Shown: positions 1 to 64,000 of the stretch, piece after piece
How the letters are laid out: every line of letters starts with the position of its first letter
How positions within the stretch are numbered: position 1 is the first letter of the stretch
Assembly (NCBI GenBank): GCA_050733215.1
Contig: JBOHSN010000006.1
Coordinates: forward strand, 4,708-68,707
Direction of reading: 5' to 3'
DNA length: 64,000 nucleotides
Origin: Gemmatimonadales bacterium
GTDB lineage: Bacteria > Gemmatimonadota > Gemmatimonadetes > Gemmatimonadales > GWC2-71-9
Notes under the pieces: generated by a model
Databases searched by the model: none
Seen by the model: the letters and a program-made list of their open reading frames with translations, nothing else
Told to the model about the DNA's origin: nothing
Made by a program: the position numbers and the translations under genes

Positions 1-118
1 GGCCGTGCTTCATGGTCATCACGCGGCGTCCCCGGCGCACCAGCTCCGCGGAGAGCGCCACCGTGAGCGTGGTCTTGCCCGCGTTCTTGCGGCCGATCAC
101 CGAGATGATGCGTGCCAC
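1..118 (-). CDS. mobB: MobB (molybdopterin-guanine dinucleotide biosynthesis adapter), N-terminal fragment running off the left edge
   Basis: Reverse translation from GTG at 118 reads VARIISVIGRKNAGKTTLTVALSAELVRRGRRVMTMKHG. The P-loop GxxxxGKT sits at the extreme N-terminus as in MobB. It lies immediately downstream of mobA. It is truncated and therefore absent from the ORF track. Confidence 0.6.
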   Translation of the reverse strand, partial: MARIISVIGRKNAGKTTLTVALSAELVRRGRRVMTMKHG

Positions 119-711
119 AGCGCCTCGGCCCGCGCCAGCTCATCCGCGGTGTTGACGTTGAAGAAGAGTCGCGCGGGGTCGCCGAGCCGGCGCACCTCGT
201 CGAGCGGCAGCACGCCCACTCGGATGCGCGAGTGGAATCCGATGGCGCGCAGGTCGCCCGCCTCGGCGCTGGCGGCGATCGCCTCGCCGGCGGCGGGCCC
301 GTACGCGGCGCACAGCGGCTCGACGCCGCGGCGGCCGTCGCTCTCGGGAAGGAACGCGTCGTGCTCGGCGAGTCCGGCGGCGAGCGCGGCGAGCAGCTCG
401 GCGGTCACGAACGGCATGTCCCACGCGACGCACACGACCGGCGCGGGCGCCTCGAGGACGGCGGTATAGATCCCGCCGAGCGAGCCAAGCCCGGGACGGG
501 TGTCGGGCACGACGCGGAGATCCGGCCGCCACGCGTGTGCGTCAGGCGCATTGGCCACCAGAAGTGGTGTGGCGCCGAAGGCGCGGTCGCACTCGGCCAC
601 GAGCCGGTCGAGGATCCGCTCGCCGCCGACGAATTCCAGTCCCTTGGGCCGGCCGGCGAAGCGGGTCGCGCCGCCGCCGGCGAGGATCGCACTGCGGACG
701 AGCCTGCTCAT
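97..711 (-). CDS. mobA: Molybdenum cofactor guanylyltransferase MobA
   Basis: C-terminal 204 aa of ORF 97..1350 (MSRLVRSAILAGGGATRFAGRPKGL...), with the LAGGxxxRxG nucleotide-binding motif. The ATG at 711 overlaps the fdhD stop (ATGA). The upstream part of the ORF is a shadow of fdhD. Confidence 0.85.
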   Translation of the reverse strand: MSRLVRSAILAGGGATRFAGRPKGLEFVGGERILDRLVAECDRAFGATPLLVANAPDAHAWRPDLRVVPDTRPGLGSLGGIYTAVLEAPAPVVCVAWDMPFVTAELLAALAAGLAEHDAFLPESDGRRGVEPLCAAYGPAAGEAIAASAEAGDLRAIGFHSRIRVGVLPLDEVRRLGDPARLFFNVNTADELARAEALWHASSR

Positions 712-1475
712 CGGCTCATCCAATATTGGGGAGCTCCGCTGACAGCACGCCCCACGAGGGTGACCCCGCTCCGCCGCGCGATCTCGACCGCGAGCGTGCT
801 CGGCACCGACGGGGTGGCCACCCAGGCGATCCCCGCCCGCACCGCCTTGAACGCGAGCTCCGCCGAGATGCGGCCCGTGACCAGGAGGCCGAGGCCGGCC
901 ACCGGCCGCCGGGCGATCAGCGCCCCGCCGATCGACTTGTCCACCGCGTTGTGGCGACCGATGTCCTCGGCGTGCGCCAGCAGCTCCGCGCCATCGGTGA
1001 GCGCCGCCGCATGGATGCCACCGGTGTCCTTGTAGCGTGTGCCCCGGCCGAACAGCGCCTTGAACAGCGCGCGCAGTCGTTCCTGCTCCGGTGCCGGGCC
1101 CCGCGGCGGCGCGGTCTCCACCGTGGCGGGATCGGCCAGATAGGTCGCGACCGCGCCGCAGCCCGAGGCGAGTACGGGCCGGCGCCGCTCGGCGACCACC
1201 GCGTCCGCCCGCGCCGGCGGCACGTCGGCCCAGAAGCCGAGGTCCGTGGCGCAGGGCCGGAGCGTCACTTCGTCCACGTGGTCGATGTACCCCTCGCCGT
1301 GCAGCCAGCCGACGGCGAGCTCCTCCAGCAGATCGGGGGTGCACATCCACGTGACCGCGGGACGCCCGTTCACCTCGAGCCAGACCGGCGTTTCCTCGAC
1401 GGCCGCCCGGTCCGCCATGTTGCCGCCGCGCTTCGCCGCGCGGGAGAGCTCAGGCCGGTCCGGTGCAGTCGGCAT
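708..1475 (-). CDS. fdhD: Formate dehydrogenase accessory sulfurtransferase FdhD
   Basis: 255-aa ORF with the FdhD signature EDIGRHNAVDK and a C-terminal LVTGRISAE...VGRA pattern. The start could instead be the internal ATG at 1418. Confidence 0.85.
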   Translation of the reverse strand: MPTAPDRPELSRAAKRGGNMADRAAVEETPVWLEVNGRPAVTWMCTPDLLEELAVGWLHGEGYIDHVDEVTLRPCATDLGFWADVPPARADAVVAERRRPVLASGCGAVATYLADPATVETAPPRGPAPEQERLRALFKALFGRGTRYKDTGGIHAAALTDGAELLAHAEDIGRHNAVDKSIGGALIARRPVAGLGLLVTGRISAELAFKAVRAGIAWVATPSVPSTLAVEIARRSGVTLVGRAVSGAPQYWMSR

Positions 1476-1866
1476 GGAGGGTCGGATCCTCGCTCACGCG
1501 CACACGCTCGAGCCGCACGTCCGCCGGAAGGCGCTCGGCGATGCGAGCGAACAAGTGCGCTGCCATCGCTTCGCAGGTGGGAAGCGTCCGCGCGAAGGCG
1601 GCCACATCGCGATTGAGGTAGCGGCCCTGGAGGGGCGCGACCACCTCATCCTGGAGGACGGCGTCGAGCTGGGCCAGATCTACCAGCAGGTCGGGAGGCG
1701 CGTCGGGGCCGCCGCTCACGGTGACGGCGCAGCGGTAGTCGTGCCCATGCGGCGGCTCCTCGGACAGGGCGCCGAACGCGTCGCGGTTGTGCTCGGCGCT
1801 CCACTCCGGCCGGTAGAGCCGGTGCAGCGCGTAAAAGGTGACCGTTCGGGTGAGCGTGATGGGCAT
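1450..1866 (-). CDS. queD: 6-carboxy-5,6,7,8-tetrahydropterin synthase / 6-pyruvoyl-tetrahydropterin synthase family (QueD-like)
   Basis: MPITLTRTVTFYALHRLY...GHDYRCAVTVSG...PTCEAMAAHLF matches the PTPS/QueD fold pattern (HRL, GHxY, catalytic region). The ATG at 1866 is preferred over the GTG at 1887. Confidence 0.75.
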   Translation of the reverse strand: MPITLTRTVTFYALHRLYRPEWSAEHNRDAFGALSEEPPHGHDYRCAVTVSGGPDAPPDLLVDLAQLDAVLQDEVVAPLQGRYLNRDVAAFARTLPTCEAMAAHLFARIAERLPADVRLERVRVSEDPTLHADCTGPA

Positions 1867-1893
1867 CCGCGTTATCCGGACCAGCACATCAGA

Positions 1894-2989
1894 CTACTTC
1901 CAGGCAACCGCATTGTTGGCATCCGCGATACGATCCGTGGCCGTCAGCTTCGTCAGGCCGGTCCCGTCGGGATTCACAAGGAACAGTTGATCGCCCGAAG
2001 GGAAAAGTATCCGGCTGCCGTCTGGTGACCACGTCGGCATCAGATCGAGATCATCCGGGCGCGTCAGCAGTCGCGTCTGTGCGCTGGCGTCGGCATTCAT
2101 TACGAAGATCTCCCATTCCTGATACCGCCAGGACGCAACGACGATCCGCGCGCCGTCGGGCGCCCAGGAGGGATACCCGTCGGCTTCGACCGCGATCGTT
2201 CCGGCCGGACCCATAGATCAGGCCGTTACCATCCGGTGCCCACGACGGCCTGTCCCCGGAAATCGAGGGGGTCAGGGCAGCCGCGCCGGTGCCATCGGGG
2301 TTCACGAGGCTGATCGCACCACCAGAAGAGATATAGGCAATGCGGCGCCCGTCTGGAGACCATTGTGCACGATAGTCGTTTAGACCGGTGGTCAACGTGC
2401 TCGTCGTTCCGCTGCCCGGATCCAGGATGCGAATGCCGGTGAAGTTCGAGGAGTTGTGAACGAGATGCCCGCCATCGGGAGACCACGAGACATCCGAATC
2501 ACATCTGACGAAGGCGGGCAGCTCGAGGCGGGCTGTTCCGTCCGCGCGCATGACGATGATGCGACATCCGAACTGCTGCTGAGCCACAAAGGCGATGCGA
2601 TGACAGGCCGGTGACAGGTCCGCCGTCGTGGTCGCTTCCGCGGAGAGAGAGACGTTGAGCGCCGGCAGCACGAAGCAGCTCGCCCCGGTGCCGGCGACGG
2701 TCACTGTCACCGACCCCGCCGGCAATCCCTCTATTCGATAGTTACCCTGCGCGTCGGTGGTTGCGGTTCGCGTGGTGTCGCCGCGCGTCGCCGTCACCAC
2801 CGCGTTCGCGAGCGGGCCGAACCCCGGCGACGAAGAGCTCACCCGGCCCGTCAGGATCGCCGTCCCGCCGGGACCGCCGGTGTCGCCGCACCCGCCCAGG
2901 CGCAGGAGCCATAAGAGGCTGGATTGCCCGGCCACACGGACAATCCACGCGGGAAAAGCGAGGAGCGTACCGGAGCGTTCGGAGATCAT
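1894..2989 (-). pseudogene. Lipoprotein with a carboxypeptidase-regulatory-like domain plus TolB-type PD40 beta-propeller repeats, split by a 1-nt frameshift near 2205-2216
   Basis: ORF 2051..2989 carries a lipobox (LGGC), a CarboxypepD_reg-like stretch (TDAQGNYRIEGLPAGSVTVTV) and repeated WSPDG/WAPDG motifs, then degenerates after ...APDGNGLIYGS. ORF 1894..2214, in another frame, continues with GYPSWAPDGARIV...WSPDGSRILF...NPDGTG. Confidence 0.6.
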
Positions 2990-3058
2990 GAACGGAAGCT
3001 ACCCCGGAACGCTCACCGGATAGACGGGCCGGACTCACGGACGACCGATGACGCTTGA

Positions 3059-3721
3059 CTACAGCGTGTAGCCGATCCCGAACAGAACCCACGGCGACAA
3101 GTCCCATTCCGAGTCCTGCCCCGTGATGATGACTGGATCGGGCGGCTCGAGGAAGCTAGGCGGATAGGTGAGCTTCCAGAAGTTGGCGCGAAACTCGGCA
3201 CGGAGGTGCACCCGGTCGCCCAAGAACACGCGGGTGCCAGCCGTCGGGGCGAAGAAGAACTTCGTGCCGAAGTCGTACCCGCTGGTGTCGGCGGGCACCT
3301 TGCTCCCGAAGCCGAAGCCACCGGCCAGCCCGACGAACGGCGCGAACCCGTTCCAGGTCTTGCCGCCGGTCAGATTGAGTGTGACTAGGGCCTCCGCGAA
3401 CACGACCGACTGGTCCACCGGTCCCGTCACCTCATCGACGAACGGGTCCACGATGAGCCGTTCGAGCTGGCCATACGAGACGCCGAGTCCGAGCGCAAGC
3501 GCCCGGCCGGAACGGAAGTCGAAGCGGCCGCCGAAGGTCCAGCCGCCGTGGGGGCCCACGCCGACGTCGCCGCCGTTGCCGAGGAAACGGCCGCCGTGGA
3601 TCGTGATGCTGCTGCCCTGCTTGATGTCGCGGTAGGGGCTCTTCCGGGGGGCGTGCCCCACCTGCGCCGCGGCGATCGTGGGGGCGAGTGCGAGTGCGAG
3701 TGCGAGGCGGATCGGGCGCAT
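3059..3721 (-). CDS. Secreted outer-membrane beta-barrel-like hypothetical protein
   Basis: Starts at MRPIRLALALALAPTIAAAQ (signal peptide, AxA site), has an alternating beta-strand pattern and ends in an aromatic residue pattern (GIGYTL). The ATG at 3721 sits 3 nt after the gpmI stop. Confidence 0.6.
   Translation of the reverse strand: MRPIRLALALALAPTIAAAQVGHAPRKSPYRDIKQGSSITIHGGRFLGNGGDVGVGPHGGWTFGGRFDFRSGRALALGLGVSYGQLERLIVDPFVDEVTGPVDQSVVFAEALVTLNLTGGKTWNGFAPFVGLAGGFGFGSKVPADTSGYDFGTKFFFAPTAGTRVFLGDRVHLRAEFRANFWKLTYPPSFLEPPDPVIITGQDSEWDLSPWVLFGIGYTL
3684..3707. repeat. Hexamer tandem repeat GCGAGT x3.9, encoding (Leu-Ala)n of a signal peptide
   Basis: The plus strand reads gcgagtgcgagtgcgagtgcgagg and the minus strand encodes RLALALALAP. 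It is the reverse complement of the hexamer array at 19041..19064. Confidence 0.8.
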
Positions 3722-3723
3722 GG

Positions 3724-5277
3724 TCACGTGAGGCGGAGGTCGCGGCCAGTCATCTCGGCGGGCTGGTCCACGCCGAGGAGCCCCAGCACGGTGGGGGCGA
3801 TGTCGCAGAGCGCGCCGCCCTGCCGGAGACCGGCACAATCGGCCCGCACGGTCACGAGCGGGACGGGATTGGTGGTGTGGGCGGTGTGCACGCCGCCGGT
3901 CGTGGGATCGATCATCGTCTCGCAGTTGCCATGGTCGGCGGTGATGAGGACGCTCGCGCCGGCTTTCTCCGCACTCGCGAGCAGTCGCTGGAGAGAGTGG
4001 TCCACGGTCTCGACGGCCCGGATGACCGCGTCCATGACGCCGGTGTGGCCGACCATGTCCGCGTTGGCGTAGTTGCAGAGCACGAAGTCGTGCCGGCGCG
4101 CCTCCACGGTGCGGCAGAGCGTGTCGGTGACGCCCGCCGCGCTCATCTCCGGCGCCAGATCGTAGGTCGCCACCTTCTGCGACGGGATCAGGCAGCGCTC
4201 CTCGCCGCGGTATGGTGGCTCGTAGCCGCCGTTGAAGAAGTACGTCACGTGCGGGTACTTCTCGGTTTCCGCGGTACGGAACTGCGTCAGCCCGCGTTCG
4301 GCGAGCGTCTCGGCGAGGATCCGCGCGAGGGTGAATGGAGGAAACGCGGGTGGAATCGGAAACGTCTGGTCGTACTGCGTCATGGTCACCGCCCGCACGG
4401 CGGGCCGGTCCGCGATGTCGAACCCCTCGAACTCGTCCAGCGCCAGCGCGGCGACGATCTGGCGCATCCGGTCACTGCGGTAGTTGAAGAAGATGATGCC
4501 GTCGCCTTCGCGGAACTCTGCCACCGGCCGCCCGTCGCGGTAGTGGATGAGCGGCTTCACGAATTCATCGGTCTCGCCGCGCTGGTAGGCCGCCTGCACC
4601 GCGAGCACCGGATGCGTGATCGCCGCGCCGACCCCGTGCACGATGGCGTCGTAGGCCACCTTGGTCCGTTCCCACCGGCGGTCGCGATCCATCGCGAAAT
4701 AGCGCCCGCAGAGCGTGGCCACGTCCACCCGGCTGCCCCCGACGCGCCGCATGTCGAGCAGCAGCGTGCGCACGACCTCCGCGCCGAGCGTGGGTGATGC
4801 GTCCCGGCCGTCGAGGAAGCCGTGGATGGCGATGTGGGGGACCTTCTGCCGGACACCGAGCTCGATGCAGGCGAGCAGATGCCGGTCGAGGGCGTGCACG
4901 CCACCGGGGCCGAGGAGGCCGACCAGGTGCAGCGTACCGCCGGTCTGCCGCAGGTACGCGCCGAGCTCCACCAGCGGCTCGAGCCGGTAAAACGCGCCGG
5001 ACTGGATGCTCTGCGAGATGCGCACGAGATCCTGCGGCACCACCCGCCCGGCGCCGAGGTTCAGATGGCCGACCTCGCTGTTGCCCATCTGGCCTTCGGG
5101 GAGGCCCACGACGAGGCCGCTGGCCTGGAGCAGCGTGCGGGGCGCGGAGCCCCACAGCCCGTGCCACACCGGGGTGCGGGCGAGCTCGATCGCGTTGCCC
5201 TCTCGCTCCGGGCGGTACCCCCAACCGTCAAGCACGACCAGCACCACCTGACGGTCGCGAGTACTCCCTTTCGACAT
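3724..5277 (-). CDS. gpmI: 2,3-bisphosphoglycerate-independent phosphoglycerate mutase
   Basis: 517-aa ORF with VVLVVLDGWG..., SEVGHLNLGAGR and ITADHGN motifs, colinear with iPGM over its full length. Confidence 0.95.
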   Translation of the reverse strand: MSKGSTRDRQVVLVVLDGWGYRPEREGNAIELARTPVWHGLWGSAPRTLLQASGLVVGLPEGQMGNSEVGHLNLGAGRVVPQDLVRISQSIQSGAFYRLEPLVELGAYLRQTGGTLHLVGLLGPGGVHALDRHLLACIELGVRQKVPHIAIHGFLDGRDASPTLGAEVVRTLLLDMRRVGGSRVDVATLCGRYFAMDRDRRWERTKVAYDAIVHGVGAAITHPVLAVQAAYQRGETDEFVKPLIHYRDGRPVAEFREGDGIIFFNYRSDRMRQIVAALALDEFEGFDIADRPAVRAVTMTQYDQTFPIPPAFPPFTLARILAETLAERGLTQFRTAETEKYPHVTYFFNGGYEPPYRGEERCLIPSQKVATYDLAPEMSAAGVTDTLCRTVEARRHDFVLCNYANADMVGHTGVMDAVIRAVETVDHSLQRLLASAEKAGASVLITADHGNCETMIDPTTGGVHTAHTTNPVPLVTVRADCAGLRQGGALCDIAPTVLGLLGVDQPAEMTGRDLRLT

Positions 5278-5313
5278 GGCTCTCCGCGTGGCCCGCTATT
5301 AGAATCCGCGACG

Positions 5314-6444
5314 GTGACTCAAGCGCCCCAATCTAGTCCTGCCCTCCGCCGGCTACCAGCCTGTGCGCTCGTGTGTTCGCTCGCGCTCGCGACACCGTTC
5401 GCGCGCGTGCTCGAGGCGCAGGACGACGCCCGCGCGACCCGTGACGCGCCGTTCGCGCGCGCCGCCGCCGGCACCGTGCTCGGCACGATGCGGAGCGGCG
5501 CGGAGGTGTCGGCCGGCCGCACGCGCGCCGGCTGGACCGAGGTGACGCTCGAGGGCTGGATCTACGAGCCGTCCGTGGGACGCGACCGGCGCGAGGGGTT
5601 CCAGATCGGCGTAGCGGCGCGGGGAGGGGAGAACCTGCGCGCGGAGCCGAACGGCCGTGTGCTCGCGCGGCTCCGCTATGGCGCGCTGCTCGAGCGCACC
5701 GGCGCCCGCGGCAACTGGGTGCGGGTGCGCCGCAAGGGTTGGGTTCCACGATCGGCCGTGGAGCGGGCGGTGGAGACGGCGGTGGCGCCTGCGGCGCGGC
5801 GGGAGAGGGCGGCAGAGGGCGGGAGAGGACCGGAAAGTGCGGCTGCTGCGACGGCCAGGCGCGACTCCACTCCGCCGGACACGTCCCGCCCTCTCCCGCC
5901 GTCTCCCGCCCCCTCCCGCCCTCCGGAGGAGTCCCGCATTCAGGTCACCCGATCGACCGCGCTCCACGCCGCTCCCGATGCCGCCGGGCTCGGCACCCTC
6001 CAGCCGGGGGTCGATGGCCGCGTGCTGGCGCGCGCGGGCGAGTGGGTGCGCGTGCAGCTCGAGGGCTGGGTGCGCGCAGCGGACGTCGGCCCGCCCGCCG
6101 ACGGCGCGATGGTGGGTGTCTCGGCGGCGGAGCTCCGGGCCGAGCCCGCGCGGTACGTCGGCCAGCTGGTCGAGTGGCGGCTCCAGTTCATTGCCGTTCA
6201 GGAGGCGGACGAGCTCCGGAGCGAACTCCCCGCCGGACAGCCCTTTCTGCTCACGCGGGGGCCACTGCCGGAGCCGGGCTTCGTCTATGTGATCCTGCCC
6301 CGCAACCAGGCGGAGCAGTTCCGCGCTCTTTCGGGGCTCCAGGAGCTGGTGGTCCACGTCAGGATCAGGGCGCCGCGCACGAAGTACCTGACCACCCCAG
6401 TGGTCGAGCTGAGCTCGGTGGTGAGTGGCCTGCCGGGGAAGTAG
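5314..6444 (+). CDS. Secreted hypothetical protein with two SH3-like (SH3_3) modules separated by a repeat-encoded linker
   Basis: An in-frame GTG at 5314 gives a signal-like N-terminus (LPACALVCSLALATPFARVLEAQ). GWTEVTLEGWI and GEWVRVQLEGWV are SH3b-like. The part of ORF 4822..6444 upstream of 5314 is antisense to gpmI. Confidence 0.6.
   Translation: MTQAPQSSPALRRLPACALVCSLALATPFARVLEAQDDARATRDAPFARAAAGTVLGTMRSGAEVSAGRTRAGWTEVTLEGWIYEPSVGRDRREGFQIGVAARGGENLRAEPNGRVLARLRYGALLERTGARGNWVRVRRKGWVPRSAVERAVETAVAPAARRERAAEGGRGPESAAAATARRDSTPPDTSRPLPPSPAPSRPPEESRIQVTRSTALHAAPDAAGLGTLQPGVDGRVLARAGEWVRVQLEGWVRAADVGPPADGAMVGVSAAELRAEPARYVGQLVEWRLQFIAVQEADELRSELPAGQPFLLTRGPLPEPGFVYVILPRNQAEQFRALSGLQELVVHVRIRAPRTKYLTTPVVELSSVVSGLPGK
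5799..5926. repeat. Inverted pair of decamer arrays (GCGGGAGAGG x3 / CCTCTCCCGC-like x3, 52-nt spacer) lying in frame inside a CDS
   Basis: 5799-5828 reads gcgggagagg gcggcagagg gcgggagagg. 5890-5919 reads cctctcccgc cgtctcccgc cccctcccgc. The same family occurs at 45621 and 53668. Confidence 0.85.
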
Positions 6445-6604
6445 GCTATCCGCTATCCGCTAACCGCTATCCGCTAACCGCTAACCGCTATCCGCTATCC
6501 GCTATCCGCTAACCGCTATCCGCTGTACCTTCCAACGAGTTACTGCGCGCGATGCCATCAACGCCCTGCGGATAGCGGATAGCCGATAGCGGATAGCGGA
6601 TAGC
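6445..6604. repeat. Inverted heptamer arrays: GCTAWCC x11 (6445-6521) and GGATAGC x5 (6570-6604), 43-48 nt spacer
   Basis: Direct reading. The arrays start 1 nt after the TAG stop at 6442-6444 and end 6 nt before the ATG at 6611. Confidence 0.95.
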
Positions 6605-6610
6605 CCCCAA

Positions 6611-6955
6611 ATGAACGACCTCCTCAGGCAACGCATTCTTCGCGCCCTGGACCGGCTCGATGACGAGCGGGCCTATCAGGCGTTGGACTACGTCGAGTTT
6701 CTCTCGAGCAGGTACGCGGCTCGCGCGCGGCCCTCCGGTCTGCTCGCGCAGCTCACCGAGGCCGTCGAAGATACGATGCGCGCAGGCAAGCTTCCGATCC
6801 AGGCGATCAGCGGCACCATGGGCGTGGTGGACAGCGCCGCCAAGGTCATGCGCGGCCTCGCCGCGGCGGGCCAGGCGGTGGTGGAGGAAGCGGTGAAGGC
6901 TGCGGCGCCGCCGCCACCGCCGCCACGCGCGCCGAGGGCCGATACGGCGAGCTGA
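6611..6955 (+). CDS. Hypothetical small protein (helical, with a Pro-rich tail)
   Basis: 114-aa ORF MNDLLRQRILRALDRLDDERAYQALDYVEFL... with a plausible amphipathic composition. I recognise no family and there is no obvious SD sequence. Confidence 0.45.
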   Translation: MNDLLRQRILRALDRLDDERAYQALDYVEFLSSRYAARARPSGLLAQLTEAVEDTMRAGKLPIQAISGTMGVVDSAAKVMRGLAAAGQAVVEEAVKAAAPPPPPPRAPRADTAS

Positions 6956-6966
6956 TCTCGTAGGGT

Positions 6967-6987
6967 CACTCGACACTCGACACTCAT
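6967..6987. repeat. Heptamer tandem repeat CACTCGA x3 (single arm)
   Basis: cactcga cactcga cactcat, in the 47-nt gap before the permease gene. Confidence 0.8.
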
Positions 6988-7002
6988 CAAGCGAGACTGA
7001 CT

Positions 7003-8487
7003 ATGGCCGCGCCCGCCCGGTCGGTGCCTCCGACTGCCCCCACCGCCTCCGATGAGTCGCAGTTCGTCCGCGGCATCGGACCACTGGCCGCCATCTCGCT
7101 GGTGGTCGGCTCGATGATCGGCTCCGGCATCTTCATCGTCGCCGCCGACATCAGCCGCCAGGTGGATGCGCTCGGCCCGGCGGGGCTCCTGCTCGTGTGG
7201 GCCGCCACCGCGGTCATCACGCTCGTGGGCGCGCTCACCTACGCCGAGCTCGCGGCGATGATGCCCAACGTGGGCGGGCAGTACGTGTTCCTGCGCGAGG
7301 GCCTGTCGCCCTCCATGGGCTTCCTCTACGGCTGGACGCTCTTCACCGTCATCCAGAGCGGGACCATCGCCGCGGTGGCCGTGGCCTTCGGCCGTTTCCT
7401 CGGGGTGGTGGTTCCCTCGATCACACCCGACGTCTTCCTCGACCTCGGCTCGTTCGCGATGCCGGGCGGCCGAATCCAGCTCGGCCTGTCCCCCCAGCGC
7501 GTTGTTGCGGTGGTGATGGTGGCGGTGCTCACCGCGGTGAACATCCGCGGCGTCCGGCTCGGCGCCGCCATCCAGACCAGCTTCACCGTCGCCAAGGTGG
7601 GCGCGCTGGCGGCCCTCGTCCTGCTCGGCCTCACCGTGTTCCGCCGGCCCGAGATCGCCGCTGCCAACTTCGGCGCGTTCTGGGGCACGGGGGACTGGGG
7701 GCTGGCCGTGCTGCCGGTGATCGGCGCCGCGATGGTGGGGTCGCTCTTTTCGAGCGATGCCTGGAACAACGTCACCTTCGCGGCGGCCGAGGTGCGCGAT
7801 CCGAAGCGGAACCTTCCGCTCGCGTTGGCCGTCGGGACCGGGTTTGTCGGCCTGGTCTACGTGATCACGAACGTCGCCTACCTCCACGTGCTGCCGTTTC
7901 AGGGCGTAGAGGGCGGCGCGGACGTGATCGCGCGCGGCATCCAGCACGCCACGCAGGACCGGGTCGGCACCGCGGCGATGGAGTCCATGGTCGGCCCGGT
8001 GGGTGCGACGCTGATGGCGATCGCGATCCTCGTGTCCACCTTCGGCTGCAACAACGGCCTGATCCTCGCCGGCGCGCGGGTCTATTACGCCATGGCGCGC
8101 GACGCGCTGTTCTTCCGGCGGGCCGGCACGCTGCACCCGGAGTTCCGCACGCCCGTTTTCGCGCTGGTCACCCAGGCAGTCTGGACGATGGTGCTCTGTG
8201 TGAGCGGCACCTACGGCGAGCTGCTCAACTACGTGGTGTTCGCGGCCCTCCTTTTCTATGCGCTCACCGCGGTCGCGCTGTTCCGCCTCCGCCGCACCCG
8301 GCCCGACGCGCCCCGGCCGGTGAAGGCGTTCGGCTACCCCGTGCTCCCGGCGCTCTACATCGTCGCGACCGCGTCCATCCTCGTGGTGCTGCTGGTGGAC
8401 CCGCAGCAGCGGCTCTACTCCGGACTCGGGCTGCTGCTGGTGCTGCTTGGTGTGCCGGTTTACTGGCTCTGGCGCAAGACGGCCTGA
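7003..8487 (+). CDS. APC-superfamily amino acid permease (LAT/APA-like)
   Basis: 494 aa with about 12 hydrophobic segments. N-terminal motif ISLVVGSMIGSGIF and AELAAMMPNVGGQYVF, typical of APC transporters. Confidence 0.9.
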   Translation: MAAPARSVPPTAPTASDESQFVRGIGPLAAISLVVGSMIGSGIFIVAADISRQVDALGPAGLLLVWAATAVITLVGALTYAELAAMMPNVGGQYVFLREGLSPSMGFLYGWTLFTVIQSGTIAAVAVAFGRFLGVVVPSITPDVFLDLGSFAMPGGRIQLGLSPQRVVAVVMVAVLTAVNIRGVRLGAAIQTSFTVAKVGALAALVLLGLTVFRRPEIAAANFGAFWGTGDWGLAVLPVIGAAMVGSLFSSDAWNNVTFAAAEVRDPKRNLPLALAVGTGFVGLVYVITNVAYLHVLPFQGVEGGADVIARGIQHATQDRVGTAAMESMVGPVGATLMAIAILVSTFGCNNGLILAGARVYYAMARDALFFRRAGTLHPEFRTPVFALVTQAVWTMVLCVSGTYGELLNYVVFAALLFYALTAVALFRLRRTRPDAPRPVKAFGYPVLPALYIVATASILVVLLVDPQQRLYSGLGLLLVLLGVPVYWLWRKTA

Positions 8488-8503
8488 CAACTGCAGCCGC
8501 GAA

Positions 8504-8570
8504 GGAACGCCAATGCACGCGAATGAGAGTCCATTCGCGCTCATTCGCGCAAATTCGCGGCTTCGGTTCC
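8504..8570. repeat. Hairpin of decamer repeats (CGCGAATGAG-type left arm; NNCATTCGCG x3 right arm)
   Basis: ggaacgccaatgcacgcgaatgagag / tccattcgcg ctcattcgcg caaattcgcg gcttcggttcc. The outer GGAAC...GTTCC ends also pair. Confidence 0.75.
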
Positions 8571-8643
8571 TGACAAGAAACCTGCCGAGCGCCGGCCCGT
8601 AGTGAGCCCGGCCCGATAGCTCCCACTCGAACCCCGGATACGC

Positions 8644-10437
8644 ATGTCCGTCCCCCTCATCCGGCGCGCGCTTTACGTCCTCGCGCCGACCGTCGCCGCC
8701 CTGACCGCCGCCTGTAGTCGCCCCGACGCCCAAGCCCGTACAACTACGAAGGATCCCGCCGCCGCCGTCACCGCGTTGGCGGACGAGTACTTCGCCGGGC
8801 TGATCGAGCGAATGCCCGAGATCGCGACCTTCTGGGGCCTGACCGACGCCCGCCATGACGGCATCTCGGACGCTTCGCCGGAGGCGCTCGCGCGCTGGGA
8901 GACACGGCAGGACGCATGGCTCGCGCGGGCGGCCGCACTCGACCAGGCCGCGCTCGACGGCACGCCGCAGGCCGTAACCTACGCCATCCTTCGCGAGTCG
9001 CTCGAGTCGGCCAAGCGCACCCGTGTGTGCCGTCCGCAGCTATGGGGCGTGAGCCAGCTCTTCGGGTGGCAGGTCGGGTATCCCCGGCTGGGCAGCCTCC
9101 AGCCGCTTGGCGACTCCGCCGGTCGGGCCCAGGCGCTCGACCGCTGGCGCGGGATCCCGGGGTTCGTGGACCAAAGCGTGGCCAACCTGCGGGAAGGTGT
9201 GCGGCTGGGCTATACCGCGCCGCGCGGGAATGTCGAGGCGGTGCTCGAGCAGGTGGACGCGCTCCTCGCCGCCGAGCCCGAGGCATCGCCGTTCGCGCTC
9301 ATGATTCGCCGCGACTCCACGCCGGCGTTCCGGGAGGCGCTCACGGCCATCGTGCGCGACGAGATCAATCCGGCGCTTCGGCGCTACCGCGCATACCTGG
9401 CCGACGAGTATCGTACGAAGGCACGTACCGACCCCGCGGTCGCCGCGCTGCCGAACGGCGGGGAGTGCTATCGCGCCGCTATCCGGAACTTCACCACTCT
9501 CGATCTGGCCCCGAAGGCGGTGCACGAGCTCGGCCTCCGGGAGATGGTGCGCATCGAGTCCGAGATGCGTGCCATCGGCGAGCGGAGCTTCGGCACGTCG
9601 GACGTGAAGCCGCTGCTGGAGCGGCTCCGCACCGATCCGAAATACACCTTCCGCTCGCGGGAGGAGATCATCCGTGTGGCCGAGGAAGCCACTGCGCGCG
9701 CCAAGGCCGCCGCGCCGAAGGTCTTCAACCGGATGCCCAAGGCCGACATGATCGTGGATCCCTGCCAGCCGTTCGAGGAGAAGTCCGGCTGCCCCGCGTC
9801 ATACAGCCAGGCGTCGGAGGACGGCACGCGCCCGGGCCGCTATCGCATCAACGCGGGAAGCCCCCGCACCACGCCCCGCGCCTCGGCCGAGGCCACGGCG
9901 TTCCACGAGGGGATCCCGGGCCACCATTTCCAGGTCGCGCTCGCGGCCGAGCGGCCGGGCGCGCATCCGCTGACCCGGTACCTGTTCAACAGCGGCTTCG
10001 GCGAGGGATGGGCGCTGTACGCCGAGCAGGTCGCCAACGAGCTGGGCTTGTATTCGTCCGACCTCGACCAACTGGGCCGTCTCTCCAGCGACGCGCTGCG
10101 GGCCTCACGCCTCGTCGTGGACGCGGGCATTCACGCGCTCGGCTGGAGCCGGCAGCAGGCGATCGATTACATGGTCGCGCACACGGCGGAGTCGAAGGCG
10201 TTCATCGAGTCGGAGGTGGATCGCTACATCATCCTCCCCGGCCAGGCCACGGCCTACATGGTGGGTCGGCTCGAGATCGAGCGGCTCCGCAAGGAAGCGG
10301 AGAAGCGGATGGGTGATCGCTTCGACATCCGCGCCTTCCACGACCGCGTGCTGGAGGACGGGAGCGTGCCGCTGTCGCTGCTCCGGCGGAAAATCGAGCG
10401 CTGGGCTGCCGAGGGGACGACGGCGCCGACGTCTTGA
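8644..10437 (+). CDS. DUF885 family lipoprotein (putative metallopeptidase-like)
   Basis: Lipobox LTAACS. The conserved DUF885 motif AFHEGIPGHHFQ is present and the 597-aa length is typical. Confidence 0.85.
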   Translation: MSVPLIRRALYVLAPTVAALTAACSRPDAQARTTTKDPAAAVTALADEYFAGLIERMPEIATFWGLTDARHDGISDASPEALARWETRQDAWLARAAALDQAALDGTPQAVTYAILRESLESAKRTRVCRPQLWGVSQLFGWQVGYPRLGSLQPLGDSAGRAQALDRWRGIPGFVDQSVANLREGVRLGYTAPRGNVEAVLEQVDALLAAEPEASPFALMIRRDSTPAFREALTAIVRDEINPALRRYRAYLADEYRTKARTDPAVAALPNGGECYRAAIRNFTTLDLAPKAVHELGLREMVRIESEMRAIGERSFGTSDVKPLLERLRTDPKYTFRSREEIIRVAEEATARAKAAAPKVFNRMPKADMIVDPCQPFEEKSGCPASYSQASEDGTRPGRYRINAGSPRTTPRASAEATAFHEGIPGHHFQVALAAERPGAHPLTRYLFNSGFGEGWALYAEQVANELGLYSSDLDQLGRLSSDALRASRLVVDAGIHALGWSRQQAIDYMVAHTAESKAFIESEVDRYIILPGQATAYMVGRLEIERLRKEAEKRMGDRFDIRAFHDRVLEDGSVPLSLLRRKIERWAAEGTTAPTS

Positions 10438-10493
10438 CGGCACCTTGACCGGAGCGGGGCAGCTTCCTCTCGTCTCCAGCGGGCGAGGGAATC

Positions 10494-10988
10494 ATGAGGT
10501 ACGCCGCGATGGGCGTGTGGTTCGTGCTGTGGGCGCCGGTGCTCGCCGCCCAGTCGGATGCACCGGGGCCGCGGGGCGTGACCGTGCTCACGGGGGTCGG
10601 GAACTCGTTGGGATGGTTCGGCGCTCAGGGCGAGCGGTACTTCGCCGGCGACCGGATATCCCTGTTCGCCGGACTGGGCTACACGCCCAATGTGGATGAG
10701 AATCCGTCAGGCGTCACGGTGGCGTCGGGGCTGCGCGGGTTCACCCGGGGAGACAAGCACCGGGGCTTCCTCGAGCTGTCAATCTCGCAGATCGCGATCC
10801 AGTCGGGAATCGAGCGCCGGTTGTATGGACCGGGGCTTCAGGCCGGCTGGCAATTCGTATCGCGCGGGGGGTTCACCGTCATGACCTCGGCGGGCCTGGG
10901 GTACATTCCGGCCGCGGACGTGAGCGAGCCGGTGCAATTGTTGATCGGGCTGGGACTCGGCTACACCTGGCGGCGCCCGCCGCCTTGA
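10494..10988 (+). CDS. Small secreted beta-barrel-like hypothetical protein
   Basis: Signal peptide [21 protein letters not shown], Gly/aromatic-rich alternating strands, and a GAGGGA SD-like sequence upstream. Confidence 0.5.
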
Positions 10989-11098
10989 TTTCGCCCAGAC
11001 CGGCCCGTAACTTCCGAGATGGCACCCACGACACTCGGCCCGCCAGGCGCCCCGCCGGGGCACCTGCGGGCCGTCGCGCATCCGTCACACGTTCCAGC

Positions 11099-12559
11099 AT
11101 GAGCCGAATCCGCCAGGCCGTCGGGCTCACCTTCGACGACGTACTCCTCGTGCCGCGGCATTCGACCGTGCATCCGCGCGAGGTTTCCACCCTGAGCCGG
11201 CTCACCCGCTCCATCCCGCTCAACATCCCGCTCATCTCCGCCGCCATGGACACCGTCACCGAAGCCGAAATGGCCATCGCCATGGCGCGCGCCGGAGGCA
11301 TCGGGGTGATCCACAAGAACATGACGATCGACCGCCAGGCGGCCGAAGTCGATCGGGTGAAGCGCAGCGAGAGCGGGATGATCCTCAACCCGATCACGCT
11401 GGGGCCCGAGCGTCCGGTGCGCGAGGCCTACGCGCTGATGCGGCGGTTCAAGATCTCGGGTGTCCCCATCGTGGACGGCGAGGGCCGCCTCATCGGGATC
11501 ATCACCAACCGCGATCTCCAGTTCGAGCGGAATCTCGACCAGCCGATTCGCGACGCGATGACGAAGGAAAAGCTCGTGACCGCGCCGGTCGGCACCGATC
11601 TCGACGAGGCCGAGCGGATCCTCGCGCGCCACCGTATCGAGAAGCTGCCGGTGGTGGACGCCAGGGGCGTGCTCAAGGGCCTGATCACGGTCAAGGACAT
11701 CTTCAAGCGCCGCGAGCATCCTGACGCCAACAAGGACCAGCACGGCCGTCTCCGGGTCGCTGCCGCCGTGGGTGGCGCGCCCGATGCCGTCACCCGCGCG
11801 CGCGCCCTGGTCGGCGCCGGCGTGGATGTGCTCTGCGTGGACTCGGCACACGGGCACAGCGAAGCCGTGCTCCAGGCGCTCGACGCCATCAAGGAGAGCT
11901 TCCCCGACGTCGAAGTCATCGCGGGCAACGTCGCCACCGAGGCGGGAGCGCGCGAGCTGGTCCGGCGCGGGGCCGACGCCGTCAAGGTGGGCATCGGTCC
12001 GGGCAGCATCTGCACCACCCGCGTGGTCACCGGCGTGGGTGTTCCGCAGGTCACCGCCATCCAGGACGCCGGGCGCGGCGCGGGCGACGTGCCGATCATC
12101 GCCGACGGCGGCATCAAGTACTCCGGCGACGTCGTCAAGGCGATCGCCGCCGGGGCGTCCGCCGCGATGATGGGATCGATGCTCGCTGGCACCGAGGAGA
12201 GCCCCGGCGAGGCGGTGCTGGCCGAGGGCCGGCGCTTCAAGATGATCCGCGGCATGGGCAGCCTGTCGGCCATGCAGGACGGCAGCGCCGACCGGTACTT
12301 CCAGGAAGGCGAGATGACGCCCACCAAGATGGTGCCCGAGGGCATCGAGGGCCGCGTCCCCTACAAGGGCCCGGTGGCCGACGTGCTCTTCCAGATGGTG
12401 GGCGGGCTCCGGAGCGGGATGGGGTACTGCGGCGTCGCCAACCTCGCGGCGCTCCAGTGCGACGTCGAGATGATCCGCGTAACCGCGGCGGGCCTGCGCG
12501 AGTCACACCCGCACGACGTCACGATTACGCGCGAAGCACCGAACTACAGTAAGCAGTGA
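11099..12559 (+). CDS. guaB: IMP dehydrogenase
   Basis: [22 protein letters not shown]..., a CBS pair, the catalytic [11 protein letters not shown] loop and GGIKYSGD. The ATG at 11099 lies inside ORF 10985..12559. Confidence 0.95.
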
Positions 12560-12683
12560 GCAGTAAGCAGTAAGCTGGGGATTCCGGTGCCCGGGCAGAT
12601 CCCGTACGCCCCCGCTCACCGCTTACCGCTCACCGTTTACTGCTCACCGTTTACTGCTCACTGCTCACTGCTCACTGCTCACC
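12548..12683. repeat. Inverted heptamer arrays: AGTRAGC x4 (12548-12575) and GCTYACY/GTTTACT x10 (12614-12683), 38-nt spacer
   Basis: Direct reading. The left arm contains the guaB stop codon (TGA 12557-12559). The right arm ends 17 nt before the permease ATG. Confidence 0.95.
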
Positions 12684-12700
12684 CCAACCAGAGGATCCCC

Positions 12701-14137
12701 ATGGATCTCTTCCGGCGGAAGAGCGTCACCGATCTCCAGGCCGAAGCCACGAGCGAGGGTGGCCTCAAGCGCTCGCTGGGCGCGTTCAATCTGGTGATGC
12801 TGGGCATCGGCGCCATCATCGGCACCGGCATCTTCGTGCTGACCGGCACGGTGGCCGCGCAGAACGCCGGCCCGGCGGTGGTGCTGTCGTTCGTGCTGGC
12901 CGGACTGGCGTCGATCTTCGCCGCGCTTTGTTACGCCGAGTTCGCCTCCGTCGTGCCGATCGCCGGCAGCGCGTACACCTACGGCTACGCCACGCTCGGC
13001 GAGTTCTTCGCCTGGATCATCGGCTGGGATCTGATCCTCGAGTACGCGCTGGGCGCGGTGACCGTCGCCATCGGCTGGTCGGGATACGTCGTGTCGTTTC
13101 TCAGGGACTTCGGCATCGTCATCCCGCCCCAGCTGACCGCCGCGCGGGGGAGCGTGGTGACGCTCGCCGACGGGTCCACAGTCACGGCGCTGTTCAACCT
13201 GCCGGCCGTGCTCATCGTCGCGCTGGTGACGGCGCTGCTGGTCGTCGGCATCCGCGAATCGGCCAACGTCAATAACGTGATCGTGGTGATCAAGGTGACG
13301 GTGGTGCTGCTGTTCATCGGTCTGGCGGCGCCGCACATCGTCCCGGAGAACTGGGTGCCATTCATCCCGCCAAACACCGGCGTCCGGGAGCACTTCGGCT
13401 GGACCGGCGTCGTGGCGGGCGCCGGCGTCGTGTTCTTCGCTTATATCGGCTTCGACGCCGTGAGTACCGCGGCCCAGGAAGCGAAGAACCCCCAGCGCGA
13501 CATGCCGATCGGCATCATCGGGTCGCTGATCGTGTGCACGATCCTCTACATCGTCGTGTCGGGCATCGCGGCGGGCGTGGTGCCCTACCGGGAACTCGAC
13601 GTGCCCGATCCGATCGCGCTCGTCGCGGATCGCGCTGGGCTCGGCTGGTTCGCGACGCTGATCAAGGTCGGCGCGATCGCGGGCCTGAGCTCGGTGATCC
13701 TGGTGATGCTCCTCGGCCAGGCCCGCGTCTTCTACTCGATGTCGAACGACGGGCTGCTTCCGCCGTTCGTGAACAAGATCCACCCCCGCTTCCGCACGCC
13801 CTGGCTCACCCAGATCCTCACCGGGATTGCGGTGGTCATACCCGCCGCGCTGCTGACGGTCCGCGAGGCGGGCTCGCTGGTGTCCATCGGCACGCTGCTG
13901 GCATTCGTCATCGTTTCCATCGGCATCATCGCGCTGCGCATCCGTGAGCCCAACCTGCCGCGGCCGTTCAAGACGCCGGCCGTCTGGGTCGTCGCGCCGC
14001 TCGGAGCGCTGACCTCGTTCTACCTGATGTATTTCCTTCCGTGGCGAACCTGGGAGCGGCTGCTCATCTGGCTCGCGATCGGGCTGGTGATCTATTTCGC
14101 GTACGGCAGGACGCACTCGAAGCTGGCAAAGCGGTGA
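12701..14137 (+). CDS. APC-superfamily amino acid permease (cationic amino acid transporter-like)
   Basis: Starts at MDLFRRKSVTDLQAE, with a GAGGA SD at 12691. Contains the motif YAEFASVVPIAGSAYTY. The 38 codons of ORF 12587 upstream of this start are a translation of the repeat array. Confidence 0.9.
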   Translation: MDLFRRKSVTDLQAEATSEGGLKRSLGAFNLVMLGIGAIIGTGIFVLTGTVAAQNAGPAVVLSFVLAGLASIFAALCYAEFASVVPIAGSAYTYGYATLGEFFAWIIGWDLILEYALGAVTVAIGWSGYVVSFLRDFGIVIPPQLTAARGSVVTLADGSTVTALFNLPAVLIVALVTALLVVGIRESANVNNVIVVIKVTVVLLFIGLAAPHIVPENWVPFIPPNTGVREHFGWTGVVAGAGVVFFAYIGFDAVSTAAQEAKNPQRDMPIGIIGSLIVCTILYIVVSGIAAGVVPYRELDVPDPIALVADRAGLGWFATLIKVGAIAGLSSVILVMLLGQARVFYSMSNDGLLPPFVNKIHPRFRTPWLTQILTGIAVVIPAALLTVREAGSLVSIGTLLAFVIVSIGIIALRIREPNLPRPFKTPAVWVVAPLGALTSFYLMYFLPWRTWERLLIWLAIGLVIYFAYGRTHSKLAKR

Positions 14138-14164
14138 GACCCAGGGTGAGCTTACTATTCCCCC

Positions 14165-15184
14165 ATGCCGACGCTGACTGCCGAGGAGCTGGCCGCCGCC
14201 GAGGCGCTCGCCGCCGTCTTCCAATGCGGCCAGCGCGTCTGCCTCACCACCCACGTCAACCCGGATGGCGACGGCCTCGGCAGCGAAGCCGCGCTGGCGC
14301 ATCTCCTCCGCGCCCGCGGCCTCGAGGTGAGCGTCACCAACCCCACGCCGACTCCCGCCCGCTTCCGGTTCCTCTTCGAGGAGCTTCCCGGCGTGGACCG
14401 CACCGGCGAGGCAGTGAAGGAGATCCGCCGAGCCGATGTCATCGTCGTGCTCGACATCTCCGAGCTCGGCCGGCTCGGCATGCTCGCGGAGCCGGTGCGG
14501 GAACGCGGGGTGCCGGTCGCCTGTATCGACCATCACGTAAGCCCGGGGATCCTCCCGCCGGGTCCGCGGTACCTGGACCCCACCGCCTCGGCCACCGGCG
14601 AGCTGGTGTTCGAGGTGGCGAAGGCCAACGGCTGGCGGCTCGAACAGCCGGCGGCCCGCGGCCTGTACGTCGCCCTGCTCACCGACACCGGCGGCTTCCG
14701 CTTCAGCAACACGCATCCACGCACGCTGCGCATCGCCGCGGAGCTGCTCGAGACCGGGCTCGACCCCGAGGGCATCTATCTCGATGTCTACGCGCGGGCG
14801 CCCGAAGGCCGGCCCAGACTTCTCGCCGAAGCGCTCCAGACGCTGGTGGTCGAGCCCGAAGTCGGTCTCGCCTGGGTGACGGTGCCGCCCGGTGCGGTGG
14901 AACGGTTCGGCCTCACCTCGGATGATCTGGATGGAGTGGTCGAGTACCCCAGGTCGGTGGATGGCGTGCGCATGGCCCTGCTGTTCCGTGAGGTGTCGGC
15001 GGGGCGGGTAAAGGTGTCGCTGCGCTCGGTCGGGAGCGTGGATGTCGCCGCGTTTGCGCGGCAGTTCGGCGGGGGCGGGCACACCAAGGCCGCCGGCCTG
15101 GCCGTGGTCGGCTCGCTGGGGGAGGTCCAGGCGACGGTGCTCAGCGCTGCCCGGACGTACCTGGCGGGAAATGGACGCCCATGA
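14165..15184 (+). CDS. nrnA: DHH/DHHA1 phosphoesterase (NrnA-like oligoribonuclease / pAp phosphatase)
   Basis: Motifs HVNPDGDGLGS, IDHH and GGGGH (DHHA1). Confidence 0.8.
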   Translation: MPTLTAEELAAAEALAAVFQCGQRVCLTTHVNPDGDGLGSEAALAHLLRARGLEVSVTNPTPTPARFRFLFEELPGVDRTGEAVKEIRRADVIVVLDISELGRLGMLAEPVRERGVPVACIDHHVSPGILPPGPRYLDPTASATGELVFEVAKANGWRLEQPAARGLYVALLTDTGGFRFSNTHPRTLRIAAELLETGLDPEGIYLDVYARAPEGRPRLLAEALQTLVVEPEVGLAWVTVPPGAVERFGLTSDDLDGVVEYPRSVDGVRMALLFREVSAGRVKVSLRSVGSVDVAAFARQFGGGGHTKAAGLAVVGSLGEVQATVLSAARTYLAGNGRP

Positions 15185-15235
15185 CCTCCGGGGCGGCATA
15201 TTGCCGACAACGGCGCTAGGAATTAGCCTCAGATC

Positions 15236-15466
15236 ATGGAGATCATCGACCGCATCGAGCGCACCCTCGATCTGCTTCGTCCCTACATCGCCTCCCACCG
15301 CGGCAATGTGGAGGTGGTGGATTTCGACGAGGGGGAGGGCCGGCTGCTGCTCCGCCTGGGCGGCACCTGCCATGGGTGCAGCGCGTCGACTGTCACCCTG
15401 AAGCAGGGGATCGAGCTCCGGCTCCGCGAGCTGGTACCGGAAGTGAAGACCGTCGACGCCGTCTGA
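15236..15466 (+). CDS. NifU C-terminal-domain Fe-S assembly protein
   Basis: 76 aa with CHGC (GTCHGCSAS), typical of the Nfu/NifU C-terminal domain. Confidence 0.8.
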   Translation: MEIIDRIERTLDLLRPYIASHRGNVEVVDFDEGEGRLLLRLGGTCHGCSASTVTLKQGIELRLRELVPEVKTVDAV

Positions 15467-15473
15467 GCCTCCC

Positions 15474-16580
15474 GTGACCGAGTCCCTCCAGGCGCGGGTC
15501 ATCGCCGCGCTTTCCCGCATCCAGAACCCCCGTCTCGACGCCGACCTGCTCTCCGCCGGCATGGTGCGGGACCTTGTGGTCACGCCCGAGGGCGCGGTGT
15601 CATTCACGTTCCTGCTCTCGCGCGAGGACCCAGCGACACTGGTACGCGAGGCCCGGAACGCGGTGAGCGGGGTGGAAGGCGTTCGGCGCGAGGACGTGAA
15701 GATCTCGGTGGCCGATCCGGCCGGCCCCGCTCGCGCTACCCACGCGCCACCCGGCGCGGTGCCGGCCAATATTGCCCCGCCCCCGCCGCCGGAGCAGCCG
15801 AACCTCGGCCGGATCATCGCGGTCTCCTCGGGCAAGGGTGGTGTGGGCAAGTCCACCGTGGCCGCGAACCTCGCGGTGGCGCTGGCAGAGGCGGGGCACG
15901 CAGTCGGAATCATGGACGCCGACATCTACGGGCCCAACATCCCGCGCATGTTCGGCGTGTTCGACAAGCCGCCGGTGTTCGGCGGGCGGATTCAACCGCT
16001 CGCCGCCCACGGGGTCAAGCTGATGTCGCTGGGGTTCCTGGTTGAGCGTGACGCCCCCGCCATCTGGCGCGGTCCGATCATCATGAAGGTCGTGCAGCAG
16101 TTCCTGCGCGACGTGGACTGGGGCCGCCTGGATTATTTCCTGGTGGATCTTCCGCCGGGCACGGGCGACGCGCAGCTCTCACTGGTGCAGTCCACCCACG
16201 TCTCCGGCGCGCTGATCGTGACGACACCGCAGGAGGTGGCCGTGGGCGACGCCCTCAGAGGCGCCCGGATGTTCGAGCGCGTGGGGGTCCCGGTGCTGGG
16301 CGTGGTCGAGAACATGAGCGGCTATACCGATCCGGAGACCGGCCGCCGCGTCGAGTTCTTCGGGTCGGGCGGCGGGCGCCGGCTGGCGGAGGAGATCGGC
16401 GCGCCCCTCCTCGGCGAAGTGCCGCTCCAGCCTCGTCTGGCCCTGCATGCCGACGAGGGTCGGCCGGTCCTCGTGGCCGAGCCCGAGAGCCCCGCCGCCC
16501 TCACCCTCCGCGCGATCGCGGACGCGCTCGTCAAGGAGGCCGGCGGTCGGGTGGTCGAGCTGCCGATTCTCCGGGGCTAG
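15474..16580 (+). CDS. apbC: Mrp/NBP35 (ApbC) Fe-S cluster carrier ATPase
   Basis: N-terminal DUF59-like segment, a deviant Walker A SGKGGVGKST, and the overall Mrp pattern (DLPPGTGD, ENMS). Confidence 0.9.
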   Translation: MTESLQARVIAALSRIQNPRLDADLLSAGMVRDLVVTPEGAVSFTFLLSREDPATLVREARNAVSGVEGVRREDVKISVADPAGPARATHAPPGAVPANIAPPPPPEQPNLGRIIAVSSGKGGVGKSTVAANLAVALAEAGHAVGIMDADIYGPNIPRMFGVFDKPPVFGGRIQPLAAHGVKLMSLGFLVERDAPAIWRGPIIMKVVQQFLRDVDWGRLDYFLVDLPPGTGDAQLSLVQSTHVSGALIVTTPQEVAVGDALRGARMFERVGVPVLGVVENMSGYTDPETGRRVEFFGSGGGRRLAEEIGAPLLGEVPLQPRLALHADEGRPVLVAEPESPAALTLRAIADALVKEAGGRVVELPILRG

Positions 16581-16605
16581 TCGGCTCCTCACGATCCAGC
16601 CGGCG

Positions 16606-16743
16606 TTTTTCACCGCAGAGACGCAGAGGCGCAGAGATATCGCAGAGTATTCGTTGTGGTCTCATGTCAGGAGATCCGAATGCTTGGCGTGAGGCCACAA
16701 CAATTCAGCAGTTCTCTGCGTCTCCGCGCCTCTGCGTGAAAAA
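16606..16743. repeat. About 138-nt imperfect hairpin built from octamer repeats (CGCAGAGR x3-4 / YCTCYGCG x3) with an inner inverted repeat TTGTGGTCTCA...TGAGGCCACAA
   Basis: Left arm tttttcaccgcagagacgcagaggcgcagaga. Right arm ttctctgcgtctccgcgcctctgcgtgaaaaa. Inner arms at 16654-16664 and 16690-16700. Confidence 0.85.
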
Positions 16744-16760
16744 TCCGGCGAACAAGTCCG

Positions 16761-17525
16761 ATGCCAATCATCACGCTGCTGACCGACTTCGGCACCCGTG
16801 ACGCCTACGTCGGCGAGCTGCGCGGTGTGCTCCTTACGCGGGCGCCCGGCGCGGTCCTCGCCGACATCACCCACGACATCGCGCCGGGCGACGTGCGGGC
16901 CGCCGCGTACGTGCTTGGCCGCACGTGGCCGAAATTCCCGGCCGGGACCGTGCACCTGGCCGTTGTCGATCCCGGCGTTGGCGGCGCGCGCGCGGCGCTC
17001 GCGATCCGGTCTGCCGGACATCATTTTGTCGGGCCCGACAACGGACTGTTGACTTCGGCGCTCACCGGCGCGCACGACGTCGTCGAGCTGCCGATTCCTC
17101 CCTCGGCGTCGGCCACGTTTCACGGACGCGACGTATTCGCGCCCGCCGCCGCTGCGCTGGCCGGCGGCACGCCCATGACCACGCTGGGCTCACCCCCTCT
17201 CAGGGTTCCGGTGCGGCTTCCGCCCGCCCTGCCGCGCAGTGAGGGGGACAGCCTGGTTGGCGAGGTGGTCTACGTGGACCGCTACGGCACGCTGGTGACG
17301 AACCTCGCGCCTGATGCCGGCGGCTTCGTGGAAATCGGCGGCTCGCGTCTGCCGCTCCGGCGCACGTTCAGCGACATCGCGCCGGGTGAGCTGGTGGCGT
17401 TCGTGGGTTCCGGCGGAGTGATCGAGATCGCGGTGCGGGACGGGTCGGCCGCGGAGCGGCTCGGTGCAGCGGTTGGAGCTTCGGCGCGCCTGGTACGGCC
17501 CCCAGGGAACGTCAGCCGCGAATGA
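16761..17525 (+). CDS. SAM hydrolase / SAM-dependent halogenase family protein (DUF62)
   Basis: MPIITLLTDFGTRDAYVGELRGV... and VVDPGVG are hallmark N-terminal motifs of this family. Confidence 0.8.
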   Translation: MPIITLLTDFGTRDAYVGELRGVLLTRAPGAVLADITHDIAPGDVRAAAYVLGRTWPKFPAGTVHLAVVDPGVGGARAALAIRSAGHHFVGPDNGLLTSALTGAHDVVELPIPPSASATFHGRDVFAPAAAALAGGTPMTTLGSPPLRVPVRLPPALPRSEGDSLVGEVVYVDRYGTLVTNLAPDAGGFVEIGGSRLPLRRTFSDIAPGELVAFVGSGGVIEIAVRDGSAAERLGAAVGASARLVRPPGNVSRE

Positions 17526-17565
17526 ACCCGAATCGACGCGACAACTGCAGCGGAGCGCCGCGGCT

Positions 17566-18189
17566 CTAACCCGAGCTCGTTCCGGTACCGCCCGCCTCCG
17601 CCAGCGGTTCGCCGCGTATTCTCCCCACTACGCGCTTGAAGAATCCGACCAGCTTCCACATTAGAAGCACGCAGAGGATCACGAGCACCACGACGATGGC
17701 GCCGGTGAGCACCGGATGCTCTGCGGCGAGCCACGCCAGCCCGATGGCCAGCATGTCCTCGACCGCGCTCAGGATCCAGTTGCTGAACGGCTCCGGGCTC
17801 GTGTTGGCCGCCGCGCGGGTAGTCGCCTTCGCGCCGTGCGAGGTGAGCGCGACACCACCCGCGAGGAGCGCCGCGCTCAGCTTCCAGCCCTCGGGCACGT
17901 CGCCGAACGCGCCGTATGCGAGGAGGGCGGCCGCGGGCGGCCGGATGAACGTGTGGATGGTGTCCCACGCGCTGTCCACGACCGGGATCTTGTCGGCGAC
18001 GAACTCGACCACGAAGAGCCCCAGGGCGATTCCCCAGACGATCGGCTGCGCGAGAACCTGGAGGGCAGGGGGAAGCTGGAAGACGCCGAAATGCTGGAGC
18101 AGCCCCGCGGCGGCGACAGTGGCGTAGAGGTTCAGCCCTGAGGCGAAGGAGGTGCCGAGCGTCCACCCCAGCGTTTCGAGCGGCGACAT
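17566..18189 (-). CDS. DUF4126 membrane protein
   Basis: 207 aa and multi-pass. The N-terminus ...FASGLNLYATVAAAGLL... and FVADKIPVVDS resemble DUF4126. Confidence 0.65.
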   Translation of the reverse strand: MSPLETLGWTLGTSFASGLNLYATVAAAGLLQHFGVFQLPPALQVLAQPIVWGIALGLFVVEFVADKIPVVDSAWDTIHTFIRPPAAALLAYGAFGDVPEGWKLSAALLAGGVALTSHGAKATTRAAANTSPEPFSNWILSAVEDMLAIGLAWLAAEHPVLTGAIVVVLVILCVLLMWKLVGFFKRVVGRIRGEPLAEAGGTGTSSG

Positions 18190-18193
18190 GCCA

Positions 18194-19072
18194 TCAATTT
18201 ACCCACTCGACCCGGACCGCACCGACGCTGCACTTGAGCGCGATGTCGAGGTGCGGCTCGGCGGGGTCGAAGTCACGCGTGATCCACGAGCCGCCGCGCT
18301 GGACCAGCCCCTCCGAATCGAAGCTGGACAGGAACTTGTCCATCGTGATCCGCACGGGGGCCCGCTTCGGGAGCCGGAGGCGAAGTTCGCCCATCGACAG
18401 CGTGAGCTCGACCGTCTGGGTCGCGGTCCACACGCCGCCGAAATCAAGCGTGAGCTTCCCGACGCCGCCCTCGACCTTCACCTTCTCGCAGCGGCTGTTG
18501 CCCAATCGGTAGATCGCGAGGTCCGCCGCGCCTGCGGCGAAGATGGCGGAGTGGCAGCGGGTCCGGTTGGGGGCGGAGAAGCGGACGCTGGCCCGGCTCG
18601 CGCCGGTCTCGAGGCGCACGCTCGCGATGCGGAGCCCGCCGAGGTCCAGGTCGGCCTCGCCGGCGCCGAGGTTGAGGTCGAGCGCGAGATCGGCCCTGGG
18701 TGAGAGCTCCACGACGGCCTTCTGCCGGAGCTGATTCTTGGAAACCACGCGGAGCCCCGCGCGTCCGGCCGACTCCACGCCGAGCCGCACCGTGGCAGCG
18801 GGCGCCGCATAGTGGCTCAGCGGGACGAAGCGGTCGGCATCGTAGGAGAGGTGCATCCGGTAGAGCTCGCCGTCCCGGCCAGGCACCACCTTGAGCAGCC
18901 CCGCGGCGAACTCGAGCTGGGCATCGAGCTTGGTTTCACCGTGGAGCTGCCGGAACGTGGAATACGGGCGCCAGCTCTGCGCCGACGCCGCGCCCGTCCA
19001 GCCGAGCAGCGCGCCCGCCGCGGCAACGCCGGTCGCCCATACTCGCACTCGCACTCGCACTCGCACCGGCAC
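18194..19072 (-). CDS. Secreted beta-rich protein, DUF4097/toastrack-like (putative adhesin fold)
   Basis: Signal-like WATGVAAAGALLGWTGAASAQS, then repeated LxLxxGxGxxxLDLGG strands. The start is ambiguous: five in-frame GTGs (19072-19048) lie inside a hexamer repeat. Confidence 0.45.
   Translation of the reverse strand: MPVRVRVRVRVWATGVAAAGALLGWTGAASAQSWRPYSTFRQLHGETKLDAQLEFAAGLLKVVPGRDGELYRMHLSYDADRFVPLSHYAAPAATVRLGVESAGRAGLRVVSKNQLRQKAVVELSPRADLALDLNLGAGEADLDLGGLRIASVRLETGASRASVRFSAPNRTRCHSAIFAAGAADLAIYRLGNSRCEKVKVEGGVGKLTLDFGGVWTATQTVELTLSMGELRLRLPKRAPVRITMDKFLSSFDSEGLVQRGGSWITRDFDPAEPHLDIALKCSVGAVRVEWVN
19041..19064. repeat. Hexamer tandem repeat ACTCGC x4 (minus strand GTGCGA x4, encoding VRVRVRVR)
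   Basis: Direct reading. It is the reverse complement of the array at 3684..3707 and lies at the 5' end of the CDS 18194..19072. Confidence 0.8.
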
Positions 19073-19077
19073 CAGCT

Positions 19078-20331
19078 CTACTGCCGCGGCTCGGGCGAAC
19101 GACCGCCGGGCCGGCGCACAGCCGGAACGCCGACCTGCGGAGTGGCCCAGAGGTACTCGTCCGTGAGCGCCTCCGGCGGGATGAGCCGTCCGGCGAAGCC
19201 TTCGCGGAGTCCCGCCCGGCTGAGGAGCGCCGCGCCGAATCCGGCCGTGGCGAGCAGCCACGTGACGAGGACCGCCGCTCCGCGGACCAACTGTCCCGCC
19301 ACCGGCACCCACCCGAAGAGCGCCCAGGCGAACCACAGCGCGAACAGTCCGGCGAGCCCGACGCCGAGGTAGCGGTAGCTGTTGGGCGAGCCGAGCATCG
19401 CGCCCCTCGCGAGGCGCCGGCGGGTCCACGTTTCTCCAATGGCGTGCGCGACGGCGAGGTAGCCGCCCACCACGCCGAGCAGCACCAGCAGCGCGTAGAC
19501 CGTGACGGCGAACGGCAGGAGCAGGATGCCGGCGACGCTGAGGATCAGGCCCACCACCAGCATGCCGAACGTGGGCAGGACGAGAATCTGGCCGATGAGC
19601 CCCGTGACGAACGCCCGGCCGAACGAATGCGTGACCGTGTCGGAAACGATCTCGAGGTTGGGCCGTGCGAAGAGCACGAGCCCGAACCCGAGCGCGAGCG
19701 CGGTGACGAATACGCCGAACACCCCTGCCAGACCGAGCCCCACGCGTACCACGGGCGAAAGCGGGGTGTCCCAGGCTGCGCCAGCGGGTGGGGGCGGGGG
19801 GGCGGTGAGCTCGCTGGCCTCGCCGCCGATCTCGCCGCCGCGCGACGAGACCTCGCCGTTGAGCGCGAGGATGTCACCCTGCACCACGCCGCCCGGATGC
19901 ACGACGACGTCGCCATTCAGCGTGACCAGGTTGCCGAGCAGCCGTCCGTGCACGTTGGCGTCGCCCTGGAGCACCAGAAGGTGGCCGGTGATCGTCTGGT
20001 CGGAGCCGATGGTGAAGTCGCCGAGGCGGGCCTGGCCGTTCGGAACCGTGACCCGGGTATCGGGCCCGGGCCGGGGGGCCGCACGCCGGACCGCACGCTC
20101 GACGCGCTCTGGCTGGCTCAGGTCGGAGAGATCGACGGAGGGGCCGGCGGGATCCGCGGCCTGGATGGCCTGCGGACGTGGCTTCGGTTCCTGCCCGATC
20201 TGCTGGATGTAGCCGCGGACCGCTTCGACGATCTCGTCGGCCATTCCCCCGCCACCCGCGGCGTGAACCGGCGGGGCAATGACGGCGGCGAGTGCGAGCG
20301 CGATGGCGGCGGAGCGGTTACCAGTTCGCAT
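19078..20331 (-). CDS. Membrane protein with a periplasmic bactofilin-like (polymer-forming cytoskeletal) repeat domain and a polytopic C-terminal half
   Basis: Signal peptide AIALALAAVIAPPVHAA, beta-helix-like repeats (GHLLVLQGDANVHGRLLGNLVTLNGDVVVHPGGVVQGDILALNGEV), then about 6 TM segments. Confidence 0.55.
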   Translation of the reverse strand: MRTGNRSAAIALALAAVIAPPVHAAGGGGMADEIVEAVRGYIQQIGQEPKPRPQAIQAADPAGPSVDLSDLSQPERVERAVRRAAPRPGPDTRVTVPNGQARLGDFTIGSDQTITGHLLVLQGDANVHGRLLGNLVTLNGDVVVHPGGVVQGDILALNGEVSSRGGEIGGEASELTAPPPPPAGAAWDTPLSPVVRVGLGLAGVFGVFVTALALGFGLVLFARPNLEIVSDTVTHSFGRAFVTGLIGQILVLPTFGMLVVGLILSVAGILLLPFAVTVYALLVLLGVVGGYLAVAHAIGETWTRRRLARGAMLGSPNSYRYLGVGLAGLFALWFAWALFGWVPVAGQLVRGAAVLVTWLLATAGFGAALLSRAGLREGFAGRLIPPEALTDEYLWATPQVGVPAVRRPGGRSPEPRQ

Positions 20332-20848
20332 GGGCCACCCGCTGCGGCGGCGCCGGCACCGTGAGGAGCCGGCGGAGGGCCAGCACTCCCGTCACGTACA
20401 CCAGCGTGCCAAAGGCCGAGGCGAGGGCAAGGCGGCCAGGGGCGTCGAGCAGCCCGCGGAATCCGGCGAACCACGGCTGCTCCATCAGGGTGAGCGCCGT
20501 CCCGCGCAGCCCGACCCATGCCCATTGTACGGCCTCGGTGGCCAGCCAGCCGCCGAACGTGAGCATAGTGTCGCGGTTGGCGAGCGTCCACGCCACGCTG
20601 GCCGCCATGGAGCCGACCACGAGCAGGGCAAGCGACGCGGCGATGGCCACCGACTTGGGGGTGGCGAACAGACGGCGACGCGCGGAGCGGATCGAGCGGA
20701 TGGCGAAGGGGTCGGGCACCCGGACCGAGGCCATCACCCGGTCGCTGAAATCGGCGCGCGGCGCCAACAACGGCAGCGCCGCGAGCCGCTCGTCGAGCCA
20801 GCGATCGAGCTCGTCGGAAGGCAGAGGCGAGTCGGACGAACCGGTCAT
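20318..20848 (-). CDS. Putative membrane anti-sigma factor
   Basis: Immediately downstream of the ECF sigma gene. 176 aa with a cytoplasmic N-terminus and several TM segments. No zf-HC2 motif seen. Confidence 0.45.
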   Translation of the reverse strand: MTGSSDSPLPSDELDRWLDERLAALPLLAPRADFSDRVMASVRVPDPFAIRSIRSARRRLFATPKSVAIAASLALLVVGSMAASVAWTLANRDTMLTFGGWLATEAVQWAWVGLRGTALTLMEQPWFAGFRGLLDAPGRLALASAFGTLVYVTGVLALRRLLTVPAPPQRVAHANW

Positions 20849-20885
20849 AAGTGAGCCCCTTTACGATGGCGGTGATGGGAAGGTT

Positions 20886-21485
20886 TCATGGCCGGAGGTG
20901 CGCCAGCTCACGCCGCAACTCGTTGCGTGCGCGGTGGATGTAGGTCTTGACGGTGCCGAGCGGAAGGCCCAGGATCTCAGCGATCTCCTCGTACGCACGA
21001 CCCTCGACGTGGCGGAGCAGAATGCAGGAGCGATACTCCGAGCGCAGCCTCGCGATCGCCGCCTCGATCTCGCCGCCCAACTCGCGCGCTTCCACTTCGT
21101 CGAGCGGGGACGCCTGGCGGTCGCCGATCTGGAGCGCCGTCGCCTCGATCGCCTCGGGTGTCTCCGCGTGCGGAGATCCCTCGAGCGAGAGCGTATCCAG
21201 CTCCCGCCGGCGGAGATGATCGATCGCGGCGTTGTTCGCGATCTTGAAGATCCAGGACGAGAATTTGTACTCCGGCCGGTACGAGTCGATCGCGTTCAGC
21301 GCCTTGACGAAGGTCTCCTGGGCCAGATCCTCGGCGAGCTCGCGGTCGCGCACCATCCGATAGAGCAGCGAGAAGAGCGGGCGCTCGTAGCGGCGGACGA
21401 GCTCCCGATACGCCACTTCCTCGCCGCCTCGCGCAAGGGCGACGATCTCCTGATCGGTCCGCGCGGCCAGCTCGGGCCTACGCAC
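20886..21485 (-). CDS. ECF-type RNA polymerase sigma-70 factor
   Basis: Region 2 (LAEDLAQETFVKAL...FSSWIFKIANN) and region 4 (YRSCILLRHVEGRAYEEIAEILGLPLGTVKTYIHRAR). Confidence 0.9.
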   Translation of the reverse strand: MRRPELAARTDQEIVALARGGEEVAYRELVRRYERPLFSLLYRMVRDRELAEDLAQETFVKALNAIDSYRPEYKFSSWIFKIANNAAIDHLRRRELDTLSLEGSPHAETPEAIEATALQIGDRQASPLDEVEARELGGEIEAAIARLRSEYRSCILLRHVEGRAYEEIAEILGLPLGTVKTYIHRARNELRRELAHLRP

Positions 21486-21538
21486 TGCGGCTCCCCGCGC
21501 TTGCGGAGCGGTCCGAGCGGGCGGTACATTGAGCGCCT

Positions 21539-22270
21539 ATGTTAGCCTCGGATCAGAAGTTACCTGTTTCCGGAGGGGCGGCGAAGCGCGCCTACGTCCG
21601 GGCGATGTTCGCGGCGATCGCCCCGACGTACGATCGGTTGAATCGGATTCTCAGTCTCCGGCTCGACCTCCGCTGGCGCAGACAGGCGGTCGCGCAGCTT
21701 GGCTGGGAGCGCGCGCCGGAGGGAATCTACCTCGACCTCTGCGCGGGAACGCTGGACTTCGCGGCGGCGCTGGCCGGCCGGCCCGGCTTCCGTGGGCGTG
21801 TCGTCGGCGCCGACTTCGTGCGCCCCATGCTGGAGCTAGGCCGGGCCAAGACGCCACGGCTCGAGCCGGTGACGGCCGATGCGCTGGAACTTCCGTTCGA
21901 GAGCGCAGTCTTTGACGGGGCGATGATCGGCTGGGGGCTGCGTAACCTCGCGGATCTGGATGCCGGGCTCGTCGAGCTGGCCCGGGTGATGAAGCCGGGC
22001 GCCCGGCTCGTCGTCCTCGACATGGCCACGCCGCCGAGGCAGCCGCTGCGTGGGTTGTATCTCCTCTATTTCGAGCGCGTGCTGCCGCTGGTCGGCCGGC
22101 TGATCTCCAAACATGCGAGCGCCTACGAGTGGCTTCCAGAGTCCACCCGGGTGTTCCCGGCGCCGCCCGATCTCGCGCGCCGGATCGAGGCGGCAGGGTT
22201 CGAGGATGTGCGCTACATGCTCCTCATGGGCGGGGTCACGGCGATGCACGTCGGCGTTCGATCGCGTTGA
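21539..22270 (+). CDS. ubiE: Demethylmenaquinone/ubiquinone C-methyltransferase (UbiE/MenG)
   Basis: VRAMFAAIAPTYDRLNRILSL (UbiE N-terminal signature) and the SAM motif LDLCAGT. Confidence 0.85.
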   Translation: MLASDQKLPVSGGAAKRAYVRAMFAAIAPTYDRLNRILSLRLDLRWRRQAVAQLGWERAPEGIYLDLCAGTLDFAAALAGRPGFRGRVVGADFVRPMLELGRAKTPRLEPVTADALELPFESAVFDGAMIGWGLRNLADLDAGLVELARVMKPGARLVVLDMATPPRQPLRGLYLLYFERVLPLVGRLISKHASAYEWLPESTRVFPAPPDLARRIEAAGFEDVRYMLLMGGVTAMHVGVRSR

Positions 22271-22280
22271 ACGTTCGTTG

Positions 22281-22406
22281 AACCACAGAGGACACAGAAA
22301 ACACCGAGAACCGGATTATCCGGCGGTCTCGGGCCGAGATACACGACCCTGAACGCGAGACCACAAACAAGATCGGTTCTCTGTGTTCTCTGTGTCCTCT
22401 GTGGTT
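22281..22406. repeat. 126-nt hairpin element: 33-nt arms (31/33 complementary) built from CACAGAGG-type octamers, with an inner inverted repeat GGTCTCG...CGAGACC
   Basis: Left arm aaccacagaggacacagaaaacaccgagaaccg (22281-22313). Right arm cggttctctgtgttctctgtgtcctctgtggtt (22374-22406). Confidence 0.9.
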
Positions 22407-22438
22407 GATGCAGTTCCTACGCCGGTAGCGGAGCCCAA

Positions 22439-23935
22439 ATGGCGATTGACAGCCTGAGCGAGTTCATCCGCGAGATCGAGAAGATCGGCGAGCTGGTACG
22501 GGTGACGCACCCGGCGAAGGCTCGCCTGGAGATTGCGGAGATTGCCGACCGGTGCATGAAGAGCGCCGGCGGCGGGCCGGCGCTCTTCTTCGAGCACGTG
22601 CTCCTCGACGATGGGCGGCGGAGCGCGTACCCTGTCGCCATCAACCTCTACGGCTCGATGCGGCGCATGTGTCTGGCGCTGGGGGTGAACGCGCTGGATG
22701 AGATCGGCGGGCGCATCAGCGAGCTGCTCGAGCTCAAGGTGCCGGAAGGACTCTTCGGCAAGCTCTCGATGCTCCCGCGTCTGGCCGAAGTCGCCAGGTT
22801 TCCGCCGCGGACCCGGAGCGGCAAGCCGCCGTGCCAGCACACGGTCACGCGGGGGGACAACGTGGATCTCTCCGTTATTCCGTTTCTCACGACCTGGCCC
22901 AAGGACGGCGGACCCTATATCACGCTGCCGATGGTGATCACAACCGATCCTGTGCGCGGCATCCGGAACGTCGGGATGTACCGCGTCCAGGTGCTCGGCC
23001 GGAATACGCTCGCGATGCACTGGCAACGCCACAAGGTGGGCGCGGCGCACTGGCGCGAGATGGCGGCGCGCGGCGAGAAGATGCCGGTGCTCATCGCGCT
23101 CGGCGGTGACCCCGCGAGCATCTACTCCGCCTCGGCGCCGCTCCCACCGACCATCGACGAGTTCATCTTCGCGGGCTTTCTCCGGCGCTCGCCGGTGGAG
23201 CTGGCGAAGGCGGTCACCTGCGACCTGGACGTGCCGGCCGAGGCGGACATCGTCCTCGAGGGATACATCGAGCCGGCCGAGCCGCTCGCGCTCGAGGGGC
23301 CGTTCGGCGACCACACGGGGTTCTACTCGCTCGCGGACTACTACCCCACGGTGCACGTCACGGCCGTCACGATGCGGCGGGATCCGGTGTACCCGGCCAC
23401 GCTGGTGGGCCGCCCGCCGATGGAGGACTACTACCTCGGTCACGCCACCGAGCGGATCTTTCTGCCGCTGCTCCGGCTCACCCTGCCCGAGATCGTTGAT
23501 TACCATATGCCCGCGCCCGGCATCTTCCACAATCTGGTGTTCGTCAGCATCGACAAGCAGTATCCCGGGCAGGCGTGGAAGGTGATGAACGCGCTGTGGG
23601 GCCAGGGGCTGATGTCGCTGGCCAAGGTGATCGTCGTCGTGGACAAGCAGGTGAACGTGCGCGATGCCGACGAGGCGTGGTGGGTGGCGCTCAACAACAT
23701 CGACCCCGAGCGCGATGTCCGCTTTACCATGGGCCCGATGGACGTGCTCGACCACTCGAGCCGGGCCTTCACCTATGGCAGCAAGATGGGGATCGACGCG
23801 ACGCGAAAGTGGAAGGAGGAGGGGTTCGACCGGGAGTGGCCGGAGGTGATCGCGATGGACGAGGCGACCAAGCGGCGCGTAGACGAGATCTGGCCACAGC
23901 TTGGGATCCGGTTGGAGGTGAGAGGTGAGAGGTGA
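22439..23935 (+). CDS. ubiD: UbiD-family (prenyl-FMN-dependent) decarboxylase
   Basis: 498 aa, colinear with UbiD/MqnL-type decarboxylases (...GGPYITLPMVITTDP..., ...FGDHTGFYS...). A ubiX gene is nearby. Confidence 0.9.
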   Translation: MAIDSLSEFIREIEKIGELVRVTHPAKARLEIAEIADRCMKSAGGGPALFFEHVLLDDGRRSAYPVAINLYGSMRRMCLALGVNALDEIGGRISELLELKVPEGLFGKLSMLPRLAEVARFPPRTRSGKPPCQHTVTRGDNVDLSVIPFLTTWPKDGGPYITLPMVITTDPVRGIRNVGMYRVQVLGRNTLAMHWQRHKVGAAHWREMAARGEKMPVLIALGGDPASIYSASAPLPPTIDEFIFAGFLRRSPVELAKAVTCDLDVPAEADIVLEGYIEPAEPLALEGPFGDHTGFYSLADYYPTVHVTAVTMRRDPVYPATLVGRPPMEDYYLGHATERIFLPLLRLTLPEIVDYHMPAPGIFHNLVFVSIDKQYPGQAWKVMNALWGQGLMSLAKVIVVVDKQVNVRDADEAWWVALNNIDPERDVRFTMGPMDVLDHSSRAFTYGSKMGIDATRKWKEEGFDREWPEVIAMDEATKRRVDEIWPQLGIRLEVRGER

Positions 23936-24014
23936 GAGGGAGTACCGAGGCGAGCTCACGAGCCCGACGCCTGCGCCGGAGCCCCCGCTCACGTCTCACC
24001 GCTCACGTCTCACC
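23917..24014. repeat. Inverted heptamer arrays: GGTGAGA x3 (23917-23937) and GCTCACG/TCTCACC x4 (23987-24014)
   Basis: Direct reading. The ubiD stop (TGA 23933) and the only in-frame start of ubiA (GTG 23925) both lie in the left arm. Confidence 0.95.
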
Positions 24015-24902
24015 GCCCGCGAAGGCCAGACGTTTGCCGGCGAGTCCCTCCTCGTCCGCTACGCCAACTTCGTCAAGCTGCCCCATACCCTCTTCGCCCT
24101 GCCGTTCGCGCTGCTCGGCCTGGTGGCGGCCTCGATGGAGGTGCCCGTAACGTGGCGCACCGTGCTCCTGGTGGTTCTCGCGTTCTCGGCGGCGCGCTGG
24201 GTGGCCATGGGCTTCAACCGGATCGCCGACCGGGAGTACGACGCGCGGAACCCGCGCACCCGGAATCGCGAGCTCCCGCGCGGCGCGCTCTCCCTGCCGC
24301 AGGCGTGGGCATCGATCATCCTGGCGGCGGCGCTGTTCGTGCTCGCGGCCGCGCTGCTCAACCGGCTCTGTCTGGCGCTGAGCCCGCTGGCGCTCGCCTG
24401 GGTGATGACCTACAGCTTCGCGAAGCGATTCACCTGGTGGCCGCATCTCTGGTTGGGCCTGAGCCTGGCCATCGCGCCGGTGGGCGGGTGGCTGGCCGTG
24501 ACCGGCGCCTGGAGCGAGCCGTGGTGGCTGCTGGCACCGATCACGGTGGCGGTGGCCACGTGGGTGGCCGGCTTCGACATCTTCTACGCCCTGCCCGACG
24601 AGGCGTTCGACCGGAGCGAGGGACTCCGGAGCGCCGTGGTGCGGCTCGGCGAGAGGCGCGGCATCCTCCTGGCGAAGGTGCTGCACGGGATCACGATCCC
24701 GGCTCTGGGGCTGTTCGGCTGGGCCGCCGGGTTCGGCCGGCTGTACTTCGCCGGCCTCCTCGTCGCGGCGGGCATTCTGATCTACGAGCACCGCCTGGTC
24801 CGGCCTGGTAACCTGACGCGCCTCGATGCGGCGTTCTTCACCATGAACGGTGTGATGAGCGTGACGGTCTTTCTGTTCGCGCTGGGGGATCGGCTGCTGT
24901 GA
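23925..24902 (+). CDS. ubiA: UbiA-family aromatic prenyltransferase (4-hydroxybenzoate polyprenyltransferase-like)
   Basis: Multi-TM protein with NRIADREYDARNPRTRNR (the NxxxDxxxD region). The first about 33 codons are repeat-derived. There is no other ATG/GTG/TTG before the conserved N-terminus (VRYANFVKLPHT). Confidence 0.8.
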   Translation: MRGEREYRGELTSPTPAPEPPLTSHRSRLTAREGQTFAGESLLVRYANFVKLPHTLFALPFALLGLVAASMEVPVTWRTVLLVVLAFSAARWVAMGFNRIADREYDARNPRTRNRELPRGALSLPQAWASIILAAALFVLAAALLNRLCLALSPLALAWVMTYSFAKRFTWWPHLWLGLSLAIAPVGGWLAVTGAWSEPWWLLAPITVAVATWVAGFDIFYALPDEAFDRSEGLRSAVVRLGERRGILLAKVLHGITIPALGLFGWAAGFGRLYFAGLLVAAGILIYEHRLVRPGNLTRLDAAFFTMNGVMSVTVFLFALGDRLL

Positions 24903-25068
24903 GGGAAGAGCGGGCGGCACCGGCCGGAAGCCGACGCCGGGGAACGCGGCCCGCGCGGCCGGCGCGCGATGGTCGGCCGCTTCCGCCCGCTCCCACCCGG
25001 CCCCGACCGCTGCCGCCGGTCCCGACCAAGCATCCGCACCGCTCGCCCACACCGAATCGGAGAGGCCG

Positions 25069-25653
25069 ATGAGCCGGCTCCCGATCGTGCTGGCTATCAC
25101 CGGGGCATCGGGGGCACCGTATGGGGTTCGACTTCTTGACGTGCTTGCCCGGAACAGTGTGCCGGTGTGGCTGATCGTGACCAGCCACGGCGGGCGACTC
25201 CTCAAGGCCGAGTGCGACATCGGCTCCATCGACGACCTCCGCGCCGCGACCGGCGGCGACTGGGCCAGCGTGCGCCAGTTTCCTGACGGCGATCGCGGCG
25301 CGCTCCCGGCGTCAGGCTCGCAACGCACCGCCGGCATGGTCGTATGCCCGTGCTCCATGGGCACCGTCGCGGCCATTGCCGGCGGCACGAGCCGCTCGCT
25401 GGTGGAGCGCGCTGCGGACGTGACGCTCAAGGAGCGCCGCCGACTCGTCCTGGTCCCGCGGGAGACGCCCTTCTCGCTCGTGCATCTCCGGAACCTGGTA
25501 GCCGCCACGGAGGCAGGGGCGGTGGTGCTGCCCGCGGCGCCGGGCTTCTACCATCGCCCCACCGCGGTGGGACAACTGGTGGACTTCGTGGTGCAGCGCG
25601 TGTTCGACCTGTTGGAGCTCGACCTCACGATCGCTCCACGGTGGGAGGGATGA
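25069..25653 (+). CDS. ubiX: Flavin prenyltransferase UbiX
   Basis: IVLAITGASGAPYGVRLL..., CPCSMGTVAAIA and RETPFS motifs. Confidence 0.9.
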   Translation: MSRLPIVLAITGASGAPYGVRLLDVLARNSVPVWLIVTSHGGRLLKAECDIGSIDDLRAATGGDWASVRQFPDGDRGALPASGSQRTAGMVVCPCSMGTVAAIAGGTSRSLVERAADVTLKERRRLVLVPRETPFSLVHLRNLVAATEAGAVVLPAAPGFYHRPTAVGQLVDFVVQRVFDLLELDLTIAPRWEG

Positions 25654-26126
25654 GGCTCGGCATCATCGCGGACACGCACGGATTGCTGCGCCCCGCGGTG
25701 TTCGACGTCTTCGCCGGGGTCGATCACATCCTGCACGGCGGCGACCTCGGCCCGCTCGAGCTGCTCGCCGAGCTCGAGGCGATCGCGCCGGTGACGGTCG
25801 TGTACGGCAACGCCGACGGGCTCGACGTCCGGGCCCGCCTGCCGCAGGTCGCTCGGATTCAGCTCGACGGATTCCGCATCGTCGTGACGCACGGCGACCA
25901 ATTCGGCTCCCCCACGCCCGACAAGCTGAACGCCGCGTTCCCCGACGCGGAGATCCTCGTCTTCGGCCACACCCACCGGCCGCTCCTGACCATCGTGGAT
26001 CAGGTGGTGACCGTCATGAATCCCGGTGGTGCCGGGCACCGGCGCTTTGATCTGCCGCCCTCCGTGGGGATCATGGAGCTGGAGCCCGGCATCCCGCCGC
26101 GGGCCCGGCTGGTGCCGCTGGAGTGA
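25650..26126 (+). CDS. YfcE/MJ0936-type metallophosphoesterase
   Basis: MRLGIIADTHG, GDL, GNAD, THGD and GHTH motifs. The ATG overlaps the ubiX stop (ATGA). Confidence 0.8.
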   Translation: MRLGIIADTHGLLRPAVFDVFAGVDHILHGGDLGPLELLAELEAIAPVTVVYGNADGLDVRARLPQVARIQLDGFRIVVTHGDQFGSPTPDKLNAAFPDAEILVFGHTHRPLLTIVDQVVTVMNPGGAGHRRFDLPPSVGIMELEPGIPPRARLVPLE

Positions 26127-26190
26127 GCGAACTTGAGCCTCACTTGACGCGCCTCGGCGACCCTTCGCGATCATCGATTCGGAGGGCTGC

Positions 26191-26667
26191 ATGCCCGCTT
26201 CACGCACCCTTGCGACATTTCTTGTGCTTATGACGACGCTCGCCGCGGCCAATGCGGCCGCGCAACAGGTCGAGTCAGGGGCGCGGGTCCGCGGTCGCGC
26301 TGCCGCCGGGCCGTTCGATGGCCGGGTGGCATGGGCCAGCACCGACTCGCTGGCCGTCACCCAGCAGGGCGACACACGCGCGTATTCCAGGGCCGACATT
26401 CGACGGCTGGATGTCGCAACCGGCTCCAGGCGCAACCTGCTCAAAGGAACCGCGATTGGCGCCGGCGTGGGTGCGGCGGCCGGTATCGCCATCATCATCG
26501 CCGCGGATGACGATCAGGACTCCGAGCTGGAAGGTCTCGAAGTCGCTGTCGCCGGCGCCATGTTCCTCGGCAGCACCGCGCTTGGCGGGATCGTGGGCGC
26601 GCTCATCAAGAGCCCCCGCTGGACCAGAGTGCACCCCACCGGCCTCGGCGTGAGCATCAGCTTCTGA
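26191..26667 (+). CDS. Hypothetical secreted/membrane protein with glycine-zipper segments
   Basis: Signal peptide TLATFLVLMTTLAAANAAAQQ. The C-terminal part has GAGVGAAAGIAI-type segments. Confidence 0.45.
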   Translation: MPASRTLATFLVLMTTLAAANAAAQQVESGARVRGRAAAGPFDGRVAWASTDSLAVTQQGDTRAYSRADIRRLDVATGSRRNLLKGTAIGAGVGAAAGIAIIIAADDDQDSELEGLEVAVAGAMFLGSTALGGIVGALIKSPRWTRVHPTGLGVSISF

Positions 26668-26690
26668 CGGCCGCCATTGTCGCGCTCGCG

Positions 26691-27353
26691 TTGGCAGTGA
26701 TCGCCAGGGCGGACACCGTCGCCGTGCGCGCGGTCGGGCGTGCGCCCGCCGCCGACCGCCTCGCCGACAGCACCGGCTGGGGGCTGCCGCAGATCAGCCT
26801 GAAGACCGGGCAGGGCACGGCCTCGATATGGCTGCTCCGGGCTGGGGACAGCGTCTACCTGGTCGCTGCGATTCCCGACTCGACGTTCTACTGGGGCGAC
26901 GACCTGGTCGTGAGTCTCGACACCGAGGGCGACCGGGCCGAGACGCCGCAGCACGATGACTTCCAGTGGTATTTCCGCCGGGTGCTCGACAGCAGCGTGG
27001 TGTATCGTGGACGCGCCGGGCAGTGGGGCGAGCCGCAGGGTGATCCCGACTGGCGCCTGGGCCAGGGGCGATCCGGGGCCGGCTGGGACGTGCGGGCGTC
27101 CGAGCGGAGCGGGGGAAGGGGATGGACGGTCGTGCTCCGGCTCGATGCCGGCTGGTTCGGGCTCGGGCGAGGCACGACGCCGGGTCTGGCCATCCGGATC
27201 TACGACGACGCGCCCGGGGGATGGCATGCCTGGCCAGAGCCTCCCCCCGGTACCCCTCCCGCACGGGTGGAACGCCGGCCGGCCCTTTGGAGCTCGGTCA
27301 GACCCAGTGCGTCAGCGGCGTCGTCCGGCGCAGCGCCTCCGGGTGGGCCCTGA
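26691..27353 (+). CDS. Hypothetical protein (CBM9/DOMON-like beta-sandwich suspected); the true start is probably upstream (CTG 26664)
   Basis: This is the ORF-track start (TTG). The in-frame upstream codons read LTAAIVALALAVIARA, a signal peptide with no canonical start codon. The 3' end overlaps the convergent gene by 56 nt. Confidence 0.5.
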   Translation: MAVIARADTVAVRAVGRAPAADRLADSTGWGLPQISLKTGQGTASIWLLRAGDSVYLVAAIPDSTFYWGDDLVVSLDTEGDRAETPQHDDFQWYFRRVLDSSVVYRGRAGQWGEPQGDPDWRLGQGRSGAGWDVRASERSGGRGWTVVLRLDAGWFGLGRGTTPGLAIRIYDDAPGGWHAWPEPPPGTPPARVERRPALWSSVRPSASAASSGAAPPGGP

Positions 27354-28395
27354 ACCACGCCATGATCAGCAGGATTTCGTCAACCGAGTCGAGCGGAAGC
27401 GGCCCCGGCGCCGCGTCCGGCTGCGCCAGCTCGTCCCGCACCACCGCGCGGAACGCCTCGTGCTCGATCGGCGTGTCGGGCCAGGGGAACGACGCCTTCA
27501 CCACGCCCCGCCGGATCAGGTAGACCCGCTCGTCCCCGAACGCACCCGGATCCCGGTACACGAAGGTGAGCAGGTCCACCGCCGTACGGGCCCGGCTAAT
27601 CGCCCCGAAGAGCCATTCCAGGTTCTCGAACCGCTCCCGCCACTTCGCGGCTGCCTCGAACTCCGCCCGCCCCGCCGCGGCCTGCATGGACGCCACCACC
27701 CGGTCGATCGGCTGGATCGTGCGCCCCTCGAGGAACGCCATCGCCGTCTCCACCCGCAGCCGGTAGTCCCACTCCGCCACGAAGCCCGCGCAGGGGCCGC
27801 TGCAGAACCCGAACTCGTGCCGCATGCAGGCCGCGCGTCGCGTTGCATCGAACAGGTCACCCTGTCCCGCGAAAACGATCGGCATGCTGGCCGCGCAATC
27901 CCGGATGCCGAGCAGGTCGCTCAGGGTTCGCACGGCCTCGCCGGTGCGCCCGAGCGAGCGGAAGGGCCCGTAGCAGCGCGCGTCGTCCGCGGCGATGGTG
28001 GTGCCGCAGGTGATGCGGGGCGCCGGCCCGCGCGAGACCTTCACGAACACCGCCCGGCGGGTGCGATTCAGGGCGAGGTTGAAGTGGGGACGGTAGCGGC
28101 GGATCTGGCGGAGCTCGGTAAGGTAGGCGGCGAATTCGCTGGGGACGTAGTCCCACTGGATGTCGTGTGCCGCGTAAAGTATCCGGGCGGCCTTGTCGTC
28201 GGGGTAGCGCGCGCGGAAGTACGTGAGCAGCCGGGCTCGGAGCCGTTTCGCCTTGCCGACGTAGAGAATCTTCCCCGTCGGGTCCACCATCCGGTACACC
28301 GCAGGACGATGCTCCGCCATTCCGCCGACGCGGGTCCGGAGGGCCGCGAGGTCGGCGGCCGGCAACGCGAACTTCATCGCGCGGGAGCGTCTCAT
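27298..28395 (-). CDS. GIY-YIG nuclease with a UVR-like segment (homologue of the N-terminal half of UvrC)
   Basis: AVYRMVDPTGKILYVGKAKRLRARLLTYF (GIY-YIG) and EFEAAAKWRERFENLEWL (UVR-like). There is no C-terminal RNaseH/HhH part. The ATG at 28395 overlaps the mutM stop (ATGA). Confidence 0.7.
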   Translation of the reverse strand: MRRSRAMKFALPAADLAALRTRVGGMAEHRPAVYRMVDPTGKILYVGKAKRLRARLLTYFRARYPDDKAARILYAAHDIQWDYVPSEFAAYLTELRQIRRYRPHFNLALNRTRRAVFVKVSRGPAPRITCGTTIAADDARCYGPFRSLGRTGEAVRTLSDLLGIRDCAASMPIVFAGQGDLFDATRRAACMRHEFGFCSGPCAGFVAEWDYRLRVETAMAFLEGRTIQPIDRVVASMQAAAGRAEFEAAAKWRERFENLEWLFGAISRARTAVDLLTFVYRDPGAFGDERVYLIRRGVVKASFPWPDTPIEHEAFRAVVRDELAQPDAAPGPLPLDSVDEILLIMAWFRAHPEALRRTTPLTHWV

Positions 28396-29216
28396 CGCTG
28401 ACAGCGGTGGCAGAAGACGGTGATGCGCGCGTCGATGGCGTGGGTGCCGGCGAGCCGGGTGCCACAGCGGCGGCACGGCTCACCCTCCCGCCCGTACACG
28501 AGCAGCGCGAGCTGGAAGTTGCCGGGCTCGCCCGTGCCGGTCCGGTAGTCGCGGAACGTCGTTCCCTGCGACGCGATCGCGGCGTCCAGGATGCGCCGCA
28601 CCTCGGCATACACCCGCGTGGTCTCGACGCCATTGAGCGAGCGGGCAGCGCGCGACGGGTCCACTCCGGCCGCAAAGAGCGCCTCGTTCGCGTAGATGTT
28701 GCCCACGCCGGCGAGGTGCCGCTGGTCCATCAGCACCTTCTTCACGGCCTGGCGTGACCGGGCGAAGATCCGCCCGAGCTGCTCGGCGGTGAACGACGGA
28801 TCGAGCGGCTCCGGCCCGATCGCCCGGTCGTAGGCGCGCCAAGCCGCGTCGTCCAGGAGCAGCAGGGTGCCCAGGCGGCGGACATCGCTGTAAATGAGGC
28901 GCCGCGTGTCGTCGAGCTCGGCGGTGAGCACGGCATACCGCTTCTCGCCCGGAGTAAGGGGCCGGTCGTGCACCTGCAGCGATCCCGTCATTCCGGGCTG
29001 GACTACGAGGCGACGGCTTCCCAGATCGAAGACCGCGTGCTTGGCCCGGCGGGCGAGCCCGCGGACGGTCGCGCCGCGAAGCCCACCCAGCAGCCGTCGC
29101 CGGGTGGTCCCGCGGAGCACGTCGTCGTGACTGAGCGATACCGCGCCGAAGGTGCGCCCGACGACGCGCGGACGGAGATCCCTGACGATGGTCTCGACTT
29201 CGGGAAGCTCGGGCAT
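28392..29216 (-). CDS. mutM: Formamidopyrimidine-DNA glycosylase
   Basis: MPELPEVETI N-terminus, H2TH region and a C-terminal zinc finger CRRCGT...CHRCQ. Confidence 0.95.
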   Translation of the reverse strand: MPELPEVETIVRDLRPRVVGRTFGAVSLSHDDVLRGTTRRRLLGGLRGATVRGLARRAKHAVFDLGSRRLVVQPGMTGSLQVHDRPLTPGEKRYAVLTAELDDTRRLIYSDVRRLGTLLLLDDAAWRAYDRAIGPEPLDPSFTAEQLGRIFARSRQAVKKVLMDQRHLAGVGNIYANEALFAAGVDPSRAARSLNGVETTRVYAEVRRILDAAIASQGTTFRDYRTGTGEPGNFQLALLVYGREGEPCRRCGTRLAGTHAIDARITVFCHRCQR

Positions 29217-29268
29217 TGCGGCCCGAAAGCTATCCGAAGCCCGCGTCCGTGTCAGCCCGGATCAGCGC

Positions 29269-29718
29269 TCACGGGTTGACGGTGATCGTGCCAACCATGT
29301 TGGGATGGATGTCGCAGTGATACCCGTACGCACCCGGAGCGGACAGCGTGATCGAATACGTCGCGTTTCCGCCGAGGGAGCCGGACGGCGTGAAGTCGCC
29401 GGCATTGTCGGGCGCGATGTTGTGGGCAGTCGCCGTTCCGGCTACGTAGTCGCCGCCCGTGATGTCGCCGTTGACCCAGCGAATCGCGACCGTGGGGTTC
29501 CCGCCCAGGCTCACGACCTTGGGGTTGGGGCTGAAGGCCGTCGTCGTCTGGGTCGATGCGCCCTCGACGATGCCGATGTCGGTGGTGGTATTCCCCGGCG
29601 GCGGCTGAGGGTTGTTGGGGTTCGGACCGGCGCCGTCGTTGCCGCCGCAGGCTGCGGCGAGCAGCGCCGCGACCAGAACGGCCCGGCTGCCAGCGCGTGA
29701 CGATACGAGAATGGACAT
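29269..29718 (-). CDS. Cupredoxin (type-1 copper, plastocyanin/pseudoazurin-like) lipoprotein
   Basis: Lipobox LLAAACG. The C-terminal ligand set is YHCDIHPNM plus an upstream His (TAHNIAPD). The ATG at 29718 lies within ORF 29269..29883. Confidence 0.75.
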   Translation of the reverse strand: MSILVSSRAGSRAVLVAALLAAACGGNDGAGPNPNNPQPPPGNTTTDIGIVEGASTQTTTAFSPNPKVVSLGGNPTVAIRWVNGDITGGDYVAGTATAHNIAPDNAGDFTPSGSLGGNATYSITLSAPGAYGYHCDIHPNMVGTITVNP

Positions 29719-29889
29719 AGGGGACCCTCGGAACCTCGGGAGAGCGGGACGCAGCGGGACAACCGTCGCCGCGGGGCGAGCCCGTTCATCAGGGGGGCAC
29801 GCATCGCGCCGTGGCGCGGCCGGGCGAGATCCCCTCATTAGTACGACGTTTCGGGCTTCAACGTCCGCACAAGCAACCGGCAACCCGTC

Positions 29890-31263
29890 TCAGAACCGAT
29901 AGCTGATCCAGCTCAGGAAATATCGGACGTCGGCGCCCGGAGGCGTATCGCGGAGGTAGGGGCCCACCGCGCAATGGGTGAGCGTGAGCTGGTAGACGAC
30001 ATTCGGGCTCGGCGTCCAGTCCACCTCGAGCGCAAGCTGCCGCCCGACGGAGCGCGCCCGGCTCGGCCCCCCCGGCCGCTGGGGATTCACGGCGATGCCG
30101 TAGAGCCCGTCGCGCCGGCTGGTCCGCCAGAACAGCGTAAGGCCGCCAACGACCGACAGCCGGGAGCTGACGAAGGCACGAACCGACGGCTGGAGATCGA
30201 TCGAGTTGGCGGGGCCGACGAGGCCCGAGAGGCCGGAGTAGGCGGTGTTGGGGAACAGCGGATTGAAGGTGCCGAGGTCGGCGTCGTCCGGGTCGCGGTC
30301 GCCGCTCGTGACGTCTATCCGCAGGCCCAGCCGGGGGCGGAGCGGCACGCGACGGAGGCGCACGCCGTTGTCGGCCGCCGCATCCCAGGCCCGGATCCGG
30401 CCCGTGCCGAAGCGGCCGAACTGGCCATTGGCCTCGAGGTTGTAGTCCCACGCACCGCGCGCCCCGTTCGCCCGCACGCCCACAGTGTGGCGGAGCTCGT
30501 CCGCGGTGCCCTGGTCGAAGCGCGCGCCGCGCCGATCGAGGCCGATGTAATACGCCGTCAGCGTTCCACCCAGCCCGAGCATATCGCGCCGGATCCACGA
30601 TGCACCCCAGAGGAGACGGGTCGAATCGGCCGAATCGTCGAAGACGCCCCGTTCGACGAGCACCGGGCGCAGTACCCAGAGGGTGCCCCTCGACCGCGAG
30701 GGTCCGAGCAGAACCCGGAGCCCGTCGAAGGTCTGCCGTACGTTCACCATCTCGCGCGCGGACACCAGCCGGGACGAACCGACGTCCAGCTCCTGCCGCC
30801 CGATCCGCACGGCGATCAGGCGATCACTCCCCAGCGACAGTTCACCGAAGGCCTGGTGGAGGTCGAGTCCGTTCTCGTCGAAGGCGCGGGGGCCGCCCGT
30901 CCGGCCGGACGCGAGCGCAGCCTGAAGCTGGACGAACACGCGAAGCCGCTGGCCGACGTGCAGGTCGGCGTGGACCAGATAGCGATGGAGGAGATAGCCG
31001 CCGGCGTCGGGAGGATCGCCGCCAAAGAGCGGGTTGCGGAACTGCTCGTACCGAAGCCGGGTCTCACCGCCAAGGCTTGCCCAGATGCGCCCCGCGCCGT
31101 CGAGCGGCAGATACTTGAGGCGGTCGAGCCGGCCGGTATGGAGGCGCGGATCGCGGAGCGCGCTCCAGTCCTCTTCGTACCTCAGCGCCTGGAATACCGG
31201 CCTCGCGGCGGGCGTCGTATCCTGCCCGGCGGCCGGGGCCGCGGGGAGCATGGCGGCCAGCAC
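29890..31263 (-). CDS. Alginate-export (AlgE-like) family outer-membrane porin
   Basis: 457 aa, beta-barrel pattern, C-terminal ...FLSWISYRF. An RYEEDWS...LKY...RLRYE N-terminal region typical of the family. The N-terminus is uncertain (see findings). Confidence 0.7.
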   Translation of the reverse strand: MLAAMLPAAPAAGQDTTPAARPVFQALRYEEDWSALRDPRLHTGRLDRLKYLPLDGAGRIWASLGGETRLRYEQFRNPLFGGDPPDAGGYLLHRYLVHADLHVGQRLRVFVQLQAALASGRTGGPRAFDENGLDLHQAFGELSLGSDRLIAVRIGRQELDVGSSRLVSAREMVNVRQTFDGLRVLLGPSRSRGTLWVLRPVLVERGVFDDSADSTRLLWGASWIRRDMLGLGGTLTAYYIGLDRRGARFDQGTADELRHTVGVRANGARGAWDYNLEANGQFGRFGTGRIRAWDAAADNGVRLRRVPLRPRLGLRIDVTSGDRDPDDADLGTFNPLFPNTAYSGLSGLVGPANSIDLQPSVRAFVSSRLSVVGGLTLFWRTSRRDGLYGIAVNPQRPGGPSRARSVGRQLALEVDWTPSPNVVYQLTLTHCAVGPYLRDTPPGADVRYFLSWISYRF

Positions 31264-31424
31264 GCCCGCGGCGGTTATGGAGGCGCGGCGGCGCTCGTGC
31301 GTGACGAGTCGCTTGATGACGATTCGGAGTGTGAGGACGGCGGCGAGCGTGGCAATCTGCGGCCAGATATGCGGCCATGACCAGCGCGCCGGCGAGCTGG
31401 ACTGCGCTCGCGAGCTCCGCGGCG

Positions 31425-31790
31425 TCAGGCGGCCTCACGCCGCACCCGAGGCGTGAGATGCGGGCCGCCCGCCAGCTCGCGTCCGAGGAAGTAGTTCAGC
31501 ACGGTCCGGATGGCCATGATGGCCGCGAGCTTGCCCAGATCGTCCCAGGTCGGCGCGAGGGCGGTCCGGATGATGTCGGAGGCCAGCGCCAACTCGAGGG
31601 CGAGCGCGAGCCACTCGCCCAGGCGGCGCCGGACCGCGTCGCGGTCGGCGCCGCGGCCGAGCAGGTCAGCGATGGAATGCCGGGCAACGCGAGCCAGCGC
31701 TTCGGCCACCGCGAAGGCGACCACGAGTCCGGTCGCCAAGTCGACGGCCATGGCGAGCCACCCAAGTACCGTTCCGACGATCGCGAGCAT
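31425..31790 (-). CDS. DUF1622 membrane protein
   Basis: 121 aa with two to three TM segments and a pattern (...ELALASDIIRT...AAIMAIRTVLNYFL) resembling DUF1622. Confidence 0.6.
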   Translation of the reverse strand: MLAIVGTVLGWLAMAVDLATGLVVAFAVAEALARVARHSIADLLGRGADRDAVRRRLGEWLALALELALASDIIRTALAPTWDDLGKLAAIMAIRTVLNYFLGRELAGGPHLTPRVRREAA

Positions 31791-31814
31791 CGGCTGCGTC
31801 TCTCCGGCACGCGC

Positions 31815-32456
31815 TCAGCCGCTGGTGGCGAAGCCGGGGTAAAGCGTCATGCCGCCATCTACGTAAAGGCTGACCCCGTTGACGTAGTCGGACTCGTCGG
31901 ACGCCATCCATACGACCGCCCGGCAGGGGATGACCTCGTGCACCGAGCTCACGCACACGATCTTGCCGGCCGCGCAGGACACCTCCGGCCGCACGCCGCG
32001 CCGCTTGAATTCCCGTACCGCCTCACGGGCGCAAAGAAACTGGCCGGTCAGGTTGACGCCGATGACGAGGCTCCACTGCTCGAGAGTCATCTGGTCCACC
32101 GGCGCATCCTGCTGCAGGCCGGCGTTGTTGACCATGACGTCGATCGTGCCGAGCTCGTCGAGCATGCGGCGGAACATGGCCTGCACCTGGTCCTCGCGTG
32201 ACACGTCGGCCTGGTGGGCGTAGGCCTGGACGCCACCCGCCCGTATGTGATCGACAACCTCTGCGGCCGCCTCCTCGCCGCGGACGTAGTTCACGACAAC
32301 GTCCGCCCCGGCCTCGCCCAGGGCGAGCGCGACCGCCTTGCCGATTCCGGAGTTTGCTCCGGTGACCAGGGCCTTCTGTCCCTTCAATATTTGGCGGACC
32401 TTGCAGGTGGGCATGACGACATCGGGCAGGGCGTCGTCGCGTACGATGGTTGCCAT
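31815..32456 (-). CDS. SDR-family oxidoreductase (glucose 1-dehydrogenase-like) carrying an internal in-frame deletion of the YxxxK region; possibly non-functional
   Basis: TGANSGIGKA, NNAG and SSVHEVIP are present, but the sequence then jumps to ...CRAVVWMASDESDYVNG...DGGMTLYPGF. It is 213 aa versus about 260 for the family. Confidence 0.7.
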   Translation of the reverse strand: MATIVRDDALPDVVMPTCKVRQILKGQKALVTGANSGIGKAVALALGEAGADVVVNYVRGEEAAAEVVDHIRAGGVQAYAHQADVSREDQVQAMFRRMLDELGTIDVMVNNAGLQQDAPVDQMTLEQWSLVIGVNLTGQFLCAREAVREFKRRGVRPEVSCAAGKIVCVSSVHEVIPCRAVVWMASDESDYVNGVSLYVDGGMTLYPGFATSG

Positions 32457-32581
32457 CGGGGTCTCACGGTCGGTGGATAGGGGCGTAATGCCGCTGCCTC
32501 CCGGCCGGTTCCGCCGTCCGAACGTCGCGGCCGGGGACGCGGGTCCCGGCACGGAGCCATGTTGTTGGTGGCGAGGCCGAA

Positions 32582-33166
32582 TCAGATGGCGGCGCGGAGT
32601 CCGAGGTCGCGGGCGGTGGCGGCGAGGCGCTTCCAGAGGAGCCTGCGCCCGCGGTGCAGCCGCGACCGCACCGTGCCCACCGGACACCCGATCGTCTCCG
32701 CGATCTGTTCGTAGGAGAGATCGTCCACGAAGTAGAGCACTGCGACCGTGCGGTACTCGAGGGGAAGCGACGCAAGCGCCGCCTGCACCGCCTGGAGGTC
32801 CATCGTGCCGAGGACGGCAGTGGCCGCGTCCGACCCGTCGGCGGCCCAGCGGGCGTCGGCCGCGGTGCGGTCCCCGCTCTCGCCGTCCTCCGCGACCAGC
32901 GGCACCGTGATTCCGCGCCGCCGCTCGGCGCGACAGCGGGTGAGAAACACGTTGACCACGATGCGCTGGAACCAGGCCCGGAAGTTGGTGCCCGGCTCGA
33001 AACTCTCGAAGCTGCGCCAGGCGAGCAGCGACGCCTCCTGCACGATGTCTTCCGCGTCCGCCGTGTTGCGCGCGAGGTGGTACGCCGCGCGGTATGCCGG
33101 CTCGAGCACCGGCTGGAGCAGCCGCTCGAAGGTGCTGGTTCGGGTTTCCTCAGCGGGGGGCGTCAT
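32582..33166 (-). CDS. ECF-type sigma-70 factor
   Basis: Last 194 aa of ORF 32582..33922. Region 2 DAEDIVQEASLLAWRSF...FRAWFQRIVVN and region 4 LPLEYRTVAVLYFVDDLSYEQIAETIGCPVGTVRSRLHRGR. The ATG at 33166 overlaps the STAS stop (ATGA). Confidence 0.85.
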   Translation of the reverse strand: MTPPAEETRTSTFERLLQPVLEPAYRAAYHLARNTADAEDIVQEASLLAWRSFESFEPGTNFRAWFQRIVVNVFLTRCRAERRRGITVPLVAEDGESGDRTAADARWAADGSDAATAVLGTMDLQAVQAALASLPLEYRTVAVLYFVDDLSYEQIAETIGCPVGTVRSRLHRGRRLLWKRLAATARDLGLRAAI

Positions 33167-33429
33167 GCGAGCTCCTTGCTCAGCAACTCCCGGATGAGCG
33201 GGGTGCAGTCCACGATCTCGATACGGTCCTGCGGCAGATGGCGAAGCAGCTCCAGCCCGGCGGCGTCCAGGTATACCACGTCGCGGAAGTCCAGTTGGAT
33301 CCGGGCGCCCTCGTCGAGCACCCGGCGCAGCTCCTGGCCCAGCACGGGCAGCGTGGTCTGGGTGATGACCCCCTCGACTTTGAGGCGGATCAGCTCGGGC
33401 TCGGTCGTGACGTTCGTGAGTCTCAGCAT
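33163..33429 (-). CDS. STAS-domain protein (anti-sigma-factor-antagonist fold) lacking the phosphorylatable serine
   Basis: 88 aa. LDFRDVVYLDAAGLELL aligns with the SpoIIAA/RsbV motif D(S/T)(S/T)GL, but with Ala-Ala. Confidence 0.7.
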   Translation of the reverse strand: MLRLTNVTTEPELIRLKVEGVITQTTLPVLGQELRRVLDEGARIQLDFRDVVYLDAAGLELLRHLPQDRIEIVDCTPLIRELLSKELA

Positions 33430-33459
33430 GTTTGGTCCGTGGGTTCGCCCACGAGTAAA

Positions 33460-33475
33460 AGCACCCCGCGTGCCA
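33460..33475 (-). promoter_or_regulatory. Candidate sigma54 (-24/-12) promoter for the STAS-ECF sigma operon
   Basis: The minus strand reads TTGGCACGCGGGGTGCT, against the consensus YTGGCACGrNNNTTGCW. GG and GC have canonical spacing. The GC is 32 nt upstream of the ATG at 33429 and the site is about 150 nt downstream of the stop of a sigma54-activator gene. Confidence 0.55.
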
Positions 33476-33627
33476 AGCGGACGACCCGCCGGGTACAGCG
33501 TGACAACATGTTGAAGGGATTTGGCTTAGGTGACGTATCCGAGCGACGGCCGCTCGCCAAACGCACTCGGGGTCCCAAAAAGTTGGGAATCTCCCACGTC
33601 GATCTCCGGGGGAATTTGGGAGGCGAC

Positions 33628-36600
33628 CTAGCCCGGCCGACGGACGCCCAGCTTCTTCATTCGCGCTTCGAGGGTCGTGGGCTTGAGACCCAGAAGCACC
33701 GCTGCACCTCTGGGTCCGCTCACCCGCCACCCGGTCTGTTCCAGTACCTCCGCGATGTGTCTCCGCTCCATCTCCTCCAGGGTCGGCTGCCCGGCTCCCC
33801 GGCTGCTCGGAGCCGCTCCACTGTCGGAAGGCAGCAGCCCGTCCAGCTCCAGCGCGGAACCACGGCTCAGAATGACCGATCGCTCGATGACGTTGGCCAG
33901 CTCGCGGATGTTGCCGGGCCACGGGTAAGCGGTCAGCCCCTCAAGCACGCCCCGGGGCACCGCCTCGATGCGCTTTCCGAGCTTCGCGGCGTACTTGAGG
34001 ACGAAGTACCGGACCAGCTCCGCGATGTCTTCGGCCCGCTCCCGTAGCGCCGGGTTCCGGATGGGGAACACGTTGAGCCGGTAGAAGAGGTCGGCCCGGA
34101 AGCGGCCGTCGCGGACCCGTGCCTCGAGGTCGCGATGCGTTGCCGCGATCACCCGCACATCCACGTTGATCGGGCGAAGGCCGCCCACCCGCTCGATCTC
34201 ACCTTCCTGGAGGACCCGGAGCAGCTTCACCTGTGAGTCGAGCGGCAGATCCCCGATCTCGTCGAGAAAGAGCGTGCCCCCGTCGGCGACTTCGAACCGT
34301 CCGATTCGCCGGCTCACGGCTCCAGTGAAGGCGCCCTTCTCGTGGCCGAACAGCTCGCTCTCGACCAGCCCCGGGGAGATCGCGCCGCAATTGACCGTGA
34401 TGAGCGCGCGGTCGCGCCGGGGGCTCAGCTTGTGAATCGCCCGGGCGAGCAACTCCTTCCCGGTGCCGGTTTCCCCGGTGATCAGGACGGTGGTGTCGCC
34501 CGGCGCCACCTGCTCGACCTCCGTGAGCACCCGGCGAAGCGCCGGGCTTCGCCCGACGATCTCCTCGAATCCGTGCTCGGTCTCGATCTGCTCCTGGAGG
34601 TAGACGTTCTCGGTCTCCAGCCGGTCCTTGAGCCGCCGCACCTCGGCGAGCGCGGCCCGAAGCGACTCTTCCGCCCGCTTGCTGTCGTCGATGTCGGTTG
34701 CCACGCCGAACCAGCGGGTGGTCGCTTCCTCCGGGCTGCGCATCGGGATCGCGCGGGCGCGGAACCAGCGGTGCTGGCCGTCCGCCCTCCGAAGCCGATA
34801 CTCGGTCTCGAACGCCTCGCCGGTCCGCACCGATTGCTCCCAGGCCGCGGTCGTGCGCTCGCGGTCGCCGGTATGGACGGCGGCAAGCCAGCCCTGGCCG
34901 AGGCAGCGCGCGAGCGGGAGCCCCGTGTATTCCGAGAACCGGCGGCTCACGTAGTCGCATCCACCGTCGGTGCCGGCGGTGAACAGGACTTCGGGCACCG
35001 TCTCCGCCATGGTGCTGTAGCGAAGCTGGCTCTCGCGCAGCGCGTCGCCAGTGCGCTTGCGCTCCAACTCCGCGCCGGCGCGGGCGGCGAAGATACGCAG
35101 GATCGCGAGGTCGTCCGGGGTCGGTGTGATCGGGGCGGTGTGGAGCACCGCGAGATGGCCGAGCAGGTCGCCGGTGGCTCCGCGAAGGGGGATGCCCAGA
35201 TAACTCTCCGCACCGAGGGTCTGGAGCTCGGTATCGGCCGGGAAGAGCGCCTGGATGTCGCGGGTATGCAGGCACATGTCGCCCCCGAGCACCTGCTGGC
35301 AGGGTGTTCCACTGACCGCATACTCCACGTTCTCCGCGAAGTCCGACCCGCTCCAGAACGCGAGCGTGCGGACGCGGGTGCGCTCGGCGTCGGTGCATTC
35401 CGCCGCGAACGCGTAGCGGGCCTGGAGCGCGTCGGCCAGATGCTGGACCAGGGGGCGGAAGAAGTCACCCGCCGTCACGGCGGCCGTGCCCTCCGCCAAG
35501 GCCCGGAGCTTCGCCTCGGCGCGCGTACGCTCGGTCACTTCCTGGCGCGTCCGCTCGTACAGGCGCGCGTTTTCGATGGCGATGGCGGCCTGAGCGGAGA
35601 TCAGCTGCATCACCCGGACGCGCTCGGGAGTGAAGGCGTGTGGGGTGAGCCGGTTCTCGACGTAGAGCGTGCCGACGAGGGTGCCCTGATTGAGGACCGC
35701 GGTGCAGAGTACGGAGCGGGGCCGCTCGCGCACGATGTACGGATCCTCCGCGCAGCGCTCGTCCACCGGCGCGTCGGCCACCACGACGTTCTCGCGGGTC
35801 CGGCGCACGTAGTGGATCAGACTGACCGGCAGATCGACACTCTCGGCCAGCGGCACGGTCGGTCCGCCGAGCACCTCGATCCGATCGTGCGAGCCGGTGA
35901 CGCGCACGACGGGCCCGGCTTCCCCCTCGAGCACGAGGGAGCCCCGCTCGGCACCGGCGTTCTCGAGCGCGACGCGCATGAGTCGGTCCAGTAGCCGCTC
36001 GAGATCGATCTCCTGGCCGATCGCCTGGGCGGCCTTGATCGCGGCCGCTGCATCGATCGAAATGTCGAGCGTCTCGCTGGACACGAGCACCGACGAGCCG
36101 CTCGGCCGCGCAGATCCATCCGGGGCCAACCCCTGCCGCAGCAGTTCGGGATACCGGCGGTCCAGGTCCGCCACCTTGGCGGTTGCGCCCCACTGCGCGT
36201 ACCCGAAGCGGGCCTCGGCCAGGAACACCGCCGCGACCTTGGGCTGTCCGCGCTGGAGCCAGAACCGGCCGTACAGCTCGTTGATGAGCGCCCGGTGTCG
36301 AGGCGATTCCTGAGCGGCGACCGCCTCGAGGGCGGCGTCATATAGCGTGACCGCGTCCCCCGGTCGCTGCCGCACCCGCGCGATCTCCGCCGAAGCGAGG
36401 AGGTGGAGATGCCCGAAGTTCTCGGGAGCGCTCTCCGCCCAGCGGGCGAGCCGCGCCTCGAGCCGATCAAGCTTGGTCTCCGCGGGCGGCCGCTCGCCGG
36501 CCGGGGCGTCCGGCAGCCAAGCGCAGATGGCGAGCACGTGGCGGAAGGTGAACATCGCGGGCCAGATCGAGCCGACGAACACGTCGGCGGCCGCCTCTTC

Positions 36601-39600
36601 GGTCGCTGCGTAGCGCCGAGCCGCCTCGACCTGCCCGAAGGTGTGGAGGAGCTCGAGCTTCACCGTGGCATGCAGGGCGCGGAAGATACCGCTGCCCCCG
36701 AGCAGCTTGAGGTAACGCTCCTCGTCGAAATCCGAGCCCGACAGACTGATCGGCGTCTCTGTGCGGCCACGCAGCGCCTCGCTCCACTGCAGCATGACGC
36801 GCTGCATCTCGACGTAGGTGTGGAGCTGTAGCCGGGCGAGCAGGTCCGCCGTGGGTCCGTGACGATCGGCGAACGTCTCGAGGTCGCGCTCGATCTGCAT
36901 CCCGTACCACGCCTGCTGGAACTGTGCGTAGCCCGCCACCGCGAGGTTCCCGGACTCGAAAGCCGCGCGGACCGCCTCCCGGGCGTGGACGATGCAGTTC
37001 GCGAACGGCTGCCGCCACGCATTGACCAACGCCGCAAACCGGTGATGCACGATCGCGCGAAGTCGCAGATCCGCGAAGCGCTCATTGACCGCCAGCGCGA
37101 GCTCGCCGAACTCCGCGCCACGCTCGTACTCGCCGAACACGGAGCCCACGGTCATCGCGTGGTGCAGGAAGCCGAAGGCCGACGGCTCGCTGACGCCGTG
37201 CTCGAGCGACAGACGCACGAGGCGGGCTGCGACGAGGTCGCCGAGGCGGGTCTGTCCGCTGATGTACGCCGGCGCCCAAGCCGCCTGGAGCAGCCGCATC
37301 GCCTGACGCATGCCGGGATCCTGCACCGGCGGGAGCTCCACCAGGCTCGCGATGGGCCGCGTCCCGATCGCCCGCCGAATCGCATCGAGCTCGGCGGCGA
37401 GGTCCGGTTCCCAGGCAGCCGGATCGGCGCTCACGGCGACGTCGAGCCGGCGGAGCCCGTCGAGGCCGGCCGCAATCGCGTCCGCGTAGCGCGACATTGT
37501 CTCGTACTCGACCATCAGCAGGGCGTAGACGTCGGCGACATCGAGCGGTGACCGGCACCGTTCGAGCAGCGCGAGGAAGCTCCTTTCCGCCTCGTCCAGG
37601 CGGGCGCAGAGATACTCGGCTTCCGCCCGCTCGAGGTGCAGCGCGAAGGCGAGCTCGTAATGCTCGGACCAGGCGGTGTCGGGAAGCAGCTCCGTTCCGA
37701 CCGTGAAATGGCTCAGGGCGCTCGGGTACGCGGCCGATGCTTTGGCCTTGCGCCCGGCGTCAAGGTTCAGCTGGGCCAGACGCCGGCGCTCGCCGGCATC
37801 GGCGATGAGCGAACGACCGTAGTTCAGGTGGTTGGCCACCTCGAACAGGCTGTCCGCGCGGGCGTCGCCGCCGCGCTCGAGCAGCAACCGCCCGACGGTG
37901 AGATGCGCCTGCCGCCGGCCCTCCTCGGGAATCAGCGCGTACGCGGCCTGCTGCACCCGGTCGTGGAGGAAGCGGTAGCCGATCTCGGCGGGTTCGATGC
38001 CGGTGGAGAGGTCCGGCGCGAATCCGTACGACTTGTCCAGCGAAAGCACGAGTCCTTGCTCGACCGCCTCCCACAGATCCGCGGCGGCCTCGGCCGGCTC
38101 CGCCTGGCTGATGATGGCAAGCGTCCGGAGATCGAACCGGTCACCCACGCACGCCGCGAGGCGAAGCGCCCGCTGGGTGCGGGAACCGAGGCGGGAGATC
38201 TTGGCCGCCATCAACGCGAGGACGTTGTCGGCGAGCTCCACCCGAGCCGTCCGGTCCAGATCGACCCGCCATCCGCCCGTGGCCTCGTCGAACGTGATGA
38301 GCCCGTCGGCGTGGAGCGACTGTAGCAGCTGCTTGACGAAGAAAGGATTGCCGCCCGTCTTGGTGAGAACGAGGTCCGCGGCAGCGGATGCGTGTCCCGC
38401 GTCGGTCCGAAGCGCGTCCGCGACCAGCTCCCGCAGCTGGCCGGCGTCGAGCGGCGGGAGCGCGATCTCCTCGATCCGCACCCGCGCGGCGAGTTCGCCG
38501 ACGGTCAGCCGCAGGGGATGGGTGGGGGACACCTCGTTGTCACGATACGCGCCGATAACGAGGAGCCCACGGATGTCCGGGTCGGTCAGCAGGAAGGGCA
38601 GCAGGGCGAGCGTCGCCGCGTCCGCCCACTGGAGGTCGTCCAGGAACAGAACCAGGGGGTGGTCGGCACGAGCGAACGCGGCCACGAACTTCTGGAAGAC
38701 CAGATTGAACCGGTTCTGCGCCTCGGTCGGCCCGAGCACCGGGGCCGGGGGCTGGGGGCCGAGGATGCGCTCGAGCTCGGGGATGACGTCGATCACGACC
38801 TGGGCATTGGCGCCGAGCGCGGCGCCCAGCCGCGCCGCCCAGGTGCGGACCTCCTCGTCGCTTGCCGCGAGCGTCTGGCGCACCAGCGCCTGGAATGCCT
38901 GGGCGAGCGCCCGATAGGGAACGTCCCGCGCCAGCTGGTCGAACTTCCCCGCGATCAGGTGGGCCTGTCCCCGGGTCATCGACTTGTAGACCTCCTGGAT
39001 GAGCGAGGTCTTCCCGATGCCGGAGTAACCGGTCACCAGCACGAGCTCGGTCGCGCCGGCCGCGACCCGCTCAAATGCCGCCCGCACGGCGGCGCCTTCC
39101 GCGGCCCGCCCGTACAGCCGCTGAGGAACCACGAACCGGGTCGAGCTGTCCTCGGTGCCCAGCGGGTGCTCGCCCACCGTTCCCGATGCCTCCAGCTCGG
39201 CAGCGAACCGCGCCAGATCCGCGCGCAGCCCCTGCGCGCTCTGGTAACGCGCCTCGGGCATCTTCTCGAGCAGGCGCGTGACCGCCCGGCAGACGACCTC
39301 GGGCAGCTCGGGCCGCCGGAGCGCCGGCGAGTCCGGCAGCCGTGCGATATGGCCGTGGATCAGCTCCAGCGGATCCGACGAATCGAAGGGCAGCCGCCCG
39401 GTCAGCATCTCGTACAGGGTCACGCCCAGCGAGTACAGATCCGTGTGGTAATCCACATCCCGGTTCATCCGCCCGGTCTGTTCGGGCGACATGTAGGCGA
39501 TCGTGCCCTCGAGCAGATGCGGGTGGCTCGGCGGCTGCGGCTCGCTCGTCAGGCGGGAGGCGATGCCGAAGTCGGTCAGCGTGACGCGCGAGGTGGCGGC

Positions 39601-40008
39601 GTCAACCAGGATGTTGTTGGGATTGACGTCTTTGTGGATGATGCCGCGACGGTGGAGCTCGCCGAGGACGGTCGCGAGCTGCACGCCGATGCTCAGCACC
39701 TGGCGGAGGGGAAGCGGGCTGCTCGCGATCAGCGTCTTGAGCGGCACTCCGCCGGCGTCCTCGAGCACGAGGGCGACGCGGTCGCGATGCGTCACCAGCT
39801 CCAGCGGCCGGGCCACGCCGGCAATCGAGAGGGACGACAGGATCTGGTACTCACGCCGCAACGCGGTCAACTGCGCGGGCGCGGGAAACTCATCCGCCGG
39901 GGTCTTGATCACGGCCGGGAGGCCGTCGCGCCGGCGGGTTGCCCGGAAGACGACGCGGCGGCGACCCCGGTAGATCTCCTGCTGGATGTCGTAGCCGGGA
40001 ATGCTCAT
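33628..40008 (-). CDS. 2126-aa multidomain regulator: Ser/Thr protein kinase - AAA_16/STAND NTPase - helical repeats - GAF - GAF - PAS - sigma54-interaction AAA+ - Fis-type HTH
   Basis: Kinase aa 6-268 (39205-39993): PAVIK, IIHKDVNPNNIL, DFG, SPE. AAA_16 aa 296-500: GYSGIGKTS, LVLFLDDLQWAD. GAF about 1315-1485 and 1505-1650. PAS about 1660-1780. Sigma54 AAA+ aa 1814-2055 (33844-34569): GETGTGKE, GAFTGA, TLFLDEIG. HTH aa 2078-2120. Confidence 0.9.
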   Translation of the reverse strand: MSIPGYDIQQEIYRGRRRVVFRATRRRDGLPAVIKTPADEFPAPAQLTALRREYQILSSLSIAGVARPLELVTHRDRVALVLEDAGGVPLKTLIASSPLPLRQVLSIGVQLATVLGELHRRGIIHKDVNPNNILVDAATSRVTLTDFGIASRLTSEPQPPSHPHLLEGTIAYMSPEQTGRMNRDVDYHTDLYSLGVTLYEMLTGRLPFDSSDPLELIHGHIARLPDSPALRRPELPEVVCRAVTRLLEKMPEARYQSAQGLRADLARFAAELEASGTVGEHPLGTEDSSTRFVVPQRLYGRAAEGAAVRAAFERVAAGATELVLVTGYSGIGKTSLIQEVYKSMTRGQAHLIAGKFDQLARDVPYRALAQAFQALVRQTLAASDEEVRTWAARLGAALGANAQVVIDVIPELERILGPQPPAPVLGPTEAQNRFNLVFQKFVAAFARADHPLVLFLDDLQWADAATLALLPFLLTDPDIRGLLVIGAYRDNEVSPTHPLRLTVGELAARVRIEEIALPPLDAGQLRELVADALRTDAGHASAAADLVLTKTGGNPFFVKQLLQSLHADGLITFDEATGGWRVDLDRTARVELADNVLALMAAKISRLGSRTQRALRLAACVGDRFDLRTLAIISQAEPAEAAADLWEAVEQGLVLSLDKSYGFAPDLSTGIEPAEIGYRFLHDRVQQAAYALIPEEGRRQAHLTVGRLLLERGGDARADSLFEVANHLNYGRSLIADAGERRRLAQLNLDAGRKAKASAAYPSALSHFTVGTELLPDTAWSEHYELAFALHLERAEAEYLCARLDEAERSFLALLERCRSPLDVADVYALLMVEYETMSRYADAIAAGLDGLRRLDVAVSADPAAWEPDLAAELDAIRRAIGTRPIASLVELPPVQDPGMRQAMRLLQAAWAPAYISGQTRLGDLVAARLVRLSLEHGVSEPSAFGFLHHAMTVGSVFGEYERGAEFGELALAVNERFADLRLRAIVHHRFAALVNAWRQPFANCIVHAREAVRAAFESGNLAVAGYAQFQQAWYGMQIERDLETFADRHGPTADLLARLQLHTYVEMQRVMLQWSEALRGRTETPISLSGSDFDEERYLKLLGGSGIFRALHATVKLELLHTFGQVEAARRYAATEEAAADVFVGSIWPAMFTFRHVLAICAWLPDAPAGERPPAETKLDRLEARLARWAESAPENFGHLHLLASAEIARVRQRPGDAVTLYDAALEAVAAQESPRHRALINELYGRFWLQRGQPKVAAVFLAEARFGYAQWGATAKVADLDRRYPELLRQGLAPDGSARPSGSSVLVSSETLDISIDAAAAIKAAQAIGQEIDLERLLDRLMRVALENAGAERGSLVLEGEAGPVVRVTGSHDRIEVLGGPTVPLAESVDLPVSLIHYVRRTRENVVVADAPVDERCAEDPYIVRERPRSVLCTAVLNQGTLVGTLYVENRLTPHAFTPERVRVMQLISAQAAIAIENARLYERTRQEVTERTRAEAKLRALAEGTAAVTAGDFFRPLVQHLADALQARYAFAAECTDAERTRVRTLAFWSGSDFAENVEYAVSGTPCQQVLGGDMCLHTRDIQALFPADTELQTLGAESYLGIPLRGATGDLLGHLAVLHTAPITPTPDDLAILRIFAARAGAELERKRTGDALRESQLRYSTMAETVPEVLFTAGTDGGCDYVSRRFSEYTGLPLARCLGQGWLAAVHTGDRERTTAAWEQSVRTGEAFETEYRLRRADGQHRWFRARAIPMRSPEEATTRWFGVATDIDDSKRAEESLRAALAEVRRLKDRLETENVYLQEQIETEHGFEEIVGRSPALRRVLTEVEQVAPGDTTVLITGETGTGKELLARAIHKLSPRRDRALITVNCGAISPGLVESELFGHEKGAFTGAVSRRIGRFEVADGGTLFLDEIGDLPLDSQVKLLRVLQEGEIERVGGLRPINVDVRVIAATHRDLEARVRDGRFRADLFYRLNVFPIRNPALRERAEDIAELVRYFVLKYAAKLGKRIEAVPRGVLEGLTAYPWPGNIRELANVIERSVILSRGSALELDGLLPSDSGAAPSSRGAGQPTLEEMERRHIAEVLEQTGWRVSGPRGAAVLLGLKPTTLEARMKKLGVRRPG

Positions 40009-40030
40009 GGCCCTTCGATATACCGGCCGG

Positions 40031-41326
40031 TCAGCCGGCGCGCCAGCCGGCTTCCTGACGGCGGCTCCGCTCCCTCCAGCCGATGTCCTGGCGGAACTGC
40101 TTGCCGGCGAAGTCGATGCGGGTGGCGGCCTCGGAGCTCAGCCGCTGCGCGTCGGCGAACGTCCCGGCCGTGCCCGTTACCGTCAGCACCCGTCCGCCGG
40201 CTACCCGGAGCACGCCATCCGGGTCCACGGCCGTGCCGGCGTGAAAGACGATCACCCCATCGGCAAGGTCCTGCGGAATCCGGATAGCAGCGCCCTGCTC
40301 GGGCTGATCGGGGTAGCCGCGTGCCGCGAGCACGGTGGTGACGGCCGCACCTCCACCAATGCGAAGGCCGGAAGGAGCGTCGCCCCGAGCGACCCGCCAG
40401 AATGCGTCGGTGAGCCCCGCCTCGACCAGCGGCAGCACCACCTGCGCTTCGGGGTCCCCCAGGCGGCAGTTGAACTCCACGACCGCGAGATCGCCGGCGG
40501 GGCCCACCATCAGGCCGGCGTAGAGCACGCCGGAGAACGGAGTGCCACGCCGGCGAAGCTCCTCGAGCACCGGCAGGCACACCTCGCGCTCCGCCCGGTC
40601 CAGCAGCCCTGATGTCGCCAGCGCGACCGGGCTGTACGCGCCCATGCCGCCGGTGTTCGGTCCGCGGTCGCCCTCGAGCAGCCGCTTGTGGTCCTGCGCG
40701 GCCGGGAAGAGCTCGACCTGCGCGCCGTTCGTGAGCGCGAGCACCGAGAGCTCCTCGCCCTCGAGGAACGCCTCGATCACCACGACCCGGCCGGCGGCGC
40801 CGAACTTCCCCTCGCCAAGCATGGCGCGCACTGCGCCGGCGGCGTCGGCGCGGGTGGCGCAGACGATCGCGCCCTTGCCAGCCGCGAGGCCAGAGGCTTT
40901 CACCACCAGCGGCTCGGCGTGAGCGTCGACATACGCCAGCGCGGCGCGCAGGTCGGTGAACGTGGCGCTCGCCGCCGTCGGGACCCCGGCCGCCTCCATG
41001 ATCTCCTTGGCGAACGCCTTCGACGCTTCGAGCTGCGCCGCAGCCGCGCTCGGCCCGACCACCGCGCGTCCCTCCGCCCTCAGCCGATCGGCCAGGCCGG
41101 CGGCCAGCGGCGCCTCGGGCCCGATCACGACCATGTCGATGCCGAGCATGTCGGCCGCATCGGCGACCCGGTCGATGTCGTCGGGGGAGATGAGAAGGTT
41201 TTCGGCGAGCGTGGCTGTGCCCGGATTGCCCGGCGCGCAGTGGAGCGCGGCGCCGGGATTCTCGCGGCGAAGGGCGTGGCAGAGCGCGTGCTCCCGCCCC
41301 CCGCTGCCGACGACCAGAATCCTCAC
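40031..41326 (-). CDS. purD: Phosphoribosylamine--glycine ligase
   Basis: MRILVVGSGGREHAL... is colinear with PurD. The GTG start overlaps the upstream stop (GTGA). Confidence 0.95.
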   Translation of the reverse strand: MRILVVGSGGREHALCHALRRENPGAALHCAPGNPGTATLAENLLISPDDIDRVADAADMLGIDMVVIGPEAPLAAGLADRLRAEGRAVVGPSAAAAQLEASKAFAKEIMEAAGVPTAASATFTDLRAALAYVDAHAEPLVVKASGLAAGKGAIVCATRADAAGAVRAMLGEGKFGAAGRVVVIEAFLEGEELSVLALTNGAQVELFPAAQDHKRLLEGDRGPNTGGMGAYSPVALATSGLLDRAEREVCLPVLEELRRRGTPFSGVLYAGLMVGPAGDLAVVEFNCRLGDPEAQVVLPLVEAGLTDAFWRVARGDAPSGLRIGGGAAVTTVLAARGYPDQPEQGAAIRIPQDLADGVIVFHAGTAVDPDGVLRVAGGRVLTVTGTAGTFADAQRLSSEAATRIDFAGKQFRQDIGWRERSRRQEAGWRAG

Positions 41327-42333
41327 CGACGCTGGGCGGAGCGGAACGCCTCGGCGGCGCGCTCGGCCGCCCGCTTCGCGGCGTCGGCCACGGCGGAGAC
41401 GAATTCCCGTGCTTCGCTCGCGTAGTACGATCCCGCGGCGGCCATGTCGTCACCCAGCGGACGGGCCTGCTCCTCCGCGCCCCTGCGGGTGTACTCGCCG
41501 CGGAGAATCCGGTCGTAGTCGCCGCCCGCCACCCACTGCTGAAGCTCGGCCGCTCGGATCGTGTTCATCGGGTGGGTGAGCGCGAGCGTGTTGAGAATCT
41601 TGTAGATCGCGTCGAATCCTTCGCGCGAGCCGAGGTACTCGTTGGCCTGCGACATGAACGCGTCGAGGCTCATCTCCCCCCGGTTGATCTGCCCCCGGGT
41701 GCCGCCGGCCATCTTCATGAACACCCGCTGTGCTGCGAGCACGTCCTGCGAGCCGATGAGCCCGGCGCGGTCGGAGGAGAGCTCGGCTTTGCGCGCCCAC
41801 TCGAGGATCGCGAGGCGGATGGGGAAGAGCGCGATCCCCGCGAGGATCGGCAATGCCGAAAGGCCCACGCTGAGCAGAATCTCCGCGATGGTGCGGTACA
41901 GCGAGTGGCCGCTCACGACGTGCCCCATCTCGTGGGCAAGCAGCACGCGGAGCTCGTCGTCGTCGAGCATCTCGAGCGCGGCGGAGTGCACCACGATGAA
42001 CGGATCGTCCACGCCGTAGGCGCCGGCGTTGAACACCGGCGTCTGCGAGACGTAGAGCTCCGGCACCTTCGGCCAGTCGAACGTGTGGGCGACTTCCGTC
42101 TGGAGGGTCCACAGCTTGGGGAACTGGGCGGCGCCGGCCCGGACGGCATTGCCCTGAAAGAGAAGGCGGATCCCGCGCTCGCCGCCGAGGAAGGCGATCA
42201 CCTTGCGCACGACCTCATCGAAGCCCGGCAGGACCCGGAGCGACTGGAGTGCGGCGCGGTCAGCCGGGTGCTCCCACGAGACCGCGGCGATCTCCGGGAA
42301 GCGCTGACGGGGCCGGGTGGCGGGGACGGTCAT
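41323..42333 (-). CDS. M48-family zinc metallopeptidase
   Basis: HEMGHVVSGH (HExxH) with a downstream E...D region; 336 aa. Confidence 0.85.
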   Translation of the reverse strand: MTVPATRPRQRFPEIAAVSWEHPADRAALQSLRVLPGFDEVVRKVIAFLGGERGIRLLFQGNAVRAGAAQFPKLWTLQTEVAHTFDWPKVPELYVSQTPVFNAGAYGVDDPFIVVHSAALEMLDDDELRVLLAHEMGHVVSGHSLYRTIAEILLSVGLSALPILAGIALFPIRLAILEWARKAELSSDRAGLIGSQDVLAAQRVFMKMAGGTRGQINRGEMSLDAFMSQANEYLGSREGFDAIYKILNTLALTHPMNTIRAAELQQWVAGGDYDRILRGEYTRRGAEEQARPLGDDMAAAGSYYASEAREFVSAVADAAKRAAERAAEAFRSAQRR

Positions 42334-42400
42334 GGGCGGCTCACGGTTCGGGTATGCCCGGCTCTACGGGCCGGCATTGAGGCATGTTTCAGATTGAACG

Positions 42401-42422
42401 GTCGTCGGTCGTCGGTCGTCGG
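42401..42422. repeat. Heptamer tandem repeat GTCGTCG x3 (single arm, no stop codon in the unit)
   Basis: gtcgtcg gtcgtcg gtcgtcg g, in the 99-nt intergenic gap. Confidence 0.8.
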
Positions 42423-42432
42423 CCCCAAGTAG

Positions 42433-43614
42433 TTACGCAATCCGACTGGTGTCGAACGCCTGATCGAGATCCGCAATCAGGTCCTCCGGATCCTCGCACC
42501 CGCAGGAGAGCCGGACCAGGCTGTCGGTGAGCCCGGTGGCGTCGCGGAGCGCCTGCGGGACCGAGCCGTGCGTCATCGACACCGGATGGCCGATCAGGCT
42601 CTCGACGCCGCCCAGGGACTCGGCGAGCGCGAAGATCGTCGTTGCCTCGACGAAGCGCTTGGCCCGTGCGGAGTCACCGAGGTCGATCGAGATCATCCCG
42701 CCGAAGCCGCTCATCTGGCGGCAGGCGAGGTCGTGCTGCGGATGGCTCGGAAGCCCAGGATAATACAGCTTCCGCACCTCCGACCGGTGGCTCAGCCACT
42801 GTGCCACCCGGCGCCCGTTGAGATCGTGTTGTCGCATCCGGAGCGGCAGCGTCTTGATGCCGCGGAGCGCGAGCCAGCAGTCCATCGGGCCAGGCACGCC
42901 ACCGGCGGCGTTCTGGAGAAAGCCGAACCGCTCGGCGAGGTCGTCGCGGCTGGTCACGAGCAGGCCACCGACCATGTCGCTGTGGCCGTTCAGGTACTTG
43001 GTAGTGGAGTGAAGCACGACGTCGCAGCCGAGCGCGAGGGGCCGCTGGAAGAACGGCGTGGCGAAAGTGTTGTCTACGACGGTGACGAGGCCCCGCGCCT
43101 GCGCCAGGTCGGCCACGGCTGCCAGGTCGGTGAGGAACATCATCGGGTTCGTCGGCGTCTCGCAGTAGATCACCCTGGTGGCCGGCGTGATGGCGCGCTC
43201 CACCGCGTTCACGTCGCGCATGTCGGCGAACGTGAACCCGAGCCCCAGATCGGCGTACACGCGGCTCATCAGCCGCTGGGATCCGCCGTAGAGATTGTCG
43301 CCCGCCACCACGTGGTCGCCGGCCTTGAGCAGCTTCAGGATCGTGTCGAGCGCGGCCAGCCCCGACCCGAAGGCGAACCCGAACGTGCCGCCCTCGAGCA
43401 CCGCGACGTTGCGCTCCAGCGCCTCGCGGGTCGGATTCTGGGTCCGGGCGTACTCGTAGCCGTTGTGCGGCCGGCCGAGCCCGTCCTGCACATAGGTGGA
43501 CGTCTGGTAGATCGGCTGCATGACCGCCCCGGCGGCCGGGTCGGGTGCCTGGCCGGCGTGGATCGCCTGGGTCGCGAAGCGATGGGATGGGTGCTCGGGA
43601 CGAACGCGCGTCAT
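42433..43614 (-). CDS. PLP-dependent trans-sulfuration enzyme (cystathionine gamma-synthase/gamma-lyase family)
   Basis: 393 aa with the Cys/Met-metabolism PLP motif STTKYLNGHSD. Substrate specificity cannot be resolved from the sequence. Confidence 0.9.
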   Translation of the reverse strand: MTRVRPEHPSHRFATQAIHAGQAPDPAAGAVMQPIYQTSTYVQDGLGRPHNGYEYARTQNPTREALERNVAVLEGGTFGFAFGSGLAALDTILKLLKAGDHVVAGDNLYGGSQRLMSRVYADLGLGFTFADMRDVNAVERAITPATRVIYCETPTNPMMFLTDLAAVADLAQARGLVTVVDNTFATPFFQRPLALGCDVVLHSTTKYLNGHSDMVGGLLVTSRDDLAERFGFLQNAAGGVPGPMDCWLALRGIKTLPLRMRQHDLNGRRVAQWLSHRSEVRKLYYPGLPSHPQHDLACRQMSGFGGMISIDLGDSARAKRFVEATTIFALAESLGGVESLIGHPVSMTHGSVPQALRDATGLTDSLVRLSCGCEDPEDLIADLDQAFDTSRIA

Positions 43615-43730
43615 GGGCCCTGCCGAGGGCGGGTCTCCGGGGGCGGGAAAGTCGCGGAAGCGTAACGGCGTTCGACACTTCCGGGCAAGCCTCGGTTGAA
43701 GATTGCCGTGGCCCCGGGTAGCTTCGCGGA

Positions 43731-44780
43731 GTGATTGCCCCTTCCATCCGCGCGGCGGCCGGCACGCGGTGCCTGGTCGTGGACGACGACGCGCAGGTGC
43801 GCGGCGCGCTGGCCCGCGTCGTCGAGGCGCAGGGACTCGCCTGCGTGGAGGCCGCGTCCGGCGCCGAGGCGCTCGCGCTCCTGCGCGCCGGGGGCGAGAT
43901 CCCGGTCTGCATCTCGGACATCCACATGCCCGAGATGGATGGGGTAACGTTCCTCCGCGAAGCGCTGCGGCTCTATCCCGACATGGCCATCATCATGCTC
44001 ACCGGTGTGGCCGAAGTGAGCACGGCGGTGGAGTGCCTCCAGCTCGGCGCGCTCGATTACATCTCGAAGCCGATGCTGATCGACGAGGTGCGCGCCCGGT
44101 TGCAGAAGGCGATCGAGAAGCGGGATCTGATCCTGCAGAACCGATTCTACCAGCAGCATCTCGAGAGCCGCGTCCGCGAGCTCGACCGCCGCAACAAGCA
44201 GTCGCTCATCAACGGCGTGCAGATGCTGGTGCACGCGCTCGAAGCCAAGGACGCGTACACCAGCGGGCACTCCGCCCGGGTCAGCCGGTACGCGGTACGG
44301 ACCGCGGTGCAGCTTGGCTTCACCGGCGAGCGGCTGGAGGAGATCCGGCTCGGCGGCGAGCTGCACGACATCGGGAAGATCGGCACCCGCGAAGCGATCC
44401 TGAACAAGCCGGGTCCGCTCTCGGGCGAGGAGTTCGAGCACATCAAGGTGCACACCACGCTGGGTGAGCGGATCCTGGCGCCGTTCCTGGGCGAGTCCCC
44501 CCCGGTGCTCCGCATCGTACGCTCGCATCACGAGCGGATCGACGGCACCGGCTTTCCCGACCGGCTCAGGGGCAGCGAGATCCCGATCGAGGCGCGCATC
44601 GTCGCCGTAGTGGACGCGTTCGACGCGATGACCACGAATCGGGCGTACCGGCCGTCCCGCACGCCGGTCGAGGCGGTGGTCGAGCTGCGTCGCTGCGCCC
44701 GGACCCACTTCGACGAATCGGTGGTGACGGCATTTCTCAGCGCGTATCCGGAACCCTCGCTGTTGCCGCTCCAGGTCTGA
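43731..44780 (+). CDS. Response regulator with an HD-GYP phosphodiesterase output domain
   Basis: REC: LVVDDD...ISDIHMPEMDG...SKP. HD-GYP: GHSARV...ELHDIGKIG...HHERIDGTGFP. GTG start. Confidence 0.85.
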   Translation: MIAPSIRAAAGTRCLVVDDDAQVRGALARVVEAQGLACVEAASGAEALALLRAGGEIPVCISDIHMPEMDGVTFLREALRLYPDMAIIMLTGVAEVSTAVECLQLGALDYISKPMLIDEVRARLQKAIEKRDLILQNRFYQQHLESRVRELDRRNKQSLINGVQMLVHALEAKDAYTSGHSARVSRYAVRTAVQLGFTGERLEEIRLGGELHDIGKIGTREAILNKPGPLSGEEFEHIKVHTTLGERILAPFLGESPPVLRIVRSHHERIDGTGFPDRLRGSEIPIEARIVAVVDAFDAMTTNRAYRPSRTPVEAVVELRRCARTHFDESVVTAFLSAYPEPSLLPLQV

Positions 44781-44785
44781 CCTCG

Positions 44786-46180
44786 ATGTCCGGTACCCTG
44801 ATGATCAGCGTGTCGGGCATGCGTGGTCACGTCGGCACGGACCTCACGCCCGAGGTCGTCGCGCGCCACGCCGCGGCGCTCGGGGCGTGGGCGCGCATGC
44901 AGGGCCGTCCCCTGGTGGTGCTCGGCCGGGACGCCCGCACCAGCGGCCCGATGTTCGCGCACGCGGCGGCCGCCGGTCTCATGTCCGTCGGTGCCGACGT
45001 GATCGACCTGGGCATCGTCCCCACGCCGACCACGCAGCTCGCCGTAGAGCACCATCACGCCGGCGCCGGCCTCATCCTCACGGCCAGCCACAATCCGATC
45101 GAGTGGAACGCCCTCAAGCTCGTGGGCCCGGACGGCATCTTCCTCGACGCGGCGGCGGGCGCCGCGGTCCGGGCACTGGCCGATGCGGGCCCGGTACGAG
45201 CCGGCTGGGACGGCATCGGCCGGGTGCATGAAGATCCGGACGCGGTGGCCCGACATCTCGCCGCCATTCTCGCGCTGCCTGTGATCGACGTCGCAGCGAT
45301 CCGCGCGCGAGGCTTTCATGTGGCGCTCGACTGCGTGCGGGGGGCCGGAGGTGTCGCACTTCCGCCACTCCTCGAGCGACTCGGTGTCCGCGTGAGCGGC
45401 ATCCATCTGGAGGCCGACGGTCGCTTTCCCCATCCCCCCGAACCGGTCCCCGAGAATCTCGGCGACCTGGAACGGCTGGTGCGGGAGAGCGGGGCCGACC
45501 TGGGGCTCGCCGTGGACCCGGATGTGGACCGGCTCGCGCTGGTGGACGAAACCGGTACGGCCGTGGGCGAGGACTATACCCTGGCGCTCGCGGTGCGAGC
45601 GGTGCTTGGGCAGGGAAGCCGAGGGCGGGAGCGGGCGGGAGAGAGCGGGACAGGTGACGCTGCTCCCGCTGTCGTGGTCAATCTTTCTACCAGCCTGGTC
45701 GTGGAGGACGCGGCGCGGGACCACAACGCGCGCTTCGTGCGTGCGCCCGTCGGGGAGGCGAACGTCGCGCGGGCGATCCGGGACGAGGCCGCGCTTATCG
45801 GCGGGGAAGGCAACGGGGGGGTGATTCTCCCGGCGCTGCACATCGGCCGCGATGCACCCCTCGGCGTGGCCTTGATTTTGCACTATTTGGCCAAGGTTGG
45901 GGCATCGCTTTCGAGCGTCGTCGCTGCGTCGCCGCGCTACGTGATTCTGAAGGCGAAAGGGCCGCGCGGGCCCGAGCTGGGACCGCTGTACGATCGGCTC
46001 CGGCGGCGCTTCCCCGAAGCGGACGCGGACGCGCGGGACGGGTTGCGGCTGGCCTGGCGGGACCGATGGCTGCACGTGCGGCCCTCCGGCACCGAGCCGA
46101 TCGTCCGGCTGATCGCGGAAGCCCCGACGGCCGCCGAGGCGGAGGCCCTGGTCTCCGCCGCGCGCGAACCGCTGACCTGA
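44786..46180 (+). CDS. Phosphohexomutase (phosphoglucosamine/phosphomannomutase family)
   Basis: VSGMRG and the active-site TASHNP. Four-domain length. It lies immediately upstream of glmS, which suggests a GlmM-like role. Contains an apparent repeat-derived insertion at 45621-45673. Confidence 0.85.
   Translation: MSGTLMISVSGMRGHVGTDLTPEVVARHAAALGAWARMQGRPLVVLGRDARTSGPMFAHAAAAGLMSVGADVIDLGIVPTPTTQLAVEHHHAGAGLILTASHNPIEWNALKLVGPDGIFLDAAAGAAVRALADAGPVRAGWDGIGRVHEDPDAVARHLAAILALPVIDVAAIRARGFHVALDCVRGAGGVALPPLLERLGVRVSGIHLEADGRFPHPPEPVPENLGDLERLVRESGADLGLAVDPDVDRLALVDETGTAVGEDYTLALAVRAVLGQGSRGRERAGESGTGDAAPAVVVNLSTSLVVEDAARDHNARFVRAPVGEANVARAIRDEAALIGGEGNGGVILPALHIGRDAPLGVALILHYLAKVGASLSSVVAASPRYVILKAKGPRGPELGPLYDRLRRRFPEADADARDGLRLAWRDRWLHVRPSGTEPIVRLIAEAPTAAEAEALVSAAREPLT
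45621..45673. repeat. Short member of the GCGGGAG decamer family inside the phosphohexomutase CDS
   Basis: GCGGGAG at 45625, 45635 and 45645 (10-nt period), then the inverted unit CTCCCGC at 45663. It encodes ...SRGRERAGESGTGDAAP... Confidence 0.7.
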
Positions 46181-46194
46181 GAGGACCACGCCGA

Positions 46195-48024
46195 ATGTGT
46201 GGCATTGTCGGATACATCGGTCCGCGCCCCGCGGCCCACCTGCTCATCGACGGGCTCCGACGTCTCGAGTATCGCGGGTATGACTCCGCCGGAATCGCCG
46301 TGGTGAACGGCACCGGCCTCAAGATCCACAAGGCCGCCGGCAAGCTGTCCACGCTCGAGCAGCAGCTCGACGGCAATCTCCCTCTCGGCACGCTTGGCAT
46401 AGGGCATACGCGCTGGGCCACTCACGGTGCCCCCACCACGCCGAATGCGCATCCGCACACCGACCAGTCGGGCCGGATCGCCGTGATCCACAACGGGATC
46501 ATCGAGAATGCGTCCGCGATCCGGAAGGCGCTGGTCCAGCGGGGCCACACCTTCCGCTCGGAAACGGATACCGAGGTCCTCGCCCACCTGGTGGGCGAGT
46601 TCTACCGCGGCAACCTCGAGGAGGCGGTGGCGAACGCGCTCCGCGACGTCGAAGGGGCGTACGGCTTGGCGTTCATCTCGGCTGACGAGCCGAACGTGCT
46701 CGTGGCGGCGCGGAAGGGATCGCCGCTGCTCCTGGGGGTGGGGGAGAACGAGTGGTTCGTCGCGTCCGATGCCTCACCGCTGCTCCAGTACACCCGCTCG
46801 GTGATCTACCTCGACGACGGCGAGCTGGCGGTGCTGACCCGTGAGGGATACCGCGTGCGCACGCTGGACACCGCCCGGATCAGCAAGCCGATCGCCCAGA
46901 TCGACTGGGATCTGGCGACGATCGAGCGGGGCGGGTACCCGCACTTCATGCTGAAGGAGATCTTCGAGCAGCCGGAAAGCCTCCGCAACACGCTACGCGG
47001 CCACCTGCTGGAAGACGAGGGCACCGCGCGGGTCTCCGGCCTCAATCTGTCCGACGAGCAGCTCGCGAAAGTACAACGCATCGTCATCACGGCGTGCGGC
47101 ACCTCGTGGCACTCCGGGCTCATCGGCGAGTACATGCTCGAGGAGATGGCCCGGATCCCGGTGGAGGTCGAGTACGCGTCGGAGTTCCGCTACCGGAACC
47201 CGGTCGTGGACGAGCACACGCTGGTGATCGGCGTCTCGCAGTCGGGCGAGACCGCCGACACGCTGGCCGCCATCCGCGAGGCCAAGCAGCGTGGCGCGCG
47301 CACCATCGGCGTGGTGAACGTCGTCGGCTCGACCATCGCGCGCGAGGTGGATGGGGGCATCTACCTGCACGCCGGTCCGGAGGTGGGCGTCGCCAGCACC
47401 AAGGCGTTCACCAGCCAGGTCGCGGCGCTGTCGCTGGTCGCGTTGCGGATCGCGCGGCTCCGCAGCCTGAGCGTTCTTCACGGCCGGCAGATCATTCAGG
47501 CGCTCGACCGCCTGCCCGATCAGATGGCGGCGATTCTCCAGCGGTCGGAGGAGATCGAGCGGCTCGCCGAGCGCTTCCTGGCCACCACGCACAACGCGCT
47601 CTACCTGGGCCGGGGGGTCAATTTCCCGGTGGCGCTCGAGGGCGCGCTGAAGCTGAAGGAGATCTCCTACATCCACGCGGAGGGCTACCCCGCGGCGGAG
47701 ATGAAGCACGGTCCCATCGCCCTGATCGACGAGAACATGCCCGTGGTGTTCATCGCGCCCCGGGACGCGGTACACCCCAAGATCGTGTCGAACATCGAGG
47801 AGGTGAAGGCGCGCGGTGGCAAGGTTATTGCTCTCGTCAATGCCGGCGATGCGGAGATCGAGCGCTTGGCGGACGCGACCTTCGAAATTCCGGAGACGCT
47901 GGACCTCCTGACCCCGATTCTCACCAGTATCCCGCTGCAACTGCTGGCGTATTTTGTGGCGGTGCGGCGCGGATGCAACGTGGACCAGCCGCGAAATCTG
48001 GCCAAGTCGGTGACGGTGGAGTAG
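46195..48024 (+). CDS. glmS: Glutamine--fructose-6-phosphate aminotransferase
   Basis: MCGIVGY N-terminal nucleophile, two SIS domains and the C-terminal ...NLAKSVTVE. Confidence 0.95.
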   Translation: MCGIVGYIGPRPAAHLLIDGLRRLEYRGYDSAGIAVVNGTGLKIHKAAGKLSTLEQQLDGNLPLGTLGIGHTRWATHGAPTTPNAHPHTDQSGRIAVIHNGIIENASAIRKALVQRGHTFRSETDTEVLAHLVGEFYRGNLEEAVANALRDVEGAYGLAFISADEPNVLVAARKGSPLLLGVGENEWFVASDASPLLQYTRSVIYLDDGELAVLTREGYRVRTLDTARISKPIAQIDWDLATIERGGYPHFMLKEIFEQPESLRNTLRGHLLEDEGTARVSGLNLSDEQLAKVQRIVITACGTSWHSGLIGEYMLEEMARIPVEVEYASEFRYRNPVVDEHTLVIGVSQSGETADTLAAIREAKQRGARTIGVVNVVGSTIAREVDGGIYLHAGPEVGVASTKAFTSQVAALSLVALRIARLRSLSVLHGRQIIQALDRLPDQMAAILQRSEEIERLAERFLATTHNALYLGRGVNFPVALEGALKLKEISYIHAEGYPAAEMKHGPIALIDENMPVVFIAPRDAVHPKIVSNIEEVKARGGKVIALVNAGDAEIERLADATFEIPETLDLLTPILTSIPLQLLAYFVAVRRGCNVDQPRNLAKSVTVE

Positions 48025-48073
48025 CGGACGACTCGATAACGTCCCCCCGCCGATCATCGCTTGGTCAAACAAG

Positions 48074-48103
48074 ACGCCCCCGGGTCTTCCCGGGGGCGTT
48101 TTT
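48074..48103 (+). terminator. Rho-independent terminator of glmS
   Basis: Perfect 11-bp stem ACGCCCCCGGG / CCCGGGGGCGT, a 4-nt loop TCTT, and a following T run (TTTTT). Confidence 0.75.
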
Positions 48104-48121
48104 GCATCCCACCCGCGCCTC

Positions 48122-48508
48122 TCAGGGCAGGAGTCGAAAGCCTGGGGTGTGCCGGGGGCGGAGCATGCCGAAGTGGCGGCGGTCCGTGGTCACGATGCTA
48201 TCGGTCTCGAGCCGTTCGGCCGTTGCCGCGACGCTTCCATCCACGAATCCGAGCGGCGCGTCTGCGTAGGCCTGCATGAGCTCGGCAGCACGCCGGGCAT
48301 CCTCGTCCAGCAGCGGCTCGACGGCAAACTCGGCCGCCACGACGGCATCCACGAACGCCAGCTCGGCGCGCGGCCCGATGCGACGAGCCAACAGGTAGCA
48401 GACTTCCGGGACGACGCAAACCGGCAGCAGCACATCGGCTCCGCTCCGCTCCCACCAGTCGCGCACCCGGAGGTGCCAGGCGTCGTCGCGGTCGATCAGG
48501 GCGTACAC
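48122..48508 (-). CDS. vapC: PIN-domain ribonuclease toxin (VapC-like); the real start is probably upstream (CTG 48535)
   Basis: PIN acidic residues are present at PEVCY, FVDGS and TTDRRHF. The first conserved Asp (VVADTGAVYAL) lies upstream of the ORF-track GTG start. Confidence 0.7.
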   Translation of the reverse strand: MYALIDRDDAWHLRVRDWWERSGADVLLPVCVVPEVCYLLARRIGPRAELAFVDAVVAAEFAVEPLLDEDARRAAELMQAYADAPLGFVDGSVAATAERLETDSIVTTDRRHFGMLRPRHTPGFRLLP

Positions 48509-48531
48509 CGCGCCGGTGTCGGCGACGACCG

Positions 48532-48765
48532 TCAGGGGTGGGGCTCCGACCAGAGCAGCTCGTCCACCCGCTCCGACGTGTCCGCCCGGCCGCTCGCGAA
48601 GCGGCCGGTGAGCGCCGGCAGCGCGGTCCTGGAGGGACGCGGGGCGGCGATGTAGGCAGCGAGCGCCTCACGGACCACGGCGGCGAAGCTCAAGCCGTGC
48701 CGGCGTGCGAAGCCGCGGGCCCGGCGCAGGAGGGGGTCGTCAAGGAACACAGTGGTCCGGCGCAT
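48532..48765 (-). CDS. vapB: Ribbon-helix-helix antitoxin (VapB-like)
   Basis: MRRTTVFLDDPLLRRARGFARRHGLSFAAVVREALAAY is an RHH pattern. It lies directly upstream of the PIN gene. The ATG at 48765 is preferred over the TTG at 48801. Confidence 0.65.
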   Translation of the reverse strand: MRRTTVFLDDPLLRRARGFARRHGLSFAAVVREALAAYIAAPRPSRTALPALTGRFASGRADTSERVDELLWSEPHP

Positions 48766-48791
48766 GACATACATATTACATATGGTATATG
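48766..48791 (-). promoter_or_regulatory. AT-rich promoter/operator candidate of vapBC
   Basis: The minus strand reads GCATATACCATATGTAATATGTATGTC-ATG, an AT island in a 70% GC context with reiterated CATATR motifs. TAATAT sits 7 nt before the ATG. Confidence 0.35.
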
Positions 48792-48825
48792 CCAGGCGCA
48801 ACGGTCCCTCGCGTCGGCGAGCGCG

Positions 48826-49971
48826 TCACGCCGCCGCGACGCGACCAGCGCGGATCGCACGCTCGTACTCCGCGACCAGCGCGTCATGCACCGCGCTCCA
48901 GCTCCGTGCTTCCGCCGTGGCCCGGGCCGCGCGGGCGAGGCGTCGGCGTTGGGACCCGTCCGCGAGCAGCGTCCGGAGCGCGTCGGCGAGCGCGGGCGGA
49001 TCGTGCGGGCGCACCAGCCAGCCGTTCCAGCCGTGATCCACGAAGTCCATCGGGCCACCCGCCGCCGCCGCGATGCAGGGAAGTCCGGACGCCATCGCTT
49101 CGAGCAGGACGTTGCCGAACGTCTCGGTGGCGGACGGCAGGACGAACAGGTCAGCCGATGCGTAGGCGGCGCTCAGCTCGCCGTCCCGACGGAACCCGGC
49201 CACGCTGACGCCCGGCAGGCCGCGGCGCGCGATCTCGGCCTCCATCAGTCCGCTCCCAACGAAGACCAGCCGGGTACGATCGTGCAGGTCGCCCAGGAGC
49301 CCCCACCCATCCAGCAGCACGTCGATGCCCTTCTCCGGTGCGACCCGGCCCACGTAGGTCACCAGCAGGTCGTCTGGTCCGAGTCCCAGGCTCCGCCGCC
49401 ACGCCTCCGAGCGGTGCCGGGGATGAAACCGTTCGGCATCCACCCCGCGGCTCCAGATGGCGGTGTGGCGAATCCCCCGCGCGTGCAGGTGCGCCTGATG
49501 GGCGACCGATGGGCAGAGCACCCGCGAGGCGTGGCCGTAGAACCACCGCAGGTAGCGCCATCCGGGCTTGACCGCCCAGTTCAGGCCGTAGAGGGCGGCG
49601 TAGCGCTCGTAATCCGTGTGACTGGAGGCGACGATCGGAAGCCCGAGCTCGCGCGCGGAGCGGAGTCCGGCGAGGCCGATGGGGAACTCGGTTGCAAGGT
49701 GGACCAGATCGGGCTGGAAACGCGTCAGGTCGGCGCGGATCCCGTCACGCCGAGGGAACGCCCACTGCACCTCGGGCGAGATGAACAGCGCTCGGCTGCG
49801 TGATCGGTGCACTTCGGGCCGGTCGGCCTCGCCGGGGGGCAGCTCGTAGCTGGCGCTGTAGACCCGGACGGCATGCCCTCTCTCACGGAGCCCCTCGACC
49901 GCCCGCTGCATGGTGAGCGAGACCCCACTCACCATCGGCCAGTACACCTCCGAAAACAACGCCACCCGCAT
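48826..49971 (-). CDS. GT4-family glycosyltransferase
   Basis: MRVALFSEVYWPMVSGVS N-terminus and the C-terminal E-x7-E region (SATETFGNVLLEAMASGLP). Confidence 0.85.
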   Translation of the reverse strand: MRVALFSEVYWPMVSGVSLTMQRAVEGLRERGHAVRVYSASYELPPGEADRPEVHRSRSRALFISPEVQWAFPRRDGIRADLTRFQPDLVHLATEFPIGLAGLRSARELGLPIVASSHTDYERYAALYGLNWAVKPGWRYLRWFYGHASRVLCPSVAHQAHLHARGIRHTAIWSRGVDAERFHPRHRSEAWRRSLGLGPDDLLVTYVGRVAPEKGIDVLLDGWGLLGDLHDRTRLVFVGSGLMEAEIARRGLPGVSVAGFRRDGELSAAYASADLFVLPSATETFGNVLLEAMASGLPCIAAAAGGPMDFVDHGWNGWLVRPHDPPALADALRTLLADGSQRRRLARAARATAEARSWSAVHDALVAEYERAIRAGRVAAA

Positions 49972-50052
49972 GAACGGCCTCCGCCAGTGATCCTTGCCGG
50001 GAAGCTCTCCGGGACGCGTCAAGACGGAGTCAGGCCGATTGTCACATCGGGG

Positions 50053-50949
50053 TCACGCCGGGAGGGTGAACGTCTGGCCGACCTCCGTGAGGGCAACGCG
50101 GTGCGCATCGGAGCCCGCCGCGGCGAGGAGCCGCTCGATGGGCTCGCTCATCGGCTCCCGGCTGAGACGGAAGGTGGAGTGATGGATCGGGAGCACGTGC
50201 CCGGCGCCAAGGTCCTGCGCCATGCGCCAGGCCTGCTCCGGAGAGGCGTGGTTGGCGATCCACGGGTCGTAGGCGCCGATGGGAAGCAGCGCCAGATCGA
50301 CCCGGCCACGCTGGCCGATCGGCGTCAGGGTGTGGGTGTAGGCGGTGTCCCCGGCGAACAGGATGGTCCGGCCCTGGCGGCGGAGCACATACCCGCCGTA
50401 GCCGCGGTGCCGGTCGGTAACCATGCGCGCGCCCCAGTGGCGGACCTCGACCGACTCGATCTCGATGCCCGCGATCTCGGCGCGCTCTCCCCACGCCAGC
50501 TCGCTCACCCGCCGGAATCGCCGGACGAGATCGCGGTTGCCGGGCTGGACGACCACGTGCACGTCCCGGGGCAGGGAGGCCAACGTGCCGAGATCGGTGT
50601 GGTCCATATGCGCGTGGGAAAGCAGCAGCAGGTCGAGGCGCGGCAGCTCGCGGGCCTCGAGCGCCGGCGCGATGAGCCGCCGGGGGCCGAACTTGGCGAG
50701 CCCCCGGCCAATCCCGATACGGGTTTCCAGGGCTGGGTCGGTGAGGAACCAGGCGCCGAAGAAGTTCGTGAGCACCGTGGCGTGGCCCAGCCAGGCCACC
50801 GAGGTCCGGTCGTCGGACCAGCGCGACGGGTCGGGCCGGTGGGGCGCGGGCAGCACCGGTGCGCAGGCCTCTCGGCGCCGCTCATCGGCGGCGTCACGCA
50901 CGTAGCAGCGGGCGAAGTTGAGGCGGGTCCGGAATGGGCTTTGAGCCAT
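50053..50949 (-). CDS. MBL-fold metallo-hydrolase
   Basis: WLGHATVL..., the HxHxDH motif (SHAHMDH) and a downstream His/Asp pattern. Confidence 0.8.
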
Positions 50950-50961
50950 GCTGGACGATAA

Positions 50962-51056
50962 AACCACAAAGGCAGGAAGGACACAAAGGCCTCATATTCA
51001 TCCCCGCGACGCCGAGGTCTCCGGGCAGCCTTCGGGCCCTTCGTGCCTTTGTGGTT
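50962..51056. repeat. 95-nt hairpin element with perfect 13-bp outer arms AACCACAAAGGCA / TGCCTTTGTGGTT (same family as 22281)
   Basis: Direct reading. It lies in the divergent promoter region between the MBL hydrolase and dtd. Internal GGACACAAAGG resembles the octamers of 22281. Confidence 0.8.
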
Positions 51057-51080
51057 CAACCCCCTTGTCCGAGGATCTGG

Positions 51081-51524
51081 ATGCGCGTCGTGCTCCAGCG
51101 GGTCTCGCGGGCTTCCGTCACCATCGATGGCCACATCGCCGGCGCCATCGAACGCGGTTTCTGCCTGCTGGTCGGCTTCACCCACACCGACACGACGGCG
51201 GAGGGCGACTGGATGGCGGAGAAGATCGCGGGACTTCGCCTCTTCCCCGACGCCGCGGGCAAAATGAACGTCGGGTTGGCCGACGCCGGCGGAGCGCTGC
51301 TCGTGGTCTCGCAGTTCACGCTGTATGGCGACGCGGCCAAGGGACGGCGCCCTTCATTCATCGACGCCGCGCGTCCCGAAGTGGCGATTCCGCTCTACGA
51401 GCGCTTCATCGGCGCGCTTCGCGCGCGAGGCCTGAAGGTCGAAACCGGCGAGTTCGGAGCGATGATGGACGTGGCGCTCGTCAACGAAGGGCCGGTGACG
51501 CTCATTCTCGAGCGGAACGCGTGA
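51081..51524 (+). CDS. dtd: D-aminoacyl-tRNA deacylase
   Basis: MRVVLQRV..., SQFTLYGD and the GPVT C-terminal motif. GAGGA SD at 51071. Confidence 0.9.
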
Positions 51525-52165
51525 GCGCCACCCGGCTGGTGCTGGCGTCGTCGTCCCCCCGGCGGCGGCAGCTGCTCGAGATGCTGGGGATTCCCGTCGA
51601 CGTGCGGCCCCCGCACATCAACGAAGTGCGCGCAGCGGAGGAGACGCCGCGGGAGTACGTGGAGCGGCTCGCGGTCGAGAAAGCGGGTGCCGTGCCGGGC
51701 GAGCTCGTTCTGGCGGCGGACACTACCGTGGTCGTGGACGCGGAGGTGCTCGAGAAACCGGTGGATGAGGCCGACGCGTTGCGAATGCTCGAGCGCCTGG
51801 CGGGGCGCACGCACGAGGTCATCACCGCCATTGCGCTCCGCGCGCCCGGCGGGACCCGTCAGGCCACCGACGTCACGCGGGTGACGTTCCGTGCGGCCGA
51901 CCGGAGGCTGCTTCGCGCCTACGTCGCCACCGGCGAGCCGATGGACAAGGCGGGCGCGTATGGTATCCAGGGCTATGGCGCGGCGCTGGTCGAGCGGATC
52001 GAGGGCGACTTCTTCGGCGTGATGGGGCTGCCGGTGCGGCTGGTGCTCGAGCTCCTGGAGCAGGCGGGGCATCCGTACCGCTTCGGGATGAGCGGATGGC
52101 CCGATGGTCCATCGATCGTCACCACCGAACCCGGAACACCTCCACCGTCTGCGTCTTTCCCCTGA
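51521..52165 (+). CDS. maf: Maf-family nucleoside triphosphate pyrophosphatase
   Basis: [14 protein letters not shown]..., [10 protein letters not shown]. The GTG overlaps the dtd stop (GTGA). The C-terminal tail overlaps the convergent cyclase gene by 47 nt. Confidence 0.85.
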
Positions 52166-53654
52166 GGCCCGTGCCCGGCAGGTGCTCGGCGTCGACCGGC
52201 GTCGTCATGGCCCGACGGAAATCCTCACTCACCAGGATATCGCCGGGCCCGGCTTCGCCGCAGAGCCGTTGCGCCACGTTCACGGCGTCGCCGATGACGG
52301 TGTACTCGAGGCGGCGATGGCTCCCGATGTTGCCCACGAAGACCTCGCCGTGGTTGATGCCGATGCCGACCGCGATGGTGGGGCGGCCGGCGGCGCGCCA
52401 CCGCTGGTTCAGGCCCTCGACGGTCTGCTGCATCGCCACTGCCGCCTGATAGGCGCGATGGGGATCGTCGGGGTGCGCCACCGGCGCGCCCCAGAGCGCC
52501 ATCAGCGCATCGCCGATGAACTTGTCCAGCGTGCCGCCGTGCTCGAAGATCACGTCGACCATCTCGGTGAAGTAGTCGGTGAGCAGTGCGGCGATGGCGT
52601 CCGGCTCCATCCGCTCCGCCATGGCGGTGAAGTTCCGGATGTCCGCGAAGAGCACCGTCATCGGCCGCCGCTCGCCGCCCAGGAGAATGGCCTGCTGATG
52701 ACGCGCGATCTCCGCGGCGACGTTGGGCGCGAAGTACCGCTCGAAGTTGGCGCGGACGTTTTCTTCGCGGCGCAGCCGCTCGGCGTACCTGCTGGTCCGG
52801 ATCGCCACCGCCGCAAGCCCGCTGAACGCCACCAGGAACTGGAGGTCCTCGTCGCCGAAGGAGTTCGCGATGGCGAGGTTGTCCACGTACAGCACGCCGA
52901 GCACTTCGTCGCCTTCGGCCATCAGCGGAGAGCACATCGCGCTCCGGACGCTCTGCTGGAGGATGGACTTGCCCTTGAAGCGGGTATCGGTGGCGGCGTT
53001 CTGGGTCAGTACCGCGAGCCGCTCGTCCATCACCTTCTGCACGATCGAGCGCGGCACGTGCTGGAACTCCGCGTCACCCACCCGCGTCCGCGAGATGCGG
53101 GGCACCAGCTCGCCGGTGCTTTCGTTCAGGAGCAGGATGGAGATGCGGTCCACCTGCATCACCTCGAAGGTGACCGAGACCACCGTGTCGAGCAGCCGGT
53201 CGATGTCGAGCTCGCCCGAGAGCTTCTGGGCCACGCCGAGCAGCAGGTTGAGCTTGTGCGCGGCGGCGTCGGACGGCGTTTCGGCGTTCCGCACGCGCAC
53301 CTGGCGCACGATGGTTCCGCCCGCCGGCGCGCCGGTGGGCGGCGGCACCGCCGCATCGCCGGGCCCGCGCACCGCCTGGAGCTGGTAGACCAGCTTGCCG
53401 AAGGAGACCGAGTCGTTGGGTCCCAGGCGGCCGGCGGCGACCCGGCGGCCGTTGATGCAGGTGCCGTTGGATGAGCCGAGGTCCTTGACGTGGACGCCGT
53501 CGGCCGCGACGGTGAGCTCGGCGTGGCGTCGCGAGACGGTGGGGTCGTAGATCGCGATGTCGCTCGCGACGCCGCGGCCCAGGATCACCGGCCGGCCGGC
53601 CGGGAGCTCGAAGGTCTGGGTGCCTGAGGTACTGACCAGGCGGTAGAGGGGCAT
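52119..53654 (-). CDS. FHA - GAF - class III adenylate/guanylate cyclase
   Basis: FHA: ILGRG...DPTVSRRHAEL...DLGSSNGT. A central GAF-like region. Cyclase: TVLFADIRNFT...FIGDALMALWG...GINHGEVFVGNIG. Confidence 0.85.
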   Translation of the reverse strand: MPLYRLVSTSGTQTFELPAGRPVILGRGVASDIAIYDPTVSRRHAELTVAADGVHVKDLGSSNGTCINGRRVAAGRLGPNDSVSFGKLVYQLQAVRGPGDAAVPPPTGAPAGGTIVRQVRVRNAETPSDAAAHKLNLLLGVAQKLSGELDIDRLLDTVVSVTFEVMQVDRISILLLNESTGELVPRISRTRVGDAEFQHVPRSIVQKVMDERLAVLTQNAATDTRFKGKSILQQSVRSAMCSPLMAEGDEVLGVLYVDNLAIANSFGDEDLQFLVAFSGLAAVAIRTSRYAERLRREENVRANFERYFAPNVAAEIARHQQAILLGGERRPMTVLFADIRNFTAMAERMEPDAIAALLTDYFTEMVDVIFEHGGTLDKFIGDALMALWGAPVAHPDDPHRAYQAAVAMQQTVEGLNQRWRAAGRPTIAVGIGINHGEVFVGNIGSHRRLEYTVIGDAVNVAQRLCGEAGPGDILVSEDFRRAMTTPVDAEHLPGTGLRGKTQTVEVFRVRW

Positions 53655-53667
53655 AGGGGAAAAGTAG

Positions 53668-53792
53668 GCGGGAGAGGGCGGGAGGGGGCGGGAGGGGGAG
53701 GGAGAGGGAGCCGGATCGGGCGGCTCCGCTGTTCACGCCGGGGGCGTTCCTGCCTCTCCCGCCCTCTCCCGCCCTCTTTCGCCCTCTCCCGC
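53668..53792. repeat. Inverted decamer arrays GCGGGAGRGG x4 (53668-53707) and CCTCTYYCGC x4 (53753-53792), 42-45 nt spacer
   Basis: Direct reading. The right arm encodes the last about 19 codons of trpE. The left arm ends 14 nt upstream of the cyclase start codon. Confidence 0.95.
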
Positions 53793-55268
53793 CGCAAGCG
53801 CCAGTGCAAGCAACACCGCCCGCGCCTTCGCCTCGGTCTCGCGGAGCTCGGCCGCCGGGTCGGAGTCGGCCACGATGCCGGCGCCGGCCTGCACCCAGGC
53901 CCGTCCGTTCCGCATGACGCAGGTGCGCAGCGCGATCGCGGTATCGAGTACCTGCGCCCCCCAGCCGACGTATCCCACGGCGCCCGCGTACGGTCCACGG
54001 CGCACCGGCTCGAGCTCGTCGATGATCTCCATCGCGCGGACCTTGGGCGCGCCGCTCACCGTGCCGGCGGGGAAGCAGGCCGCGAGCGCGGCCACGGCGT
54101 CGAGCTCCGGCCGCAGCCGGCCGCGCACCTCGCTGACGAGGTGCATGACGTGCGAGTACCGTTCGATCGTCATGAACTCCGTGAGGTGCACCGAGCCGAA
54201 CTCGGCGACCCGGCCCACGTCGTTCCGCCCCAGGTCCACCAGCATCAGATGCTCGGCCCGCTCCTTCGGGTCGGCTTCCAGCTCCGCGGCGAGCGCAGCG
54301 TCGCGCTCGGGCGTGTCGCCCCGCAGCCGGGTGCCGGCGATCGGCCGGAGCGTGACCTCCCGGTCCTCCACCCGCACGAGAATCTCGGGCGAGCTGCCGA
54401 CGATATGGACGTCGTCGAAGTGCAGGCAGTAGAGATACGGCGCCGGGTTGAGCGCGCGGAGGTAACGGTATGTCAGAAACGGATCGGGGGCGGGGAGATC
54501 CAGCCGGCGGGAGAGCACCGTCTGAAAGGTGTCGCCCGCGGCAATGTACTCCTTGATCCGGCGTACGTCGCGCTCGAAACGGGTGTCGGTGTAGGGCGAC
54601 GTTACGGACGGGACAGCGGCCGGCTCCATCGGCAGCGGCCGCAGTATGGCGGGACCGGCGAGACGCGCCAGCCAATCGTCGATGCGGGCTTCGGCAGTTT
54701 CGTGCAGCCGGGCCAGCGTCGCCTCGTCCGCGCCGTCCGGCACATCGACGTTCGCGATCACGGTCGCGCGATTGTACAGATTGTCGAGCACGAGGAGCGT
54801 GTCGGCCACCATGAGGAGCGCGTCCGGCAGATCGCGGTCGTCCGGCGGGGGTGACGGCAACGACTCGAGGGTGCGCACGATGTCGTACCCGAGGTAGCCC
54901 ACGGCGCCGCCGGTGAAGCGCGGCAGCCCGGGCACCTCCACCGGGGCGTAGCGCCGCATCGCGCGGCCGAGGTGCTCGAGCGGGGCGATGTCCTCGGCCT
55001 CGAGCTGCCAGCCCGCCGCCGCGGTCCACCGCTCGCAGCGTCGCCCGCGGTAGCGGAACACCTCGCGCGGATCGGTGGCCAGAAACGTGTAGCGGGCCCA
55101 TCGCTCGCCCCCCTCGAGCGACTCGAGCAGGAAGCCGAAGGGGCCCCGGTGCAGTTTCGCGAATGCCGCGACCGGCGTATCACCGTCGAGCAGCACCTGA
55201 CGGGTGACCGGCACGATGGCGCCGCCCGCCCGGGCGCCGGCCCTGATCGCCTCCAGGCCGACGCTCAC
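53733..55268 (-). CDS. trpE: Anthranilate synthase component I
   Basis: 511 aa and colinear with TrpE (...LESLEGGERWARY..., ...GAPKVRAMEII..., GAGIVADS). The C-terminal tail AAGEGERGRERAGEAGTPPA is repeat-derived. Confidence 0.9.
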   Translation of the reverse strand: MSVGLEAIRAGARAGGAIVPVTRQVLLDGDTPVAAFAKLHRGPFGFLLESLEGGERWARYTFLATDPREVFRYRGRRCERWTAAAGWQLEAEDIAPLEHLGRAMRRYAPVEVPGLPRFTGGAVGYLGYDIVRTLESLPSPPPDDRDLPDALLMVADTLLVLDNLYNRATVIANVDVPDGADEATLARLHETAEARIDDWLARLAGPAILRPLPMEPAAVPSVTSPYTDTRFERDVRRIKEYIAAGDTFQTVLSRRLDLPAPDPFLTYRYLRALNPAPYLYCLHFDDVHIVGSSPEILVRVEDREVTLRPIAGTRLRGDTPERDAALAAELEADPKERAEHLMLVDLGRNDVGRVAEFGSVHLTEFMTIERYSHVMHLVSEVRGRLRPELDAVAALAACFPAGTVSGAPKVRAMEIIDELEPVRRGPYAGAVGYVGWGAQVLDTAIALRTCVMRNGRAWVQAGAGIVADSDPAAELRETEAKARAVLLALALAAGEGERGRERAGEAGTPPA

Positions 55269-55846
55269 CGCGGCGCCCCGACCACGAAACTGCCGGGCCC
55301 GGGCAGCGCCGCGCGAAGGTTGTCCGACGCCGGCCGGGTGGAGACGAGAAACCGGATGCCGCCGTCGGGCAGCAGCTGCCCGACGGCCAACACCGCCTCG
55401 AACGCGGCATCGCTGCCGTACTTCCGCGTGGCCTCGATGGGAGCCGAGAAGTGGACCGGGTACTTGAAGGTCACGGTGGCGCCCGCGATGGGCGTGGCGC
55501 TGCTCTCCACATCCACGCCGTAGACGCCGGGCCGGGGGCGGATGGCCAGGCGCACCGAGTCGGATGTGGGCGCCGCGCTGTCGAACGCTTCCGCCGGCAG
55601 CGTCACTTCGGCAAAGATGAGGTTGTCGGGCGGACCATGGCGGAGCACAACGACCCGCCGGGCGCCCCGCGACACGCGCAGCGTGGTATCGTCCGGGGGC
55701 ACGCCAGCGACCTCGAGCAGGTAGACCTGGTCGAGGGTGTACCTGAGCGCCGGGTTGCCGGTGGTGTTGGAGGGCCTCGGGCCCGGCGCGGCGGGGTTGG
55801 GGGAAGCGCAGGCGGCGATTGCGAGCAGGGCGAGGACCGGGGACAT
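55265..55846 (-). CDS. Hypothetical lipoprotein
   Basis: MSPVLALLAIAACAS lipobox. The 21 upstream codons of the ORF (..SPLTAHHLPLTAH..) are a repeat translation. Its stop overlaps the trpE GTG (GTGA). Confidence 0.5.
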   Translation of the reverse strand: MSPVLALLAIAACASPNPAAPGPRPSNTTGNPALRYTLDQVYLLEVAGVPPDDTTLRVSRGARRVVVLRHGPPDNLIFAEVTLPAEAFDSAAPTSDSVRLAIRPRPGVYGVDVESSATPIAGATVTFKYPVHFSAPIEATRKYGSDAAFEAVLAVGQLLPDGGIRFLVSTRPASDNLRAALPGPGSFVVGAPR

Positions 55847-55861
55847 TCCAAACCAGTGCGC

Positions 55862-56008
55862 GGTGAGAGGCAAATGGTGAGCGGTGAGCGGTGAGCGGAT
55901 CGGAGGCATGATGACTCAGTGCGTTGTCCGGGGGTTGGCAGTCTGGACCGTCCCGCTTCTCGTGTACTGCTTACCGCTCACCGCTCACCGCTCACCGCTT
56001 ACCGCCCA
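55862..56008. repeat. Inverted heptamer arrays: GGTGAGM x4 (55862-55868, 55876-55896) and CCGCTYA-type x5-6 (55967-56008), flanking the start codon of the plus-strand gene
   Basis: Direct reading. The SD (GGAGG 55902) and ATGATG (55908-55913) lie in the loop. The right arm is translated as LPLTAHRSPLTAQ. Confidence 0.95.
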
Positions 56009-57983
56009 GTCCTGGAGCTCCCCGCCGGCTCTGGCCCTTGCCGGACGGGCGGTCGAGCGGCGGCAGGAGGCCCAAGCCGATTCCGCGCTCCGGAGCTGGC
56101 GGACGCGCGCGCACGGCTTCGTCTTCTTCCTGGCGCAGATCGGGGAGGGGCTCACCGGACCGCCGCGCCTCGTGAAGGCGGACGAACTGGACGTGGAAGT
56201 GTATTGGCAGGTGCCGGGGCGGAGCAAGCAAATCATCCTCGGCTGGCGCGACGGCCGCTTCCTTCCCACCGACATCGACTACCACCGGGACCATCTCGGC
56301 ATCGTCACCAACGACTTCGGTGACGTGATCCGCATCGGTGAGGGCGACGAGGTGCGCGACGTGCCGCACCCGCTTTCGCCCGCCGGCCTCGAGGCCTACC
56401 AGTTCGCGCTGGGTGACTCGCTCTCGATCCGGAGCGCCACCGGCGAGATCCGCGTGCGCGAGCTCCGGGTGCGCCCGCGGGACTTCGGCGCTCCGCTGGT
56501 GGTCGGCTCGCTGTATCTGGATGCCGCCTCCGCTCGGGTGGTGCGGTTCCGGTTCAGCTTCACGCCGGCTGCGTACCTCGATCGCCAGCTCGAGGACATC
56601 AGCGTCGTGCTGGAGAATTCACTGGTCGAAGGCCGCTTCTGGCTCCCGTACCGCCAGGAGATCGAGATCCGGCGCCGGACCAGCTGGCTCGACTTTCCGG
56701 CCCGCGGCATCATCCGTGGGCGCTGGGAGATCGGTGACTACGACCTCGGGCTTGCGATCCCGCCGGCGGTGTTCGCGGGCGGCGACATCGGCGGGCTCGT
56801 CAGGCCGGACCCGAACGACCCACGCTGGACCGTTCCACTCCGCGAGGCCATCGCCGGCGCCGCTCCCCCGCTCGACCGGCGCGACATCCAGGCTCTCCGC
56901 GTCCAGGCGGAGCGCATTGCCGGTAGGCGCGCGCTGAGCGGACTCCCCGGCAGCCGGCTCGCCATCGGCTCCATCAGCGACCTGGTCCGGGTGAATCGGG
57001 TGCAGGGACTCACGTTGGGGCTCGGGAGCTCGTTGCGCCTCGGCGAGAGCCGGCTGCGGCTCCGACCGAGGCTCGGTTTCGGCACGGCGGACGAGCGGCT
57101 GACCGGCGGGCTCGCGGTGGACGTCGGCATCGGGGCGGCGGAGCTCACCGGCTATGTTGGGCGGCGGGTGACCGACGTCAGCGACCAGCGCGTGATCTCC
57201 GGCCTGCTCAACTCGTTTCTCGCGCAGGAGAGCGGGGACGACTACGGTGATTACGTATCGCTCGACGCCGTCGGCGCAGGCCTCCGGCAGCCGCTCGGCG
57301 GCCTGACCGCGCTCACGCTCGAGCTCGCGTTGGAGCGAAGCCGCTCGCTCGAGGTGCGCGCCACACCGGCTCACGGGAGCTATCGTCCCAACCCGGCGCT
57401 GGGCGCCGGGACGTACCGGCATGCGCGTCTCCGGCTGGAGCGGGCCGGCGCCGCCCCGCCGAGCAGCGGACTCGCGGGCCACCTCGCGGTGGAGGTGGGC
57501 GAAGGCCCGACCGACTACCTGCGGGTGGCAGGCGGGGGCGCGTGGCTACTGCCGGTCGGCGGCAGCCAGCTCCTGCTCAAGGCCGATGCAGGAACGGGGA
57601 CCGTGGGTCTTCCGGCATATCGGAGCTTCGTGCTCGGCGGGCGGGGCACGCTGGTCGGCGAGCCGTTCCGCGCCTGGGGCGGACGCGATTTCGTGCTCGC
57701 ACGGGTCGAGTGGCGGCTCGATGCGCCGGTCCCGGCGATTTCGCTTGGGTCGTTTGCCTCCACCGGCCGCACGATGATCGTGGCCCCGTTCGCGGCGGCC
57801 GGCTGGACCGGCCGGCCGATCGCCGGGCTGCCGTGGGCCGGCACCGACGGGGTCCGGCCGGTGGCCGGTATCGCCGTCGAGTGGCTGATGCGGCTGATCC
57901 GGGTGGAGGCTGGGGTGGGACTCCGGGACGGCGACTTCGGGGTCACGGTGGACATTCACCCGGAATGGTGGGGGATTCTGTAG
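55908..57983 (+). CDS. Large hypothetical outer-membrane protein (Omp85/surface-antigen-like C-terminal barrel suspected)
   Basis: 692-aa reading from ATG 55908 with a GGAGG SD. Signal-like N-terminus and a Gly/aromatic beta-strand-rich C-terminal half. No firm family call. Confidence 0.5.
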   Translation: MMTQCVVRGLAVWTVPLLVYCLPLTAHRSPLTAQSWSSPPALALAGRAVERRQEAQADSALRSWRTRAHGFVFFLAQIGEGLTGPPRLVKADELDVEVYWQVPGRSKQIILGWRDGRFLPTDIDYHRDHLGIVTNDFGDVIRIGEGDEVRDVPHPLSPAGLEAYQFALGDSLSIRSATGEIRVRELRVRPRDFGAPLVVGSLYLDAASARVVRFRFSFTPAAYLDRQLEDISVVLENSLVEGRFWLPYRQEIEIRRRTSWLDFPARGIIRGRWEIGDYDLGLAIPPAVFAGGDIGGLVRPDPNDPRWTVPLREAIAGAAPPLDRRDIQALRVQAERIAGRRALSGLPGSRLAIGSISDLVRVNRVQGLTLGLGSSLRLGESRLRLRPRLGFGTADERLTGGLAVDVGIGAAELTGYVGRRVTDVSDQRVISGLLNSFLAQESGDDYGDYVSLDAVGAGLRQPLGGLTALTLELALERSRSLEVRATPAHGSYRPNPALGAGTYRHARLRLERAGAAPPSSGLAGHLAVEVGEGPTDYLRVAGGGAWLLPVGGSQLLLKADAGTGTVGLPAYRSFVLGGRGTLVGEPFRAWGGRDFVLARVEWRLDAPVPAISLGSFASTGRTMIVAPFAAAGWTGRPIAGLPWAGTDGVRPVAGIAVEWLMRLIRVEAGVGLRDGDFGVTVDIHPEWWGIL

Positions 57984-57994
57984 CCGGTCCGCCG

Positions 57995-58018
57995 CTGCCC
58001 GCCTGCGCGCCTGCCCGT
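57995..58018. repeat. Octamer tandem repeat CTGCSCGY x3 (single arm)
   Basis: ctgcccgc ctgcgcgc ctgcccgt, 12 nt after the TAG stop at 57981-57983. Confidence 0.6.
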
Positions 58019-58064
58019 TACTTTTCAGCGTTCCCTCTGACTTCCCAATTCCCTCGAGCGGCGA

Positions 58065-60323
58065 ATGCAGTTCACCGATGAATGGCTCGTGCCCACCGTT
58101 GAGACGCTCGTTCCCGGCGACGTGCTCGCGGGCCTCCGTCTCGCCGACGGGCCACCCTCCTCGCTCTGGGAAACGCTGGTTCAGCGCAAGCTCGCCACGG
58201 ATGCGCAGATCCTGAATGCGGTGGCGACGCGCTTCCGCTTCGGGGTGGCGGAGCTGGCCGGGGTCGATCCCGACGTGAAGGATGCGGTGCCCGAGCAGCT
58301 GGTCCGCAAGTACAACGTCGTGCCTATCCGGGTGACCGAGTCGCTGCTGGAGATCGGAACCGCCAATCCGTTCGATCTTGACGCCGAGAAGGCGCTCGCG
58401 TTCGCGACCGGCCGCGAGGTCCGCCTGCTGCTCGCCGCGCCCGCGCGAATCCGCGAGAAGCTGGACGAGCTCTACCGCGGCGAGGATGCGATCAACCGCT
58501 TCCTCGACAGCATGGGCGGCGACTTCGAGGTCAAGGAGGTCAAGGAGGAGGACGACGCGGCCGTCACCGCGGAGGAGGCGAGCCAGCGGCCCATCATCCG
58601 CCTCGTCGACACGATGCTCGCCGACGGGGTGACGAGCCGGGCGAGCGACATCCACGTGGAGCCGGCCGAGGGCGCCGTGGTGGTGCGCTACCGTATCGAC
58701 GGCGTGCTCCGCCAGGTCATGAAGATCCCGCGCTCCGCGGGACTGCCGCTCATCTCGCGCATCAAGATCATGTCCGGCCTCGACATCGCCGATCGCCTGC
58801 GCCCGCAGGATGGCCGCGCCCGCGTGTCGGTGAACGGCGATCCGATCGACCTGCGCATCTCCACGCTCCCGGCCTCGCTGGGCGAGAAGGTCGTCATCCG
58901 GATCCTGAGCCAGAAAGCGACGGTGCTGTCGCTGGACGGTCTGGGGCTCAATCCGCAGGAGGCCGAGTCCATCGCGCGCCTGCTGCGGCACAAGGAGGGC
59001 ATCATCCTGGTGACGGGCCCCACCGGCTCGGGCAAGACGACGACGCTCTACTCCGCGCTCCGGCTGATTCAGAGCGAGGGCGTCAACATCGTCACGGTCG
59101 AAGACCCCGTCGAGTACCGGCTGGGCCAGAACATCGTGCAGGTGCAGGTGCACGAGAAGGCCGGCCTCACCTTCGCGTCCGCGCTCCGCTCGATCCTCCG
59201 GCAGGATCCCGACGTGGTGCTCATCGGCGAGGTGCGCGACCAGGAGACCGCGCAGATCGCGCTGCAGGCCTCGCTCACCGGCCACCTGGTCCTGTCCACG
59301 CTGCACACCAACGACGCACCGAACTCGGTCACCCGTCTGCTCGACATGGGCATGGAGGCGTACAAGATCGCCTCGGCGCTGCGCGGCATCGTGGCACAGC
59401 GGCTGATGCGGCGGCTCTGCGTCCATTGCAAGGAGCCCGGCGGCGACGGGACGCCGGAGCGTGTCGCCCGCCTGCTGCCCGCGGGGACCAAGCTCTTCCG
59501 GGCGGTCGGCTGTCCGGAATGCGCGCAGACCGGCTATCGCGGCCGTTTCAGCATCGTGGAGGTGCTCACGATGACGCCCGCGATCGAGCGGGCGATCGGG
59601 GCCGGTGCCACGGCCGACGTGCTCGCCGAGATGGCCCGGGACCAGGGCATGCGCTCGCTCTGGGAGAGCGGCCTCCAGCACCTGGTGGCCGGCGACACGA
59701 CCGTGGAAGAATTGCTCCGCGTCACCGACGTTCCCGCCGAGGTCGTGCCGGAGCGGGCGAGCGCGCCACGGCGTCCGGCGCCGGAGCCGAAGCGCGGTGG
59801 GAGGGCCGCCGCCGCGCCGCCTGCGACCCCGGCTCCGGCCAGCACACCGCCTCAGCCCGCGTCGGCGCCGTCGGTCGATTTCTCCATGGAGATGGACCTG
59901 CTCGACGACGCGCCGCCCGGCTCGGCCGCCGGCGCTGAGCGGAGGCGCGGCATCGTCGTGTTGCTGGTGGACGACGAGGACGATCTCCGGCGGGTCATGC
60001 GCGACCTGCTGGAGCGCGAAGGCTACTCGGTCCAGGAGGCGCGCGACGGCGTGCAGGCGCTCGACCAGGTGGACCGGCACGCGCCGGACGTCATTGTGCT
60101 CGACCTCAACCTGCCGGGGCTCGACGGCTACGGCGTCCTGTCCCAGCTCCGCTCCCGGAATGCCACCCGCAACATTCCGGTCATCGTACTCACCGCGAAG
60201 GGCGACGAGGAAAACGAGGTGCGTGTCTTCGAGCTGGGCGCGGACGACTTCCTGAGCAAGCCGTTCCGCGCCCGCGCGCTGCCCGCGCGCCTCGAAGCGG
60301 TGCTCGGCCGCCGCGCCCGATGA
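58065..60323 (+). CDS. GspE/PilB-family secretion ATPase with an N-terminal T2SSE_N domain and a C-terminal CheY-like receiver domain
   Basis: T2SSE_N-like aa 1-150. Walker A GPTGSGKTTT, Asp/His boxes, and the tetracysteine motif CVHC...CPEC. REC aa 629-752 (59949-60320): LLVDDEDD, VIVLDLNLPGLDG, VLTAKG, SKPF. Confidence 0.85.
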   Translation: MQFTDEWLVPTVETLVPGDVLAGLRLADGPPSSLWETLVQRKLATDAQILNAVATRFRFGVAELAGVDPDVKDAVPEQLVRKYNVVPIRVTESLLEIGTANPFDLDAEKALAFATGREVRLLLAAPARIREKLDELYRGEDAINRFLDSMGGDFEVKEVKEEDDAAVTAEEASQRPIIRLVDTMLADGVTSRASDIHVEPAEGAVVVRYRIDGVLRQVMKIPRSAGLPLISRIKIMSGLDIADRLRPQDGRARVSVNGDPIDLRISTLPASLGEKVVIRILSQKATVLSLDGLGLNPQEAESIARLLRHKEGIILVTGPTGSGKTTTLYSALRLIQSEGVNIVTVEDPVEYRLGQNIVQVQVHEKAGLTFASALRSILRQDPDVVLIGEVRDQETAQIALQASLTGHLVLSTLHTNDAPNSVTRLLDMGMEAYKIASALRGIVAQRLMRRLCVHCKEPGGDGTPERVARLLPAGTKLFRAVGCPECAQTGYRGRFSIVEVLTMTPAIERAIGAGATADVLAEMARDQGMRSLWESGLQHLVAGDTTVEELLRVTDVPAEVVPERASAPRRPAPEPKRGGRAAAAPPATPAPASTPPQPASAPSVDFSMEMDLLDDAPPGSAAGAERRRGIVVLLVDDEDDLRRVMRDLLEREGYSVQEARDGVQALDQVDRHAPDVIVLDLNLPGLDGYGVLSQLRSRNATRNIPVIVLTAKGDEENEVRVFELGADDFLSKPFRARALPARLEAVLGRRAR

Positions 60324-61423
60324 CCGAATCGCTCGCGGACGCGAGCCCGGCCATCGAGCTGGTGAAGCCCGCGGTCCGGGGACAGCCGGCGTACACGCTC
60401 GTTCCGCGCCCGTCCCGCCGCAAACTGAATCAGAACGAGAGTCCGTGGGACGTGCCGGAGGCGCTCAAGCGCGAGATCATCGAGCGCGCGATGGCGCTGC
60501 CGTGGAACCGCTACCCGGAGTTCGTTCCGTCCGAGCTGCTCCAGCGGCTCGCGGCGGCGCACGCGTGGCACCCCGACGGGATCCTGGTCGGCAACGGCTC
60601 CAACGAGCTGATCCAGGCGGTGCTCGCCACCACGCTCTCGCCCGGCGAAGCCGTCGTGGCGCCGTCGCCGACGTTCTCGCTCTACCGCCTGCTGACCAAC
60701 GTGTTCGACGGCCGCTACGTGCCGGTGGCGCTGGGCGGGGATTTCCGGTACGACGTTGATTCGCTGATCAAGGCGGCCGTGCGGGAGCGCGCCCGGGTCG
60801 TGGTGCTCAACTCGCCGAACAACCCCACCGGTAGCACGCTGCCGCCCGACGGCGTGGAGCGTGTGCTCGAGGCGACCGACGCGCTGGTGCTGTGCGACGA
60901 GGCGTATCAGGACTTCGGTGGCCCCACCGCCGTGCCGCTGCTGCCGTCGTCCCCGCGAGTCGTGGTCCTCCGCACGTTCTCCAAGGCGTTCGGTCTCGCG
61001 GGGCTCCGCTTCGGCTACGCGCTGGCGCATCCTTCGCTGGCGCGGGAGATCGCCAAGGGCAAGCTGCCGTACAACGTGAACGCCATCACGCTCGCGGCCG
61101 CGGCGATGCTGATGGAGCACGCGGAGCTCCGCACCGAACGGATCCGCTCCCTCGTCGCGACGCGGGATCGCACGGTGGATCGCCTCCGCGCGCTCCGGGG
61201 CATCAGGGTGTACCCGACCGCCGCCAACTTTGTGCTCCTCCGCTGCCAGGGCGTGCCGGCGCGCGATGTCTTCCGGCGGCTGCTGGACGAGCACGGCATT
61301 CTCGTGCGCGATGTGTCCAGCGGGAGCGAGCTCCAGGAGTGCCTGCGGATCTCCATCGGCACGGAGGAGGACATGGACGCGGTCGCCGCGGCGCTGGAGC
61401 AGATCGTCGGCGGTGAGCGGTGA
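60320..61423 (+). CDS. hisC: Histidinol-phosphate aminotransferase
   Basis: LNQNESP, NPNNPTG and the PLP lysine region FSKAFGLAGLRFGY. The ATG overlaps the upstream stop (ATGA). The stop lies inside a heptamer array. Confidence 0.9.
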   Translation: MTESLADASPAIELVKPAVRGQPAYTLVPRPSRRKLNQNESPWDVPEALKREIIERAMALPWNRYPEFVPSELLQRLAAAHAWHPDGILVGNGSNELIQAVLATTLSPGEAVVAPSPTFSLYRLLTNVFDGRYVPVALGGDFRYDVDSLIKAAVRERARVVVLNSPNNPTGSTLPPDGVERVLEATDALVLCDEAYQDFGGPTAVPLLPSSPRVVVLRTFSKAFGLAGLRFGYALAHPSLAREIAKGKLPYNVNAITLAAAAMLMEHAELRTERIRSLVATRDRTVDRLRALRGIRVYPTAANFVLLRCQGVPARDVFRRLLDEHGILVRDVSSGSELQECLRISIGTEEDMDAVAAALEQIVGGER

Positions 61424-61434
61424 GCGGTGAGCGG
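61412..61434. repeat. Heptamer tandem repeat GGTGAGC x3 (single arm) containing the hisC stop
   Basis: ggtgagc ggtgagc ggtgagc gg. TGA occurs at 61414, 61421 and 61428, so in all three frames. Confidence 0.95.
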
Positions 61435-61442
61435 GAGGTCCC

Positions 61443-62033
61443 GTGGCAAGGGTAGGCGACGTCACCCGTACCACCAAGGAAACCGAGCTGCGCGTCCGGG
61501 TCGATTTGGACGGCCGGGGCGAGGCGAGCATCCGCACCGGCATCGGCTTCTTCGACCACATGCTCGAGGCGCTGGCGCGCCACGCGCTACTCGATCTCGA
61601 GATCCAGGCGGCAGGCGACCTCCACGTGGACGGCCATCACACGGTCGAGGACACCGGAATCGCGCTCGGCCAGGCCATCGCGGAGGCGCTGGGCGACCGC
61701 GCGGGCATCCGCCGCTACGCCGATGCGGCGGTGCCGCTCGACGAAGCGCTGGTGCGCGTCGTACTCGATGTGTCCGGCCGCCCGTTCCTGGCGTACCAGG
61801 TGGACATCCCGAAGTGGCAGATGCTCGGCGACTACGACGTGTTCCTCACGCCGGAGTTCTTTCGCGCGCTGGTGACTCACGCGGGCGTCACCGCCCACAT
61901 CGACCTGATGCGGGGCGATAACCCGCACCACATCGTCGAGGCGGCGTTCAAGGCGTTCGCCAAGGCACTCGACGCCGCGACCGCGCTCGACCCCCGGGTG
62001 CACGGCGTGCCCTCGACCAAGGGCGTGCTGTGA
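61443..62033 (+). CDS. hisB: Imidazoleglycerol-phosphate dehydratase
   Basis: RTTKETELRV...GIGFFDHML...DGHHTVED motifs. GTG start preceded by GGGAGG. Confidence 0.95.
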   Translation: MARVGDVTRTTKETELRVRVDLDGRGEASIRTGIGFFDHMLEALARHALLDLEIQAAGDLHVDGHHTVEDTGIALGQAIAEALGDRAGIRRYADAAVPLDEALVRVVLDVSGRPFLAYQVDIPKWQMLGDYDVFLTPEFFRALVTHAGVTAHIDLMRGDNPHHIVEAAFKAFAKALDAATALDPRVHGVPSTKGVL

Positions 62034-62644
62034 TCGCAGTGGTGGATTACGGGGTGAACAACGTAAAGAGCGTCGTCCGCGCGCTCCTCGCGGGCGGCCA
62101 CGCTGCCGAGCTCACCGCCGAGCCCGGTGTGGTCCGCCGGGCCGACCGCGTGCTCCTGCCCGGCGTCGGCAACTTCGGGCAGGGCACGACGAATCTCGCG
62201 CGAACCGGCCTGGGCGATGCCGTGCGCGACGCGGCCGCCGCCGGCCGGCCCGTCATGGGCATCTGCCTCGGGCTCCAGCTCTGCCTCGAGCGGAGCGACG
62301 AAGCGCCGGACGCGCGAGGGCTCGGCCTGCTGCCGGGACGGGTGCGCCGCCTCGACGTGACCTTGCCGGTGCCCCACGTCGGCTGGGCCGAGGTGCGCCC
62401 GACCCCGGCGGGCCGTGCGCACCCCATGCTCCGCGCGCTGAACGGCGGCGAGTTCTTCTACCACGTGCACAGCTACCATCCGGCGGCCCTGCCCGACGAC
62501 GCGGTGCTCGCCACGGCGGATTACGGCTACGCCTTTGCCACGATCGTGGGGCAGGGGAACGTCGTCGGCGCCCAGTTCCACCCCGAGAAGTCGCAGCGCG
62601 CGGGGATCGAGCTGCTCTCGGCGTTCGCGAGGTGGGCGCCCTGA
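62030..62644 (+). CDS. hisH: Imidazole glycerol phosphate synthase, glutaminase subunit
   Basis: IAVVDYGVNNVKSV, the catalytic GICLG, and a C-terminal FHPEKS. Confidence 0.9.
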   Translation: MIAVVDYGVNNVKSVVRALLAGGHAAELTAEPGVVRRADRVLLPGVGNFGQGTTNLARTGLGDAVRDAAAAGRPVMGICLGLQLCLERSDEAPDARGLGLLPGRVRRLDVTLPVPHVGWAEVRPTPAGRAHPMLRALNGGEFFYHVHSYHPAALPDDAVLATADYGYAFATIVGQGNVVGAQFHPEKSQRAGIELLSAFARWAP

Positions 62645-63108
62645 CCACCGTCACCGTCTCACTGGTGGATGTGTACGTGCTGCGCGGCGCGGGGCCGAGA
62701 CTCGAATGCCTGGCGCTCCGGCGCGCGCCGGGTGGCCGCTGCCCCGGCTCGTGGGAGACCGTGCACGGGCACATCGAGCCGGGTGAGACACCGGCCGCGG
62801 CGGCACAGCGGGAGCTCCGGGAGGAAACCGGGCTGGCGCCGCTTCGCCTCTACAACCTCAGCCGGGTCGAGCTCTTCTATCAGCACCGCCCTGACGAAGT
62901 GGCGATGGTGCCGGTCTTCGCCGCGTTCGTGGACCCTGCAGCCGCCATGCGGATGAGTGGAGAGCACGACCGGTTCGAGTGGCTCAGTCCGGACGCGGCC
63001 CGCGGCCGCTTCGCCTGGCCGAGGGAACGGCGCGCGGTGGACGACCTCATCACGCTGGTGGGGAGTGGAGACGCCGGCGCCGTGGACGACGTGCTGCGCG
63101 TATGCTAG
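62632..63108 (+). CDS. NUDIX hydrolase
   Basis: Nudix box [23 protein letters not shown]. Confidence 0.75.
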
Positions 63109-63860
63109 CGCGGCGCATCATCCCCTGCCTCGACGTCGCCGGCGGGAGGGTGGTCAAGGGGGTCCACTTCGAGTCGCTCCGCGACGCGGGCGATCCGGTC
63201 GAGCAGGCCGCACGGTACGACGCGGAGGGCGCGGACGAGCTCGTCTTCCTGGACATCTCAGCCACGACCGACGACCGCCGTACCACGCTCGACATGGTGA
63301 GCCGCGTGGCCGACACGGTGTTCATCCCGTTCACGGTGGGCGGCGGCATCCGGACGGTGGACGATGCGGGACTGGCGCTCCGTGCGGGCGCGGACAAGGT
63401 ATCGGTCAACACCGCGGCGGTCCGCGATCCGTCGCTGGTGGAGCGGCTCGCCGGGAGCTTCGGGTCGCAGTGCGTGGTGGCGGCGGTGGACGTGAAGCGC
63501 ATCGGCGGCCGGTGGGCCGTGATGGTGTCGGCCGGGCGGGAGGGGACGCCGCTCGAGGCAATCGAGTGGGTGCGGCGGCTCGAGCAGCTCGGCGCGGGGG
63601 AGATCCTGCTGACCAGCATGGACCGCGACGGCACGCAGTCAGGCTATGACCTCGAGCTGCTCCGGTCGGCGTCGGCCGCGGTGCGGATTCCGGTGATCGC
63701 GTCGGGCGGGGCGGGGAAGCTGGAGCACCTCGCGGAAGCGCTCGAAGCGGGCGCGCACGGGGTGCTCGCGGCGTCGATCTTTCACTTTCGGGGATCTACC
63801 ATTCCGGAGGCGCGGGAGTTCCTGCGGGCCAAAGGCTTCACAGTTCGGGTTACCCGATGA
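63102..63860 (+). CDS. hisF: Imidazole glycerol phosphate synthase, cyclase subunit
   Basis: [12 protein letters not shown]..., DELVFLDI and SGGAG motifs. The ATG at 63102 lies within ORF 62979..63860. Confidence 0.95.
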
Positions 63861-64000
63861 GGGGGAGTGGCGCCGCCCACCCGGTTGTCGCCCCCGCGTC
63901 GGCGCCGCTGCGCGCTTGTCAGTCCGGGCCTGGCAGCGTTCGGTGGCCCGCCACCGCTTGAGCGACGAGGCCGGCCACCAGGACGTACGCCTGCGGTTCC

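Follow-up and report, generated by a model that had tools for sequence, protein, structure and literature searches.

Stop-Bearing Heptamer Arrays at the guaB–Permease Junction Belong to a Class of Inverted Tandem Repeats in Gemmatimonadales Whose Stop Codons Look Like a Tolerated By-Product

The guaB–Permease Junction

In a 64-kb stretch of Gemmatimonadales DNA (hereinafter, the window, i.e., the whole stretch that was analyzed), the guaB gene ends inside a tandem array of stop-bearing heptamers, which is followed by a complementary array just upstream of the next gene. The question raised by this locus is whether such a module is a device built around its stop codons, as held by the original prediction of a bidirectional insulator of translation and transcription, or a repeat in which the stops are incidental. 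The junction is composed of the following features:

11096–12559, plus strand: guaB (IMP dehydrogenase), an ORF ending in APNYSKQ and the stop
12548–12575, plus strand: purine-rich 5' arm of four RGTRAGC units (AGTAAGC, AGTGAGC, AGTAAGC, AGTAAGC)
12576–12613: unique spacer (loop) with self-complementary edges (GGGGAT...ATCCC)
12614–12683, plus strand: pyrimidine-rich 3' arm of ten GYTYACY units (GCTCACC, GCTTACC, GTTTACT, GCTCACT)
12690–12703, plus strand: Shine–Dalgarno-like AGAGGA (12690–12695), then the permease ATG (12701)
12701–14137, plus strand: amino-acid permease gene (Pfam AA_permease_2, E = 5.6e-58)

Both genes are located on the plus strand, and GuaB has 97% identity to GuaB of Gemmatimonadales MAGs. 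The terminal codons of guaB together with its stop (AGT AAG CAG TGA, with the TGA at 12557–12559) lie inside units 1 and 2 of the 5' arm, i.e., the array overlaps the guaB stop. The arithmetic of the original prediction was right in that a stop triplet in a 7-nt unit passes through all frames within three copies; the four units at 12548–12575 carry TAA 12550, TGA 12557, TAA 12564, and TAA 12571, which cover all three plus-strand frames, and the reading of the ORF agrees that the second of them, TGA 12557, is the guaB stop. The 3' arm, as had also been described, contains no plus-strand stops and ten minus-strand TGA/TAA triplets in all three frames. The potential to form a hairpin is likewise real: the RNA minimum free energy of the region 12530–12700 was −61.9 kcal/mol (z = −4.3; equaled by 0 of 200 shuffles), the complementarity between the arms was 83–93%, and both arrays were detected by TRF. 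The spacer comprises 38 nt, and its conservation is limited to the closest relative, L001. The permease ATG lies 17 nt downstream of the end of the 3' arm. The array gives guaB exactly one in-frame stop: no in-frame back-up follows soon after TGA 12557, and readthrough would continue in frame into the permease ORF as far as its stop at 14135, which is the first one met in that frame.

Architecture and Position of the Modules

The census covered the window and 80 related loci of Gemmatimonadales (1.29 Mb in total), with genes called by a simple home-made caller that missed at least one real gene (5260–6444). Inverted modules, 56 in number, were found in this sample; in their layout, a unique spacer separates a purine-rich array from a complementary pyrimidine-rich one. 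The units were 7, 8, 9, or 10 nt long and belonged to dozens of highly diverse families, and the single feature common to all modules was arm complementarity. TRF returned 137 period-7 rows in 1.29 Mb versus 19 after shuffling. Non-overlapping period-7 arrays numbered 108 in the intergenic 9% of the sequence versus 28 in the 91% called as coding, and in the intergenic period spectrum, period 7 was far commoner than period 8, while periods 6 and 9 were rare.

The purine-rich arm was the 5' arm in 48 of the 56 modules, those with stop-free units included (orientation bias 48:3), and the arm lay at a median of about −2 nt from the upstream stop. Outside the module, a median of 16.5 nt of spacer was left, compared with 29 nt in array-free co-directional junctions; unpaired arrays were found 2 nt from the stop when purine-rich and 25 nt from the next start when pyrimidine-rich. 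About 90% of the modules were located between co-directional genes; divergent (promoter) spacers were depleted of them, and no enrichment between convergent genes was observed among the 56. The predicted stems had a mean of 37 bp and −60 kcal/mol (about 30–40 bp), with loops of tens of nucleotides. Modules occupy otherwise minimal co-directional junctions, beginning at the upstream stop and ending shortly ahead of the next ribosome-binding site. An assembly artefact is improbable: reads are longer than the arrays, and MAGs from many independent projects contain such arrays.

The following further arrays and modules were identified in the window:

5797–5924, plus strand: stop-free 10-mer inverted module within the conserved ORF 5260–6444, encoding a variable linker
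6445–6606, plus strand: module in the rare opposite orientation (GCTATCC/GCTAACC ×11, spacer, GGATAGC ×5), between TAG 6442 of the SH3-like protein gene and ATG 6611
8498–8559, plus strand: short 10-mer inverted module (CGCGAATGAA, then CATTCGCGCA), beginning 10 nt past the stop of an amino-acid permease gene
16614–16737, plus strand: stop-free 8-mer module (CGCAGAGA ×3, then TCTCTGCG-like), between two co-directional genes
22284–22403, plus strand: stop-free 9-mer module (ACAGAGAAC, then GTTCTCTGT), between the ubiE-like and ubiD genes
23915–24016, plus strand: stop-bearing module (GAGGTGA ×3.6, spacer, CCGCTCA/CGTCTCA ×4.6), between ubiD and ubiA
53667–53793, minus strand: stop-free 10-mer module (GGCGGGAGAG, then CCTCTCCCGC), at the trpE end
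55876–56008: module (GGTGAGC ×3, 67-nt spacer, GCTCACC/GCTTACC ×5), between divergent genes
61410–61434, plus strand: lone direct array (GCGGTGA ×3.6) without a complementary arm, supplying the hisC stop TGA 61421

The original prediction had extended the same logic to three of these loci, and the all-frame stop pattern was indeed present in each (23915–23941, 55876–55898, and 61410–61434), whereas their contexts differed. The 55876 module is flanked by a lipoprotein-like ORF (minus strand) and a DUF5686 ORF (plus strand), i.e., by two gene 5' ends and no gene 3' end, and the array at 61410–61434, which has no complementary arm, is followed by the hisB start at 61443. The ubiD gene terminates on the third TGA (23933) of the 23915 array, and three window genes (guaB, ubiD, and hisC) terminate on array-supplied stops. 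Four modules that the original prediction had not mentioned (5797–5924, 16614–16737, 22284–22403, and 53667–53793) contain no stops on either strand. One of them is read through at its entering arm by trpE on the minus strand, the stop of which lies in the module spacer (53733), and the tail of trpE is a translated stop-free array (AGEGERGRERAGEAGTPPA and the stop).

Turnover of the Modules and Recurrence of Their Units

At the guaB junction, a module was present in some of the 80 species and absent in many, including L004, whose GuaB has 97% identity. In L003, the same junction held a one-unit hairpin (TGAGCAGCG-TT-CGCTGCTCA) with a 9-bp stem containing TGA. The permease 3' junction had one unit per arm in the window versus 6 + 3 units in L001. 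The junction downstream of the SH3-like gene had a module in 7 of 23 species; the remainder had little or no spacer, and in L014, which lacks the module, the stop codon overlaps the next ATG. Modules are consequently gained, lost, and resized quickly among close relatives. The arm pairs GGTGAGC/GCTCACC, GGTGAAC/GTTCACC, GTGAAAA/TTTTCAC, and GAGGAGT/ACTCCTC demonstrate co-variation: the unit sequence drifts across species while the arms remain complementary.

One unit also recurs at separate sites within a genome. Identical units at separate sites made up 11 of 136 within-genome pairs versus 42 of 6192 pairs between genomes, a frequency about 12 times higher; with one mismatch allowed, 15 within-genome matches were counted versus 6.3 ± 2.5 in permutations, 4 of 1000 of which reached 15. 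Modules that share a unit had unrelated spacers (e.g., 12576–12613 and 55899–55965), and unit recurrence at such loci suggests dispersal or a trans-acting process beyond simple local slippage.

Origin of the Modules and Alternative Explanations

The explanation judged best, with a probability of roughly 0.55, is that the modules are hairpin microsatellites, i.e., a Gemmatimonadales class of REP-like inverted short tandem repeats that grew by slippage and in which stops are incidental. The seed would be a short hairpin just past a stop codon, comparable to the one-unit version in L003, both arms of which replication slippage of 7 nt would expand; two processes, alone or together, might keep the arms complementary, namely, hairpin-templated correction and selection for pairing. 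Purifying selection would restrict the arrays to the space between the stop codon and the ribosome-binding site and exclude them from promoters. The module would be transcribed within a polycistronic mRNA and fold as a long stem looping out the inserted sequence, and the base of this stem would hold the upstream stop and the downstream start about 16 nt apart. By analogy, its role is probably that of a REP/BIME-type intercistronic stem, namely, a 3' exonuclease barrier or a processing site. A point against this explanation is the orientation bias of 48:3: a DNA mechanism that treats both strands alike does not account for it, and some filter acting on the RNA or on translation is needed; candidates would be avoidance of free C-rich RNA that loads Rho, avoidance of Shine–Dalgarno-like repeats before starts, and the stops themselves.

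A possible, although on the whole unlikely, alternative is that the modules are positively selected REP/BIME-like intercistronic stems that shield the upstream mRNA from 3' exonucleases, provide sites for RNase III, or terminate transcription partially and thereby set cistron ratios, the tandem-repeat build being merely the way in which stems are made. The very stable stems at gene 3' ends within operon-type junctions, the survival of arm complementarity through unit turnover, and the depletion of modules in divergent spacers are consistent with this, as are the transcripts of Xanthomonas, which start or stop at such repeats above the control rate (Rehm et al. 2015, PLoS One, PMC4692102). However, the signature expected of a sense RNA was null with respect to both stability and G-U pairs: the sense fold was stabler in 22 modules and the antisense fold in 24, with 105 and 117 G-U pairs across the modules, respectively. 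Moreover, relatives with 97% identity differ in whether a module is present, some modules are translated through, which would melt the stem, and convergent junctions are not enriched. As to transcription signals, a U-tract after the stem was absent as a rule (only 4 of 52 modules had five or more T among the 10 nt that follow). The guaB module, with a tail of CCCAACCAGAGG and a 38-nt spacer, shows neither the 3–8-nt loop nor the U-tract of an intrinsic terminator. A scan for sigma-70 promoter and terminator consensus sequences in 5001–25000 gave no matches at any module, and Rfam 15 at the gathering score gave no family anywhere in the window. The module probably does not act as a terminator, a role that the absent U-tract, the long loops, and the lack of an Rfam family disfavor.

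More doubtful is the reading of the modules as a maintained system, in which a lineage-specific trans-acting factor would recognize, seed, or homogenize genome-specific units at operon junctions, with the purine-first hairpin coupling or uncoupling the cistrons. The hairpin might join the stop and the start at the base of the stem, hide C-rich RNA from Rho, or present an RNase III site, and stop-bearing units would then be one favored solution. Such a system would explain both the 48:3 bias and the within-genome recurrence of units, which simple slippage does not.

Within-genome recurrence could also be accounted for by copies of a mobile or enzyme-dispersed element (REPIN/RAYT-like or MITE-like), and the excess of unit sharing within genomes fits this idea, as does the window itself, where four loci have GGTGAGC-type units and two or three have GGCGGGAGAG. 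This explanation is nevertheless improbable in view of the unrelated spacers of unit-sharing modules and the in-place change of copy number from one-unit seeds; no terminal inverted repeats or target-site duplications were seen, and in a partial survey, no transposase was found among the 20 window proteins scanned (Pfam). A MITE, in particular, was rejected because the modules lack shared internal sequence.

Stop Triplets as a Probable Tolerated By-Product

A purpose-built any-frame stop fused to a hairpin, insulating translation and transcription in both directions, is a still less probable explanation. The entering arm of the guaB module with stops in all three frames on both strands and the three genes that end on array stops speak for it, and the comparison of gene ends with gene starts bears it out in part. 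Arrays with all-frame sense-strand stops accounted for 23 of 75 arrays at gene 3' ends versus 4 of 48 at gene starts (Fisher odds ratio 4.9, p = 0.0035). Stop-free arrays, however, were at least as common at gene ends, where 34 of the 75 arrays had no sense-strand stop versus 23 with all-frame stops, and the two kinds were about equally close to the stop codon (medians of +4.5 nt for stop-free and −2 nt for all-frame-stop arrays). Among the 56 modules, 25 were stop-free on both strands. A stop triplet is thus an inconsistent property of the class at gene ends, and in 1.29 Mb, the observation that the original prediction had named as counting against itself, i.e., that stop-free units are as common at gene ends, was essentially made. 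The enrichment of stop arrays at gene ends is inseparable from the general rule of a purine-rich 5' arm, a rule that covers stop-free units too.

Stop-bearing units were observed 26 times versus 17.1 ± 2.8 expected from composition (unit-composition shuffling), an excess that is significant per module, not per unit family, and whose source is one GGTGAGC-like superfamily. Given this modest excess, there may be some selection for stops. The invariant T-R-A of RGTRAGC was also considered as a sign of selection that keeps the stop, and this reading was rejected, since relatives of the unit that lack the T conserve the A equally well (position 5 of GGGGAGA and GGGGAAC).

The insulator is further disfavored by the single in-frame stop of guaB, by the 55876 module at two gene 5' ends, and by the 61410 array, which has no hairpin partner. 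There are no minus-strand ribosomes to stop because about 90% of the modules lie between co-directional genes, with no converging gene, and there is no room for a promoter of the downstream gene because the spacer outside the module comes to no more than about 16 nt. In addition, the Xanthomonas GGGAATC unit, as read from the published sequence, contains no stop triplet and has an equal position bias (PMC4692102). Thus, with stop-free arrays common, the U-tract missing, and the genes mostly co-directional, a bidirectional insulator of translation and transcription is unsupported, and the stop codons look more like a by-product that is tolerated than a purpose-built device. Under slippage growth, the stop triplets of RGTRAGC would be a by-product of a purine-rich, one-T unit abutting the stop codon. 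They might also act as a tolerance filter, in that a stop-bearing array could extend past the end of the gene and change its number of copies by slippage while the protein grows no longer, whereas stop-free arrays would turn into translated tails or linkers.

Action through a G-quadruplex (G4) or other non-B DNA, as proposed for the G-rich heptamers of Xanthomonas and Nostoc, can practically be dismissed: GGG tracts are repeated in the 10-mer GGCGGGAGAG and in GAGAGGG-type arrays, and GGGAATC oligonucleotides form G4 in vitro (PMC4692102), but RGTRAGC has G runs of at most one or two bases and, with no GGG in the unit, was rejected as a G4 former, many other units lack G tracts (e.g., GTGAAAA, GAGTCAC, GCTATCC, and GACGATG), and it is arm complementarity, not G tracts, that all modules share.

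Implications

Gemmatimonadales represent a rich natural experiment, with dozens of units in one architecture, orientation rule, and position, in which the turnover of modules is visible between near-identical genomes. The general features are that the arms are complementary, that the purine-rich array comes first, and that it abuts the stop codon, whereas G4 potential and stop triplets are particular, and the data therefore argue against the G4 and stop-insulator readings as a unifying explanation. The arrays rewrite gene 3' ends by supplying stops, adding repeat-coded tails, and forming linkers, and they can mislead gene callers and MAG annotation.

Comparison with Known Repeat Systems

REP/BIME elements of enterobacteria are intergenic, hairpin-forming, and genome-specific, are often found as inverted pairs at gene 3' ends inside operons, and stabilize the upstream mRNA. 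A REP consists of one imperfect palindrome, about 35 nt long, is dispersed by RAYT transposases, and has a sequence conserved genome-wide, the inner part included. The Gemmatimonadales units, in contrast, are 7-nt non-palindromic direct repeats, and only the arm units are shared. Intrinsic terminators differ from the modules, which have loops of tens of nucleotides, stems of about 30–40 bp, no U-tract, and the next start within about 20 nt. Tandem repeats of heptamers have been known in bacteria for decades (cyanobacterial STRR, the 2007 survey of LSSR, and Xanthomonas GGGAATC), and to our knowledge, none has an established function.

According to the LSSR survey (Mrazek et al. 2007), as cited in PMC4679880 and PMC4692102, heptanucleotides outnumber every other class of long SSR in many genomes, which was attributed to polymerase slippage, and SSR units whose length is not divisible by three are kept out of coding regions; the heptanucleotides of Calothrix PCC7601 are, in the same accounts, the cyanobacterial STRR heptamers. 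The dominance of period 7 in intergenic sequence of Gemmatimonadales is similar. As these surveys are described in the two papers, they concern direct arrays, and inverted purine-first pairing lies outside their definition.

Direct repeats of the heptamer TAACTGA were described in marine Beggiatoaceae, Cyanobacteria, and Bacteroidetes (MacGregor 2015, Front Microbiol, PMC4679880). It was explicitly stated that their forward strand has stops in all three frames and that overlap is possible only at the extreme end of an ORF; the repeats overlap the upstream stop codon in 13 ORFs, and in the BOGUAY genome most of them lie just 5' of start codons, with a proposed role as sites for a translational regulator (PMC4679880). 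Intergenic position and all-frame forward-strand stops are shared with the arrays studied here. However, TAACTGA forms direct repeats, with one indirect (inverted) set reported (PMC4679880), and a single unit is found across phyla, whereas Gemmatimonadales have inverted pairs of many lineage-specific units.

The closest likeness in position, orientation, and inverted pairing is to the GGGAATC heptameric repeats of Xanthomonas, to which GGGGA(C/T)T of Nostoc is related (PMC4692102). The Xanthomonas arrays typically have about 4 units and are strongly intergenic; between aligned ORFs, the G-rich array is on the sense strand within 50 bp of the stop or overlapping it, and the C-rich strand is found just 5' of the next ORF. 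There are 70–75 inverted pairs per genome with stem-loop potential, with large variation in length and sequence among close relatives, and the function is not settled (PMC4692102). The guaB module agrees with this type in having at least two tandem heptamers, a nearby complementary array, and a purine array overlapping the stop, and departs from it in the G tract (GGG in at least four units), since RGTRAGC has no GGG. Further differences are the host phylum, Gemmatimonadota, the stop triplet, borne by the RGTRAGC family and missing from GGGAATC as we read the unit, and the number of units: Xanthomonas has a single dominant GGG-tract unit, interpreted in terms of G4, whereas Gemmatimonadales have dozens of unit families, most of which are unable to form G4. 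A literature search for any description of such repeats in Gemmatimonadetes found none. The guaB module thus joins an already known kind of repeat, the Xanthomonas-type inverted heptamers, and its all-frame stop property was noted in 2015 for TAACTGA.

The guaB–Permease Junction

The window has a G+C content of 70.1%, and the junction downstream of guaB comprises the following features:

11096–12559 (+), guaB, encoding IMP dehydrogenase, ending at the TGA 12557–12559
12548–12575 (+), 5' arm, AGTAAGC AGTGAGC AGTAAGC AGTAAGC
12614–12683 (+), 3' arm, ten units (GCTCACC, GCTTACC, GTTTACT, and GCTCACT)
12701 (+), ATG of the amino-acid permease gene, next after guaB, preceded by AGAGGA

The original prediction read this module, i.e., an inverted pair of short tandem arrays (5' arm, spacer, and complementary 3' arm), as an any-frame stop array joined to a hairpin and insulating translation and transcription in both directions. 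Its description of 12548–12683 (units, stop positions, frames, and strand pattern of the 3' arm) was correct throughout on re-reading: the 5'-arm stops (TAA 12550, TGA 12557, TAA 12564, and TAA 12571) occupied all three frames, and the 3' arm contained no plus-strand stops and ten minus-strand TGA/TAA triplets, in all frames. The arms were 83–93% complementary, and the predicted fold of the module region had an energy of −61.9 kcal/mol (z = −4.3), with none of 200 shuffles folding as well. The array gave guaB exactly one in-frame stop (TGA 12557), past which the frame was open through the module and the entire permease ORF to 14135. Since no gene converged onto this module, nor onto about 90% of the others, the minus-strand stops had no target. 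The same stop pattern was indeed present at three further sites predicted to share this logic, but their contexts were not equivalent:

23915, stop-bearing module between ubiD and ubiA, with ubiD terminating on the third TGA
55876, stop-bearing module between divergently transcribed genes, entered by no ORF
61410, stop-bearing array giving hisC its stop, without a complementary arm

Census and Unit Diversity

The window GuaB shared 97% identity with proteins from uncultured Gemmatimonadales MAGs, and the window was analyzed jointly with 80 guaB neighbourhoods from different Gemmatimonadales species (1.23 Mb). Arrays were detected using TRF and genes using a simple codon-statistics caller, which called 91% of the sequence coding, missed at least one gene (ORF 5260–6444), and placed start sites approximately. 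Period-7 arrays with at least 2.8 copies gave 137 TRF rows versus 19 in shuffled sequence; with overlaps removed, 108 were found in the intergenic 9% and 28 in the called-coding 91%. Period 8 was the second commonest (31 intergenic arrays), and periods 6 and 9 were rare outside genes. With a module defined as an array and a complementary array no more than 250 nt away, 56 inverted modules were found in the window and the 80 loci, with ten such sites in the window alone; detection depended on the TRF thresholds, and the counts are not fully independent because the loci have orthologous junctions in common.

The units included the heptamers GGTGAGC, GGTGAAC, GTGAAAA, GAGGAGT, GAGAGGG, GGGAACG, GAGTCAC, GCCAGTC, GACGATG, and GCTATCC, together with 9- and 10-mers, e.g., GGCGGGAGAG, and 8-mers built around a GGCGG core. 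The GGCGG core was present in most 8-mer units (GGCGGAAA, GGCGGAAC, GGGCGGTC, GGGCGGTA, and GGCGGACA; loci L012, L017, L030, L041, L043, and L050) and also in the 10-mer GGCGGGAGAG (10-mers at window 5797 and 53667), and the unit sequences suggest that, alongside the GGTGAGC-like heptamers, to which the RGTRAGC unit of guaB belongs, GGCGG-core units form a second superfamily.

Other arrays were also noted in the window. The hexamer arrays GCGAGT ×3.8 (3684–3706) and ACTCGC ×4.3 (19041–19066), reverse complements 15 kb apart, each lay at, or close to, the 5' end of a minus-strand gene. A G-rich stretch at 45621–45654 with 10-mer periodicity (GAGGGCGGGA-like, 3.4 copies) was located within a glmM-like gene (44786–46180), with just one CTCCCGC nearby, and may represent a decayed module in coding sequence. 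An unpaired CGGTCGT ×3.4 array (42399–42422), which is stop-free on both strands and has no complementary arm, lay 10 nt past the stop of a PLP enzyme gene of Cys/Met metabolism (42433–43614, −). Among the 80 loci, three labelled as Chloroflexia, Bacillota, and Methylomirabilota MAGs (L021, L036, and L045) had GuaB 84–85% identical to that of the window and an identical gene order, and are probably mis-binned Gemmatimonadales contigs.

Position, Polarity, and Fold

The 5' arm was purine-rich (>60% A+G) in 48 of the 56 modules and pyrimidine-rich in only 3; because the module is a palindrome, this polarity is intrinsic and valid on both strands. Co-directional gene pairs flanked 46 of the 51 typed modules, and a gene missed by the caller had caused two of the three divergent assignments; the corrected frequencies were 1 module per 100 divergent spacers, 2 per 73 convergent, and about 48 per 1028 co-directional. 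Measured from the last base of the stop codon upstream, the entering arm, i.e., the arm met first in the reading direction of the upstream gene, had a median start position of about −2 nt. The module with its flanks had a median length of 116 nt, and the spacer left outside it (median 16.5 nt, interquartile range 1–35, versus 29 nt in array-free co-directional spacers) was as short as an ordinary operon-type junction. The rule extended to unpaired arrays: those rich in purines were 2 nt away from the preceding stop codon, and those rich in pyrimidines were 25 nt away from the following start. As a class, the modules are inverted short tandem repeats able to form hairpins, and they fill operon-type junctions.

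The stems averaged 37 bp and −60 kcal/mol, with loops of tens of nt. Of 52 modules, only 4 had five or more T within 10 nt after the stem; in the scan of 5001–25000, no module coincided with a terminator-like or promoter-like consensus, and Rfam gave no match within the window. The main alternative to slippage-grown hairpins, namely, positive selection on the stems as intercistronic RNA elements, appears possible but rather unlikely. The accumulation of G-U-compatible mismatches in the transcribed orientation that is expected under selection on the sense transcript was not found: the more stable fold was that of the sense strand in 22 modules and that of the antisense strand in 24 (Wilcoxon p = 0.65), with 105 and 117 G-U pairs, respectively. 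This symmetry fits a strand-symmetric process, e.g., slippage with hairpin-templated correction; it is also compatible with an RNA role, since a few mismatches hardly matter in such long stems. The purine-first polarity does not arise from a strand-symmetric DNA process alone and implies an RNA- or translation-level filter, candidates for which include the avoidance of exposed C-rich RNA loading Rho after the stop codon, the avoidance of SD-like repeats right before start codons, and the stop-tolerance effect itself.

Turnover and Concerted Evolution of the Arms

At the orthologous guaB junction, a module was present in some species and absent in many, including one with a GuaB 97% identical to that of the window (L004), and another locus (L003) had a one-unit form, TGAGCAGCG-TT-CGCTGCTCA, with a 9-bp stem containing the TGA stop. 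The unit varied between species, and the arms always changed together (GGTGAGC/GCTCACC, GGTAAGC/GCTTACC, GGTGAAC/GTTCACC, GTGAAAA/TTTTCAC, and GAGGAGT/ACTCCTC). The permease 3' junction had one unit per arm in the 27-nt spacer of the window (14138–14164; GGTGAGC/TTACT, the second partial) versus 6 + 3 units in the close relative L001 (8110–8200), which directly illustrates how a module expands or contracts. After the SH3-like gene, the junction carried a module in 7 of 23 species, with four different units; the remaining species had little or no spacer, and in one (L014) the stop codon overlapped the next ATG. These comparisons of orthologous junctions indicate in-place growth and shrinkage of the modules from small seeds and concerted arm evolution.

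Identical units at separate sites were found in 11 of 136 within-genome pairs and 42 of 6192 between-genome pairs (a difference of about 12-fold); with one mismatch allowed, there were 15 within-genome pairs versus 6.3 ± 2.5 in permutations, a number reached by 4 of 1000. A mobile or enzyme-dispersed element would explain this sharing but is improbable, the spacers of modules with the same unit being unrelated. The modules turn over fast between relatives, their two arms evolve in concert, and their units are genome-specific.

Stop Codons in the Arrays

Stop codons are not a class property of the modules: in 25 of the 56, neither strand had a stop triplet (within the window, this applied to those at 5797, 16614, 22284, and 53667). 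The consensus 5'-arm unit was stop-bearing in 26 of the 56 modules, with 17.1 ± 2.8 expected from shuffling the bases of each unit; this excess came entirely from one GGTGAGC-like superfamily, and at the family level 4.1 were observed versus 3.2 ± 1.4 expected. Within this family, the T-R-A core looked conserved (TGA in 123 cases, TAA in 42, and TGG in 7), but the core A was equally conserved in T-less relatives of the unit, e.g., GGGGAGA, GGGGAAC, and GGAGAGG.

Arrays in co-directional spacers were also taken singly and split by the nearest gene end or start. All-frame stops on the sense strand were found in 23 of the 75 arrays nearest an upstream stop (34 had none) and in 4 of the 48 nearest the next start (37 had none). 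In this check, suggested with the original prediction, stop-bearing arrays were thus enriched at gene ends relative to gene starts (odds ratio 4.9, p = 0.0035), but stop-free arrays were at least as common at gene ends, and the enrichment is inseparable from the purine-first polarity, a trait also of stop-free units. The median distance to the stop was −2 nt for single arrays with all-frame stops versus +4.5 nt for those with none, and −1.5 versus −2 nt for stop-bearing and stop-free modules (Mann–Whitney p = 0.34). Although its stop pattern at guaB was read correctly, the bidirectional insulator is a very unlikely explanation, given the many stop-free modules, the lack of a back-up stop for guaB, and the lack of a minus-strand target.

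Arrays Read as Protein

A stop-free arm abutting or invading an ORF was simply translated, as in two cases in the window:

53733–55268 (−), trpE, with the entering arm (53733–53793 region) read through
5260–6444 (+), conserved secreted protein with SH3-like repeats (~390 aa), with orthologues across the 80 loci

The C-terminal tail of trpE is repeat-coded (…LALALAAGEGERGRERAGEAGTPPA; at 53733–53793 (−), …AGEGERGRERAGEAGTPPA) and ends within the module spacer. The stop-free inverted 10-mer module 5797–5924 (GGCGGGAGAG, then TCCCGCCCTC) lies inside ORF 5260–6444 and codes for part of a hypervariable linker, and the L004 orthologue had its own, different 10-mer module (GAGCCGGCGG) at the equivalent place. 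Translation of such arms supports a tolerance reading, according to which a stop-bearing unit permits gene-end overrun or a ±7-nt slip with few C-terminal residues changed, whereas a stop-free unit instead adds a repeat-coded tail. At another site, a module spacer contains GGAGG and, immediately behind it, ATG 55908, with which the DUF5686 gene would have its longest ORF; from this putative start, the spacer and 3' arm (55899–56008, +) would be translated as a signal-peptide-like N-terminus (MMTQCVVRGLAVWTVPLLVYCLPLTAHRSPLTAQ).

Proposed Origin and Comparison with Known Systems

The best overall explanation, with a probability of roughly 0.55, is that the modules are slippage-grown junction hairpins, REP/BIME-like if active, in which stops are incidental. 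Small hairpins just past a stop codon would grow into modules by 7-nt slippage and would be transcribed inside polycistronic mRNAs, the fold keeping stop and start near each other at the stem base. Any role would be REP/BIME-like, with the stems blocking exonucleases or serving as processing sites rather than terminating transcription, and the RGTRAGC stops would represent a by-product and a tolerance filter. A general excess of heptamer SSRs, attributed to polymerase slippage, has been known since Mrazek et al. (2007; summarised in PMC4679880).

In the literature searched, no account of such repeats was found for Gemmatimonadetes, and the guaB module lacks defining features of an intrinsic terminator, of REP/BIME, and of a MITE. 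Among known systems, the GGGAATC heptamer repeat of Xanthomonas comes closest; it occurs between aligned ORFs and rarely between divergent ones, with the G-rich strand as sense, either overlapping the stop codon or no more than 50 bp from it, and the C-rich strand immediately ahead of the following ORF (Rehm et al. 2015, PMC4692102). Each Xanthomonas genome contains 70–75 inverted pairs, and the repeats vary greatly among close relatives (PMC4692102). As read from the unit, GGGAATC contains no stop triplet, yet it has the same position bias as the Gemmatimonadales arrays, and this constitutes independent evidence against the placement of such arrays by their stops. The guaB module has the architectural features of a Xanthomonas-type inverted SSR pair but not its G4 feature. 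In contrast to Xanthomonas, the Gemmatimonadales modules fall into numerous unit families, some of them 8- to 10-mers, and most of these families lack G4 potential; therefore, the hairpin, and not the quadruplex, is the common denominator.

What the first reader, a model, noticed from the sequence alone, without database searches (positions are those of the whole stretch)
23917..24014. The ubiD stop and the only possible ubiA start both lie inside one GGTGAGA array, and ubiA reads through the whole module
GGTGAGA x3 gives TGA at 23919, 23926 and 23933, and GTG at 23918, 23925 and 23932. ubiD ends at TGA 23933. The ubiA frame has no ATG, GTG or TTG between the array and its conserved N-terminus (VRYANFVKLPHT), so GTG 23925 is the only in-frame start. 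About 33 repeat-derived codons (..PLTSHRSRLTAR..) are therefore translated. Each unit contains GTGA, the classic overlapping stop/start, available in all three frames. Inference: the array can couple two genes translationally whatever their relative frames.
Basis: partly seen in the sequence, partly recalled or inferred. Interest (0 to 1): 0.6.

Follow-up and report, generated by a model that had tools for sequence, protein, structure and literature searches.

The report
Repeat hairpin translated at ubiD–ubiA junction
A hairpin built from 7-base repeats has grown into the spot where two menaquinone-synthesis genes used to overlap by four bases, so the first gene now stops and the second restarts inside the repeats and reads through the rest, a tolerated in-frame insertion and not a purpose-built coupling device.

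Summary
GGTGAGA x3 (23917-23937) holds the ubiD-type (MqnL) stop TGA 23933. It also holds GTG 23925, the only possible start of the UbiA/MqnP-type gene: no table-11 start codon lies in frame before 24078, which is inside the conserved core.

The array is the 5' arm of a 116-nt hairpin (dG -69 kcal/mol). This Gemmatimonadales genome has at least 275 such inverted tandem-repeat hairpins.

Across 142 non-redundant ubiD/ubiA junctions of the order, 99 are plain NTGA overlaps. In 41 the junction is lengthened, mostly by hairpins of about 20 different repeat units. In 31 of those 41 the UbiA frame stays open from a start within -30..+15 nt of the ubiD stop, against 7 of 82 control frames (p = 5e-14). 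ubiA is single-copy and under purifying selection (dN/dS 0.10).

UbiA therefore almost certainly starts in the array and translates about 28 extra codons.

- GTG leaves the array open in two frames, not three.
- Most GTGA-type arrays in this genome have a start just after the hairpin.
- Other units place the ATGA in the loop.

This is a new variant of known kinds (heptamer SSR hairpins, RPE-like in-frame palindromes, MIRU-like coupling).

The parts
22439..23935 (+). ubiD-family decarboxylase gene (menaquinone type, SCO4490/MqnL-like); its last 7 codons EVRGER* are the heptamer array
   Evidence: ORF. TIGR03701 scores 605 bits against a cutoff of 496. dN/dS against G005 is 0.091.
23903..24018 (+). 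whole hairpin module: 5' heptamer arm, 45-nt spacer, 3' inverted arm
   Evidence: RNA fold gives -68.9 kcal/mol, z = -3.85. TRF arrays. It is one of at least 275 paired inverted arrays in the genome.
23914..23918 (+). GGAGG, a Shine-Dalgarno-like motif 6 nt upstream of GTG 23925; base-paired in the predicted stem
   Evidence: Sequence and structure string. That it acts as an SD is inferred.
23917..23937 (+). GGTGAGA x3, the 5' arm array; each unit carries GTGA
23919..23921 (+). TGA in the UbiA frame; closes that frame one codon upstream of the start
23925..23927 (+). GTG, the only start codon available to ubiA; 8 nt upstream of the ubiD stop (11-nt overlap)
   Evidence: The same GTG, at the same distance (-102) from QTF, is present in G005.
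23933..23935 (+). TGA stop of ubiD, in the third heptamer unit
23940..23984 (+). spacer/loop of the hairpin, translated in the UbiA frame. The adjoining 36 nt at 23967-24002 (from the 3' part of the spacer into the first bases of the 3' arm) are identical in G005.
23985..24016 (+). 3' arm, CCGCTCACGTCTCA x2.3 (inverted heptamers), translated as ..PLTSHRSRLT..
23925..24902 (+). UbiA-family prenyltransferase gene (probable MqnP), 325 codons. Codons 1-29 are module-derived, codons 30-34 (TAREG) are the ancestral N-terminus, and the conserved core starts at QTF (24027).
   Evidence: TIGR01475 scores 291 bits against a cutoff of 181. Family profiles begin at residue 44-47. PDB 4OD4 aligns from residue 48. 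Relatives' N-termini are M-[ST]-A-x-A-REGQTF.

Best explanation
The segment is one copy of a fast-turning class of hairpins whose arms are inverted arrays of 6-10-nt tandem repeats. The class is abundant in this Gemmatimonadales genome. This copy occupies the junction of the ubiD-type (MqnL) and ubiA-type (MqnP) genes, which ancestrally overlap by 4 nt (A/GTGA).

In the lineage of this genome and its closest relative, the already heptamer-periodic ubiD tail (GGCGAGCGGTGA) became a clean GGTGAGA array. About 86 nt (loop plus inverted arm) were added behind the GTGA.

Every unit carries TGA, so ubiD must stop within the first three units. The penultimate unit offers an open GTG preceded by GGAGG, so ubiA restarts there. 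The loop and 3' arm are then translated as a roughly 28-residue N-terminal extension of low complexity.

Translation of ubiA most likely depends on ubiD. The terminating ribosome has melted the stem that otherwise buries the SD and the GTG, and it re-initiates 8 nt upstream. This combines the termination-reinitiation and RNA-unfolding models of coupling.

What selection maintains is an open UbiA frame joined to the ubiD stop. It does not maintain the peptide or a dedicated coupling device.

Shown here: the geometry, the hairpin prediction, the unique start, the ancestral overlap, frame maintenance across many independent hairpins, and purifying selection on both genes.

Inferred: actual use of the start, the coupling mechanism, and whether the module grew in place or was inserted.
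For: Unique start:
- No ATG, GTG, TTG, CTG or ATH lies in frame between 23925 and 24078. Family models and PDB 4OD4 place the conserved core from residue 44-48.

Ancestral state:
- 99 of 142 non-redundant junctions across the order are exact NTGA overlaps.
- The nearest module-free relatives read ..GGCGAGCGGTGAC.., with UbiA beginning M-T-(x)-REGQTF.

Lineage-specific module:
- Only G005 (91% UbiA identity) shares it. The UbiA tree puts L003+L004 as sister to the module-free L005+L006 (support 96).
- G005 has 6 units in the 5' arm instead of 3, yet keeps the same GTG at -102 and has no indel in the translated part.

Frame maintenance:
- Of 41 junctions with at least 82 nt between the conserved LGI and QTF, carrying about 20 different units, 31 have a UbiA-frame start within -30..+15 nt of the ubiD stop that is open to QTF. 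The other two frames give 6 and 1. Fisher p = 5e-14.
- 23 of those 41 keep the exact NTGA overlap.
- All 10 exceptions have another start downstream, in the loop or after the module.

Gene is functional:
- One copy in the genome. dN/dS is 0.105 for ubiA and 0.091 for ubiD against G005.

Hairpin:
- -68.9 kcal/mol, with GGAGG and GTG 23925 inside the stem.
- A compensatory change between G000 and G005: 5' GGTGAGA to GGCGAGA, matched by 3' CTCACG to CTCGCC.

Class context:
- At least 275 paired inverted arrays in 3.97 Mb; loops differ in length and sequence.

Coupling background:
- Coupling needs overlaps or very short distances (PMC10666635). The RNA-unfolding and reinitiation models are reviewed in PMC12548453.
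Against: - There is no expression evidence.
- The pooled extensions of the 26 lengthened junctions in the first 97-junction sample show no coding-like composition: GC1/2/3 are 0.75/0.68/0.72, against 0.65/0.38/0.89 in the UbiA core. The peptide itself is therefore not under visible selection.
- Open frames are easy to obtain in C-rich 3' arms, which cannot contain stop codons.
- The junctions are phylogenetically related, so the Fisher test overstates independence.
- An 11-nt overlap with the start inside a -69 kcal/mol stem may re-initiate poorly.
- In relatives the start lies sometimes in the stem and sometimes in the loop, so hairpin gating is not a conserved feature.
Confidence: 0.75

Rival explanations
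1. Dedicated frame-agnostic coupler. GTGA-bearing heptamer arrays are selected because they stop any incoming frame and restart any outgoing frame, and so serve as general translational couplers between genes.
For: - Three units give TGA in all frames and an SD-like GAGGTGA before each GTG.
- At this junction several lineages with GTGA-type units (GGTGAGC, AGTGAGA, CGTGAAA, GGTGAAA) place both the stop and the start in the 5' arm, at offsets -8, -1, +6 and +13.
- Slippage in the 5' array cannot break either ORF (reasoning, and 3 against 6 units).
Against: - GTG is open in only 2 of 3 frames.
- In this genome most GTGA-type arrays between same-strand genes have a canonical start 0-30 nt after the 3' arm, so the hairpin is a spacer there.
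- The class has many unit families without GTGA: GGATAGC 56 copies, GGCGGGAGAG-type 17, and others.
- At the same junction, units without TGA simply keep the ATGA in the loop.
- Relatives L058 and L065 have GTGA-type arrays but start 60-87 nt after the stop.
Confidence: 0.1
2. Untranslated spacer. UbiA starts at a non-canonical codon after the 3' arm, or is not made at all, and the open frame through the module is accidental.
For: - The extension has no coding-like GC3 skew.
- 3' arms made of TCTCACC-type units cannot contain stops on this strand.
- In G020 a CTG sits exactly at the ancestral start position after the module.
Against: - Here the codon at the ancestral start position is CTC, and no near-cognate start (CTG, ATH) lies before 24078. 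No SD-like motif follows the module.
- The frame stays connected to the ubiD stop in 31 of 41 lengthened junctions, against 7 of 82 control frames.
- Junctions that do have a post-module start show in-frame stops inside the module, for example L202, which is open only from -36.
- ubiA is single-copy with dN/dS 0.105.
Confidence: 0.07
3. Regulatory gate or rheostat. The hairpin is kept because it makes MqnP synthesis strictly dependent on MqnL translation. Array copy number (stop-start spacing -8, -1, +6, +13) tunes the ratio of the two enzymes, possibly as a slippage-driven contingency switch.
For: - The SD and the start are sequestered in a -69 kcal/mol stem.
- Copy number differs between the two closest genomes, 3 against 6 units, giving spacings of -8 and +13.
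- Arm pairing is kept by a compensatory change.
- 36 nt (most of it in the loop) are identical between genomes whose synonymous divergence is 0.5-0.6.
- Coupling efficiency is known to fall steeply with distance (PMC10666635).
Against: - Only two genomes carry this module, and the 36-nt identity is of borderline significance.
- Relatives place the start in the stem or in the loop without a pattern.
- The same hairpin class sits at hundreds of unrelated junctions, mostly right after stop codons.
- No population data on copy-number variation could be obtained.
Confidence: 0.1

Closest known systems
Heptameric simple-sequence repeats of Xanthomonas (GGGAATC) and Nostoc (GGGGA(C/T)T), including convergent pairs (Rehm et al. 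2015, PMC4692102)
   Same: Tandem 7-nt units in variable copy number. Frequent pairs in convergent orientation that can form stem-loops. Preference for positions between same-strand ORFs and within 50 bp of, or overlapping, the stop codon. Transcribed.
   Different: - The unit here has no G-tracts, so the G-quadruplex reading does not apply.
- Gemmatimonadales use dozens of unit families of 6-10 nt in one genome.
- This copy is inside coding sequence and carries both a stop and a start.
- Rehm et al. report intragenic copies as rare (7-11%).
Rickettsia palindromic elements (RPE; Ogata et al. 2000, as reviewed in PMC10969869)
   Same: A palindromic element of about 100-150 nt that sits in frame in a housekeeping gene and is translated as an extra peptide segment without destroying the protein.
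   Different: RPEs are copies of defined families with a conserved encoded peptide, and are thought to be mobile. Here the loops are unrelated between copies and the arms are microsatellites. The peptide shows no sign of selection.
Mycobacterial interspersed repetitive units (MIRU; Supply et al. 1997, as summarised in PMC12548453)
   Same: Repeats lodged at start codons inside operons, with a reading frame whose stop and start overlap those of the flanking genes, so that translational coupling is preserved and the insertion is tolerated.
   Different: MIRUs are 40-100-bp direct repeats that carry their own small ORF. Here there is no separate ORF: the repeat is absorbed into the two flanking genes, and it is an inverted-repeat hairpin.
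Translational coupling by termination-reinitiation or RNA unfolding at overlapping gene pairs (Huber et al. 2019 PMC6728339; 2023 PMC10666635; review PMC12548453)
   Same: A same-strand pair with an ancestral 4-nt overlap. The present 11-nt overlap has an SD and a start buried in structure that the upstream ribosome would open.
   Different: The overlap lies inside a repeat array, so spacing changes in 7-nt steps between relatives. Nothing has been measured.

Membership tests
Paired (convergent) heptameric SSR arrays, Rehm et al. 2015 type | Head-to-tail copies of a 7-nt unit, with copy number varying between relatives | tested here: met
   GGTGAGA x3 here against 6 units in G005.
Paired (convergent) heptameric SSR arrays, Rehm et al. 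2015 type | A second array in inverted orientation close by, able to form a stem-loop | tested here: met
   3' arm at 23985-24016. The fold gives -68.9 kcal/mol, z = -3.85.
Paired (convergent) heptameric SSR arrays, Rehm et al. 2015 type | G-rich GGGNATC-type unit able to form a G-quadruplex | tested here: not met
   The unit GGTGAGA has no run of three G.
Paired (convergent) heptameric SSR arrays, Rehm et al. 2015 type | Lies between same-strand ORFs, at or within 50 bp of the upstream stop codon | tested here: met
   The ubiD stop is inside the array. Genome-wide: 108 co-directional, 40 convergent and 7 divergent contexts.
Rickettsia palindromic element-like in-frame insertion | Palindromic element inside an ORF, kept in frame | tested here: met
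   The UbiA frame is open from 23925 through the module. Frames are maintained in 31 of 41 lengthened junctions.
Rickettsia palindromic element-like in-frame insertion | Copies share a conserved sequence and encode a conserved peptide | tested here: not met
   Loops of the 15 GGTGAGA-type copies differ in length (12-72 nt) and in sequence. Only the arm and a short GGAGCCCC motif recur.
Rickettsia palindromic element-like in-frame insertion | The element is actually translated | not testable with these tools
MITE | Terminal inverted repeats around a conserved core, with target-site duplication | tested here: not met
   There is no conserved core. The 5' arm aligns with the pre-existing ubiD tail of relatives and not with an inserted block.
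Intrinsic transcription terminator | GC-rich stem-loop followed by a T-run | tested here: not met
   No terminator-like site in 21400-25800. The 3' arm is followed by CGCCCGCGAAGG.
Known RNA families (Rfam 15) | Score at or above the gathering threshold | tested here: not met
   Only generic hairpin matches to miRNA precursor models, at 20-30 bits against thresholds of 78-168.
Translationally coupled gene pair (termination-reinitiation) | Same-strand genes with an overlap or a very short distance between stop and start | tested here: met
   The start is 8 nt upstream of the stop. 99 of 142 orthologous junctions are NTGA overlaps.
Translationally coupled gene pair (termination-reinitiation) | Downstream translation depends on upstream translation | not testable with these tools
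   This needs reporter assays.
Menaquinone (futalosine-branch) SCO4490/SCO4491-type pair | Decarboxylase matches TIGR03701 above its cutoff | tested here: met
   605.4 bits against 495.9.
Menaquinone (futalosine-branch) SCO4490/SCO4491-type pair | Prenyltransferase matches an MqnP model above its cutoff | tested here: inconclusive
   MqnP_SCO4491 scores 275 bits against a cutoff of 420. The general UbiA-like model TIGR01475 scores 291 against 181. The gene order menG-ubiD-ubiA-ubiX fits the pair.

The most novel reading that the evidence does not exclude
GTGA-bearing heptamer arrays are slippage-tolerant, nearly frame-agnostic stop-restart cassettes. Gain or loss of units in the 5' arm can never break either gene; it only moves the stop-start spacing in 7-nt steps (-8, -1, +6, +13, all seen in relatives). 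A 7-nt slip in the translated 3' arm is rescued in one of its two directions by the neighbouring GTG. The junction would then act as a heritable, reversible rheostat for the MqnP:MqnL ratio, with the hairpin enforcing strict dependence on upstream translation.
Probability: 0.12. Interest if true: 0.7.

Novelty: new variant of a known kind. Interest (0 to 1): 0.45.

Why it matters
The case shows, through a natural experiment on one gene pair, how an abundant class of microsatellite hairpins invades operon junctions. Selection does not remove the hairpin. It keeps the downstream frame open and tied to the upstream stop, so repeat DNA is repeatedly absorbed into protein termini. This has three consequences:

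- Annotation. In these genomes, starts and N-termini next to repeat hairpins should not be trimmed to the conserved core.
- Evidence for coupling. Keeping the ubiD stop and ubiA start together through about 20 independent repeat invasions is strong indirect evidence that coupled translation of the decarboxylase and the prenyltransferase matters.
- A testable system. Spacings of -8, -1, +6 and +13 provide a natural series for how spacing and structure affect reinitiation.

Tried and rejected
- A decayed ATG downstream of the module was rejected. ACG 24030 is the conserved Thr of QTF in all relatives, not a mutated start.
- A UbiD-UbiA fusion was rejected. It had been suggested by 'open frame' values of 736-804 aa. 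The UbiA frame merely stays open across ubiD in these high-GC genomes, and ubiD stops in another frame.
- A mobile MITE-like copy with a conserved core was rejected, because the loops of family members are unrelated.
- An intrinsic terminator or a known RNA family was rejected.
- A test for a coding-like GC3 signature in the extensions was negative: 0.75/0.68/0.72. This test therefore gives no support for translation, and the argument rests on frame maintenance.
- A metagenome scan for the conserved loop 26-mer gave 0 hits. A genus-wide DNA search found the full module only in G005.
- The 16S 3' end could not be confirmed, because no 16S tail is present in the assembly. The GGATCACCTCCTT matches are a conserved SD-like 13-mer on the opposite strand of another locus.
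- Common descent of this module and the G123 module (both encode M-x-G-E-R-E-Y) remains unresolved. The two lie in distant clades whose close relatives carry other units.
- A second candidate in this genome, C8:51121, has GTG codons in its loop, so it is not a forced whole-module read-through.
Full report
**1. Observation**

The window reads ggttGGAGGTGAGAGGTGAGAGGTGAGAGG at 23910-23939. This places GTG at 23918, 23925 and 23932, and TGA at 23919, 23926 and 23933.

The ORF 22439..23935 ends at TGA 23933. The ORF 23925..24902 starts at GTG 23925, one codon after an in-frame TGA at 23919. Counting every table-11 start codon (ATG, GTG, TTG, CTG, ATT, ATC, ATA), none lies in that frame between 23925 and CTG 24078, and 24078 is already inside the conserved FVKLPHT motif.

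The heptamers are not isolated. An inverted array, CCGCTCACGTCTCA x2.3, lies at 23985-24016. The stretch 23903-24018 folds into a single hairpin of -68.9 kcal/mol, with z = -3.85 and 0 of 200 shuffles as stable. Array-like matches number 12 in the window against 0.47 expected.

**2. The genes**

- The upstream protein matches TIGR03701 (menaquinone biosynthesis decarboxylase, SCO4490 type) at 605 bits, above its cutoff of 496.
- The downstream protein matches the UbiA-like model TIGR01475 above its cutoff. It matches MqnP models below theirs.
- A MenG/UbiE methyltransferase precedes the pair and a UbiX flavin prenyltransferase follows it.
- Family profiles begin to align at residue 44-47 of the 325-residue ORF. 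The only solved relative, PDB 4OD4, aligns from residue 48 to its own residue 21. The ORF therefore carries about 27-35 residues more than usual at its N-terminus.
- The genome has one copy of this gene.
- The organism is an uncultured Gemmatimonadales bacterium, judged from the record titles of its relatives.

**3. The ancestral junction**

I collected the ubiD/ubiA junction from relatives at genus, family and order level. I measured J, the number of bases between the conserved LGI near the end of UbiD and the conserved QTF of UbiA.

- In 142 non-redundant junctions, 99 have the ubiA start overlapping the ubiD stop as NTGA.
- In module-free relatives UbiA begins M-[S/T]-A-x-A-R-E-G-Q-T-F, that is, 5-10 codons before QTF.
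- ACG 24030 is the conserved Thr of QTF, not a decayed ATG.
- The closest module-free relatives read ..GGC GAG CGG TGA CC.. (UbiD ..GER*, UbiA GTG ACC ..). This tail is already 7-nt periodic, and the GGTGAGA array of the window aligns with it column for column.
- Relative to them, the window has about 86 extra bases (loop plus 3' arm) behind the GTGA.
- Only G005 (91% UbiA identity) shares the module. On the UbiA tree the two are sisters, and together they are sister to the module-free L005+L006 (support 96).

**4. Is the module translated?**

No expression data could be reached. The argument is therefore comparative.

- Forty-one junctions have J of at least 82. With a few exceptions (one-arm or weakly structured spacers such as L204 and L076), these hold hairpins, built from about 20 different units: GGCGGTC, GGGGAAC, GGGTCAA, GGCGGAC, GGCGGAA, AGTGAGA, CGTGAAA, GGTGAAA, GGTGAGC, CGTGAAC, 8- and 9-mers, and others. 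Close relatives often carry different units. The junction is thus a hotspot with many independent events.
- In 31 of the 41, the UbiA frame has a canonical start within -30..+15 nt of the ubiD stop and stays open to QTF. The same criterion is met in 6 and 1 of 41 for the other two frames (Fisher p = 5e-14).
- Twenty-three keep the exact NTGA overlap.
- Where the unit has no TGA, ubiD reads through the 5' arm and the ATGA sits in the loop. Where the unit carries GTGA, both the stop and the start sit in the 5' arm.
- All ten exceptions have another start further downstream, in the loop or after the module. In some of them the module contains in-frame stops; L202, for example, is open only from -36.
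- The window has no such alternative start.
- G005 keeps the same GTG at -102 and has no indel in the translated part, although its 5' array has six units instead of three.
- ubiA and ubiD are under strong purifying selection between the two genomes: dN/dS 0.105 and 0.091, with dS 0.51-0.57.

I conclude, at about 85%, that UbiA starts at GTG 23925.

A caveat applies. In the 26 lengthened junctions of the first 97-junction sample, the pooled extensions have no coding-like GC3 skew: 0.75/0.68/0.72 against 0.65/0.38/0.89 in the core. Selection therefore acts on openness of the frame and not on the peptide.

**5. How it probably works**

GGAGG (23914-23918) lies 6 nt before GTG 23925, and both are base-paired in the predicted stem. 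A ribosome finishing ubiD at 23933 must have opened the 5' arm. It can then re-initiate 8 nt upstream.

This fits both published models of coupling, RNA unfolding and termination-reinitiation (PMC12548453). It also fits the finding that coupling needs overlaps or very short distances (PMC10666635). This step is inference.

In relatives the start lies sometimes in the stem and sometimes in the loop. Gating by the stem is therefore not a conserved feature.

**6.

- Three units do give TGA in all three frames.
- The GTG of a unit is closed by the TGA two units later. Only the last two GTGs are open, so only two of three outgoing frames can be served. GTG 23918 runs 5 codons; 23925 and 23932 are open.
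- A consequence is that unit gain or loss in the 5' arm cannot break either gene. It only changes the stop-start spacing in 7-nt steps. Offsets of -8, -1, +6 and +13 are all found among relatives with GTGA-type units, and the window (-8, 3 units) and G005 (+13, 6 units) differ in exactly this way.
- This is a real and interesting property. As a function it is not supported, for the reasons below.

I paired TRF arrays over the whole genome and found at least 275 inverted tandem-array hairpins in 3.97 Mb. The leading unit families are GGATAGC (56 copies), GGTGAGC (28), a GGCGGGAGAG type (17) and GGTGAGA (13). Their loops are unrelated in length and sequence.

With flanking frames assigned by GC3, 108 hairpins lie between same-strand genes, 40 between convergent genes and 7 between divergent genes. 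In the same-strand cases:
- the upstream stop is usually 1-12 nt before the 5' arm, or inside it for TGA-bearing units;
- a canonical start usually follows 0-30 nt after the 3' arm;
- the ubiD/ubiA junction is one of the few with no start within 90 nt after the module.

The arrays are thus ordinarily spacers. They become coding sequence where a coupled junction leaves no other option.

**7. Comparison with known systems**

- Closest described class: the heptameric SSRs of Xanthomonas and Nostoc. These include 70-75 convergent pairs per Xanthomonas genome, a preference for same-strand junctions and for the stop codon, and transcription (PMC4692102). The G-quadruplex-forming unit that defines that class is not met here.
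- In-frame survival of a palindrome inside a housekeeping gene works like the Rickettsia palindromic elements (PMC10969869). The conserved element sequence and peptide of RPEs are not met.
- Preservation of stop/start overlap by a repeat lodged at a start codon works like MIRUs (PMC12548453). Those are direct repeats with their own ORF.
- The module is not a terminator and not an Rfam family.
- A literature search for such repeats in Gemmatimonadetes found nothing relevant.
- Earlier notes of this scan describe the same class in Gemmatimonadales, including translated copies. I treated them as leads. I re-derived the class properties in this genome, and the frame-maintenance result at this junction, from sequence.

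**8. Verdict**

The 'universal coupler' inference is corrected to 2 of 3 frames and downgraded to a property. The finding is a new variant of known kinds. Its interest is moderate and lies mainly in the 142-junction natural experiment. That experiment shows that selection keeps the two cistrons joined through repeated invasions by repeat hairpins.

Noticed in passing
window 22281-22406: The menG-ubiD spacer holds another strong hairpin (-85 kcal/mol, z = -7.3). Its arms are CACAGAGRA 9-mers, a unit family with several other copies in the genome. The ubiA-ubiX spacer (24903-25068) is not more structured than shuffles.
   Followed up: partly
window 23967-24002: These 36 bases (mostly loop, running into the first bases of the 3' arm) are identical in G000 and G005, although synonymous divergence of the flanking genes is 0.51-0.57. 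Synonymous divergence of the whole extension is 0.18. With only two genomes this is of borderline significance. It could reflect nucleotide-level constraint or recent conversion.
   Followed up: partly
whole genome G000 (e.g. C104:7921, C13:19443, C27:24319, C8:40366): About 16 of 108 same-strand hairpin modules appear to lie inside one continuous long ORF. The flanks share a frame and no stop lies near the module. These would be repeat hairpins within genes, not at junctions.
   Followed up: no
whole genome G000: Context bias of the 266 modules with usable flanks: 108 co-directional, 40 convergent and 7 divergent. The modules are thus tied to gene 3' ends.
   Followed up: yes
window 23976-23984 and other GGTGAGN modules (e.g. 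C57:1429, C51:16178, C15:29003): A short GGAGCCCC(C/T) motif directly before the 3' arm recurs in many GGTGAGN-type modules of G000 and G005, although the rest of each loop is unrelated.
   Followed up: partly
L152 (G123) and L183 (G312), ubiD/ubiA junction: A distant genus carries a GGTGAGC module whose UbiA extension also begins M-x-G-E-R-E-Y. One relative has only the 5' array (MSSERGYREAQTF) without an inverted arm. L204 has seven GGTGAAC units and no partner arm. One-armed arrays therefore exist at this junction.
   Followed up: partly
G000 C73:8699-8711 and orthologous loci L223-L225: A 13-mer AAGGAGGTGATCC, a perfect complement of the canonical 16S tail, is conserved on the opposite strand in front of a gene in all sampled members of the genus. 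The assembly itself has no 16S 3' end.
   Followed up: partly
L169 (long-read MAG), ubiD/ubiA junction: The ATGA is present, but ubiD is out of frame with it and runs on for about 1 kb. This is probably an indel error in the assembly and not a real fusion.
   Followed up: no
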